Made by a program: the position numbers and the translations under genes. From NCBI GenBank assembly GCA_051294375.1, contig JBJCIZ010000744.1, positions 1,230,262-1,294,261 on the forward strand: a DNA stretch of 64,000 nt, read 5' to 3'. Shown here one piece after another: positions 1 to 64,000 of this stretch. How positions within the stretch are numbered: position 1 is the stretch's first letter; each line of letters starts with the position of its first letter. This DNA comes from Paraspadella gotoi (Eukaryota; Animalia; Chaetognatha). The notes below the pieces were generated by a model, which worked only from the letters and a program-made list of their open reading frames with translations, had not been told where the DNA came from and did no database searches.

Positions 1-429
1 AAAAGAAAAAAGCAGTCAAGTGATAACTTACCCATTGTTAATTTCAAAGCTTTTTTACATCAAAGTTTTTTCCTTATGGCATCTCGTGTTAAAGCAGACT
101 TAATATAAACTAACAATTATATTAAAATTATTTTTTTTTATTTTTATCATAAATTATATTTTTATTTTGAGATAATTTTTTAAAAAATGATTGTTTTCAA
201 TATTTATTTTTAAAATGCCATATTTGGCAGCAATTAGTTTTGCTATGTTCTACTGTCTGAACTAATTCAAATTTTTCTTGCACCAATCACCAACTAAAAA
301 ACTACCTAGCGTCTTTTTTATTTTTTGCGCTGTAGTGTAAATGGAACTATTGAAATGAATTTTGATATTCAACCCCAGAGAAGAGAGACAGTTTTCTCGT
401 AACGTGTTCTTGTCACAAAAAACCAGTAC

Positions 430-609
430 TGTGGCGAATCCTAAATTCGTCTCCCGTATAGCTTGGTGAAGCTCAGCTCGTCCCATTGGCTTGGACAGCT
501 AAACACGCCAGTGACATGGGGTGGTCACTGCAGGTCCAAAGCCCTGAGCGCCAGCTGTCGGGAGATGCCTCACACCCCAGGCATCACACATGTCCCCCCC
601 GTTGCCATA
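430..609 (+). mobile_element. Short TGTGGC...GCCATA element (family A variant) with 4-bp TSD and twister-like core
   Basis: GTAC at both 426-429 and 610-613. It interrupts a family C repeat whose uninterrupted copy has a single GTAC at 54140-54143. Confidence 0.8.
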
Positions 610-770
610 GTACCTCATTTTATAATATGAAGCTTTCTGTTTAAACCTTATGCTGAACATATAAATTTCATAAATCTACGTGGTATTTTGCAATTGCATA
701 TCAATGCGTTTTAAACGGCCTTTGAGCATTTATAAATTACAACGGTATATACGAAATATTTCCCCCCAAC

Positions 771-2360
771 CTGTCGAAATTTTCATTGAGAAAGGAGGCG
801 CAAAGCTTTAATCCCAACGCGTTCCCGTGGCACTCCTTCAAAATGGCATCCACGTGCTCGTCTTTGGTCGCGTCCAAGACTCCATCGTCGACGAACGTCC
901 CCAAGAATCTCCTCGACTCTGCAGAATTGAGGACGTTGAGGACGAAGGCGTTGGGTTTGGCCGAGCGGACGTTGACCTCGACGAAGTGAGTGATCGTCGC
1001 GTCCCTCGTCGTCAAGAGGACAAAGACATTTCGCGCGGGTCCACTCGTCATTCTGCCCAGCACGTCGCAGAAGGCGATCTTGCAGTTCTCCTCGAAGAGC
1101 GTCTCCACGTTGTCGAAGACGAAGAGGATCCGGTGGGCGGGGTCGAGACTGCGGCAGAATCGCTGCAGCGCGTGGGCGGGATCCTCGCAGTTGAAGTTCT
1201 CCAGATCTCTGAGGACGGCGTTGGCGATACGACGGAGGGATTTGTCGCGGGTCCCACCCGGAACGTAGTCGGTGAAAGAGTTGAAGTAGACGGCGGAGAC
1301 CAAGCCGTTTTTCATGGCCTGAGTAGGAGGGTAACTTGTATTTTTTTGGTCCTTCAAGTTAATTTGCATATTGTAGTGTTTTATCAAGTATTGATATACT
1401 TTATTTGAAGGTTAAGTTCCTAAGTGTGTAAGTCATAAGTCAACAACTAATTATTTCATACATAAATACTTTGGTTATTCATCAGAATAACCCCATTTTT
1501 ATACGTATACATTATAATTAATTAAACTGATCAATTACCAATTTGTAACTAAAGTCTAAGAAATTAAAACACCAGTCCCTTTCCATTACCTCCAAGCCCA
1601 CGTGTTTGGCGAAGGTGGTCTTCCCGTGTCCGGGCCCCCCGGAGACGACGAATATCTGTTTGGCGTGCGAATGAATGTCGCGCAGCACCGACGGCGTCTT
1701 GTCTTCGTCCCGCGGAATGAAATCTTCGCAGTAGGGGATGTTGGAAGGAGGAAAGCGATCGGCGCGAAGGGTGAGCGAAGAGAACTCACCCTCTTGACTC
1801 GATTTCGACGAAGATCCGTCGGTAAAGTTGAAAATGACTTGCTCGGTGTTGATGAGAGTCCCGGCCGATTGAGGGTTGGAGGACGAAGGGGAGCAATGGT
1901 GGACGATCCGCTGCTGAGGAGAGAGAGATTCGGCGGTGAAATATACCGAGTCGACGCGAGGCTGAGGATCGATGGGAATTCGCAAAGGTTCTCCTCTTTC
2001 GTTCGTCGGTCGGTGTCGCGTTCGTTGATTGGTCCAGGCCGAACGCGGATCGGAATGAAGAGCGGGGATTGGTACAACCGTTGGACTAACGTTTTGGCTC
2101 CAACTTTGGCCAGCACGGTTCCATTGGGCTGCCACGTTTTGACCGTCGGAGGCCACGCGTTCGTGAAAGCCGTTTTGGTAAAGGACGTCCTCCTGAAAGC
2201 CGTTCTGGCGATAGACGTCGACGTTACGGTTGACATCGACGCCGTTGGAATAATGGGCGCGGCCGTTGGGATCGTGGGCGTGGCCGTTCCAGAATTCGTC
2301 GTCGGAGTCGTTGCCTTCGTCGTAATCGTCGTAGTCGAGGGCGAACAAAGATTCGTCCAT
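771..2360 (-). CDS. STAND-class (NB-ARC/AP-ATPase-like) P-loop NTPase, 5' part; later exons not resolved in the window
   Basis: ATG at 2360 (MDESLF). Exon ~2360-1590 has a low-complexity N-terminus and Walker A GGPGHGKT. Exon ~1318-771 has Walker B ILFVFDNVE, sensor-1-like VLLTTR and a GxP-like CHGNALGL. GT/AG boundaries are visible. Confidence 0.75.
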
Positions 2361-2764
2361 TTTTTTTTTTTGGGAACGAATCGCCGTTAATTCTTGACAC
2401 AAGTTAAGGAATTGAATCACCAAAGCGTCTTTTTATTAATTATTTTTTTTATTTTAAATACTTGAAACATCCCGGAAACGAATTCAGGTTTTCGAATAAC
2501 ATTTTCTCGTTCAATGCAAAAAAAAAAAAAAAATAAAATCGAAGAAATTCCTCAACGATTTGAGTCCCGATCTAAAAATAGATCAGAAAATCGGGTCAGT
2601 CAACTTTTTTTTTGCTTCCGTCAAAAACGAGAAATACTTTTTATAAAAAAATCTAAAAAAAAAAAAATCAAATTAAAGACTCGACTCCTAAATTAAATAT
2701 AACACGTGGTTGAGCGTCAATAACAAAAACAACAGCAGTAACAACAACGGCTTCAACAGGTCCA

Positions 2765-13546
<10,782 letters not shown>

Positions 13547-14145
13547 TTTTTTTGGGGGGGTTCTTTTTTTTTTTTTAAGATTTACCGTTTTTTTGTTGGT
13601 TTTTTTGTTTGTTTTTTTTGAAGGGTAGGAAGATTTAAGCTGAAAATTCGGGATTTAAATTTCGTGAAAAAAAGAAACGATAAAAGCATTGTTTTTAGAT
13701 TTACAACGATCATAAAAGCAAGGATCTTTCCAAGAAAAACATTGACCAATGAAGGGCGAAAAGGAAAAATGTAGAAAAAACGAATGTAGATTTGTAAACC
13801 ATTAATAAAGGTTGGAAATTAGATTTTCCATTATTCACGGAAAAAACGATTATATGTAGAACATAATTGTCTATAAAGCAGACTATGACCAGATAAAAAA
13901 AAGACATCGAATCACAGAGGAAAAGTAAAATTTAAAATAAAATTAAACGAGGGGAAAAAAGTTTGTAGCGAGGGAGAGAGAGAGAGAGAGAGAGAGTAAA
14001 GCGGAGTCTTTTCTGCCTCCAGAAGTGACATCACGAATCACCGACGTTCAGCGGAAGCGTCCGTCCTTTCGTCGCAGCATGACGCCCCTCTTGGGCAGGT
14101 AACGGCCCCCTTTCGCGGCTCAGGGGCCCCCCCCCTGGCGCCCCG

Positions 14146-14519
14146 TCAATGCCCTTCCGGTTTCGCCCCCGCGACGGGCGCGAACCCTCGTTTGCTCATG
14201 TATTCCGTGAGTTGCCCGGGAATCTCCGCCAAAACTGCCTTGGCCAGTTTGGCCTGGTTCTGCACGAATAAAGTGGGCGTGGCTCCGGCGCCACCGGATT
14301 CGACGACGCAGAAATCGGAGAATTTGACGAACTGAACGATGTCGCGGTCGGCGGTTTCGTTGAAGGAGGCGAAGAGGAGTCGACCGTCCCGTCGAGAACG
14401 GACATGGCGGAGAAGTCCGCTTCGCCAACGCCTTTTGGGGGGGGGGAGGGGGGGGAGGGGAGATTTCAGAGTGTGCGAGAGGAGACTGAGTCAGAGAGAG
14501 AAGAGAGAGAAGAGAGAAG

Positions 14520-14576
<57 letters not shown>

Positions 14577-14595
14577 TGAAGAGAGAGAGAAGAGA

Positions 14596-14663
<68 letters not shown>

Positions 14664-17299
14664 TGGGGAGACAGAGCGACACAGACAGGAGAGAGAGAGA
14701 TACGGAGAGAAAGAAAGAGAGAGAGAGAACGAGAGAGATACAGAGTGAGAGGACAGAACGACAGATTATCCGAGACAGAAATACGGACAGACGACGACAA
14801 AGTGAGATTGAAAGTGAGACGTAGAGCGAGACAGAGATATCAAGAAAAATAACCCACTCCCCCTAAAGAAAAATAACCCCCCCTCCCACTAAACTGACCG
14901 ACAATAATAATGCTCATGGGATAATAAGAGGCTTTGACGATGGCCGACATCGTCTCCTCCATGTCGGTAATGATTCCGTCGGTCACGATCAGCAAAACGA
15001 AATAGTTGGCAGCGTCTCGCGGCGCTGCAGCGGCGAATCGCGCCACGTGGTTGATCACCGGCGAAAAATTAGTCGGTCCGTACAGCTGCACGGATCGCAG
15101 CGCGTCGCCGTACGCATGCAGCACGCCTTCGACCCCTTGGCAGTACGGGTTGGTCGGATGTCCGTTGAGGAAGAACTCGTGCGATACGGTCCCGTCGGGC
15201 AACTTGGCGCCGAAGCCCAGCGCCGGGAACATCTTGTCCGCGTCGTAGTCTTGCACGACCTCGCCCACCGCCCGTACGGCCTGCACGTACTGATTGGGCG
15301 AGGAGGCGTCGCCGTGTCGATGGAGGCTTCGAGGATCGGAAGGATGTCCGTTGGATCCCGTGAAGTCGACGGCGACGGTGAAGTGGAGCGAAGTTCCTCC
15401 TTGAAGGAAGTCGACGAAAGAGTGGAGCCTTCGGATTGAGAGAGACTGGAGCAGCATCGTTCCAGAGCCTTTGTAGGCGGCGCCCTTCTTCGCGCGTTTC
15501 TTCTCGTTGACGACGGGGAATTCCGCGGGGGCGCCGCCGCCGGCCGCCTTTCGGAAAGGAAGTTTTTTTTTTGTTTTGAGTTTTTAAATCTCAATTGCAT
15601 ATTGGAAAAAAAAATCCTAAGACTACTCAGTATCCCAAGTCCTCGTTCTATTTATTTAAAATGTTTAGTAGCCTAAATGATAATAAATGTTTACATAATA
15701 AAATAAAAATAATAAAATAAATGATAATAAACGTTTATGACATATTTTTTTAAGGAAAGTTATAACTCTGCATCTTTGTTAAAATATAACAAATAATATT
15801 TTCTATAACGTTAATATTAAACGATCTTAATCAATTAATTAATTAATTAATTATAAAAAATGTTCTTTAAATAAAATTGAACACCTTTTCCAGTTCGGCG
15901 AAGGAAACGAGGAAAGACCCAATAAGATCGTGACCTCCGTCGGAATCCCAATCGAAGACTTCGAACTGAAGCCCCGCTCGACGATCCGATTGGCAGAGTT
16001 TGGAGAGTCCGATCTCGAAGGGTCGCCACTCGGGGTTCAACGTCTCCTTGACGACTTCGGATCGATGAACGACCGTCCATCGATCTCCCGTCGGACGAGA
16101 CACGACGAAGAAAGGATCCGATTTCCCGAAGAGATCCTTCTTGTCCAAATTGCGCGCCGAAAAGCGGAAGGCGGCGATCTCGCGAGCGGCGCCGGTTTCC
16201 GTGGCGACGACGGAGAGAACGCCGCGGCGTTTGACGAGGGAGCGGGAGAAGGGTTTGACGGGAGAGCCGACGATCTCGCCGACGGAGCACTCGAGCTCGC
16301 CGAGGAAGTCGTGGGCGGAGAGGTTGGAGGAGGAAGAGTCGGAATCGAAGATCTCGAGGGAGATGATTAATTAATTAATATTACTTCGTAAGTTCTGATT
16401 ATTAACTCAATTTTCAATATCTATGCACCTCATTTAGAATTTGAAACACGTTAACCGCCCGATTTTTTAATAATTTCATAATTTAATCGTTGTAGTTTAA
16501 ACGCCTTTAAATCGGGTTTTATTGTCAAGGGAGAAAATGCGTTGGAAATAAACGCGAATAAATAAATAAAGTTTTGAATTATTCTTGCTTTATTAATTTA
16601 TCAATTAATGAGAACAAAGAAACGGAGATGCGATCTATATTATAAGAATATATTATATTGGGATAATGATAACTGGATTATGTAGATCATAAAATTTCCC
16701 GCGCAGAGAAAAGGTAGGCAAGTAAACAATATAACATAAGGAATTTTGATGTTAGTTTCTTGAAGGTAAGTTGAAGAGTGATCCAGTTCCCTCTCTCGTT
16801 TCTCTGCCGTCGGTTTCCTGGGGAAAGCCTCCTCTCTGATCGGTCAATCAAATGTAAAGACGGAGAAGCCCCAACTTTAGGCAAAGACTCAAAGAGGCAA
16901 GCCACTTGAAAAGCCATTCTTTTCGCCTTTGACGTCAATGATTTGTTTCATTTCTTTGTCTCGGGTCAGTAAGTCTTTAATCTAACTAAGCGTCAACGCG
17001 CCCTCGCCCCAAAATAAAAATATAACATTAAAATAAATAAAATAAATTACCTGAAACTTGAGCGTCTGCTTCTCTTCGAAATGATAATCGATGGAGAAGC
17101 TCTTCGCCCACGCGGGCGAGAGGGTGTTCTTCAATCTCTCCGTCCGCCCGACCTCGGCGAATCTGCCCGACGCGTCCTTCAAGAAGAGGACGCAGAGAGG
17201 ATCCGACTTGGAGGTCGCGTCGCGGTTCTCGAGTCCTGAGGCCGACACCGAGAGTTCCAAGGGGATCGCCAAGTTGGGCGCCGGCGTCGGCCCCGACAT
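14146..17299 (-). CDS. Copine (C2-C2-vWA Ca2+-dependent phospholipid-binding protein)
   Basis: Exons ~17299-17051 (SKSDPLCV), 16352-15885 (DKKDLFGKSDPF), ~15548-14899 (VAVDFTGSNG, LYGPTNFSP, TDG) and ~14431-14146 (GVGEADF..RDIVQFV..LAEIPGQL). There is one 1-nt frameshift in a G run in the last exon. Confidence 0.93.
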
Positions 17300-18595
17300 T
17301 TTTTTGGGGTTTTTTTTTGTTATTCGTCGCAAGGTTTTTTGTTAAATGTATAAAACTGTTTATTAAACGAAAAGAAATTAAGTAGATTTAAGTAACCAAA
17401 CTAATTCGTCATCTCAATAAAACGTCGAAACCAAGGAAAAGCGGCTCTCAACTCGAGAGCGGAGAATCTCTATTCTCTAGTCTAACAATTCGCGGGACGT
17501 AGTCAATTACTTCCTTTGACAATATGATTCATGACATCCTATTATTAACGAGATAAAACTGGGAAAAATAAGTATTTAAAAAAAAAAATTGAAAAAACGA
17601 AGACGCGCTCGTCGATTATTAGTGGTAAGTAAACTGTGGAATCGTGAGCGTACTAGTTGCCATTTCCGATGTGGTTCTTACAACGGTGAACCTTGTGGTT
17701 ATTATTGTCGTAAACGTGGTCGGTTTTTTTCTCATTGGAGTCATCAGATAAAAACGTCGTCGTCGTCGTCGTCGTCGTCGTCTTCCAGCACAAAGAAAAC
17801 AAAATTTTGATTTAGTCATTCGCGTCGCTCGATAAAAATATTTATGACAAAACTGTGGGTGTCGATATATATATATTTATTATTTAGTGATATTTATACG
17901 ATACGGATTTAACCTCGGTTTGGTGGAAGAGTTGAATTTGAACATTTTTTTTTATAAAAATCACGTGACCGAAATCACGTGATTTAAAAAGTAAAACTGT
18001 CGCTCCACGTCTGTAAATACTTTGTCAAATAAAAAAAATCATTCGACACGAATATTTTAATTTTTTTTTCATTTCTACATTAAGCAGAGTGGATGATTAC
18101 TGGATGCTGGCTGCTAAGTCTATCAAGTTAAAAAAAAACAAAAAAAAAAACAAAAAACAAACCAGTTAACACGTTTTTTCGTTTCTCTCTAAAAATCTCC
18201 CGCCAAGGGGGACAATGACAAAACTTACTATCTAATCACATTTTGTATATAATTATACATCACGTTAAATCATCTAATTACGTCTGTATTTTCGATTCAG
18301 GATCCAAGCAACAATAAAAAAAAGGAAAAAAAAAAACAACCTTGAATTTTTCATCAAATATCACGCGACCGCAACAAATTAAATCGCAAATTTAGGATTT
18401 TTATTTTCATTCTCGTCAACCACAACTGGAAAAAAAAAATCAAGCCAAAGGGAAAAAAGTTCCATGCGTCACTTTTTTTAATTCTTGGTGTTTGTGTGTG
18501 TTTTTTTAAAAAGATTTTACGATATATATATATCATTATATGTACGATTTGGTGAGAAGAAGACGTCAACAAGTTTACAAAGAATCGCTGGAGTT

Positions 18596-18698
<103 letters not shown>

Positions 18699-18772
18699 AA
18701 AAACAAAAATATTTCATGGAATCAAATTCCATCTTCAAATCTTGATAAAGAAAACGATAAGAAAAGAAAGGA

Positions 18773-20497
18773 TCACCTCTGGAAGGATTTAGTGACATTG
18801 ATATAGTTCTGCCATTCTCCCTGCCCTGCGCCAGCGCTGCCGCTGCCGCTGCCGCTCAACACTTCGACAGACTTGAGGAAATTCTTTCCGTCGAATCCTC
18901 CGAGGGCGAAGAGGAATGAACCGGAGAATCCGGGAGGAGGTTTGGTCAACGGCACCGGGGATGAGTTGGCCTCGGCGCCGCAAGCCTCCTTCGCACCGGT
19001 CTCTGCGCCGCAAACCTCCTTCGTGCCGCCTTCCGCGCCGCAGGCCTCCTTCGGGCCGCCCTCTGCGCCGCAGGCCCCCTTCGGGCCGCCTTCCGCGCCG
19101 CGAACCTCCTTCGGGCCGGCCTCGGCGTCGTCGGGAATCGGGAGAGAGTCCAACTCAATTTCGAGCTTGACGATTCGCAGGTTCGCGCGTGGAACGTTTA
19201 ACTGAGGCCCTATATTAATAAATAAATAAATAAATAAATTGGAACGATCAATAAGAATAAAAATTGTATCCAATCAATCAGTAAATACTAAATAAATAAG
19301 TTATCTTGTCCCCGACTTTTGGACAGGCCATGCTTGGCTTCCCTACCAATGAAGTGAAATGTTTTCAAGAACCGTTTAAATAGTATAAAACTTGGTAAAT
19401 TTGCAATAAAACCCCCCCTTCTTCTTCCCTCCCGGTCTGACCGATCGTCCATTGGTTGGTCGCCAGATCGAAGATCTCGGTGCTGCCCACGGATCGAGTT
19501 CCATCCGATCCTCCAACGACGAAGAATCGATCGTCGAACATCGAGACGTCGCATCCGCGTCGGGCCGTGTTCATTGACGGCAAGAACCCCCATCTGCAAT
19601 GAGGGAAATTGATGGGAGGGGATGTTGACGGCTTATTTTTTTAGAAATAGTCGACGTCGCGCGGTCGTGCAAATATCCCCCCCCCCCAAAAAAAAACAAA
19701 CAAACATAACTACGGATAGAGAGAACATGGTGTGTGGCGGAGACGAATTCGCCGGTACGGGGTTTGATCTCTCTCACATTCTGTCTTCCTTCACGACCAC
19801 TAAACGATAAACAATTAACAATAAACAAATTCCAACCCGTGTCAGCGAAAACGTCTCCGTTGCGATAATATAAAAGGCGAACCCCAAAAAAAATTAAAAA
19901 AAATAAAATGAAAACTCCAGGAAAGAAGAAGTTGGAGTGATTTATTTTTTCGGTGCGAAAATACGAATAGAGAAAAACGTAATAGAGTTCTTCTTTTCAA
20001 ACCCTTTTTTTATTATTTAGTCACCATTTATGTAGGTTCATTACGCAATGTTTGTACTTACCTTTTTCAACGATACATCATTATAAATCATACTGCCTTT
20101 TTTTTTGGGGGGGGGTGACCAACGGCTAATTTTAGAAGATCACTGAAATAAAATAGCACTGTTCATTTTAAGTCACTATTTTGTAAAAAAAAAATTAAAT
20201 AAATAACCATAGAAGCGGCAGATACCACTCAAACATCAAAAACTGCTGTCATGAGCTGATGACTTTGCTCGACGAGCCACCGGATCACAACCGAGGAAGT
20301 TACCGCTACACAATAGTACAAAATAATTTACATAATTACCGCTTTACTCGCCCATCGCTCACCTATTGCTTAGTAAACTTCATCATTATAAACATTAACT
20401 TCAACGCCGATTCCTCCGCTCGACCATGGCCATTGACCAATCCGAACCCTCCCCCCCTCCTCTTTCACCTGTCGGCCTAATTCGAACAACACCCCCC

Positions 20498-20581
<84 letters not shown>

Positions 20582-22566
20582 TGTCGCTCTTCGCGTCGTA
20601 GACTTCGAAACTGTTGAGACAATTCCACGAGTCGCTTCCACCCACGACGTAGATGGAACCGTTGTGAGAGCAGACGCCTGCTTGATTGCGATTGTGGTTC
20701 ATCGACGCCATCTGATGCCAGTTGCCGGACTTGGGATCAAAGGCGACGCAATGCTTGGAGGAAGTTACGGCGTCGCTGCTGCCGCCAACGACGACTAGAA
20801 GACCGAGCAAGGCGCAGACGCCGGCGTTGCTTCGAGGCTGAGGGAGATCCCCGACGCGTTCCCATTTTTTCAGCTTAGAATGAAGATAATAAAAACGCGA
20901 CAATATGCAAATTGAATTGAATTCATTTAAAAAAACCAAAAAAAACAACAATTTTAATATGACTATGAAATTGCTAAAACCAATATAAAATTATCCATTC
21001 GTCCAACAAATAAGCTGTCATCCTTTCGAGTCATTAATATTAAAATTAAAAGTAAATTATAAAACGAACCTCCGGATCATAAACTTCGACAGAGTGCAGC
21101 TCCGAGGATCCATCGCTTCCTCCGACCACGTAAACTTTTCCGTCCAAAACGATCGAATCGAATCTTCCTCTGCGAAACAAAACAAAAAAACTTTATAAAT
21201 ATTTTTGTCCGCAATAAAAAAAAGTCAAAATGTTTCATGCAATTAAAGGAATTTGAATCCCAAGTATTTTTTTTTTGTTTTTTGTTTTTAAACCGGATGC
21301 TCATATATGCTCATATATGCTCATATATGCAGCAGAGGTTCGGGCTAAAAATAAATAGATAACCAGACGTCCCATAAACCAGGCATTTTGAGGTGTAATT
21401 ATTAAGAAATGGATTAAGCCTCAACAATAAGCCTTTAGTCTAATTTCTCATAAATTAAGTGGTAAATTTCGAGGCGTTGTGGTAGTACATAATATCCCCA
21501 CAACTCGTCACGAAAATCCGCAGCACAAATGGCGCCGGAGGTGATAGTACAAGAAAGAGGAGGGGTCATCTCACCCTCACCCTCTTTCACAAAGATAATT
21601 TTTAAATACTGAGAGATGGGTAGAATAAAAATTGTTAAAAAATTATGGGTATTTCACAATTAGTTCGGAAAATGATTGTATATTTAAAACAGTCTTTTTC
21701 CATGAAACTTAGGATCGCAAAAATTAAAAAATAATGAATCGCGGCTTGTGAGAAAATTGAAGAAGCAAAGGCTGAGATGAGGCCTGTCTGTAAGCGATGA
21801 TGTTATGGATACATTTATCATTTGGCAGCCTGATGAGCAGCTATGTTTTTTTTTCCCCCATTTACATTAAAATCCCAAAAATAAATTTTCGCTAATCAAT
21901 TATTATCAAAAGCAAGCAAATATTACAAAATGATTGTTATTTTTTTTAATACAAAACATGATTAAAATGGAGGATTCACCTCTACTGTGGTTAACTCCTA
22001 TCTTTACTTTTGATCGGTGATCTAAAATTTGCGATGACTTCCCAAATCTTGATTTACTAATAAACAATATGGGAAAATATTGTTGCGTATCATTAAGAGT
22101 TAAGCTAAATGGACAGTGGACAACAATTGGCCGATCACGTTGTTGTTTCTCGTCTCATCTCAGTTTTAATCGTGCTCATCCATTTGAAATACCCACTTAT
22201 CTACAAAACTATTCCAAACTCACCAAATAAAGACTATATAGTCAAAATATGAAGAAAAAAAAATTGTCAAAGTGCTACGGCTGCGGGTTTATTTTGGGGG
22301 GGGGAACGAGGGAGTGGACGAACCTCGGAGTGAGCATATCAGGCAGACGGTTCCAGGCGAAGGTGCGGGGGTCGAACTGCTCGACCGAGTCGAGGCATTC
22401 CCCGCGACCGTAGCCTCCGCAGACGATCAACTTGTTGTCCACGGCGCCGGCGCCCATCCCGCAACGGGCAAATTCCATCTCCGGAAGGGCAATGCCCTGG
22501 AGGAAGGCAAAAGGCGGCGACCAAACGTCCGTAACGCGGGGAAAGGATAAACCGCTAAGTCTGATA

Positions 22567-22597
<31 letters not shown>

Positions 22598-25500
22598 GCG
22601 AGTGGCTAGAGTCAATTTCTCTCACGCATTCCGTTTGAAAAAATATCCCCCCACTTTTCCTTGCATTTTATTCTTAGGTTAATTTCCTGTTTCGATAGAT
22701 AATCTTAAAATATATTAATGTATCTCATATTTATCTAGTGTAACAAAAATACATAAAATACCATATTTATGAGATTATTTATTAGTTTTTCAAACAAACT
22801 CGCTCTCATTTGGTTTAGCATAATATAATTAAGCATGCAGAGTATAAGGGACCCGAGTATTCATTAAATAAGTTAAATATGTAACAACATTCAAAACAAA
22901 AATAAAACCCCATATCTCCCGCTATTCCCCCCCCCAAAAAAAGGGCCCAAACTTTAGGCCAAAGTGAAAACAACTCCATGGCGACCGCCCTTCTCTTGGC
23001 CACGCCCATTTCTCCCCGAAAACCAACCTGAAAATTAAGCCCGTCTTGAAGCGAAGTGGCCAACGGGCTGCCGGATCCGACCGGCGTCGTGGGCCCCGTC
23101 CCCGGCGCAGCGTCGCCGTTTCCCGCCGCGGCGGGGCCGCCGTCGCCGGGAAAGAAGAGGGAGGAGGCGGAGCCCTGGCCGAAGGCTTCGTTCTGAGGTG
23201 CGTGGCGCATCTTGATCGAGACGCCCGCCAAGTCGCATTGGCCGAGAATGAAGATGCCCAGGATGGAAGTCTCCGAGGGTTTCGTCAGAGCGATCACTTT
23301 CCATTCCTTCGCGAGAGAGAAAAAAAAAGAAATTAAATGAATGAAATTGGTACAACCAATATCAAAATATATCCCTTCATTTAATGAATAAGCCATCTTG
23401 TCCCTGACTTCGGACAGGCTATGGTGGTTTAAGTCCTCCATCAATCTTATAAGATAATAACAGACTCTCTCTGGCTTCCTTTTCAATAAAGTAGTATAAT
23501 ATGTTAAAGTATGATTCAATTGTAAAAAAAAAAGACCACTCCCTTAAGTATTAGATCGAGGAATACCATATTTTACCTTGCACTATCATTAAAATACATG
23601 AAATCACTAAAATACATATTAAATCATTTAAGTTATTAATTAAAAAAAAAAGAAGAAGAAAGAACGGACTTGCTCTTGAGTGGCTGAGTATTTTGATTTC
23701 TTCAAATGCTTTCTATTTCCGTGGGTCTTTTGTTTGAAAGGCACATTAGGGTTGAGATCGGAGGATGAGGAGAAACCGTTGCCCGATTTCCCGTTGGTTC
23801 TGTAAGGGACGTCGGAGTCGGAATCCCCGACGCCACCGTGACCGTTTTTGGGCGAAGTGTCCAGGGGGAAATCGACTGGGGAAGGGGAGGCAAAAAAAAT
23901 GTTAGGATTAAGAGGCCACGATGTAAGAATTAAAGGCCAAACAATAGAAATGATAGGCCAAGATGCGAGGAAAAAAAACATGACATGGTTCGGCTCAAAT
24001 TGAGAGCCTTCATCAGCGGGAAATAGATTGTAAAAAATTTGTAAAAAATATAGTTAAAAATATAGAGCTCAAAATAGAACTGGCCCCCTGGCCGGCCTCC
24101 CGCTTTGGCAAAGGAGAGACAGAGGCGGCGTGGCCACTGGCCACCTCTATTTCGAGCTCTATCTTTTTCTTATTTTTCAGTGTTTTTTTACTGTACCTAC
24201 CATTGGACTATATTTTCACCCTCCCTCATTCATATCTAACCTTTTCTTCAGCAGTCCTCATCTCTAATATCTGTTCTCTCAAAAATTGCTGGTTGGAAAC
24301 TTGACGTATCTCTCTCCCTCCCTATCTCTATCTCTCTCTGTAAAAGATTTTTCACAATTTGGCGCTGATGAAGGCTCAAAATTTGATCCGAAACATGTCC
24401 GTATTTTACATGTTTTAAATAAATCGTTGGGTGTAGTCAACTAAAATTTTTTTCCCCGATTTTTCTGCCTCAAGGTTTTAACTTTTATACTTGTTTAAAA
24501 AAATGACTAAAATGAAAGAATTAAAAGTCAAACTAAACGAATGAATGTCAAGTGTAGGAAGGCAAGGCACAGGTATAACTAAAGCCCATCTAAAAATACG
24601 ATAATTTAGATAAACAATTACAAAATAAACCTTTTTTTTCTCCAACTCAATTAACTCGTTTCCTTCCCGACACCAACCCCATTCAACTCGCCCCATTCGA
24701 ACCCAACCCTCACCCGATTTGTACGACGAATCCGTCCCGCTGTGAAGCGACTCGTCGCTCTCGCTCCGCGACCCGTTGCCGCCGACGCCGAGCCGGTTGG
24801 CGGAATGCTCGTTCCTGACCATGGTGCGCTTGTTGGTCGTCCGCTTGTAATCCCGGATGATCTCCGAGTTGTTGAGGGCGGCGGAGTCGTCGTCGTCGTT
24901 GCACTCGAGGCAGTCGTGGAGAGTGTTGTCCGAGTGGAGGTAGAGGAGGTTGACGTCGTTCTCCACGGCCTCCTCGAGGCGGTCGCGGTTCCCGCGGATG
25001 CTCTTCTTGAGCCAGTCGAGGACGAGGGCGGAGACGCGGTCTTCGTTTAAGGAGCGGGAGTCGCGTTCGTTCGTCGAGACGATCTCCACTTTCACCTTTG
25101 GGGGGGGGAGGTGGCGGGGAAGGGGGGAGGAAGATGTTGAGGGAAATTATTGGATTATTTGATAAAATAAATCCAAGTTTTAATCGTTAATAAATTATCG
25201 TCGTGGCATTTATATTTTTTTTTGGGTACGAGTGGAACCGAGGGTTATCGCAATCGTTGTTCTAGAATCGAAAAAGCACGGTGAGTACTATGTAGGTTTC
25301 AACAATAATTTAAATAAAATTGAGATAATTTATCGTAAAATGAATGAGATCCAGTAGGCAGATCATCATACTAATAATAAATCAACAGATGAAACCTTGA
25401 CAATCTGGAGTCTGATCTTTACATAAAGATGTTGATGAAAATAAGTCAATACTCAACGACGATGCATGCGATATAACGAGCGATCGTTTAAACAAAATGT

Positions 25501-27074
25501 ATAAATCATTCAAGTTTTCAAATCTAAAAACCAAAACATCACTGTAAAAAAAAAAAACTGACCTTGGGCATGGAGCGGAACTCGTGACTCTCTTCGATGA
25601 CCCGGATGAGGGAGTCACGGATGAAACTGTCTGCGCGTGAAGAGAGACTCTCGTCGTAGTGAGAGTTGGCGAATCGACGGATGCCGAGACAATTCTCCAC
25701 CGAGAGGCGAGCGATCAGATATTGCCCACAAATGGAGACAGGGGTCTTCATCTGGGCAAGAATTTTTTTGTTTTCTTTATCTCACGAACATTTGTACAAA
25801 TTATTTCACAATGAAATGAGTAATAAAAGATAATAGAATTAAAAAAATAATAAAAGATAATTAAAATTATGTGAATGATTTGAAATTATTCAAAATTAAG
25901 TCGAAAAGGAGTAAAAAGCATGAACATGAAAATTTTTTATAATTCGCGAATGATTTGCGCCCTCTTCTAATTTTAACCTTTTTTAAAAATATTTTTATTT
26001 GTATATTTGAAAATATTAATTCTTGCGCACTTCTTTGTTTGTAAACACTCATTGCTAGATAATTTAACAAACTTAACAATTAGCAAAAAAAAATATTTAT
26101 GAGCATTTGTTAAATGCCGCAATATGCCCCCATCTGTAATACCCCCACCCTTTCTCACCTTCAAGACGAGCGCCGTCTTGTAAACAGCCTTGACCTTCTC
26201 GGCGTCGACCTCCAGCCTCGAGGTGTAGGCGTAGTTGAGCAGCGCCTCGAAGGCAGCGAGATCGAACTGCTCGTCCATCTTATAAAAGAAAGGGAGACTC
26301 TTCTGATCGGATTCTTGAGACTCGGAGAACAACTCGTAGAAGAAGCGACTCTGAGAGGCGAGGACGGCGCGGTGGACGTGGAGGTCCGCGTGGTCCACTT
26401 GGAGAATGACGTCGCAAAAATCCCGGTTGCGACGGAGGGTGTTCAAGCTGAAGGGTGTGGAAAAGGGTGGGGTGTTGAGGTTGAGAAACGCATGAGAATT
26501 ACTGGTTTCGGGCGAGTCAGATATAACGACAATGTCTTGTCGAAATATATTTGGAAATATGACAGGGGGGGGGGAAATATCGAACCTAATGTAATTTACT
26601 GCTTTATGCAAATGATGTTAAAGAACTCAATCGATTTAATAGGTTAACAAAGCTTCCGAAATAAGTAAATACTTCAGTATCGAAAATCAAGTCAATAAAT
26701 CTCCAAAGCCATACGTCTGTTTATATGTCTTTTATCATCTCTTTTCCAAAGCGTCTCACAGATTAAATGTAGCAGTTTTATATATGCGATTTTATTCGAA
26801 TACAACGAGGTTGATTCAGTACAATTCATTTGAATATTGTCGTGTTTGGATTACGTATTGAAAAAATTCTATGCTAGTACCGCTCATCAATAACAAATAT
26901 TAAATAAATAATTAATAAATAAGAAAGTGCAAACCTAGACAGCGCCGAGTCCTTGTGTTTGGGATCGAGAAAAAGAAGTTTGTCGTCGTCTCGATCGTCG
27001 ACGACTTTGATGTCCTCAACTCGATCCGCGTCCATGAGTTCGGATCCAACTCGCGCTCGACCGTTGATGGGCAT
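18773..27074 (-). CDS. IVNS1ABP: Influenza NS1A-binding protein homolog (BTB-BACK-Kelch)
   Basis: N-terminal LLFLD..DSALS-LNTLRRNRDFCDVILQV BTB, BACK exon (ENCLGIRRFA), family-typical LYLHSDNTLHDC and EWKVIA segments, and Kelch repeats with GG motifs. About 11 exons with consistent phases. Confidence 0.88.
20210..20310 (-). repeat. Family E fragment beginning TGTAGCGGTA
   Basis: Shares CCGGTGGCTC..TCATCAGCT with the 12.8 kb and 39.9 kb copies. Its 5' terminus resembles the family A terminus TGTGGCGGTA. Confidence 0.55.
23341..23566 (-). repeat. Family B dispersed repeat copy
   Basis: Reverse complement of 46875-47156 with substitutions. Confidence 0.8.
23979..24020 (-). ncRNA. Minimal type-I hammerhead ribozyme, degenerate (GAAC instead of GAAA)
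   Basis: CUGAUGA-A-GGCUC-loop-GAGCC-GAAC-CAUG-UC on the minus strand. Confidence 0.65.
24361..24403 (+). ncRNA. Minimal type-I hammerhead ribozyme (Penelope-like pLTR type)
   Basis: GGCG-CUGAUGA-A-GGCUC-AAAAUUU-GAUCC-GAAA-CAUG-UC-CGU. Stem III is the palindrome ACAUGU. It is followed by AATAAATCGTTG. Confidence 0.8.
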
Positions 27075-29844
27075 CGTCTCGTTCTCTGTCGGAGATGCTG
27101 TCTCCGTCTCTAGATGATCGCGAATCGAAGGAAGCGGAAAATGTTCGGGGAGGCAGAGAGAGGGAGAGAGAGAGAAAGAAAATCAGTTGAAGATCGCGCG
27201 TAGCAACGTCGCGGCAGAGTACGCGATTAAAAAAAATATTAGGCAATTGTGTATTTTTTTAAATTTTTTTTTAAAGCGAAGTGAGTCTTCCTTGCGTTAC
27301 GGAGTTCATAACAAGTATATATCACATTTGCGAAGGAACTACAGTTAAAAAAAATTTAAAAAATTAAAAAAATATTGACGGAGTATTAAAAAAAAGATTT
27401 CACAAAAAAAGTGACCTTCATCGCGAGTTTCCTTTCGACGAAACAAGTTCAGGCCTGCGTCTTGTTAAAAACATTAACTCTCACTCCCTTTCTCACTCTC
27501 TTTCTCACTCACTTTCTCACTCTCTTTCTCACTCACTTTCTCACTCACTTCTCACTCACTTTCTCACTCTCTCCTCACTCTCTTTCTCACTCTCTTTCTC
27601 ACTCTCTTCTCACTCTCTTTCTCACTCTGCGGAGTCAAAACGCGACGCGACATCAAAAAAAAAATATTGAATTGAAAACACTTAATCCTTTTCCCCCTCC
27701 CCCCTTTTTGACTTTATCAGATCCTCCCCTCCCCCCCATGTCGCTTACTTGAAAATGTCGAGAGAAGGCTCGAGCGCTTGTCGAAGGAATACAGGCGAAT
27801 CTTTCTCGACTTTTCTTTTTATTTCCTTTTTATTTTTGGTTCAGCGCAAAAAAAATAAGAGAAGGAAAAGATCGATTTTTTTTTGTTGTTTTCCTTTTCG
27901 TCGGATCGAAAAATCGAATAGAGAAGAAAAGAGAAGAGAAAAATAGAGAAGAAAAGAGAAGAGAAACGTCGATTGGCTTTTTTTTTCTTACGTAACGGGT
28001 GACACTAGTTGTTGTTGTTTTTGTTGTTGTCCCGCGGATCGAAGTCAGAGTTTGAAAGAGAAAAGTTCGATGACGACGACGACGACCCCAAATTCCATCT
28101 CTCGCACGAAATACACTGTGTGGGGAGAACAAGAATACTGTGGTCAAAAAGATGCACAGTAAAGGGAAATTTAACATATTACGTTTAGTTTTTTTTTTAA
28201 AAAGCGACAGGCAATAAAATTGATTAATGAATAGGTAAAATTGGTCAATTATACAAATTTACCATATCTTAATTTTATTTTTTTTAACTAATATTGTACT
28301 AATACTTCACCAAAAACTAATACACAATGAACTTTAGTTTTATTTAACACGTTTATAAATAATTAAATATTTGATATTAAGCTTTATTACAAAACACTAA
28401 TAATTTGATAATTTAAAATTGCAAGTCGCTATTTTAATTAATAAAATTAAATTACCGCGGAATGTTCTTGAAGCGAAGCTTGATTACAAAAATAATCCAG
28501 ATATCCAAGAGTGTAATTCTTTCGAAATATTTGTAGATATTAATTCTTCAATACAGTAAAAGTCACTTTTATATAATGACAATAATGAACTGAGAATGCT
28601 ACGTCTAGTTAAAATGGCCATTAACCAAAAAAATTACTTAACAATTAAAAACTATTTCAGTTTTAATTTTTGGAATTGCACGAACCAATTACATGTCAGC
28701 ATCGATACACGCTATCTACAAAATTAGGTTAAGCCAACAATAATCTAAATATTTTAGGGACGCATGCGAATATATTAAAGGTGAATTAGCCGAAGGTTTT
28801 TTTCTGACGAATTGCCGATCATGGATATTGGCTCTTGGACTCAAAAGACGACATCCTTTATTTTTCCTCAAGTATTTTAAATAAAAACTTAGTTAAAAAA
28901 ATAAATAATTGTAGCTGAATGTTATTAAAATCATAAAACGTTTCATTCATTTATTTTTAACTAAAAATAATAATAATAATACATTTTTATCTATATTATT
29001 TGTAAAACTCAAAAAGTGACTCTTACTTAATTGTGAAGTGATTTATAGACGCATTAAGGACGGATGATGATCAAATTTTGGTTCCAATGATATTTATTCA
29101 CAGAAAAGATAATCAATTCAGAATTCCAGACAATGAGCTCAGGTCTTTCGTGGGACAAAAGCGTGTATTTTTTTGGTTGGTCAAATTTGTCAAATTATTT
29201 TTTCAATTCGATTTATTACTTTTACTATAAGATTTTTTTTTAGACGCTTAAAATTTAAGATTAAGAACGCAAATTAAACCACGTGGTCTCATAACTAATA
29301 AATAATTGAATAATTAAAACGCAAATTAAACCACGTGGTCTCATAACTAATAAATATTTTTTTTTACAAAAAATACACTTCGTCCCTGTCGTCGACGGTA
29401 GCGATTTCGCCGGTTATCACTACAAATTATATCCAGTTGTTTTTTTTTTCCCAAAAAAATTAAAATTGATAAATGGATGAGAAGGAAAAAAAACTCGTTT
29501 CCTTTTTTCTTCCTTCTTTTTCGCCTCAAAACGATGAGCGGATTTGATTTCACACCCACTTTTTAAATTTTTTTTGAATGAAAACTCAATTTTTTAAATC
29601 TCAGGCACTTAAATATTTTCTTTTTTTGGGATCTTGCGTCGATTCCGATCCCAATAACCCATAGATTTTAAAGTTTGTATATAATTAAATTAATTAAAAC
29701 GAACGTTAAATATAGTCAGAGTTTTGACTTTCGACGCAGAGTCTGACCCGATCTCCCAGCGAGAGAGGGAGAGCGAGAGGGTGAGAGAGAGGGAGAGCGA
29801 GAGCGAGTGGGGACGACGCCGATGCCATTTTTTATTTCGATTCG

Positions 29845-30110
29845 AAGATTTAGATTTGGAGAGGGCCAACGGAGAGATTTAGATTTGAAGAGGGAGAACG
29901 GAGAGATTTAGATTTGATAGGGGGAAAGGAGAGATTTAGATTTTATAGGGGGAAAGGAGAGATTTAGATTTGGAGAGGGCGAACGGAGTGATTTAGATTT
30001 GGAGTGGGCGAACGGAGAGATTTAGATTAGAAGAGGCGAACGGAGAGATTTAGATTTGAAGAGGGCGAACGGAGAGATTTAGATTTGGAGTGGGCGAACG
30101 GAGAGATTTG
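29845..30110. repeat. ~30-bp tandem minisatellite
   Basis: About 9 imperfect copies of GGAGAGATTTAGATTTGGAGWGGGCGAAC. Confidence 0.9.
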
Positions 30111-30513
30111 AGACAGAAAAGGTTGCAAGAGATTTGTCTACTTTGAAATTTTCTCAGAGTTCCGTGATGGTTAAGCGAAGATTCGTGATTAAGCGCCTCA
30201 ATTATTTTTCTAACCTGCGGCCGCGAAAAAAAAACATCAAAAAACAAACTCGGGCGCAGATTTAGGAGAGANNNNNNNNNNAACCTGCAGCCGCGAAAAA
30301 AAACAAAAAAACAAACTCGGGGGCAGATTTAGGAGAGAGAAATTGATGGTTGGCCAAAGTGGCCAAAAGCCAACAACTATCCCTTTGGCCTGTAAGATGG
30401 GGTAAAATGGGCATTAAAAAATAAAACAAAACAAAAAACAGATCTTTTTAAAACAATTCATTAGTAGAAGAAGTTTGAATTTGTTTACAACAACGATTTT
30501 ATTGGTACATAGG

Positions 30514-30557
30514 GACGTACATGTTTCGGCTTTAAATTACAAGCCTTCTTCAGCGCC
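30514..30557 (-). ncRNA. Minimal type-I hammerhead ribozyme, intact core (Penelope-like pLTR type)
   Basis: GGCG-CUGAAGA-A-GGCUU-loop-AAGCC-GAAA-CAUG-UA-CGUC. Stems I and II pair and stem III is palindromic. The downstream AATAAAATCGTTG matches the 24.4 kb copy. Confidence 0.85.
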
Positions 30558-30604
30558 ATAGAAAATTGTTTGTGAATTTTACAAATTATTTGTGCAAAGG
30601 TAAA

Positions 30605-30664
<60 letters not shown>

Positions 30665-31721
30665 ATTCATTTAAAAATATCTCGCAGGTCATGGATATTG
30701 GCGAATAAAAAGAACCATTGCAACTAAAAAGCTTTTTTTCCTATGTTTCGCCCGCGCGACAGAAATTAATGATTCGACCCTCGACTTTTGCTGACGTAAA
30801 GATTAGATGGATGATTGATAAGAACTTTACCAATTAGTTTACAGAGAGTTCCGTAAAATTACTTTATAACCACTTAATTTAAAATTTTGTTATCGCAAAA
30901 TACAAAATATTGTGGCAATTATTCGAGTTGCCACAATATATTCGTTGTTAATTTTCACGAAAACTGGCGAAGGTCGAACGAACGAAAAAAAACAAAAAAA
31001 AACAAAAAAACTAAATGTTCAAAATAATTAACACAGTACCTTTAATGGAAATTATTAAAAATTGATTTTTTTAAAATTTTAAACACACTTTCCTTGGCGA
31101 AAAACTAAACGACGTAAAAAATAAATCGAAATCCGCGCAATAAAAAAATGGACGACGAAAATAAAAAGAGAAAAAAATAGTGAAGAGATCAAAGTTTCCT
31201 CGATTTTCCGACAAATACCTAAAAATAACTTTTCATTCTAAAATCACACACAAACTTAAATCTTATCTTTAAATTTTATATTAGATCAGACTTGAAATCG
31301 AATCGGGTCACTGTCAGTTTAGCGCTTCATAGCTGCTCGCCCTCTATTAATATGAATATAACCTTTTTAAACATCAACCTTTCTTTATTCTCGATCTTCA
31401 AATCTATCAGGGCCTTTTCTTCATCATTTTCCGACTAAAACCTTCATCTTACATCTCTATCAGATAAATCTCAGTTCCCTATCATTTAAACTCTCCCCCG
31501 CCAACTACAACCGATCAATTTCCATTCTACCGATCGACCCCTTGCCCCTTTCCCCCTCCCAGCCCTATTGCCCCACTCTTGACTCTGGATCGAATCCGTC
31601 CCAATTAAATCAAAAGACTAATTCGATCCTTCTGCTCAATTTTTTTTCCTCGATCCCTCGCGATTCTTTTTCGCGATTCGAAATTCTTCTTACAAGTGGT
31701 TGATGTTTTATATCGCGAACG

Positions 31722-32394
31722 TCAATCCCATTTATTGCTCAAAATGCTAAAACCTTTCCCCTTGCTTTTTTCGTTACCTTTGCTGCAAATCAATTGATAA
31801 GAATTTTTAACCAATTTTTTGGTTTTCATGGTGGAAAGATTTCGAGCATCAGTGAACCAGCGGGTAGTAAAATCGCCGCCTTTAAGCTGCCGAAAATGTT
31901 TCGTATACATTGGACGAGTCATCTTCGTGTCCGAGCCTTTTCGAAAGTGGCCACGTCTTCTCTGAAAGACGGAGATAATTCGTGTCGAAGTAACGAAACA
32001 TTCTAACCTCATTTCCGTTAAAGTCGAAAGATTTCTTGAAAAACTCGAGTTCTATGGCAACAGCCGGGTTGTCTGTGATGCCCATTGGGGCATCTCACTG
32101 TTGGCTTTGGGGGCTTCCGACCCTCAGTGACGCCTCCAGTCACTGGCGCGGTTACCCGAGGACGGGTCTCGCTTTGCCAACGCAGAGGGAAGTCGTTAGG
32201 AATGTGGATAGAACGCAACGCCTAGAATGGGATTGGCTGAACGATGGTGGACGTGAGGCGGTGTGAATATACTACCACAGTTCCTTCGAAGCTAAATCCA
32301 ATCCTTCGCCCAGAATCAATTCATCCACGTTGGAATCGTTCAATTTCAACGGAGTCCAACATCGAACAGTTGTTGTTGTTGTTGTTGTTGACAT
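31722..32394 (-). pseudogene. Intronless ORF remnant, possibly Bro-N-like, split by a family A insertion
   Basis: Removing 32053-32279 plus one TSD joins [13 protein letters not shown]...LASKE to LEFFKKSFDFNGNEVRMF in frame. Frameshifted downstream. Confidence 0.45.
32053..32279 (-). mobile_element. Family A element (TGTGGTAG...GCCATA) with 4-bp TSD and twister-like core
   Basis: GTTC at 32049-32052 and 32280-32283. Nearly identical to 36691-36948. Confidence 0.88.
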
Positions 32395-32437
32395 AATTCA
32401 AAAATTAAAGGCGGGGCGCTGTTTCGTTTTTAGTCTG

Positions 32438-33560
32438 GATCTGCTTTATCAGCAGATCCGACTCTATAACTCACTTTTTATAACTCACTTTTTCGTCCGT
32501 CGGTCCGCCCCCTCAATATTGTCGGGCACACACTTATATCATGTCAGAACATCGGAATTATGATATAATTATGCAAAAAAAATGATGTCCGTCCGTCCGT
32601 TGTCGTCTCGTCCGTCCGTCCGTCCGTCCGTCCGTCGTCCGTCCGTCCGTCCGTCCGTCTCCCACCTTAGCAAAAAACACCAATTACTCGTGATTGGATG
32701 GATGATTTAAATGAAATTTGTGTGTGGATAGGTAAGTGTGTGATTGAGCTGGATATTAAGTTTCGATGGAATCGTCCGAGTGGAAATGAGTTTAAATGGA
32801 AAAAACAAAAAAAATATATTCACTATTTGAACACCAATTGCTCATGAGTGGATGGCTGAATTTGACCTGGAATTTTGTATGTGGGTAGGAAAGTTGTGTG
32901 ATTGAACAGGAAATCAAGTTTCGATGGAATAGTTTGAGTGGAAATGAGTTTAAATGGAAAAAAACAAAAAAACCTGTTTTACTAATTGATTATGCTTCTT
33001 TTCCCTTTATATTAAATGTATAACTGCAGGATGTATTAATAATCAAATAATTAATCAGTTAATTAATCAATTAGTAAATAAATTAATCAATTAATTAATT
33101 AATTAATCAATCAATCCGTCCATCCGTCCCATCTTAGCAAAAAGCTCCAATAACTCGTGATTGGCTGGTTGGATTGGAATTAAATTTTGTGTGTGGGTAG
33201 GAAAGTGTGTGATAAAAGCTGGATATAAAATTTCGCATGGAATCGTGTGAGTGGAAATTAGTTTAAATGGAAAAAAATATAAGTCGAATTTACTAAAATC
33301 TTTTTACTTATTTTAACCAATAAATACTCCAATTAATCATAATTGGATGGATAGATTGAGTTGAAATTTTGTGTGTGGTAGGAAAACGTATGACGAAGCT
33401 TGATATAAAGTTTCAGTGGAAACGTACCAGTGGAAATGAGTTTTAAATGAAAAAAATATGAGTCACATTTACTTGAATCTTTTTATTTATTTTAACCCAT
33501 GATAGATTGAGATGAAATTTTGTGAGCCGGTAGGAAAGTGAGTGAAGAAGCAAGTTGGAA
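32438..33560. mobile_element. DINE-1/HINE-like (Helentron-associated) non-autonomous element
   Basis: Terminal hairpin GGATCTGCT..AGCAGATCC, a (GTCC)n microsatellite at ~32588-32660, and internal ~160-180-bp repeated blocks (GAAATTTTGTGTG..GTAGGAAAG..AGTGGAAATGAGTTTAAATG). Classification by architecture only. Confidence 0.55.
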
Positions 33561-34070
33561 AAATTATGAAAAGTTGAAAAAAATGATGCAAGTTAAAAAA
33601 ATCTTTAAAAGATAAGGATCGTCGCTATTGCATAAAAAAGAGAGAGAGAGAGAGAGGAGAAAGAGAGAGTGAGAGAGAGAGAAAGAGAGAGAGTGAGAGA
33701 GAGAGAGAGAGAAGGAGACATAAAATAAAAAAAATCTTAAAAGACTCAAGATCGAGCCACGAGCCCACTATCATAAGAAATTAATTTGAAAAAAACCGGG
33801 AAAAAAACGAATGAATCATGCGATAACGAATTGTTGATGTACTAGTAATTGATTGAGGTAATACTAATTATTGATGTAATAGTAATTTATTGATGTAATA
33901 GGAATTGATTATTGATTCGATGATAATCAAATTATTGATGCGATGATAGTCATTCACTGCTGTGATGATAGTCATTCAGTGATTGCGATGATTGTCATTC
34001 ATTGATGCGATGATTGTCATTCATTGATGCGATGATAGTCAATAAAAAAACAAATGCGTGTATGAGTGAA

Positions 34071-34106
<36 letters not shown>

Positions 34107-34126
34107 AAGACGAGAGAGGAGAAAGA

Positions 34127-34171
<45 letters not shown>

Positions 34172-34488
34172 AAGAGAATAAATCCACGAAAATTTCGGAT
34201 GAAAATATGAGGATTTTGTATTGAAAAAAAGCGCGGAATAAATGGCAATAATAAAAAGTTTTTAGAAGGGAAAAAAATAATCAGAATTTTTCAAAAAACA
34301 AACGATCACGCAAAAGATCGACAGATAGGGACAGACACACACAGAGAGACAGAAGAGAGAGAGAGAGAGACAGGCCGCTGCAGAGAAAAAGAGAAAGAGA
34401 AAGAGCGATATATAATAATTGAAAGAGAGAGAGAGAGAGAGAGAAGCTCTCACAGCCCCTTTATCGTTAAAGAATCAGCAGTACTTAT

Positions 34489-34554
34489 GGCGCCGCACGT
34501 AGCGTGAGCTATTCTCTCACCCAAAGGACCCGGGTTCGCGCCCTGTTCGCGGCA
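34489..34554 (+). repeat. Possible tRNA-derived SINE head
   Basis: GC-rich island with B-box-like GGTTCGCGCCC after CTCTCACCCAAAGGACCCG. No full cloverleaf. Confidence 0.35.
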
Positions 34555-34608
34555 TCGTTTTTACATTAGTGAACCCACATATATATCTAAAAAAATTTTT
34601 TATAAAAA

Positions 34609-34647
<39 letters not shown>

Positions 34648-35289
34648 AAAGAAGCTGGACAGACGCTGCAGAGCCGGAACTCGTTTTTAAGAGAAGCAGT
34701 GACGGAGAAAAAGGAGAGAGAGCAGAGAGCGACATATAATTAAAACGTTTTTGTTTTGTAAATAAAACATAAAACAAATACCAATATTGATATGAAACAT
34801 GAGAATTTTAAAGATCTTGATGATTAGAAGCCATATATGGAAAATTTAACTCCCTATGATATCACACTTCAGAAGCCATGATTGCAAAAAAGCGAGACCG
34901 AAAGCTAAACCGAAAAAAAATCTAGACAGGACGGGCTTTGCCCGCCTGGCTCTGATAATAGAGGATATTTGTTTGTTTTGATAAAATGTAAACAAAACAT
35001 TTAATAACTGTCCTGACTCAATTTTAAGGACATCGATGATGACAAGCTGAATATAAATTATAATTAATCTATTAATTAATTAATTAATTAATCTATTAAT
35101 TAATTAATTAATCAATTAATTAATTAATTATCGTAGCAGATCCGACATTGTTTGCTCAAACTTGTTAAAATGCTGATAACAAATATTGATAAAAAATTTG
35201 GAAAACGGAAATACACGAAAAACGACGGTTTTTTTTTTAAATCCATTCAAACATTGAACAGTAAAAAGATTCACAGAGAGAGAGAGAGA

Positions 35290-35334
<45 letters not shown>

Positions 35335-35402
35335 GAGAGAGAGAGAGAGAGAGAGCGCTGCTTGAGAACAACATCAACCAACCCGAGCGTCTAGAAATGA
35401 TC

Positions 35403-38400
35403 TCAAGAATCCCCTCCTCCACCAACCTCCCCTTTGATCAACCTCTGGAAAGCCTTGAGCCTCCCCGATCGCCTCGTCCGCTCCTCCAACTCTCTCGACT
35501 TCTCCTCCGCGCGACCGAGAATCTCCGCCGGGATTCCGGCCAAGAGGCCCACGTTGAGTCCGAAGCTTCGTTCCGCTTTTCCGGCAGCGAGTGAATAAAG
35601 CATCTGCACCGAAGCCGGATGTTTCCGAGGTGAGGATTCTTTTTCCGGCGCCGGAACGGAATCATTCTCCTCCTCCTCCACGACGAACGACATGTGAAAA
35701 TTCTCCACGATCCCGGGATACTTCTCCGCCAACCGCGTCACGAGCGGATAGTGCGTCACGAACAGCGTCAAACATCCAACCGTCTCCACGAAATGGCGCA
35801 GCGTGGCGTCGGCGATGGCGGTTCCGTCGTGGGTCGACGTCCCGCGCCCCAACTCGTCGAGGACGACGAGAGAATCGGCGGAGGCGTCGCGGAGAATCTC
35901 GGACGCCTCCGACAATTCGACCATGAAGGTGGAGGCGCCGCGGAGGATTCGATCCGAGGCGCCCATGCGGACGAAGACGGCGTCGAAGATGGAGAGACGA
36001 GCGGCGTCGGCGGCGACGAAGGATCCAGTCTGAGCCATGACGACCGCCTGTTTGGACAAACATTTGGAAATATAAAAGCTTACGTCTCTTCGTGATTTAA
36101 TCAATAAAAATTTACTTTTATATATTATATTATGATTATAATTAATCGTCGTTAATACTTTCTCTTTTTCATATACAGATCACGTGATATAATTGATTAA
36201 ATGAATATTTAAATTTGAACTTCATCACAATTCCAAATCACACAGAACTAAACCTAATCCGATCCTTGCCGAATCTAACAATAAAATCCGCTCATCACTG
36301 GTGTGGAACTGTGCAATGTGCAGTGTGCATCTTGCCAGTTGCCGTTTAGTCAGCCCCCTTACCAACGCTGCTTGACGAATGAAGGAACTCTTTCCTCCCA
36401 TATTAGGTCCAGTGACGATCATGCAGCGCCGCCCGTCGCCGCTGAGGTCGGCGTCGTTGGGGACGAATTGCGCCGAGTCGGGGAGGAGAGTCTCGACGAT
36501 CGGGTGGCGTCCGGCGACGAGTTGGAGGGTGGGTGGAGATGAGACGAAGGAAGGGCGAGAGTAGTTGCGAGATTTGGCGACGTGAGCTAAGGACATGAGG
36601 CAGTCGAGGATCGAGAGGGACTGCGTTTAAAACGGAAGGGAGGATTGAGAAATGAAGTATTAAACAAATGAACTTTCTATTAAATAAACTTGTGGCGGTA
36701 TATTCACACCACCTCACACCCATCATCGTTCAGCCAATACCATTGGCTCAGAGGAGCAACGCACCATCCCAGGCGTTGCGTTCCATCCACAGTCTTAACG
36801 ACTTCCCTCTGCGTTGGCAAAGCGAGACCCGTCCTAGGGTAACCGCGCCAGTGACAGGAGGCGTCACCGAGGGTCGGAAGCCCCCAAAGCCAACAGGTGA
36901 GATGTCCCATCCCAATGGGCATCACAGGCAACCTGGCTCTTTGCCACATTAGGTCATTAATCTTTAATCCGCAATAAAATTTTTCAATTTGTTGTTATGT
37001 TGCTATGTTATGTTATGAGATTTTATCAGATCTGATCTCATTTTATTTGATCTGATCTGATTCGATTTCATGAGGTTTCTAAGTTCTGCAAAGATGCTGA
37101 CACTTAATAAAGCAAAAATTTGGAAGAAGAGTCGTTTTAAAAGTTCAGGAAACTGTGGCACATGTTTACGGCTAACAATTGAAGTCTAACAAGAGGAAGA
37201 TAAAAGGAAAATAAAACTAAAAAAATTGTGATATGTAACGACTTGAGAATATGAGAGAGGACAACACATAACGCTGAATGATCGAGTCAAAGCGTAAGAG
37301 AGAGAGAAAGAGAGAGCTACTTTAAAACAAAAAGGAACCAACCTGCACAGCACGCTGATACTCGAACTGTCGCCGATTAAATTCCTCCAAGAACTTCCCC
37401 CACGCGTCTTCGACGTCCAAGTCCAACTGCTCCCTCAACGCCGCCAATCTCCTCGTCTCCTCCAAGACGAAAGGAGATTGAAATCTCTGACAAGTCTTCG
37501 TCGATTGGACCGCGACCCAATCGTCCGGCACGCGCATGCGCATCGCCTCCATCGCTTTGGTTAATCGAATCTCGACGAGGTATTCCTTTCCGGAGACGGT
37601 CAAGTACTCCATCCTCGGCGCGGCCAGAGTTTCGCGAATCTCTTGTAAATGCTCATCCAGTGACGCTTCTACGTCGCCGATCCGCGCCAGCGTCTCGACG
37701 ACGCGCGGATATTTTCCGTAATCTCGAAAGGTGCGTCGTTTGTCGCCACGAGAGACGGCGTCTTCGTCGAGGGCGCCGAGGAAGGCGTCGACGTCTCTCG
37801 TGTTTTCCTCGAAGGCGACGAAAGAATCGCGGATGAGGGAGGAGGACGAGTCGACGAGCCTTTCCGCGCGCGACCAACCCTGGCGAAGTCGAGCGAAGGC
37901 TTTGAGGACGTGGAGAAAGTCGGCCACGGAGCACTTTTTGAAGTAGATCGTCGAGAGGCCCCGCTCCAAGTCGGCCAGGCCTTTGAAACAGATTCTCAAA
38001 TGAGCGAAGAGTTGAGAGGAATCGGCGAGGATCTCTTCGACGGCATCGAGACGCGACTCGATGACGGAACGGTCCGTCGACGGCGCCGCCAACCAGCGCC
38101 GCAGCAGACGCTCGCCGAATTTAGTCTTCGTGGCGTCGAGGACGGAGAAGAGGGTGCCGGCGGGGCCGCCGTCGACGAGGTTGTTGAAGATCTCCAAGTT
38201 GCGGATGGCGGCGGCGTTGAGGCGAAGGGTGGAGGAGGGGGCGTTGGTGGAGGCGGAGGCGGATTTGAAGACAGACTCGAGGCCGAAGTCGTGGAGATAA
38301 TCGAGGAGAGAAGAAGCGCAGATCTGGAGATCGGGGGAGAGAGAGAGGAGGGAGGAAGAGGAGGAGGAATCTGGAGAAGAGGGAAGGGATTATTAATTAT

Positions 38401-41400
38401 AAATAGTTAAGAATATTATTATTAGTATTATTATTATTATTAGTAGCATATCTGTATTATTTCTATGCTCTAAGATTTAATGATGCAAGAGCGATGACAT
38501 TGAGTTCTAATTTTCTTAAAATCTTTTAGATTTATTTTAGTTTGTTTTAGCTTATTTTGTTTTAGTTTATTTTAGTTTGTTTTAGTTTATTTTGTTTTAG
38601 TTTATTTTAGTTTGTTTTAGTTTATTTTGTTTTAGTTTATTTTAGTTTGTTTTAGTTTATTTTAGTTTGTTTTAGTTTATTTTGTTTTAGTTTATTTTAG
38701 TTTGTTTTAGTTTATTTCGGCATGAAAAGTTTCCGGTCCAAACGGAACAACGACGACTAACCTTTGCAAAATAGGCTAAGTCGGTCGGCGGCGGCCTTTT
38801 TGTCGGCCATCGGGGCCGACATCCGCTCGATCCTGGCTTCATCCGGAGTCGGGGCGAATTTCTCGATGACTTTCTCTGTCGCGAGGGAGAGGGAGGGAGG
38901 GAGGAGAAGCTCGACTGGCTGACGAGGAAGGAGGAAGGGAGGAAAGAGGAAGGGTGGGAGAGAAAGAAAAGAAGAAAAACGAGGGAGGAAAGAAAAGAGA
39001 AAAACGAGGGAGGAAAGAAAAGAGAAAGGAGAGGGAAAGAAAAGTGTAAGGGAAAGGAGAAAGAACAAGAGATAAAGAAGGGGAAGAGAGGAGGAAAGGG
39101 GGAAAAAAATATGGTGAGAAGTAATGCATAGGCTTAACCATAATTCAAACTACAAACGTAGTATCCAGACACGTTTTTATTAAATATTTTATTAGTACCA
39201 CTACCACTCACTTCCGGACACTAATATAACGCTAGGATCTCTAGTTAACATTAACCAACAATAATAAAACTTTTCAAATAATGACATTTTTTAAATCGTG
39301 ATAAAAATGTTTTTTCTAAGAAAATACTATAATATGCAAATAAGATTAAGAACGCATCGAACCTGCATTTGATGCAGCATCGTCTCGAACTTTGATCGCG
39401 ACGGTGAATCGATAAAGGAATCGTGAGTGACTTTCGCCGTCGATGGATTCACGGCGACGAAGGAGATCGTCACGTCGGCAAAGGAGGTGGAGAGGGGCTG
39501 GGGGAGGAAATAAGGAATTCAAACAATTAAATTAAGGGAGGGGTCCTTTATACAATCGAAACGATTCATTGATAGGGAAGCCAGATACTCTGAGAGTGAA
39601 TAAACGAGACTGTGTGAGAGCCTTGATTGAAAGCTTGCAGGGACCTGCTACGTTATTATCTTGTAAGAGTGATTTTAGCCTGTCCAAAGTCAGGGGGAAG
39701 ATAGCTCATTTATTAAATGAATGGATAATTTTATGTTGGAAGTACCAATTTAATAAAGTTCTTATGGTATAATTAAAGATTAAACATGGTCGGTTTGTAG
39801 ATAAGGTGCTTTAGCAATGAAACGGGTCCTGGGCTTGGAATTAGGCTTGGGGGGTTTTCGAGGCCCCCAAGGCGGTTTAAGGCCGTCCTCATGCTTCCCG
39901 CAGGGTAGGTACCATTATTGGTGATCAATCCCGGTACATGATGGCCACGAGCCGATGTTATTACTCAATGAGCCACCGGGTCACGACTGAAGGTAACATG
40001 CTTTATAATTATAGGCGGGGGTAAACATATTGCGATGCCCGACTACAGGTTATTTAACACACGTTAGTTATGAGGATTAGGGATGGTTAAGAAAAGGTGG
40101 GTGATAGGTGAGGGTAAGCGATTGCGAGGTTATGGGTTCATAACATCGCAGGAGTATCAAGCCACCAGAATCGAATCGGATCGGAGGCTCGGGCGAAATG
40201 GAATCGCCGAATCCTGATTGGTCAAGCACGAACCGGAATCGACCAATCAGCTTGCAGAATCATTGAATTGTAAATTTTACCCACGTCGCCGATCCTCTTC
40301 CCAAGATATAAATAGACTTAGCTTGTTCTAGTTTCAGTAGAATTGATCAAGACTCCTGCGCGCGTCTCACCGTCACCTTTATTCTCAGAATAAAACTTAT
40401 TCTTGATTTCGTCCATAGAAATCCATGAGTTTTTCCTTAAATGTGGTGGCAGCGGTGGGATTCGAACCCACGCCTCCGAAGAGACTGGTGTAAATATACA
40501 TATTTAAAAATGTTTAGGTATTACATAAACATTTTTAAAACAACGATTTTATAATTGTAAACTGTCCTGTTATTTTACGTAAAAACGTAACAACGTAAAA
40601 AACCCAAAAACCCACCTTCCCCGCAGCATCAGCTGCAGCCGTGGCGACGACGGGTCCTTCCTTGACGCACATGAGGATTCCAGAGTCGGAAGACTCCGCG
40701 TCTTTATCACCGCGTGGCGCATCGTCGGCGGCGGCGCCTGATGCCTCGTCGGGGTCGCCTACGCCTGCGGGATTAATATTTTATTTAATTTTACTATAAT
40801 TCTTTCGAGGAAGTTAAATTTAAGTTTTGGTATGTAGATGATGAGTCATTTCTTTCTTTTTTTCTATTATAACTGTTGTTAAAATAATCCAAAGAATAAA
40901 ATCCAAATTTGAGTTTAAGATTTTTGAATGAAACCGACGAAAGATGAAAGTGAAATGAAGCAAAGACGCTTGTCAACTCGACGACGACGACGACGACGAC
41001 GATTAAAAATGGAAATAATCAATGGATCGATTGTTTTTTTCTTTTTCTTGGCTCTGGTTTCGCTTTTGTTTCTCTTTGCCTTTGGTTTCGATCGAAATCC
41101 GAATTCGAGGCTTCGATCCTCGATCTCGAGGTGGCTTCGTCTTGAGGGTCATTGTGGTTGTTTCGTCACGTGACAAGTCATTGGACAATGGACACGAGAC
41201 AGTTCGGAAACGGGCGCCACCTTTTATTGTTTTCTTAATTATTTTTTATTCAGCCATTATCATGGGAACATCGAATAAAAACATAATTCACAGGCGAACC
41301 CCTGAAGTGCATATTTCGAAGAAACCCAGTAACAACAAACTAAATAGATAAAAATGTACAGAAGGCTTCGTATTATAAAATGAGTTACCCGTTTTTTGTG

Positions 41401-44023
41401 ACCAGAATCTGAAATTCGCCTTGATAGTTCTATTTGTATTCACATAGGTATCGTTCATTCCAAATTTCAATGAATTTGGTTCAGTAGCATCAACGGAATG
41501 GACCTATAAACGGACTTGGTTGGCCTAGTGATGTGATTGCTCGTCTCCTTCACGAATCATCAGAATGCCGACGAATCACGGACCTTAGTTCAACCTTAGA
41601 ATGACCAATGACCGACAGAGGAACCGACGGAGGGATTGATGATCAAAATTGCTAAGAGAACTCTAGGCATTCACCTCTACACTCAAACTCAAGAAAGAAC
41701 ACTTATTCAAATAATTATTGAACCGTTTAATATTGTCATCACCTTTGTCTTAACCTTTGTCATCGTTACCTATGTCATCACCCTAATCATTGTCCGTCAT
41801 AAATAAAACTATCATTCAACCAAATACTTTGCCACTTATTATTTACCCTCGTTATTTGACTAAACGTCAACGGTAGTTTTCTCGGAACGTGTTCTTGTCC
41901 CAAATAATATGAAGCCTTCTGTAATCTGTATACAAGATCATCATCAACATCGTCATCATGAAGAAAAGCAACTGACCTCCTTCGGATCGGAATGAATCGA
42001 CATCGCGACCCACGAGCGTCGACTTCGTGTAGAGGGCGCTGAGTCGACGCGAGAAGAGTCCAGACTTCGAGTCTTAACAATGTAAGAGATGGATTCTTGA
42101 GATTGAGTTTAGCAATTAACATTTGCATATAGTAGTAAATAATTTTAAGTCCCATTAATTTATGTTCCGGTTTATTATTAGGCATATTTTTGGATTTTAC
42201 TATTATTTTCTACATTGTTTAGTAGTTTGATTCATAGATAATTCTGTGATAATTTGATAGAATAATTATGACATTAATGATCGAGAGTTTATCTCTATTG
42301 GTTATATTATTTCTATATTGGTTATATTATTTCTCTATTTCATAACTCATAAATACTTTATTATTCAAAGGTGAAATCAATGGTCAGCTCGGATCAAGTG
42401 TAGTACTCTCATGTTAGAGTTCCATATATTATTTAATATTGTATTAATAAAGAAATTATATTTCTATTTAGTTATAGTAATAAATATAAGGTAAATTAGA
42501 AAGGCAGAGAGAGCATTATCACTGAAGATGCCATCTGATGAAGAAGTAAACTTAATATATAATTCATAGCCTACAATTTGCTTATTTATTAAAAATATTA
42601 ACGAAGCGTCGCTCTTCTCACCGGAATTAGCTTTGAGCGCCGCCGTCTCAGTCTGCCTGACCACGCCCACTTTGTATCCTTTGGCCACGAGACGTCGCAC
42701 GTGGACGAAGAGTCTATGAAAACGGAGATATGGGGTAGAAAGTAGATTATAATACTTTATAATAAAATTGACTTGAACTTCGCTGATCATAAACTGGTCC
42801 GATCCTAACAATCACTATAACAATATATAACAAACGACCCAAGCCAATTTTACCCAGTTCCACCTCATCGAACCAACCTCTGGAATGTTTGGAACGACGA
42901 CAACATCGAGGATAATGACAAAGACGACGACGACAACAACCCCCTTGTCATCATCCCTCGGCGCTCGCCTGTGAGTGGGGATCGACGCAGTGTTGAAGTT
43001 GTGATCTGGATGACTCACGATGTTGAGGACTTTGGCCGCCACGTCAGCGTCGTCGCCGAAAAACCTTTTTTTTGTGACGAGAAACAAGATTTAAAAATTA
43101 TTTTGCATGTTGAAGTGTTGAATTGATGAAGGCTAATTTGGTTGAAACATAAACAATATGGACCGCATGTAATAAGAATGCAGCAATTCAAAAACGAAAA
43201 GTTTGAAGATGAAATTATTAATGTAAATATCTCTCAACGATAAAGATTTAACACTCAAACTAGATTCGACTGAAGATTATAAGATTTATCTCGTAATAAT
43301 TGTGATATTTAAACGTTTTTATTTTAAAGTTATCACGTTTCAGCAATGTTTTTGTTTTGATAGTTTTTTGTTTTTGTAAAAAAAAAAAAAACTTAACCCC
43401 CCCTTAAAATTAACCCACCTAAACTTGTATCCGCACTCGACGAGCAGGATAGCGTCGGGTCGCTTCGCTTTGATGTCGACGAACTGTTCCTCCAGTGGCG
43501 TCAACTTCGTCTTCTTTCCTTTAGAGATCGACGAACTATCCGTTTTTTCGGCGTCAGTTTTTTCGGCGCCATTTTTACCGGCGTCGTTGCAGTTATCGGC
43601 GCCGTTAATCTCTTTCGCCGACGCCTTCGCGGTGCCAGAGGCGATGCCGCCGTTCTCAACGAATTCGAACGCGAGCAAATCATCTCTCGTCTTTCGTTTC
43701 GAGTCGGCGACGTCGGCGTCGGTTTTCTTCGTCGGCCGCGTGGCGGCGGCGTCGTCTTCGTCGTCGTCGCGAGGTCGTTTGGCGCCGCGGGAGGAAGGTG
43801 ACGCAAAGTATTTAGAGATAGAAGATTGTTTCATTTTGGCGGAAGCGTCGGCTTTAAATTTGGTGGGCGTGGCGACGGATTTACATTTAGTGGGCGTGGC
43901 GCCGCCTTTAAAATTGGAAGGGGCGTGGCCATCTTCATTTTCGTCTCTAATTCCGAGCGGCGACGCCTCTTTAGATTTGTGTCCTTTGGCTCCGCGATGA
44001 AATCGGAACCAAGGCTTCGACAT
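35403..44023 (-). CDS. MSH3: DNA mismatch repair protein MSH3
   Basis: PIP box KQSSISKYF; MSH3-type [28 protein letters not shown]; [17 protein letters not shown]; ATPase [41 protein letters not shown]. About 10 exons. Confidence 0.95.
36691..36948 (+). mobile_element. Family A element, longest copy (TGTGGC...GCCACA) with twister-like core at 36813-36894
   Basis: 6-bp terminal inverted repeat, several hairpins, and homology to the 32.1 kb and 51.0 kb copies. No TSD visible for this copy. Confidence 0.85.
38528..38716. repeat. T-rich ~10/15-bp minisatellite (TTTTAGTTTR)n
   Basis: Direct inspection. Confidence 0.85.
39530..39750 (+). repeat. Family B copy (internal deletion in core)
   Basis: Homologous to 46895-47156. 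Confidence 0.8.
39810..39998 (-). mobile_element. Family E element with degenerate twister-like core
   Basis: The minus strand reads GA-GGA-CGGCCU-UAA-ACC-GC-[CUUGGGGG/CCCCCAAG]-CCUAA-UUCCAAGC-CCAGG. Its 3' end ACCCG..TTGCTAAA resembles the family A end. Confidence 0.55.
40444..40490 (-). pseudogene. 3' half of tRNA-Leu with templated CCA
   Basis: CACCAGTCTCTTCGGAGGCGTGGGTTCGAATCCCACCGCTGCCA+CCA. This covers the 3' anticodon stem, long variable arm, T arm and acceptor strand of a metazoan tRNA-Leu(TAG/AAG type). The 5' half is absent. Confidence 0.85.
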
Positions 44024-44156
44024 TTCTCGCTTAGGGTTGTAAAAAGGCGGAAAGTATGAAATTATAAAAACATATAAAAAGGTAAATAACGAAAAAGCCG
44101 AGGTGTGTGTAAACATAAAATAACCATTAGTTTTATTCAATCTCTATTTGGAGGAT

Positions 44157-44241
44157 TCATTTCATCGGCGACCAGGGCGCCGGCTTTAAGATCTTCGTCC
44201 AGTTGTGGGAACAGTGGGACATCAGCTCATTCCGTGCCAAA
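44157..44241 (-). CDS. Duplicated (alternative) terminal exon of NIPSNAP
   Basis: Acceptor GTTGCAG followed by LARNELMSHCSHNWTKILKPAPWSPMK*, paralogous to the 44785-44910 exon. Confidence 0.55.
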
Positions 44242-44784
44242 CTGCAACGTAACGTGGAAGCTTTGACTATGGAAGAATTAGATGGTACCATATTGAAAAT
44301 TGTCATGTTACATTTTATTACTTTAAAACTTCGAGGTGTAAGGCTTTTGGAAAAAAATTATTTATAAGGCGTTTTATTAAAAAAACTTGATATAATAAGT
44401 AGAAACTTATTAGTTATAATCACCTTAGAGGGAGAGAGTGTGCTGCGAACTGACGACAAGGCTGACATGTTGCTTAAACAAACATTCTTATGCCATGTAA
44501 ATGCGGAAAATAAGATTATATAAACGGGAAATAACAAAAGATGTATATAAAAAATGGGTAGGGGAAGATTAATTTTAAAATAAAAAAAAATATAGTTTTT
44601 AATTATAAATTAAAAAAAAAATCAAAATTAATCATACCCCACTTCCCAAAAAACTTTTAACAAACAAGTTAGCTGTATGACTCTAGGCGTTAATTCAGTC
44701 TTCAGAGAAGATCTCTGTAACGTTTATTCGTCAATTCTTGTCTTTTCTCCAATTCGGTTTTAGATCATTCTCTATTTGGAGGAT

Positions 44785-47700
44785 TCACTTCATGGGCGAC
44801 CAAGGCGCCGGCAGTAAGATCTTTGTCCAGTAGTGGGAACAGTGGGGAAGCAGTTCCTCCTTCGTCAATACGTAATCCGGGTCGAGAGCCGCGTCGATGG
44901 AACTTTGGACTCTGTGGAAACAAAAGATCCTGTTGCTGTAAATGATGCTGGAGAGGATGCTGCAGGGCATGCTAAAGCATAATGTGTTGGCTTTAATTTA
45001 TTGATACGGTGAACTGGTGCAAAATTGTTTATCAAATAATGGTCATTGTAATTCACCTTCCCAAGGATATTAAAATCTTACCCCATGAGGGAAACCTATA
45101 ATCAAAATCTCTATACACCCCTCTATTCCACACCTATGGTCCAAATCGGGATAATGCCACAAGTGATAGACTGTGTTCATGACTCCTCCCGCTTGAGCCT
45201 TCCATGCGGCGAGGAGGTCTCCCTGATGAGACTCTTCCTTTCCCATCAACATCTCCTGCATCTTAGTCGCCCACTTGGATTCGGAGCCGGTGAGGGTATG
45301 GGCGCAAAGCTCGTAAACGCCTAAATGGGGAGAAAAATACGTTAACATCATTTGCATATTTCGGTAAATTTTTTATATGAAGTTTAGAAGGTTAAATCAA
45401 GTTTATCTTTAAAATTACCACGCAATTGTAGAACCTAATAACTCACTGCTCCTTGCGACGTACTGATTAAACTTACATAGAACGTAACATTGTTAATTGC
45501 GTTTCCTTGATACACATTTTTCTTTATATTGATGCCTATGGGACAGACCTTGGTGAACATTCTCAAAAGTGAGAGGAAAATCTGTATTAATTATTGCCGG
45601 GTCTGATTATCAGGAATCATTTCTCATGTCACATAAGTCTCTGTCCCGATTATCGATTTTTTTTTCTAAAAATAATTTGTAGCACAGGCAATTTAATGTC
45701 ATTGTTTCAAATCAAAAAATAACTTTCCCAGCTTGAAAATTTCTTCAATCCTTTTTTTCAAATCCCCCCCTCCCCCCACCTTCACCTCCTTCCCCCCGCG
45801 GGTCCTCGATCCTGCTCCAGGGCAGCAGAGCGAGGGCGACGTTGTCCTGCTTGACGACGCCTTTGAAGACTTTGGAGATGAACTTCTCTTGCCAGTCGTC
45901 GTCGTCGGCGAGGGCCGCGCGGACGGAGCAGCGGTGGGCGAAGGAGTCGTACTCCCAAATGTGGACCGCCTAAGATTTGAAGACGATTTATTTTGACATC
46001 TTTAACCGCAAGGCGGCGCCCACACGGGCTAGACGAATTGACTTGCCCTCCTGCACATCAATGGCCGCTGATGAACGGTTGATGGATTTTTAGTTCACCA
46101 ATAATGGAAACGTTTTTTTAGGTTTTAAATTCGAAATTTTTTTTTTATTTGATCGATTGAACAAATTGATTTGTTTAATTGTTTAATTAAGCAGAACATG
46201 TGAGAATAATTATTAATTGATAAATTTGAATCGCGTTTGAATGGCGATGACTAATTTAGCTTCAGTTTAAAAGAGTAGAATTCTTTATAAAAGATAAATC
46301 AAGAGAAGAGAAGAGAAGAGAAGAGAAGAGAAGAGAGAAACGAAGATAAGATTCAGGCTTTGAGGCAGCTTCGACATAAGACAAGACATTAGACAATAGA
46401 AAAGTCAACTTCTTTACATTAAAAGGAGCCAATGTCCCCATGTCCCGATCCAATATCCATGTCCCTCTTTACCCAAGCAAATCCACACCCCCCCCCGCTC
46501 CTCTCCATTCATAACCTGATTGATTCCTCCGAATTCGGTGAACCAATAACCAAGCAGCTTGGAATGATTGGTTCTCAAGTGAATGAAGTCGCCGCTGAGT
46601 TTTTTAAAGTCGACGATGAATTCCGGTTTCACGTCGTAGATTCGAAGTTCGTGAACTTTGGGTCGAGCGGAGGAGAAGGAGGGGGAAGGGGGAGAGGATG
46701 AGGAGGCGTCGACGTTAGCAGGCTCCGCCTTTTGTTCGAGAAAATGAAATCATTCGTCAGCATGAATAATATAAGCTTATTTATTAAATGAATGGATAAT
46801 TTTTATATTGGTTGTACCAATTTCATAAAATTCAGCTCCTTGTATTTTGATGCTAGTGCGGAGTACAATAAGACAAGTATTCCCCGATCTAATACTTAAG
46901 GGAGTGGTCTTTTCATACAATTGAAACATTCTTTGAATATTATACCACTTCATTGATAGGGAAGCCAGGTACTCTGGGAGTGAATAAACGAGACTGTGAG
47001 AGAGTCTTGATTGAAAGCTTGTAGGGACCTGCTATGTCATTATCTTGTAAGAGTGATGGAGGCCTTAAACCACCAAAGCCTGTCCAAAGTCAGGGGCAAG
47101 ATAGCTTATTTATTAAATGAATGGATAATTTTTATATTGGTTGTACCAATTTCATAAGTAACAATATATGACAAAGAAATTGTGCAAGTTGCGAGATTAC
47201 TCGTTTTACCGAATTTTCATGTTTTTTTTTTTTAAATGATGTAAAAATTATGTTATAATTTTATTTATGCAGTTATTAAGAGAAATTTACGAGATTGGGA
47301 TAACTAATATAAAAATTATCCATTCATTCGAGATATAAGCTATCTTGGCCCTGATAATGGTTATGGTGGTTTAAGTCCTCCATCACACTTACAAGATAAT
47401 AACATTGTAGCAAGACCCTGCAAGCTTTAAATGAATACTGTCTTCAATTGCGTAATATGTATATATGTATATAAATTATATATATTATATATATATTAAC
47501 ATACCATTAATTATCTAACTTATTATTTAACTAATTAATTTAACTTATTTAAATTATTTATAATTTACAAATTATTACAAAACCTTAATAAATTTCTCTA
47601 AATTAAATAATGCTGTGATGCCAGGGTTTTGGTCTGTTTAAGATAAACATTCAAATATACTTTAAAATATAAGATAAGCAACAACGGAGGATCACCATTT

Positions 47701-48518
47701 GGTGATGGCTCGCCTATACCTGGATATTGGGATTAAAGAGCCGAAATCCATGAAGGGTATAGGTTCCCAACTGATGACTCCCATTGTAAAACATAAATGA
47801 TAAAAATAGAAAAAAATAATTAAAAAATAGGATAAAGAAAAATTAAAATTTTCATTAAAGTATTTTAAAATTATATTCATGACATAAAGGTGCCCCTATA
47901 GAACCTTTCCCCAGTATGTATCCCTATCAGAACATACAATTCTACATGGTAGTCTTATCCCTATTGGTAAAAAAAAAATCATGTATAACGTTGGTCCCCC
48001 TCAAAAAATTATCCATTCCCACCCCTTTCTGTTCAGCTCTTAGATATTATGATTTTTCATTAATGACTTTCTAACAGAAATGATGTGTGATATCTATTAG
48101 AAACTAGGACAGATAGTAATCTAACCTTGTGTTGTATAGATGCTCCCTCTATTTCCAGAAGACAACACTGACTTCCCCTTCCCAAAATGAATTATTATAT
48201 AAATAAAACATTTTTTAAAAAAGAAAGCAATATATGTTTGATTAAATAATATAGATTAAATACTAATCCTTCATAAAAATATTAAAATATTAATTAGAAA
48301 AATAGTTTTAAAATAGTGAAACAAGTAATTTGCAAATTTTCTTATATATATTATATATATATGACATTAATAACGGTCTCCACCTTCGATGCAGCGGACG
48401 ACGCGGACGCCCAGCGCCGCCCCGCGGCTAAACTCGAAACCCCGACGCGTGCGACGCCGTCTTCGACGAGGACGGCGGCGCCGGGAAGCGACGTCAACGC
48501 CGTTCGCAACCAACGCAT
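44785..48518 (-). CDS. NIPSNAP: NIPSNAP family protein
   Basis: Mitochondrial-presequence-like N-terminus from 48518. Motifs LGYWFTEFGGINQ, VHIWEYDSFAHR, GVYEL, VYHLWHYPDLDHR and terminal ILLPAPWSPMK*. Confidence 0.88.
46774..47156 (+). mobile_element. Family B, fullest copy: ~329-bp unit with terminal direct repeat and intact twister-like core (47041-47103)
   Basis: The 54-bp block AGCTTATTTATT...CCAATTTCATA occurs at 46774 and 47103. At least 10 related copies or fragments lie in the window. Confidence 0.85.
47300..47440 (-). repeat. Family B degenerate copy
   Basis: Reverse-complement homology to 47010-47135. Confidence 0.7.
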
Positions 48519-49027
48519 CTTGACTTTTGTTTATGTTTACTTTAGCGGGAAGCTCGAGTGAAACAAATCTGAGTAAAGTAAAGATTCCGAGTCAATATTT
48601 AGGGTAAACAAAATACAAAAATATGTATGTATGGCGATTAGACGATCGACGGGTCGTGGAAAAAATTAAACGATACGAAACACACATCGGCCGTCTGGAC
48701 GGATCGAGAAATTTGGGATTTAAAAAGAGAGGAAAGAAAATAGTAATAACAAGGGTAAATAATAATTAATTTCGAACTATCTAACCTTGTTCAAGGGGTA
48801 TTTAAACGATGGAAGGAGAGAGAGCAAATAAGCTTTTCAATAATAATGCTCAACAATGGCTATTTATTTATTTAACTTAAAATATTAGCCAAATTCCTGA
48901 TAAAGAACAACTGATTCTTCTTCGTCATCGGCGGGGCATTTCTTTTTATGTCTTCCAAAAAGTTTCTTGATTTGACTACTCGACCGCGACGACGACGACG
49001 ACGACGAATCTATTTTTAGATCTTGAA

Positions 49028-50193
49028 TCACGTCGTCGTCATCGTGGTCGACGGGTTTTCCGACGAAGAATTGGATTGAAGGGAAAGATGCCGCTTCCTT
49101 TCTTCATCGACGACGCCGAGTTTAGTCGACGACGACGCCGCGGCGGCGGCGCCCAAATGATGCAGGACCGACTTGAGGGTGAGGGCGAGAAAAGCTCGAT
49201 CGGGTCCGCACTGGGCGAGCATCTTGGAGAGAAGGAGGGGAAAGGCGAAGGCTTCAAAGTGGCGACGGTTCGAGTGAAACTGGTGAGGGGGGGGGGGAGA
49301 AGGAGAGTAGAAGAGAAAGAGAGATTACGATTTTTTTATTTTATCTATAAATATGCTAATAAAACCAAAACCAATCTAATTCCTATTGAAAAAAAAAATC
49401 GTATAAGCATAAGGATCGTCTCAATCGCATACTAGGAAAATATTAGATAAATAACTCGTGATAAAATAAAATAATATATATTGGAGTCAACTGGCTCCTC
49501 TCCTTTGTATCAATTAAATAACATACCAGATAGCAAAATTAAATAAATAAATAAATAAAAAATAATTTTCATATCGCTCCCGGTTTCGCTTCCCTCAAAA
49601 ATCGGCCGCTTCCGCACTGTGGATTCCACAGTGTTCGCTTACGCTTTCCGGATTGCGTCCACATCTCTGATGGGGACCATCGTCCCATAATCGCCGCAAG
49701 AGTAAGCGATTGCGACGATAAAAACGAGAAAAGTAAAAAAATAATAATTGGGAGAAAGTTAAACAATGAATTCCGTTTCTCCCTTCCGTCACCTTTGTCT
49801 TCAATTTTTTTTTTAAATTTAAATAAAAAAAACTTGTTTTGATCATGAGTCATCTCTTATTCTATAAGAGGATAGGATATTCTAAAAGGTGGATGACGTA
49901 GCGTCGACGTAACGATCAAATCTAAAGAACAATTCGTAATAGCTTTGTAGGAATTAATGCCTCGAAACTCAATATTCTTTTTAACCAAGTACGACGTCAT
50001 CAGCAAATGGCAGCAGTAGCGGAAGCAGGTGACGGCAGGAGCCGCGTCAGCGGCAGCCATCGTCTTACCTTGGATAATTTGGCGAGAAGGCCGGCGATTT
50101 TCTCCAAAACGGAAGCGGAGAGATTCGCCGTCCGCAAAAGGGCGGAAATCTGCCGGAAGAATCCCTCGCCGGAACAGGACTGGAGAAAGGCTG

Positions 50194-50269
<76 letters not shown>

Positions 50270-53200
50270 GATGGGTCAACAATTCAAACGACTTTGCCAT
50301 TGGGATATCTCTGTATGAAAATGGTTTACCTAATTATACATGACATCGGTTAATATAGGTTCAGTGGATATTAAAGCTTAATCAGATTACGACAATATGC
50401 AAATGAGATTGAGGAACTCAATCTCTCTTTCTCTCTCTCTCTCTTTCTCTCTCTCTCACCACCCCCACCCGGTTGGCTCAGCGAGTCCCTCCCCATGACA
50501 TCCAGCACATCGACGGCGGCGGCGAGCAGCCCCGTCTTGTGGGCGGGGCGGAGGAAATGAAGGAGGACGCGTGTGGCGCGATAAAGGACGAAGTATTCCT
50601 TGGCCGTCTCGCTCTTCAAGTCTGAGCGGAGAGTCTCGAGCACCTTGGGTTGGAAGATGGGAAGATGGACAGATTGGTGAAATCGACGGACGTACGGATT
50701 GGATAAAAATGACATGGGACTAACTCGAATTAACCAAATGACTACAATTGTTTAACCGTTTAATGTAAAAAAAAAAAAAATTAATGATTGTCGGCATCCT
50801 TCCAATTTTAACCTTGGCCAAAACGTCGGCGCGACTCAATGTTCTGAGAATCAAGAGACAAGACAAGAATCGCGCGTGAAGATTCGGACTTCGGAAGAAA
50901 AGATCGAGAGACGACGACGATCTGTGAAAAAGGGTTTTTTTCAAAAAAGGGGGCAGAGGGGGTTTTAAGGGGATGAAGAATTTGTGTAAAGATTGAAAGT
51001 TGAGACCGCTATTTCATAAAGAATAATTTATTAAGTCTACCGTGGCGGTATATTCACACCGCCTCACATCCACCGTCGTTCAGCCAATCCCATTGGCTCA
51101 GAGGGGGAAATCATCCTAACGACTTCCCTCTTGGCAAAGTGAGACCGTCCTGAGGATCGAAAGCCCCAAAAGCCAACAGTGAGATGCCCCATCCCAATGG
51201 GCATCACAGGCGACCCGGCTGTTGCCATCCTACTAGGTTTTATTATTTTTTATCTTGGTTTTGTAAACGCCGAATAGTTTCTAAGCTGTTTTAAAGACAG
51301 CATCCCTATTCATACCAAACTACAACAAACAGGACAAGATTAAATTTCACAAAACGCTGAGGAAGGAGTCAATAAAGAAAAGAGGAGAAAGAATAATATA
51401 ACGAGCGTCGTTCTGATCGATACAGTCTTTAAATATCTCAATTTAATCAAACCAATTTAAATGTTAAAAACTAACAAAGACGGAATTCTTACCTCCCTTC
51501 CGACTTTTCGGTTTTATAAGGAAGAAGTAAATTAGATTCGGAGACGGATTCTCTCACAGCGAAGGCAGAGGCGAGGTTCTGTTATATAATAAATGTAATA
51601 ATAAATATATAAAATCCTACTTACTAACATAATTTCGTAATTAAATACCACCAATATAAATATTATTCTTTATTCAACCAACAAGTTATCTTGCCTCCTG
51701 ACTTTGGACGGGCTTTAGTGATTTAAGGCCACCATCTTTCGTACAAGTTAACTCTCACAAGTTCACTCTCACACCTCAGAGTACCCGGCTTTCTATAGAC
51801 CCGGTCTCTATAATTTATCTCCCCCCCCATCCCGCACAACCCTCACCCGCCCCCCACCTCCCCTATGTCAACTCACCCCACTTCTCTCTCCTTCCTTCTC
51901 CCCCCAAACGATCTCTCCCAAGTGTCTCAACGACGCGGTGGGCGTGGCCGTCGTCGACGCCTCGTCGTTCCTTCGCTTCTCCTCGAGCGCCGCCAACGCC
52001 CAATGAAGAAACTTTAGCGCCGGAAGTTGAGTCCGCGCCACGCCGCTACCGCCGCAGATCAGCGGCAGCACGGCGACGAGCGGCGGCAGCGTCCGGTGGC
52101 AGCGGTCGCGCAGCGGCAGCCGGCGATCGACGCCGACGAGAGAGTTGGCGGAGGCGGCGAGGACGTCGGGCGGAGATCGATCGAGATGGACGAGGAGCCA
52201 CTCGAGGAGAGAAAGGACGAGATCGAGGAAAGGACGAAGAGAAGGTTGAGAAGACGATTGAGGAACGGGTCGAGCTGACCCTTCTGGAGGACATCGTCGA
52301 GTCTCGGCTCCTTCAGCGTCCGATCGAGATCTCTCTCTAACCATCGGCGGCGAAGTGGCTCGTCCGCTTTCGCCTTTTCGCAATTCCGGCGACCGATCCC
52401 CGCCTCTTCGCCCGGCGAGCCGTTCCAAGTTGGTCACCCTCGCCTTCAACCTCGAGTTCTTCGACGTCAACGCCTCCGCCTCGGACGTTAATCGACGATG
52501 TTCCTGTTACAGAAGGTTGTGTCCGTCAATCTCGATTGCATCATCGCAGGAGTATCAAGCCACCAAAAGCAAATCGGATCGGAGACTTGGGCGATCTCCG
52601 CGGAAATTAGTTTAGATTTAGTTTAGATTTAGATTCAAAGATGCTCATGTAATTTGGCGAAGTAATCATCACGGACTATTAAGGGCTTATAAATCATTAA
52701 AACTGGCCGACTTTTTCATAATTAATAATATGACTTAGGAAGCGTTTTATTTAAGGCTTATTTATGTTGGGACGCGTCCCTAATCGATGACTGATGTTTG
52801 AAAGCATAGTCATTACTAATGACATGAGGCCTCCTCTGAAGCCCGAATTATTATTCCTCTATTTAAATTAATATTTCAGCATTAAATTAAATACTAAAAG
52901 AAAGAAAAAAGTACCTCCTTGAGCTCCGCGTGGGAAACCCGCAGTCCCTCGTAACTAGTCTTCAGCCTCTCGTGATTCTTGACGGCGTCCTCCAACCGGC
53001 GCTTCCAGTCTCTCGTCGACGACTGCGCCGTCGCGACATCTCCGGCGTCGGACAATCTTCTCTCCACCTCCTCGTCCACCGCGCGATCGAAATACGCCTC
53101 CGCCTCCACGAGCGCCGCCTCCCGCTCGTCCAAGGCGGATTCTCGGAGGCGAAGTCGGTCGCGTTCGAGGCGGAGTTTGTCGGAGATGGCGGTCAATTCG

Positions 53201-53854
53201 CGCCAGGCGGAGCGGAGGGCTTCGGGGGAGTCGAGAGTGGAGTCGAGGGTGTCGTCGTCGTCGACGGCGTCTTCATCGGCGAGGTCGACTTCTTCTTCTT
53301 CTTGGTCTCTAGCGTTAGAGAAGGTGTAACTGTCTTTGGAGGAAGGGCGGAGGTTTCGTCCGAGAACGAGCATGTCGTCTCTGAGGGAGAGAGAGAGGGG
53401 AAGAAGAACCAAAGTGGGCAAGAAAAAGAAAAATAAAAAAGGAAGAAAACAGAGAAGAAAGAAATTAAGGAAAAAGAAGGAAAAAGAAGGAAGAAAAAGA
53501 GAGAAAGTTAGGGAAAATAAAAAATAGAAAAGATACATCATCATCCAGTCGTATTTGATATTCCTCAATACATCCCAGCCATCAGTATTACGACAATGAC
53601 GTAACCATTGGTTACTAACCAATCATCGATCCGTATTCCCCACTTTACCTGACGACGATCTCCCGCTCCCAACTGCTCTGGCTGACGTCTCCACCGTAAT
53701 CTCTTCTTCTTCTTTCGAGGCTTCGATCCTCGAGTCGCTCGTCGATCGAAGCCTCCGTCTCTTTCGTCGACGACCCCGTCGGAGAATCGAAGGGGCGACG
53801 GCGGCGTGCCCGACGGGGCGGGCTGCGGTCGTTGGTGAAACCGAGGTTCATCAT
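49028..53854 (-). CDS. CCDC138: Coiled-coil domain-containing protein 138 homolog
   Basis: Coiled-coil exons (ELTAISDKLRLERDRL..; KNSRLKARVTNLER), LLEWL, FLHWAL, RFLSCLLILRTLSRADVLA and terminal SNRRHFEAF..DRAFLALTLKSVLHHLG. Confidence 0.8.
51041..51229 (+). mobile_element. Family A element, internally deleted, with 4-bp TSD
   Basis: CTAC at 51037-51040 and 51230-51233. Confidence 0.82.
51650..51800 (-). repeat. Family B diverged copy
   Basis: The minus strand reads GATGGTGGCCTTAAATCACTAAAGCCCGTCCAAAGTCAGG..CAAGATAA. Confidence 0.7.
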
Positions 53855-54109
53855 CGGGCCACTTTGTTCTGCTTTTTGTTTCTTTTTGTTATAACTTGTA
53901 AAAAGGGAAAATGCCATAAAAAATAACGATGAACAAAGCAATACGTATTCGGACTTTGATGAATTTAAAATAATAAAAAGTCAACGGATTTATAAAATGT
54001 AACATAAAATTGTAAAAGTGTAAAAAATTTAAAAGAGAAGTAAAATGACGGACCCGATCTAAACAAATCCCTCCCCGTTAACCCAAAATCGCGTCGCTCT
54101 ATAATCACA

Positions 54110-54205
54110 GATACAGAAGGCTTCATATTATAAAATGTGGTACCCCTTTTTTGTGACCAGAACACGTTCCGAGGAAACTAATGGACCAAATTTATTGAAA
54201 TTTAG
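54110..54205 (+). repeat. Family C dispersed repeat (ACAGAAGGCTTCATATTATAAAATG...)
   Basis: Related copies at ~390-640 (reverse, interrupted), 41357-41480, 41875-41922 (reverse) and 56497-56605. Confidence 0.75.
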
Positions 54206-55113
54206 TATGAACGATCCCAATTACCGCTTGGTGGGAGTAACATCAAGCTCTGCGCATTGACGCCGTTGAGTAGTGGCGATTGAAATTGACCCCGGTAAAT
54301 TGGTGAACTCTATCTTCCTCCCTGGCAGATAAAAGAAGAAAAGAAAAGGAAAGAAAGACTATCACAGAGGCAAAGTGAAAATATTGAAAAAGTAGAAAAA
54401 TAATCACATAGCAATATAGCGATAAATTCGTAAAGTAAACTGATGAGCGGGGTTTTCCGTCTCTTGCTCACCCTTCCGAGAGTATCTATAACGCATGTAG
54501 GATAGAGTCTTTAAGGATCAAAAACTAGAGGTAAGCAAAAGCAAGCATCGGTGATGAATCAATAAATAAAGACCTCTCAGGTAAGCCCGGCTTTGCCACT
54601 ATTCAAATAACATAAAACTGTAATAATAAACTCTAAACCCCAAACCATAAACCATAAACTGGCTAATTAATATTAATGCGATGTGTAACGAATGAAATCA
54701 TTATTGAACAAAGCATTGAAATAACAATGAACTGTATTGTTTGTAAACAAATATCGATTGTCCATATTCCCAAAGACCCCCAAAAAAGGTAAATAAGAAG
54801 GACGAATTACGACGAGAGTTTATGTCCAACAAAACCATATATTATATTATATTATATATATAAGCGATGGATACATCAAAAAAATACCTAAAATGGTCTG
54901 GAATACGACTTTGTGATAAAATCTCCAGTTTTACACGAAATTGTTTCGCATCTTTTTACCCAAAAAAACCAGCGGACATTTAAAAGCGAAAAAGACAAAA
55001 GATGGAATTTTCAGAAGAATGTTCGATAGTTAAAAATCAAATCCAAGATCATTTTGACCGACCGACTGACCGACCATTTGACCGACTGACCGACCATTTG
55101 ACCGACCATTTAA

Positions 55114-57062
55114 TCAACCCGCGGCGAATATCTCAATCGCCTTCGAGTTCAACCGGAAAAAGTCTCGTTCATCGGTTTGCGTCAAATTCTTTCCTCCGAA
55201 TTTCTTGTAGAGGGAGATGGCGTTTCGGTTCCACTCGAGACAAGTCCATTCCAGTCTGAAGAATATACTAACTTATTGAAATGATTAGCTAAAAAATTTT
55301 ATAATGCTTCATTAATAATTTAAGGAGCTAAGGATCACTTTGAGAGTAGTGAAAGAGTGAAAGAATCTAGGGAAAGCTGGCAGAGTCTAGCAATGTCATT
55401 ATCTTGAAAAGAGATGGAGTCCTTCACTCATTATATCCTGTCCTTGTCCAAAGTCAAGAGACAAGTTATCATTTATTGAATGATTGGATAATTGTTTCAT
55501 TGGTTGTTTCAATTAAATTACTATTAAATACTACAATGATGTGATCTAAATATTTTTTACTGACCGAACGCAATCCATATCCACGGCCCTATTGACCACT
55601 TCGATGAATAGCGTTTGACCCCAACCTTTCCTTCTCTCGCTCTCTTTCACGTAAAGGTCCTCCAAAAACATGGTCAGCCCTTCCCAAGCGGAATATGAGG
55701 GAAAGAAGAGGGCGTAAGCAATTATTTCCTATATAGAAATGGCAAGCGTTATATCTTAAAATTAAAAAAAAAAAAGACTAGAAGAAAAAGATTGTTTTTC
55801 CATCAAATTCAACAACCTTTTCAACCTCCACGACCAAGGAAAAATACTTGGGTTTCGAAGAGAACCCGTCCAACTTCAATTTCTCCGTCGTCATAGCAAC
55901 CTGCTCCGCCATGTTTTCAAAAACCGCCAATTCCATGATCAAACTAAAAATAGCCTCGCAATCTCCGACGATGGCCGGACGAATCGAATCGCGTTTCGTC
56001 TACGAGATGGAACTTTTTTTTATATTCAAACTGAGCCATGCAAAATTTAACAAAATCTAACATTTCAAACGCTATCGATTAATGATTATTACATCGTTAA
56101 GGCCTTTGATAGAATCCATGGAATCTCGGTCCAACTGATAATAATTCCACTTTTCCTTCGCCGTCAAATTAATGGCGCCGCGTTTTTCGTAAAAACGAAT
56201 CGCGATATCGTTCCATCTCATGCATATCCATTGGACTCTTTAAAAAAATGACAATATAATTATTATATTATATTAAAGATTACAATAAATTTACCAATAC
56301 ACAAACCAAAAAGTACGAAACCTGCGACAACCCTCCTTCAACGCCAGCCGCGTCAACTCTTTCCATAAAAGATTTCCGACTCCCTTCCCCCTCGCCGAAG
56401 GTTTGACGTAAAGATCTTCCACGAAAAAAGTCGGCCCGTCCCAAGTGGAATAACCGTCATAGAAAAGCACATAACCGATCAGTTTCTGCAACACGTACAG
56501 AAGGCTTCATATTATGAAATGATATTGCCACAATATCAGGGTTTTTTTTCCCTCGCCAAACACGGTTCCCACCAAACTACCCGAGGGAATTTTATGAAAT
56601 TTAATATATGGAGTCATAATGACTAAATAAATAGAGCTATCGAGGCGAATGTTGATGTTCAACCCCTATGGGTGACCCCCTAGGGCGCCAATAACGGCTC
56701 AGGGGTCAAATAGTGATATTCGCCTCGATAGAATCGTGCATACCAAATTTCAACCAAATAGGTTGTGAAGTCTATTCGGAACAGATATCATTTTATAATA
56801 ATAAATATATAATTCTAAATAAATTTTAATTTTATAAATTACTTGGAGCACGTGGATCCGAAATTCCTTGAGATTCAAAAAGTACCTCGTCCAATTCCGC
56901 GACGAGGCAATGATAAAGCGCCTCGTTCGAGAATCCATCCCTTCGAAGCTTTTCGCCGGTTAAGGTCACGCGTTCGGCCATGTTTTCGAATTCCGCCAAT
57001 TCCTTGATGAGTTGGACGATGGCGTCGCAATCCTCAACGGTCGCTCGACGGATTTGTAACAT
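55114..57062 (-). CDS. SAT2: Two tandem SAT2-like GNAT (diamine/thialysine N-acetyltransferase) domains, probably one fused ORF
   Basis: Domain 1 exons are 57062-56886, 56485-56322 and 56237-56093. Domain 2 exons are 55999-55817, 55728-55565 and 55255-55114. Both have ELAxFE, EDLYVK, RxKGxG, WN..AI..Y motifs and the same intron positions. Confidence 0.85.
55320..55512 (+). repeat. Family B diverged copy
   Basis: TTATCTTG..GATGG..CTTGTCCAAAGTCAAG..CAAGTTA; P4-equivalent changed to CTTG/CAAG. Confidence 0.65.
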
Positions 57063-57520
57063 TTTCTTTGAACTATGTCGTTTAAATCAATATTGCTATC
57101 AATAATATTAAAATCCAACAACCGTTCATTGCGGTCGTTGGAGCCGAAGTCGCTTGCCTCTCAAACCTAAAAGGTTCGGGGTTCTTGCCCAGTGGCCGCC
57201 TAGCAGTCAAGCGGGACGGGTAGCTTAACACGCCAGTAGCAGGCTGCTTTACAACTATAACTATCATTATGCCTCTAATATTATTGTTACTCGGTCTTGA
57301 AAAAAAAAGAAAATCACAACAATCAAAAGAGGAAACTCACTATTTAAAAAAAAATGAAATCAAAAAGAAAGAAATAAAATTAAAAAGAAACAATTAGAAA
57401 GAAAAACTTACATATAAAACTCGTGGATGTCAAAAAATAATTTTTAAAATTTCAAATTAACATCACATAGAAAATGTTTCTTTCTCGCTATTTTGTTATC
57501 CCTTTCTTCCTGCTATAAGA

Positions 57521-57735
57521 TATGAAATTGGTACAACCAATATAAAAATTATCCGTTCATTTAATAAATAAGCTATCTTGACCCTGACTTTGGACAGGCT
57601 TTGGTGGTTTAAGGCCTCCATCATTCTTACAAGATAATGACGTTGCAGGTCCCTGCAAGCTTTCAATCAAGACTCTCTCACAGTCTCGTTTATTCACATC
57701 CAGAGTAGCTGGCTTCCCAATCAATGAAGAGGTAT
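57521..57735 (-). mobile_element. Family B copy with near-intact twister-like core (57574-57636)
   Basis: Reverse complement of 46945-47156 with few substitutions. Confidence 0.85.
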
Positions 57736-58017
57736 GTATTACTCCAAACGAGAGTAATTATCGTAGTTACTACTAGTTATTTGGTAATTAAATTTGATTA
57801 AATCATAATGAGAATGATCGCAAATCTTTTTAAAGTTTAGTTCGAGAGATCAAATTGGACAAGTTTTTTTTTTCTCCCACGAAGCTTTCCGTCAGCCATC
57901 CCATTTCCTGGTCTCTTCTTCGGCAGAGCGTCGAAACTTTTAATTTTTGTACTTAGTAATAAGAAAATAAATATAGATTTTATTGATTAATGACTAGATT
58001 ACATAAAATAAACACAC

Positions 58018-58916
58018 TCATTTCCCAGTTCGTTTAAATTCGTCCATTTCGTTTCTCAAATGTTTTTTTAAATTGGAGACGAAACTTTGATCTCTGTAGT
58101 CGGTTGGAGGATGAGAGTTGGGAGAACGCGGAGGGCCGAGCATTCTGCCAGTCAAGGATTTTAATGATCCTGTGTTGGGGAGGAGAAAAAACGGAACCGT
58201 CATCGTTGTACGGGCGAGTCGCCTACGATACTTTTAGGTCTGTCTGGCCGATAATTTTAAGGAAATTATATAAAATACATATTTTATATATATATATATA
58301 AGTGAGACGATAAGACAAGAACGGTAATTCCAATGAGTTGCGCCGCAGTAACTTTATTTTCACGTATATTTTCAAAATGCACTGCATCAAAATTTCGTCT
58401 TTTATTCTAGACATCGTGAATTTCCTCTCGTTTCGTTGTGTTTTGGATTAAAAGAAGATGTTTGAAATTGTTTTCAACAACTACAATAAAATCGTTGTTG
58501 AAAATAATTTAAAACATCTTCTATTAGTCTTTTATTCTTTATAGTTTTAGAAATTCCTGAAGGCGGCGCTAGCAGTCTTTTAGATTTGAGTTTTTTTTTT
58601 CCTGTCTTAACAAATGATCAAACAACTATAAGCAAATTATATATATTTTTTAACGTAAGTAGGAAAGACTGACAGACAGACCAACAGAACGACCTAAAAG
58701 TGACTTATAGATTTGCTCCGCGAGTACTCGCGGCGCAACTAAAGTTTGTTCGAATCCATAATTTTCACGTCGTTTAAAAATACCTGTGGCTCTGAAATAT
58801 CCGTGCGCGACGATCTGCGCCGCTCTACGGATAGGATAAGAGTTGGACAGTTGGTCCGCGAGTCTGTGGTAGTTTTTCGCCAATAGGAGAGAGAGCACCG
58901 AGCGGAGCGGAGACAT
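58018..58916 (-). CDS. NCBP2AS2: NCBP2AS2 (HIAR) family small protein
   Basis: Exon 58916-58784 encodes MSPLRSVLSLLLAKNYHRLADQLSNSYPIRRAAQ, with the family motif LS.S.PIRRAAQ. It joins in phase 1 to exon 58169-58018. Confidence 0.82.
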
Positions 58917-59736
58917 TGGTTTCGAGGGGGGCGGGGGGGGGGGCTTATCACAGATTAGTTATTCATCAAAACTAAAATATAGAGAACAAAATAATCAACA
59001 GGTTGATTTTTTTTTAACAGACCATTTAGGTTTTAAAAATAAAAACGTGAACAATTTCCAAGGTAAAAATAAAGAAAAGATTTTGATGAAGATCTTATTA
59101 TACTTATTGGTTAGGCAGCGGGGAAGCGCGCGACAGAAAGAGAGAGAGAGAGAATTTAATGTTGAATTTGTATTTATTTAATGGCACAAAATAAAACAAT
59201 GGGACATAAAAAGCTACTTCAATACATTCATCATGAAATCTTTCCAATAAACAGAGAGAGAGACAGAAGCAAATTAAATACAATATTATATTGTACAATC
59301 CCAAAAAAAATTTCCCGAATTAACGATCGAATTCGCGAAAAAAAAAAAAAAAAAACAGATCCAGAAAGATTTATAAATATTTGTAGCGAATATGAACAGA
59401 TCTGATCAACATATCACAGTTTGAGCGAGTCTTCCCTATCGAATGAAGAACGAAAAAAAAAAAGTCGGATCTTATTCTCCACGACAAAAAGTATCACCCT
59501 TCACCCGCTACTGCGTAATTCCCTAATAAAAACCTCCAAGCTATCAAGATAACTACGCAAAAGATATAAAGAAAGTCTCACTGTTGATTGTCAGACACGG
59601 TTATAGGTGGGAAACACCCCTCCCACTCCGAGGTCACGAATGCCTTTGGCTTTGGGATGCCCTACGCAACCGGTCACTGATGGGAATGAGTAGAACCCCT
59701 CTCCAGGTTCGTAAAACCAGCTGTGCAGTTGAACCG

Positions 59737-62700
59737 TCACTCCCAACACCTCCGAATCAAGCGCCGGACCAAACTCCTTCCCCAGTCCCTCAGCGGAACC
59801 AAGAAGCGTCGCGTGTCCAGAGCGAAAAGAGCGAAGATGAAGAATCCTTGTCCGTAGTTGAAGATGTAGTCGAGAAACTCGAGGAGGGTGAAGGAGCTCG
59901 TCAACTTGCGCCGCTTGGACTCGGGACCGTTGGTGAGTTCGATGTCGAGTCGCCAGACGCAGAGGAAGGCGCCGACGACGATGCCGACGAGGGTGAGGAA
60001 GAGGAGGATCACGTGACGGGTGAGTTGAGGGGAGGGGTAGTCGGAGGAGGAGGAGCGAGGGGTGAGGTCGGAGGGAGAGGGAGTGAGGGTTGGGGAGGAG
60101 GAGGGGTCTTCGGTGGATTCTGAGAGAAGGAGATGTTATTATATTATATATATTATTAAACTAATATAGGGGAAAGATAGCTTATTTATTAAATTATTGA
60201 ATAAGTTTTATATTGGTTTGTTCCAATTTCATATTATTATTAGTATTACCAAAATAATTTTAATTGACCACATTCTTTGCACATTCGATTCACACGTTTG
60301 AAAAATTACCAAAAAATTATAAATCCCAACTATTTTGATTAATCTTTCATAAACCTAAATAACTTACAGGCAAGATCAGCCTACAATAATAAACATGACA
60401 AAGTAATCAAAACAAACCGAACCGAATTCAAGGGGAAACCGGAAATCGGCCGACACTGATTGGTCGACAATGTAATCGACTACAACTTACCGGCTTCGCT
60501 TCCGTCTCTTTCCTCCTCTTCCTCCTCTTCCTCCTCCCTAGGAAGAGCGACGTATCCTCCATTTTCTCCCCCTCCTCTCTCTTTAATGATCACCCTCATC
60601 AACAAGACCAACGCCGCCAGAATCGTGGCCCCCGTCAGCATCAAGACCACCAACGACGCCACCGTCTGTCCGATGCCGAAACGAAAGGCCAACGTCGGCG
60701 CTATCATCGCCTCTCGCCGGAAGTGGACCACGAGTACGGCGCCGACGATGCAGAGGACGTAACCGACGCAGGCCGACAAAGCCAGAGCCTTGCGTCCCGG
60801 TCTTTCGTAGGCCGACAAACAAAGAGCGACGGCCAAAAAAGCCGCGCTGGCTCGAGAGCAAAAAGTTCCTCCGAGGATCATGTAGGAGACGATTCCGCCG
60901 ACCCACCCGCGTTTGTCGGTCACGTGGGGAAAGACGACGACGCCGACGCAGGTCTTGAGCACCGACAGCGTCAGCAGCAGCGTCAGAGCGTGCGGCAGCC
61001 GGCGGAACTCGCGCGTGGCGAGTAAGTAAGCGACGGTGAGGAGGCAGAGGACGATGGAGAGGTAGGAGATGTCGACCCCCGTCGTCTGGAGCATCCGGTT
61101 GAACTCGACGAATCGGGAAAGGCTCGTCGAGAGTGTCGCCATGGAGGCGGAGACGAACATGAGGGGAGCGGAGAGGAAGGTGCAGAGGACGAGGCCGGAG
61201 GCGAACACCTTGGTGGGGGGAAGGAGAGGGGGGGTGGAGGGTTTCGATGAAATTTGTTTTTTTTTTTGGTCTCATTGTGGACATTTTTATGAGACAACTT
61301 AGTGTCAAGAATAGCTGACTAGTGACTAGTTCCTTTTTTCCTCTTTTTTCTTTATCTCTCTCTCAACCCCCCCCCCCACCCTCTCAAACCTGCGGCGCGC
61401 ACTGATACTGATTCGCTATCACGAAAACCGTCGGCGCCGTAGGGAATGTCCCGTACAAAAATGCGAACATGGCCAAGTCTTGAGTGTCGTTGGCGGCGAT
61501 CAAAGACGCCGCTCGATGATTAACCTTTAGGGCAAAGTGAAAGTTTGGAATCGAAATTTAGACTTGGGATTTAAAAAAAAAATCTTCTATAAGTTAATAC
61601 TAATCTGTATATAATAGATATAATAGATAATATATTTTTCTTTTTTCTTACGAATGTAGCATCCCAGTAAGTTTATTTTGTAGCCATAAATAGGTTATAT
61701 AAAATTAAAAATCTGCTTTATATTTATAAATAAAAGTTTTTTGACATTTTTGACCAATTTAATGAAATATTTTTTAAAAATTGCTAAAAAGCCGTAGATT
61801 TTTGCCTATTTTTGTATTAGTCTACAAGACCATGTTGTCTGTATTCATTTTTAAAAATTTACATATCGTCTTTATAAATGCAGTGTCTTTTACATTTTTG
61901 ACCGACTTAATAAAACATTCTTTTTTAAATTTAAAAAAAAAACCCCCGCTATAAAATTTTAGCCTCGTGGCCTTTAATTTCACGTTCCATAAGCTAAAAT
62001 TTATTAATTTAATCAATGTCACACATCTTTTTCCATTCACCATCGGCGTCACGATCAATTTGACGAAGATGAGAAACGAAGGAAGAAGAAGATTGGCGAA
62101 AGTAAAAGAGGCGCGAATTTGACCCGCGATGGAAACGCCGAGAAGAAAGAGCGCCGCGCCGGGGTAGGCGTCGCCGAGAGTCTCGAGGACGAAGGTGACG
62201 AAGAGGGGCACGCGTCCGCTGAAGGAAGCGTTGCCCACGATGCCCAAGAGAGTCATGAAGACGATCGGGTTGGAGAAGACGCCGACGATAACTCGCGAGA
62301 TGGCGCGACAGGCGGAGAAGCGGCGCGGCGGAGCAGCGTCGGCGCCGGAGGTCGCGTCGTCCGGCGGCGTCGGCGTCGAGCGACGCTTGTCCCATTCGAG
62401 GAGGAAAAACGCCAATGGATTGAGAACGACGAGGGAGATTGGCGCCAAGAGGTAGACGTACTTGACGAGATCCTCGCGCTGCACGAAGACGGCTCGGAGG
62501 ATCGGCAGACCCAGAGCGAAGTCATTGGACTGCGTGGCGAAGACGGCGGCGAGGCCGGCGAGCGACGCGGCGGCGGAGACGCGGCGCAGGTGGACGAGCA
62601 GCGTGAGGATCAGCGTCGCCAGGAAGATGGCGGATTTGGAGAAGAGGACGGCGCCGAGGAATCGCCAATCGACGGAGCCGAAATCCAGGCGACACATTTC

Positions 62701-62925
62701 TCTGAAGAGCAGCGCGGGAAGGGCGAAGGTGCCGACGAAGCGGCCGAGACCCGCGGCGCCGTCTCGGGTGACGAGGCGCCATTTTCCGGCGCAGTAGCCG
62801 AGGAAGATGACGAGGAAACATTGGACGAGGGCGCGGAAGAGGGAGGAAGAGGAGGTGGGAGGTGGGGAAGTCATGTTCGGGTCCCGGAGGGGGTTGGGGG
62901 GTTGGAGGTTATGTTCGGTGGACAT
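59737..62925 (-). CDS. GPR155: GPR155/LYCHOS-like membrane protein (PIN-like transporter domain plus 7-TM domain)
   Basis: ALVQCFLVIFLGY, FVGTFALPALLF, FATQSNDFALGLPI, YVYLLAPISLVVLNP, NPIVFMT, LYGTFPTAPTVFV, CTFLSAPLMFVSA, QLTRHV, FNYGQGF. Exons ~62925-62040, ~61525-61390, 61208-60491 and 60119-59737. Confidence 0.92.
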
Positions 62926-63124
62926 CCGACCTCATTTTTTGTATTTCTAGTTTCTACCTGGAAAAAAGAAAGAAAAAAATAAAGAAAAAAATAAAGAAAA
63001 AGAAAGAAAATAAAAAGAAAATAAAAAGAAAATAAAAAGAAAGAAAAAAATAAAGAAAACGCGAGATGGGATTGAAGTGATGTAATTAAATCGCGGGTGA
63101 TATCATTTAAGCAGACGGGGATTT

Positions 63125-63167
63125 CAATTCTTTGGATGCGTGGGTTCGAATCCCACAACTGCCACCG
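63125..63167 (+). pseudogene. Degenerate tRNA-Leu 3' fragment with CCA-like (CCG) end
   Basis: GCGTGGGTTCGAATCCCACAACTGCCA-CCG followed by CATTTAAG, the same junction as in the 40.4 kb copy. Confidence 0.7.
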
Positions 63168-64000
63168 CATTTAAGTAAGAAGACGGGGATTTCAGGATGA
63201 AACCAAAGTGGAATTTTGTTATCACAAAATAGACAAGAGAAGACTGTGTCAATTTTCGGATAAAGTGAATCAAAGCAGAAACAGAAGCTATTTATAAAGG
63301 GCAAGTGGACGAAGCCAGTTTTCTCGTTCTGGAACCTTCTTTTCCTCTTCCGTCAAGTAATGTTCCTCTTTCTGACTTGGCTTTCAAAATCCCGTTCGAA
63401 ATCATTCTAGAATTCTCTTCCTTAATAATATATAAGTAAAAATAAGTATACAAGTAATCTTCAATTTTTCATATATGACACAATGAAAAATTAACGTGGA
63501 CGAAACGTTCTCGTGCTGATTTTGTCCCGTTAAAATTGTTTCTGAGCCAAAAAATTATGATCATTACTTTTGGTAATAATGTGCGATATACACTACTAGA
63601 CATTACTGTATCTGAACCATAACCCTTGACCATCAACAAAAAAGCTAACTTGATCAAAAATAGTAAAAAAGATAAGCAATATAGCTCGAAACGCTTACAA
63701 AAAATTTAGACCATTGCTTTTATAAATGCAAAAAAAATATTAATATTATTAAAACAAACTTTAACAATAAACTAAATTTACCGAGACCAAGATGAATATT
63801 TTTTACCCATCATTTCCTCAATTTATATGAATCATTTGTTTGTAATTAGTCAATTAATCTAAATAACAATATGACAAATTCATTTAATTTTCTTTATGAA
63901 TGGGAAGTTTTCTCTGCTACTCCCTTGTGTCTAATTATTTATTTTTAAAGGTATTTTCAAAAAACCTTATTAATTACTATATTTTTCACTTTTTTTCAAT

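Follow-up and report, generated by a model that had tools for sequence, protein, structure and literature searches.

Must the short retroelements of animals that are known as retrozymes, and that are defined by their hammerheads, be built on that ribozyme? The question is raised by a 329-bp repeat, here called family B, in a 64,000-nucleotide stretch of the Paraspadella gotoi genome (the window) in which the initial annotation had read a permuted twister-like ribozyme and proposed a non-autonomous retroelement. As we argue below, family B is a real, very abundant mobile repeat and most likely a Penelope-mobilised twister counterpart of the retrozymes.

The proposed parse of the plus strand at 47041-47103 agrees with the sequence letter for letter, and all the core elements of a twister follow one another in the P5 order. 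Direct reading gives P5 (47041-47047 with 47097-47103), P2' (47051-47054) and P2 (47069-47071), GA (47055-47056), T1' (UGG, 47057-47059) and T1 (CCA, 47084-47086), UAA (47066-47068), T2 (AC at 47072-47073 with GU at 47089-47090) and P4 (CCUG/CAGG, 47079-47082 with 47091-47094); in the place of P1 stands a loopless palindromic hexamer (47060-47065; predicted duplex energy -9.1 kcal/mol), and P3 is lacking. Both pseudoknots of this focal copy are thus paired as claimed, and the P5 order, the UAA in L1 and the GA ahead of T1' together make up a twister P5 feature. When residue roles are assigned from established twister chemistry (PMC8501958), the predicted cut falls between U47066 and A47067, with G47055 as the predicted general base. 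Compared with Twister type P5 of Rfam (RF02684), the motif is alike in element order, UAA, GA, both pseudoknots, P4 and L4, and differs in its bulged P2 and its loopless palindromic P1. P2, already named as the weak point of the parse, does consist of three base pairs (three nucleotides on the 5' strand and one bulge), short of the four that are standard in the P5 type.

The Rfam comparison that had been proposed as a check returned a Twister-P5 match at 47052-47094 that is real but low-scoring: 25.8 bits, with E 0.0051 in a 1-kb search and 0.32 in the whole window, against a gathering score of 37.6, so that no Rfam match survives in the window at gathering scores. The score is low because the alignment lacks one base of P2 and has a P1 loop of zero length. 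Pattern searches separated the motif from background more clearly: a core pattern shaped on the family matched four times in the window and not once in 100 shuffles, and a generic twister descriptor with any T1 found four sites, three of which belong to family B, where 30 shuffles gave 0.33 on average. One descriptor match, at 44652, is loose and was set aside as chance. In thermodynamic prediction, the minimum-energy fold keeps P5 and mispairs the core (-16.0 kcal/mol versus -7.7 kcal/mol for the nested twister pairs, a figure in which the pseudoknots are uncounted), and neither the ribozyme alone nor the unit alone is significantly stable (unit z -1.5).

How well is the fold kept within the family? 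Among the four copies with a complete core, T1 and T2 are paired throughout (100%), P4 is 93.8% paired and 91.7% of all cells pair; the middle P2 pair is broken in two of the four. Covariation in these four window copies does not rise above shuffles (239 of 500), and the individual changes that had been cited as compensatory carry less than was read into them. AC/GU in T2 is indeed changed on both sides, but it is one pair only, and one of the published search descriptors already permits 'NC' there (PMC11662667). The CUUG/CAAG version of P4 at 55.4 kb does pair, but offers weak support because its copy has a 6-nt local duplication and UCA in place of UAA; T1 as CCG/UGG at 23.4 kb keeps its pairing through a one-sided change. 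In the focal copy the catalytic and pseudoknot positions are all intact. The only fold positions that appear in the variant tables are 47052 (the bulged base), 47096 (a linker base) and 47081 in P4, the last at about 1% in the DNA run X1 and in one low-depth contig of run X10. Evidence from the family itself is thin, and the fold draws its support from examples outside the window.

The best of these is L003, a metagenome contig of 1097 nt with an exact 123-nt terminal repeat, which would be the mark of a 974-nt circle. It has no long frame and, apart from the motif, no similarity to family B; it shares the three-nucleotide P2 facing a four-base strand with a bulged A, and a loopless 6-nt palindromic P1, in other letters: C-G for A-U in P2, G-C for A-U in T2, another palindrome and another P5. 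Among 65 metagenome pattern matches it is the sole one with all helices (the other 64 lack helices and were discarded as chance), and among the 238 scored matches listed no pairing score is higher than the one it shares with the focal copy. Rfam Twister-P5 gives it 24.2 bits. A model trained on four window copies found L003 as its only match in 71 loci (25.4 bits, E 0.0019), an E value that overstates independence because the 71 loci had been preselected by a pattern sharing the core letters. Elsewhere, scans of viral sequences (at least 120 and 51 loci) yielded as the best match listed a single sequence, L206/L236, which was rejected because it lies across a ribosome-binding site and a start codon and is not matched by Rfam; a scan of prokaryote genomes gave two loci and no model match.

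Taken on sequence, then, the family B twister is a credible variant, and its short bulged P2, which recurs in independent sequences, looks like a natural variant and not a defect. In a large test of natural P1-type twisters, imperfections in P1 and P2 were well tolerated and pseudoknot mismatches were harmful, and P1 was dispensable in the twisters tested (PMC11662667). On this model we would expect the well-preserved copies of family B to cleave, and hold that expectation with some confidence. The focal hexamer can form two pairs in cis and six between two molecules, so that full P1 pairing is possible only between two molecules.

The repeat that carries this motif was described as the most abundant in the stretch, and it is the top dispersed repeat in a self-comparison of the window; the count of at least ten copies holds as well, with 11 copies or fragments that cover 3.06% of the window at a density of about one copy per 6 kb. 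The focal copy (46774..47156, plus strand) is a partial tandem of 1.16 units that sits, in antisense orientation, within an intron of a NIPSNAP-like gene. Its terminal direct repeat, reported as 54 bp, comprises 55 identical bases (46774-46828 and 47103-47157) 329 apart; the 5' copy (46774..46828, plus) is pseudo-LTR-like, and the 3' copy (47103..47156, plus) ends at the fixed 3' end of the family. A single 329-bp unit (46828..47156, plus) is non-coding, the longest stop-free runs, when the unit is read as a circle, being 48 aa on the plus and 84 aa on the minus strand. Regarding the surroundings, the host genome is intron-rich and, by protein searches whose best named matches were 52-58% for MSH3 and 45% for GPR155, that of an animal; the NIPSNAP-like gene, on the minus strand, has a Pfam NIPSNAP match and an exon ending near 46731; a contig of run X9, which is RNA by guess only, covers 46600-46731 and stops at that exon edge.

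Besides the focal copy, a complete core is found at 57521..57735 (minus; 5'-truncated, 95% identical) and 23341..23598 (minus; internal deletions), each with one P2 pair broken and the second with a wobble in T1, and in the diverged copy at 51646..51751 (minus), which has a two-sided P2 change from G-C to A-U together with mismatches in P1, P2, P4 and P5. P4 has been removed by an 11-nt deletion in the 5'-truncated copy at 11099..11358 (plus), the core is partly deleted in another 5'-truncated copy at 39565..39755 (plus), and P4/L4 is lost from an older copy at 47288..47443 (minus) that lies tail to tail with the focal one. The list is completed by a degenerate copy (55357..55514, plus), two 3'-end fragments without the ribozyme (60168..60233, plus; 20964..21019, minus) and a deleted, diverged fragment that holds the P4/L4 half (19291..19390, minus). 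To judge from their letters, the copies look like neutrally decaying insertions.

The ends of the copies are asymmetric. Those window copies that extend as far as the 3' end terminate no more than a few bases from 47156, and a predicted 6-bp hairpin ends 6 nt before that point; the 5' starts are spread along the unit. None of the 11 copies starts at 47067, just past the predicted cut: nine extend upstream of it and two start downstream. The longer ones continue upstream along the 329-bp unit and not into a coding body, none of the 11 has two ribozymes, and no window copy has an inverted partner on its 5' side. The sense strand of the unit has no Pol III A or B box and the unit has no tRNA head; neither the window copies nor the X1 loose ends listed show a poly(A) or microsatellite tail at the 3' end; and the eight copies checked for target-site duplications gave no convincing one, only short AT-rich matches. 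Family B copies contain no hammerhead core pattern and have no Rfam hammerhead match. No reverse transcriptase was found among the 51 frames of the window, and a six-frame reading for its motifs gave no convincing one.

Sequencing runs extend this picture beyond the window. In X1, 27,809 of 7,042,937 contigs match a 701-base stretch, and the summed depth, which is not a copy number, reaches 7.45 million over the repeat versus about 215 on the flank; because the repeat so far exceeds its flank, family B must be very large. The X1 loose ends listed pile up behind 47155-47157 (75, 151 and 82 contigs), with a further 86 contigs behind the repeat-equivalent position 46827, and the letters past these ends are unrelated and AT-rich (agreement 0.38-0.41). 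The junction from 47156 to 46828 is present in X9 (3 contigs), X5 (6) and X14 (1). Its recurrence in three runs makes the 329-bp period a property of the family and not of the focal copy alone; as two of the three are DNA runs, the junction is no proof of circular RNA. The 3' half of the unit takes up most of the depth; where the unit starts, depth is only about 3% (X9) and 4% (X5) of the peak, figures that edge effects may lower, so most copies are truncated. Among the loose ends listed there is neither a second 3' end 30-40 nt away, as a Penelope 'tail' would give, nor an alternative upstream sequence shared across many contigs. Runs X10, X14, X15 and X16, filed under other organisms or metagenomes, were dismissed as evidence of other hosts or habitats, having 1-3 contigs at a depth below 5.

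A fixed 3' end, 5' truncation, a partial tandem, AT-rich landing sites and the lack of poly(A) are traits of a non-autonomous Penelope-like element. Among Penelope-like elements, copies may be truncated at the 5' end, partly tandem or inverted, and Naiads can number tens of thousands of copies, of which the majority are truncated (PMC8557442); two internal strand switches among the 15 joints listed, of one contig each, would fit 5'-inverted Penelope copies. In the anole Penelope-like element, the only one of its kind examined in vitro, the hammerhead cut falls at +26 and the internal start of reverse transcription at +111-118, i.e. 85-92 nt downstream, with uncut RNA as the main substrate (PMC11167929). 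The fixed 3' end of family B lies 90 nt downstream of the predicted cut, a match that may be coincidence because Naiad tails differ.

To our knowledge, Naiad elements have been described as lacking a canonical ribozyme. We read by eye, with no model scoring, about 400 bases at the end of each of 53 among the 54 records in a Naiad consensus file (PMC8557442, supplement File S5), and a P5-order twister fold could be parsed in seven of the 53 ends (Mley, Movir-1, Mgal, Bpla, Mphi, Scon and Mmer), where it is unannotated. By the same reading, all seven have palindromes between T1' and the cut; three mussel Naiads share with family B the 3-nt bulged P2 and the AC/GU T2, and in two of these three P4 is the same CCUG/CAGG, letter for letter. 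The ctenophore fold lacks P3, as does family B, whereas most Naiad twisters, again by eye, have it, and they lie about 165-240 nt from the consensus end versus 90 in family B. A search of the supplement with five L4 words gave no clear twister. Set against Naiad as a whole (Craig et al. 2021, PMC8557442), family B is alike in 5' truncation, partial tandem, very high copy number and AT-rich landing sites, and differs in having no protein-coding body, no P3 and a minimal 6-nt P1; a palindromic P1 region is, by eye, found in some Naiad tails also.

On these grounds we lean towards family B being a twister counterpart of the hammerhead retrozymes: a non-autonomous retroelement whose copies are made by the reverse transcriptase of a Penelope-like element, probably one of Naiad type. 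As to its origin, it is best read as derived from a Naiad-type element with loss of coding, or as a parasite of one. The twister fold and the retroelement proposed in the initial annotation are supported by the conserved core, the two-sided changes in the outside examples, the fixed 3' and variable 5' ends, the 329-bp junction and the lack of coding, but 'retrozyme' in the strict sense is no more than a candidate label, given the lack of two-ribozyme copies among the 11 and the depth of 3-4% at the unit start.

The closest alternative sees in most copies the 5'-truncated tails, or pseudo-LTRs, left by an autonomous element of Naiad type, and in the 329-bp unit only a minor deletion derivative of it. 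The numbers of truncated copies to which Naiads rise (PMC8557442), the bulged-P2 twister variant read by eye in some of their tails and the concentration of depth on the 3' half of the unit would all suit it. However, contigs that span the junction continue, in three runs, with the beginning of another 329-bp non-coding unit of the family, the longer window copies keep to that unit upstream and show no coding body, and the loose ends listed have no common alternative upstream sequence, and we therefore consider this explanation unlikely. Priming by a LINE enzyme (RTE, CR1 or RLE type) also gives a fixed 3' end with 5' truncation, so that family B might be a SINE-like element in which the twister is a processing signal or a passenger; the LINE Perere-3 is known to carry twisters at its 5' end (PMC8501958). 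Perere-3, however, begins at the cut, whereas the ribozyme of family B lies near the 3' end and is copied whole, and the missing poly(A) or microsatellite tail, tRNA head, sense-strand Pol III box and convincing target-site duplication (in eight copies) make a LINE-copied SINE improbable.

Short hairpins near a fixed 3' end and tandem junctions can also be seen in Helitron-type elements, and family B has both. Its Rfam score is below the cut-off and its copies decay without covariation, as would suit a Helitron-like rolling-circle DNA element, or some other mobile repeat, whose twister fold would be coincidental or a dead relic. Against this stand the intact catalytic and pseudoknot positions of the focal copy, with variation inside the fold confined to the three positions named above, the recurrence of the same variant in the unrelated circle-like contig L003, and a 3' end that is not CTRR; we hold such an origin to be a long shot.

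Under the preferred reading, a retroelement copied by a Penelope-like enzyme, transcription of a master copy with several units would yield an RNA that is cleaved at U47066/A47067. The borrowed enzyme would make its nick in AT-rich DNA, begin reverse transcription at 47156, inside the RNA, run back through the ribozyme and usually stop early, and an occasional passage across the junction would give a partial tandem like the focal copy. The template could be uncut linear RNA or a re-ligated circle. Either way it must span the cut, because the copies carry the whole ribozyme upstream of the fixed start site, and between a ligated 329-nt circle and uncut linear RNA we see the balance as about even. 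The focal copy cannot decide the form of the template because its 5' end lies 36 nt downstream of the previous cut position; nor, having only one ribozyme, could it release a monomer alone. As regards circularisation, twister cleavage leaves the same ends as the hammerhead, and the monomers of hammerhead retrozymes are circularised by RtcB in vitro (PMC7229834). The most speculative step is a gating of the cut by the loopless palindromic P1, which may leave only paired or multimeric RNA open to cleavage; the idea is weakened by the dispensability of P1 in tested twisters (PMC11662667). Possible, though doubtful, is the fuller scheme of a true twister retrozyme, in which multimers would be cut by a twister active mainly as a P1-bound pair, ligated to a 329-nt circle and copied by a Naiad reverse transcriptase from the fixed site, the twister subtype being common to Naiad tails, family B and a viroid-like circular RNA.

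Family B has parallels in several described systems. With the metazoan non-LTR retrozymes (Cervera and de la Pena 2020, PMC7229834) it shares a short non-coding unit whose length falls between 150 and 450 bp, a single self-cleaving motif in each unit, a head-to-tail junction and a proposed Penelope origin and mobilisation (PMC7229834; bioRxiv 10.64898/2026.07.22.740005); in the latter report, Li, Clavereau and Pollet 2026 tie hammerhead retrozymes to Penelope pseudo-LTRs. It differs in having a twister and not a type I hammerhead, and in that nearly all copies are truncated monomers, with no two-ribozyme array among the 11. The Perere-3 T-variants of Schistosoma mansoni (Liu et al. 2021, PMC8501958) likewise join a twister with irregular P1 to a retrotransposon; theirs is a P1-type twister that defines the 5' end of an autonomous LINE, whereas that of family B is of P5 type and near the 3' end of a non-coding unit. 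The minimal hammerheads of Penelope pseudo-LTRs (Cervera and de la Pena 2014, PMC4209133) also have a small palindromic helix beside the cut that pairs only in the dimer, and their palindromic helix III makes them work as dimers; they belong to another ribozyme class, and dimer dependence in family B is hypothetical.

A 2020 review (PMC7761336), in its accessible text, speaks of twisters at the 5' ends of RTE elements alone, and of hammerheads in Penelope elements and in retrozymes. In the literature that we searched, whose scope excluded most subscription papers including the original twister paper, we found neither a twister retrozyme nor a link between twisters and Naiads. The supplementary sequence lists of PMC11662667 and PMC8501958 may include the bulged-P2 variant. 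Because it scores below the Rfam cut-off, this variant is overlooked by routine annotation.

Whereas animal retrozymes are defined by hammerheads, a twister retrozyme-like element would mean that their cycle needs a self-cutting RNA and not a particular class of it, and would point to Naiads as the helper. Family B is a large natural mutation series for a minimal twister, and it makes two questions directly testable: whether a circle or uncut linear RNA serves as template, and whether a P1 palindrome can gate a twister as helix III does in Penelope hammerheads. Finally, a twister subtype with bulged P2 and palindromic P1 would, if true, link Naiad tails, family B and a viroid-like circular RNA.

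In family B, the abundant non-coding repeat of the window, the sequences flanking the twister on both sides are predicted to pair with one another into a long, imperfect stem (46934-47133, plus strand) that the twister caps. The fold of the whole unit is not significant (z -1.5).

The host gene pieces in the window form eight stretches, all on the minus strand; with coordinates and names paired in their listed order, these are NB-ARC/STAND NTPase (737-2432), DEAD-box helicase (10705-11061), copine (14843-15583), BTB-kelch (20580-26617), MSH3 (35406-44143), NIPSNAP (45070-48530), CCDC138 (50374-52506) and GPR155-like (61825-62931). The intact focal copy of family B lies antisense to its host gene, and all copies sense to the minus-strand host genes have some ribozyme element broken or missing (19291-23598, 47288-47443 and 51646-51751). 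However, two antisense copies (11.2 and 39.7 kb) are likewise broken, so these orientation counts show nothing yet.

The window also contains a second family of dispersed repeats, which has no sequence relationship to family B, with copies at 32050-32281 (minus strand), 36691-36946 and 51039-51228 (both plus) and a diverged member at about 400-612 (plus). In three copies both ends are apparently fixed. Parsed by eye, this repeat carries a twister-like fold in P5 order, which has a P3 hairpin, a CCUAGG-type P1 region and a mismatch in T1. Rfam twister-P1 matches 496-560 (22.3 bits, E 3.3), and Rfam gave no match for the copy at 36.7 kb. Separately, 32646-33500 holds a local tandem of at least four diverged copies (unit 158-179 bp).

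Unannotated P5-order twister folds were read by eye at the ends of 7 of 53 records of Naiad, a group of Penelope-like elements, in the part of supplement File S5 considered here (Craig et al. 2021, PMC8557442); several other record ends in that part carry, again by eye, near-end hammerhead-like core words or a different recurring structured motif.

The same twister variant as in family B, with a 3-bp bulged P2 and a loopless 6-nt palindromic P1, occurs on the minus strand of a circle-like metagenome contig of 974 nt (L003:387-445). This contig lacks a long frame, and Rfam and simple patterns found no second ribozyme on its opposite strand; we consider it a candidate viroid-like RNA.

What the first reader, a model, noticed from the sequence alone, without database searches (positions are those of the whole stretch)
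47057..47068. Palindromic P1 linker shared by all twister-like cores suggests dimer-dependent activation
Seen: the 5-8 nt between T1' and the UAA cleavage motif is too short for a good hairpin but is self-complementary in independent families. Examples are AGGCCU (47060 and 57.6 kb), CCUAGG (36833), AGCU (~497 and ~57222), GGCC (39.9 kb and 13.09 kb) and GACGUC (~5386). Established: minimal Penelope-type hammerheads have a palindromic stem III thought to form between two ribozyme copies. Inference: these twisters form P1 between two copies, so only tandem or LTR-LTR transcripts would cleave efficiently and solitary intronic copies would be harmless. I do not know of this being described for twisters.
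Basis: inference. Interest (0 to 1): 0.8.

Follow-up and report, generated by a model that had tools for sequence, protein, structure and literature searches.

The report
Palindrome-linked twister ribozymes in retroelement tails
High-copy repeats in this animal genome carry a twister-type RNA fold whose first helix is replaced by a short palindrome with no room for a loop, so it likely pairs two RNA copies and may make the predicted self-cutting depend on such pairs, as reported for the hammerhead ribozymes of related jumping genes.

Summary
47057-47068 is T1'-AGGCCT-UAA of a type-P5 twister fold (47040-47104) in a very high-copy, 5'-truncated repeat, likely a Penelope-like tail. Rfam places AGG/CCU as P1 with a zero-base loop. 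Across thousands of contigs, the linkers of family A (AGGCCT) and family B (TCCTAGGG) show no listed variant. "All cores" is overstated: only 3 of 5 parseable window families fit in register. The 0.5-kb, 57.2-kb and 5.4-kb examples are weak, and 4 of 7 family-A copies here have imperfect linkers. Outside support is strong. All 7 twister cores I recognised in 53 published Naiad tails carry palindromes at this spot. A metagenome family shows a central AT-to-GC swap that only two-strand pairing explains. None of 34 phage P5 twisters has a zero-loop centre. Pairing between copies is likely selected (about 0.8). That cleavage depends on it is about even (0.55), because published twisters cleave without P1. 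Nothing was assayed. I found it in no paper in nine searches; this scan noted the Naiad form earlier on other DNA (e1-9558858).

The parts
46841..47157 (+). Family-A repeat copy (5'-truncated, very high copy; likely the terminal repeat of a Penelope-like element)
   Evidence: Self-BLAST, alignment; depth rises toward a sharp 3' end at 47152-47157 with heterogeneous AT-rich flanks
47040..47104 (+). Type-P5 twister fold: P5 47040-47/47097-104; P2 47051,53,54/47069-71 with bulged 47052; GA 47055-56; T1 47057-59/47084-86; T2 47072-73/47089-90; P4 47079-82/47091-94
   Evidence: All listed pairs complementary; Rfam Twister-P5 E=0.003, below gathering score; 1 of 43 core places variable versus 33 of 197 outside, p=0.014
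47060..47065 (+). P1 position: zero-loop palindrome AGGCCT
   Evidence: Rfam alignment shows P1 with 0 loop bases; no variant of 3% or more listed; self-duplex -9.1 versus forced 1-bp hairpin +5.6 kcal/mol
47066..47068 (+). UAA; predicted scissile bond between 47066 and 47067
   Evidence: Position in the Rfam alignment; cleavage not tested
46774..46828 (+). 55-bp 3'-end fragment of family A directly upstream (partial tandem; no ribozyme)
   Evidence: 100% identical to 47103-47157
47282..47443 (-). Inverted, diverged family-A copy; linker AGGACT (47379-47374), L4 lost
57521..57735 (-). Family-A copy, linker AGGCCT (57617-57612), one P2 pair mutated
11099..11366 (+). Family-A copy, linker AGGCCT (11273-11278), deletion across T2/P4
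23335..23598 (-). Diverged family-A copy, linker AGGACT (23437-23432)
51646..51751 (-). Diverged family-A copy, linker TGGCCT (51731-51726)
55357..55514 (+). Diverged family-A copy, linker AGTCCT (55418-55423)
36691..36946 (+). Family-B repeat with a P3-containing type-P5 twister fold (36813-36894); linker TCCTAGGG 36832-36839; this copy has one extra C at 36828
   Evidence: self-duplex -11.0 versus forced hairpin +2.7 kcal/mol; not detected by Rfam
32054..32281 (-). Family-B copy, linker TCCTCGGG (32162-32155)
39830..39900 (-). Family-E decayed twister core (approximate ends), linker CGGCCT (39885-39880); T1 and T2 pair, P2 and P4 imperfect
13081..13100 (+). Family-E fragment, linker GGGCCG (13086-13091), no L4
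461..560 (+). Decayed relative of family B (approximate ends); linker ACAGC 495-499; catalytic GA not in place
57210..57255 (+). 5' half of a twister-like core (approximate ends); linker GTAGCT 57220-57225, not self-complementary in register; P4/L4 missing

Best explanation
These repeats carry a type-P5 twister fold in which the P1 hairpin is replaced by a 6-8-base zero-loop palindrome that likely pairs with the same palindrome of a second RNA copy, giving a predicted symmetric dimer in which self-cleavage at U|AA is likely much faster than in a lone copy. Shown: the twister pairings, the zero-loop geometry, the linker's conservation across the genome, and the recurrence of different palindromes at this position in published Naiad tails and in a metagenome family. 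Predicted (folding without pseudoknots): alone, the free linker AGGC pairs with the P4 arm GCCU (47078-47081) and unfolds P4; in a dimer the linker is occupied and P4 forms. Inferred: the repeats are terminal repeats of Penelope-like, probably Naiad-type, elements. A duplex of about -9 kcal/mol (sub-micromolar affinity) would form readily between two repeats on one tandem or LTR-to-LTR transcript but rarely between separate dilute transcripts. Cleavage would then be biased toward element-derived multimeric RNA, the logic already reported for Penelope hammerheads with a palindromic helix III.
For: (1) Rfam P1 with 0 loop bases; T1, T2, P2, P4 and P5 all pair, with T1 and T2 changed on both sides relative to the Rfam consensus. 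(2) No listed linker variant in family A or family B. (3) 7 of 7 twister cores read by eye in 53 Naiad consensus tails (Mley, 1_Movir, Mgal, Bpla, Mphi, Scon, Mmer; last ~330 bases of each seen) have two abutting palindromes between T1' and the scissile site, with varied centres such as CGCG, UCGA, GUAC, CAUG, CUAG, GCGC, UGCA and CCGG (PMC8557442 supplement). (4) Metagenome scan with the first palindrome left free: 94 of 121 loci pass T2/P2/P4 filters. Among the 79 of these with a 22-base linker, the central two bases are AT in 55, GC in 18, GT in 3 and other in 3; the main forms are GCTATAGC and GCTGCAGC. A double change at a zero-loop centre keeps pairing only between two strands. (5) Control: 0 of 34 distinct phage P5 twister hairpins have a zero-loop centre, and 3 of 34 have a self-complementary 3-base loop. 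Window families 3 of 5 versus 3 of 34 gives p=0.019; adding the 7 Naiads (10 of 12) gives p=4e-6, inflated by kinship. (6) Energies: AGGCCU duplex -9.1 versus hairpin +5.6; P4 probability 0.07 in the monomer and 0.99 in the dimer. (7) Precedent: Penelope hammerheads with palindromic helix III cleave as dimers (PMC4209133, PMC6765202).
Against: P1 is reported dispensable: a mini-twister without P1 cleaves at almost wild-type rate (review PMC5408937), and P1 imperfections had no effect in a high-throughput test of natural twisters (PMC11662667). A 6-base linker could simply span the helix end in a monomer. The monomer misfold comes from a model that cannot score the two pseudoknots, so it is biased against the native fold. 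Two diverged family-A copies share AGGACT, which looks like an amplified older subfamily with a much weaker duplex (-1.7). The lay-reads figures are depth-weighted and favour young copies of 80% identity or more. In the main metagenome family the second, cleavage-proximal element has an A.G mismatch and fits a 5-bp hairpin equally well. The AT/GC swap is one evolutionary event. Two of five window families do not fit in register. No pair of intact cores in tandem exists in this window. No RT or endonuclease could be tied to the window's families. A Penelope hammerhead was dispensable for insertion in vitro (PMC11167929).
Confidence: 0.55

Rival explanations
1. The monomer cleaves well without P1, and the palindrome pairs two element RNAs for another purpose. 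Cleavage leaves the palindrome at the very 3' end of the upstream product, so two such ends could anneal to promote ligation or circularisation, priming, template switching that builds partial tandems, or co-loading of two RNAs on a dimeric RT.
For: All the comparative evidence for two-strand pairing fits equally well. P1 is dispensable in published twisters. A Penelope polyprotein is predicted to be a dimer and does not need hammerhead cleavage in vitro (PMC11167929). By eye, about ten other Naiad tails carry a 10-base palindrome inside a motif that is not a twister.
Against: The palindrome sits exactly in the P1 slot, abutting the scissile base, in every case. Folding without pseudoknots predicts that the free linker disrupts P4. 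The hammerhead precedent couples the palindrome to activity.
Confidence: 0.3
2. The linker is a shrunken intramolecular P1 (1-2 pairs closing a 2-4-base loop) or a DNA-level palindromic protein site; no RNA dimer is involved.
For: In the window's family-A variants AGGACT and AGTCCT the outer two pairs stay while the centre changes. B's second copy TCCTCGGG keeps its outer pairs. The longer Naiad elements can fold as short hairpins.
Against: A hairpin gives no reason for the central bases to be complementary, yet they are in families A, B and E, in 7 of 7 Naiad cores and in 73 of 79 metagenome linkers, with an AT-to-GC swap. Forced hairpins are unfavourable (+5.6, +2.7). The sequence differs from family to family and uses G-U flanks, unlike a fixed DNA site.
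Confidence: 0.12
3. Chance: short self-complementary words picked out after the fact in decayed repeats.
For: 6.5% of 4-mers are palindromic. A strict descriptor has about 0.2 chance hits per shuffled window.
Against: The linker is conserved across the genome in two unrelated families, and the pattern recurs in other animals' elements.
Confidence: 0.03

Closest known systems
Twister ribozyme, type P5 (Rfam RF02684, clan CL00120)
   Same: Order of elements, GA before T1', UAA cleavage motif, L4, pseudoknots T1 and T2, stems P2, P4 and P5; optional P3 in family B.
   Different: P1 is a zero-loop 6-8-base palindrome rather than the 15-28-base hairpin seen in 34 phage examples. P2 is 3 bp with a bulge in family A. 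The score is below the gathering threshold, and family B is missed altogether.
Minimal type-I hammerheads of Penelope-like elements and retrozymes (Cervera and de la Pena 2014, PMC4209133; Lunse et al., cited in PMC6765202, not read)
   Same: A ribozyme in the terminal repeat of a retroelement, with one helix reduced to a short palindrome that can form between two copies.
   Different: An unrelated ribozyme fold. The hammerhead needs helix III for its core, whereas twister P1 is reported dispensable, so dependence on the dimer does not follow automatically.
Naiad Penelope-like elements (Craig et al. 2021, PMC8557442)
   Same: 5' truncation, partial tandem and inverted copies, AT-rich targets and no canonical hammerhead. 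Naiad tails hold twister cores that share family A's 3-bp bulged P2, AC/GU T2 and CCUG/CAGG P4 (Mgal, Bpla).
   Different: Naiad tails have two palindromes (about 20-24 bases); the window's families have one minimal palindrome. The passages I read do not report twisters, and a library search for twister plus Naiad found no paper. No Naiad ORF was found for the window's families.
Schistosoma T-variant twisters of Perere-3 LINEs (Liu et al. 2021, PMC8501958)
   Same: A retroelement-associated twister with a poor or variable P1.
   Different: Type P1, at the 5' end of a LINE, with P1 made from the target-site sequence; the words palindrome and dimer do not occur in the main text.

Membership tests
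Twister ribozyme (type P5) | Conserved G-A before T1' and (U)AA at the cleavage site | tested here: met
   G47055, A47056 and T47066-A47068 align to the Rfam model and show no listed variant
Twister ribozyme (type P5) | Pseudoknots T1 and T2 | tested here: met
   T1 U-A, G-C, G-C; T2 A-U, C-G, changed on both sides versus the Rfam consensus; family B has T1 CCG/CGG in the common form lacking C36828
Twister ribozyme (type P5) | Stems P2 and P4 (P5 terminal) | tested here: met
   P2 3 bp plus a bulge, P4 4 bp, P5 8 bp; the bulged base 47052 is the one that varies
Twister ribozyme (type P5) | P1 as an intramolecular hairpin | tested here: not met
   Arms abut with 0 loop bases; forced hairpin +5.6 kcal/mol. 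Hence filed as a variant
Twister ribozyme (type P5) | Rfam gathering score | tested here: not met
   25.8 bits versus 37.6; no hit at gathering level in the window; family B no hit
Twister ribozyme (type P5) | Site-specific self-cleavage | not testable with these tools
   Needs an assay; only contigs were available, which cannot show RNA ends
Penelope-like element (Naiad clade) | ORF with GIY-YIG endonuclease and telomerase-like RT (N-terminal endonuclease, CxC motif) | tested here: inconclusive
   No such ORF recognised among the window's ORFs; 56-aa frames of family A gave no Pfam or database hit; no whole genome held
Penelope-like element (Naiad clade) | 5'-truncated copies in partial tandem and inverted arrangement | tested here: met
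   46774-46828 plus 46841-47157 plus inverted 47282-47443; depth rises toward the 3' end
Penelope-like element (Naiad clade) | No poly(A) tail, AT-rich insertion sites, no canonical hammerhead | tested here: met
   Loose ends after 47152-47157 are heterogeneous and AT-rich (agreement about 0.4); no Rfam hammerhead
Dimer-dependent ribozymes (as Penelope minimal hammerheads) | Self-complementary zero-loop helix at the family level | tested here: met
   Families A and B; 3 of 5 parseable window families
Dimer-dependent ribozymes (as Penelope minimal hammerheads) | Monomer inactive, dimer active | not testable with these tools
   Only pseudoknot-free folding predictions; literature on dispensable P1 points the other way

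The most novel reading that the evidence does not exclude
A widespread class of obligate-dimer twister ribozymes. In animal Penelope/Naiad elements the twister's P1 has been converted into a palindromic switch that holds a lone copy in an inactive fold and fires only when two copies pair. Twister and hammerhead would thus have converged independently on the same copy-counting device, which lets tens of thousands of insertions be tolerated.
Probability: 0.35. Interest if true: 0.85.

Novelty: new variant of a known kind. Interest (0 to 1): 0.68.

Why it matters
It would supply the ribozyme that Naiad-type Penelope elements were reported to lack. It would give a natural dimer-forming twister, which I did not find in the papers searched, and show two unrelated ribozyme folds converging on palindromic pairing in the same retroelement niche. 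That makes the open question of what Penelope ribozymes are for testable with a 65-base RNA, and offers a minimal concentration- or tandem-dependent RNA switch. It also implies that Rfam thresholds miss a very large number of animal twisters.

Tried and rejected
Rfam at gathering level found nothing in the window, and family B was missed even at E up to 10. No genome is held. Family-A reading frames as a GIY-YIG or RT C-terminus gave no hit in Pfam, among 1.84 billion representatives or among longer proteins, so a coding-constraint explanation of the linker has no support. An attempt to fetch full-length Naiad proteins through locus L257 gave one decayed 224-aa protein and then nothing. A short-linker scan of prokaryote genomes (26 of 64 parts) gave 1 of 120 loci passing filters, probably chance. 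In phage contigs (59 of 64 parts), 43 of 124 loci passed (38 distinct linkers). I dropped four without a stable hairpin before the count of 34: one junction between tandem P1-type twisters and three likely chance hits. In the metagenome scan (6 of 64 parts) 27 of 121 loci failed filters or did not parse and were dropped, and 15 of the 94 passing loci with other linker lengths were left out of the central-base count; the passing loci come from very few assemblies and about three families. No RNA holder was listed among sequencing runs, so ends at the scissile site could not be examined. An orientation-bias test of intronic copies had too few copies. The binding energies printed for the extra copies, and the 47.3-kb duplex, came from indexing errors and were not used. 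The supplement of PMC11662667 could not be read and might list short-P1 natural twisters; Lunse et al. is not held; Roth et al. 2014 and Kosutic et al. 2015 were not read.

Full report
Setting. The window is gene-dense eukaryotic, apparently animal, DNA. Exons on the minus strand match DEAD helicase, copine, BTB, MutS III, NIPSNAP, CCDC138 and membrane-transport families. No genome is held. Self-comparison shows several dispersed repeats: family A (at least 11 pieces), family B (3 copies) and single or paired motifs that I call C (0.5 kb), D (57.2 kb), E (39.9 and 13.1 kb) and F (5.4 kb).

The reference site. 47057-47068 reads TGG AGGCCT TAA. Rfam finds nothing at gathering level. At permissive level Twister-P5 matches 47052-47094 (25.8 bits, E=0.003, gathering 37.6) and places AGG/CCU as P1 with zero loop bases. 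P5 (8 bp), P2 (3 bp plus a bulge), P4 (4 bp), T1 and T2 all pair, and T1 and T2 differ from the Rfam consensus on both sides. Laying four public runs on 46860-47200 collected 26,617, 19,255, 6,462 and 1,478 contigs. Depth rises toward a sharp 3' end with AT-rich, heterogeneous flanks. No variant of 3% or more is listed at 47053-47075. In 47053-47095, 1 of 43 places varies, against 33 of 197 elsewhere in 46900-47139 (p=0.014). These are depth-weighted contig figures that favour young copies, not copy counts.

The other examples. Family B has a complete P3-containing core. In one search (4,293, 3,840, 1,799 and 296 contigs) the extra C at 36828 is left out in 34-46% of summed depth, and further contigs break off there with the shorter form, which restores T1. 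No variant of 2% or more appears in TCCTAGGG among the 40 rows shown (10 hidden), so the 32.1-kb copy's C looks like a minor change. E keeps a central GGCC in both copies, with mismatched outer bases and a decayed P2/P4. C needs the U of UAA to make AGCU and lacks the catalytic GA. D has AGCU out of register and no 3' half. F has no L4, P4 or T2. So 3 of 5 parseable families fit (p about 0.003 at the window's 4-mer palindrome rate), and 'all cores' is wrong. Within family A, 4 of 7 window copies have imperfect linkers; two share AGGACT and other diagnostic changes. Only the 47055 copy passes a strict descriptor.

Control. A scan of phage contigs for P5 twisters with 2-30-base linkers gave 124 loci, of which 43 passed pairing filters (38 distinct linkers). 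Of these, 34 have stable 15-28-base P1 hairpins; none has a zero-loop centre and 3 have a self-complementary 3-base loop. A short-linker scan of prokaryote genomes gave 1 of 120 passing. The window's P1 is therefore atypical.

Independent relatives. Earlier scan notes pointed to Naiad elements, and I checked this in the supplement of Craig et al. 2021 (PMC8557442). I saw the last ~330 bases of 53 of 54 Naiad consensus sequences and recognised twister cores by eye in 7: Mley, 1_Movir, Mgal, Bpla, Mphi, Scon and Mmer. Cores further upstream would have been missed. T1, T2 and P2 co-vary among them. All 7 have two abutting palindromes with 0-1-base centres between T1' and the scissile site, with many different central tetramers. 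Five come from what appear to be related molluscan elements and are not independent. Mgal and Bpla share family A's bulged 3-bp P2, AC/GU T2 and CCUG/CAGG P4.

Metagenome family. A scan that fixed the core but left the first palindrome free returned 121 loci, of which 94 passed filters. Among the 79 with a 22-base linker the central dinucleotide is AT in 55, GC in 18, GT in 3 and other in 3. GCTATAGC versus GCTGCAGC is a double change at a position that cannot pair within one strand. It is one event in one family, and that family's second element carries an A.G mismatch. Loci L257, L276 and L293 closely resemble the Bpla tail by eye.

Energetics (ViennaRNA, no pseudoknots). AGGCCU self-duplex is -9.1 against +5.6 for a 1-bp hairpin; UCCUAGGG is -11.0 against +2.7; AGGACU is only -1.7. 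For 47040-47104 the monomer model pairs the linker with the P4 arm (P4 probability 0.07), while the two-copy model pairs linker with linker (about 1.0) and forms P4 (0.99). The ensemble energy is -44.2 against 2 x -17.8. Because T1 and T2 are not scored, this suggests a monomer off-state but does not show one.

Mechanism. Shown: twister anatomy, zero-loop P1, family-level conservation, recurrence across elements. Likely (about 0.8): selection for pairing between two RNA copies. Uncertain (about 0.55): that pairing strongly raises cleavage. Against it, a review reports near wild-type cleavage without P1 (PMC5408937, passages), and a high-throughput study found no effect of P1 imperfections (PMC11662667, passages; supplement unreadable). 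PMC8501958 calls P1-less cleavage inefficient and links activity to P1 (passages and section 19). For it, Penelope hammerheads with a palindromic helix III cleave only as dimers, and weakly (PMC4209133, passages; PMC6765202, passages). The main rival is that the monomer cuts and the palindrome, left at the 3' end of the upstream product, pairs RNAs for ligation, priming or template switching. PMC11167929 (passages) found hammerhead cleavage unnecessary for insertion in vitro and predicted a dimeric protein. The 'harmless solitary copy' corollary is untested. The intact copy is antisense to the NIPSNAP-family gene upstream of whose first matched exon it lies. The copies on the host-gene strand at 47.3, 23.4 and 51.7 kb all have non-palindromic linkers, but that is too few to test.

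Membership. It works like a type-P5 twister and meets the core features, but it fails the hairpin-P1 feature and the Rfam threshold, so I file it as a variant; cleavage is untested. Penelope/Naiad origin of the window's families rests on architecture and tail similarity; no protein link was found.

Novelty. Nine library searches (listings and abstract starts) showed no paper on dimeric or palindromic-P1 twisters; twister plus Naiad gave 0 papers. A 2026 preprint on retrozymes and Penelope elements and a 2026 review of RNA oligomers do not mention twister (passages), and PMC13725137 mentions dimers only for hammerheads (passages). Subscription papers, and the alignments of Roth et al. 2014 (recalled, not read), were not seen. 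This scan earlier noted Naiad twisters and, in e1-9558858, the two-palindrome form; I saw that note after my own analysis. What this window adds is a minimal single-palindrome form in at least two unrelated high-copy families, with genome-wide conservation and a control set.

Verdict. Observation partly confirmed, interpretation partly supported, new variant of a known kind, interest 0.68.

Noticed in passing
PMC8557442 supplement File S5, tails of CGi, Sglo, Olur, Tgra, Pmar, 1/2_Skow, 1/2_Pfla, 2_Chem: About ten Naiad tails share a conserved motif that I could not parse as a twister. It contains a roughly 10-base palindrome of varying sequence, and may be another dimer-forming ribozyme or structure.
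   Followed up: no
PMC8557442 supplement File S5, tails of 1-3_Nbra, Hcon, Hpol, Asuum: These Naiad tails show hammerhead-like cores instead of a twister, in line with the paper's 'HHR_core' remark; the ribozyme class seems to be swapped among Naiad lineages.
   Followed up: no
L073 1-158 (similar in L030, L111): Phage contigs with back-to-back type-P1 twisters in which the P1 3' arm of one copy overlaps the 5' arm of the next.
   Followed up: partly
window 44130-44218 and 44757-44846: An 89%-identical duplicated piece at the 3' end of the NIPSNAP-family gene; possibly a duplicated or alternative last exon.
   Followed up: no
window 6081-6462 and 10173-10616: A 94%-identical duplication flanking a run of N near 10417-10568; possibly an assembly artefact.
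   Followed up: no
window 58446-58529: An 84-base imperfect palindrome, part of which matches 30462-30504.
   Followed up: no
window 32646-33500: Tandem units of 158-179 bases, duplicated as two blocks.
   Followed up: no
window 46953-47117 (frame also at 11112-11279 and 57560-57727 minus): One reading frame of family A stays mostly open through the twister core, but it has no Pfam or database relative.
   Followed up: yes
window 461-620: Motif C shares P3, P5 and the 3' terminus with family B but has a different T1 triplet in L4, so it is a diverged subfamily rather than an independent family.
   Followed up: partly
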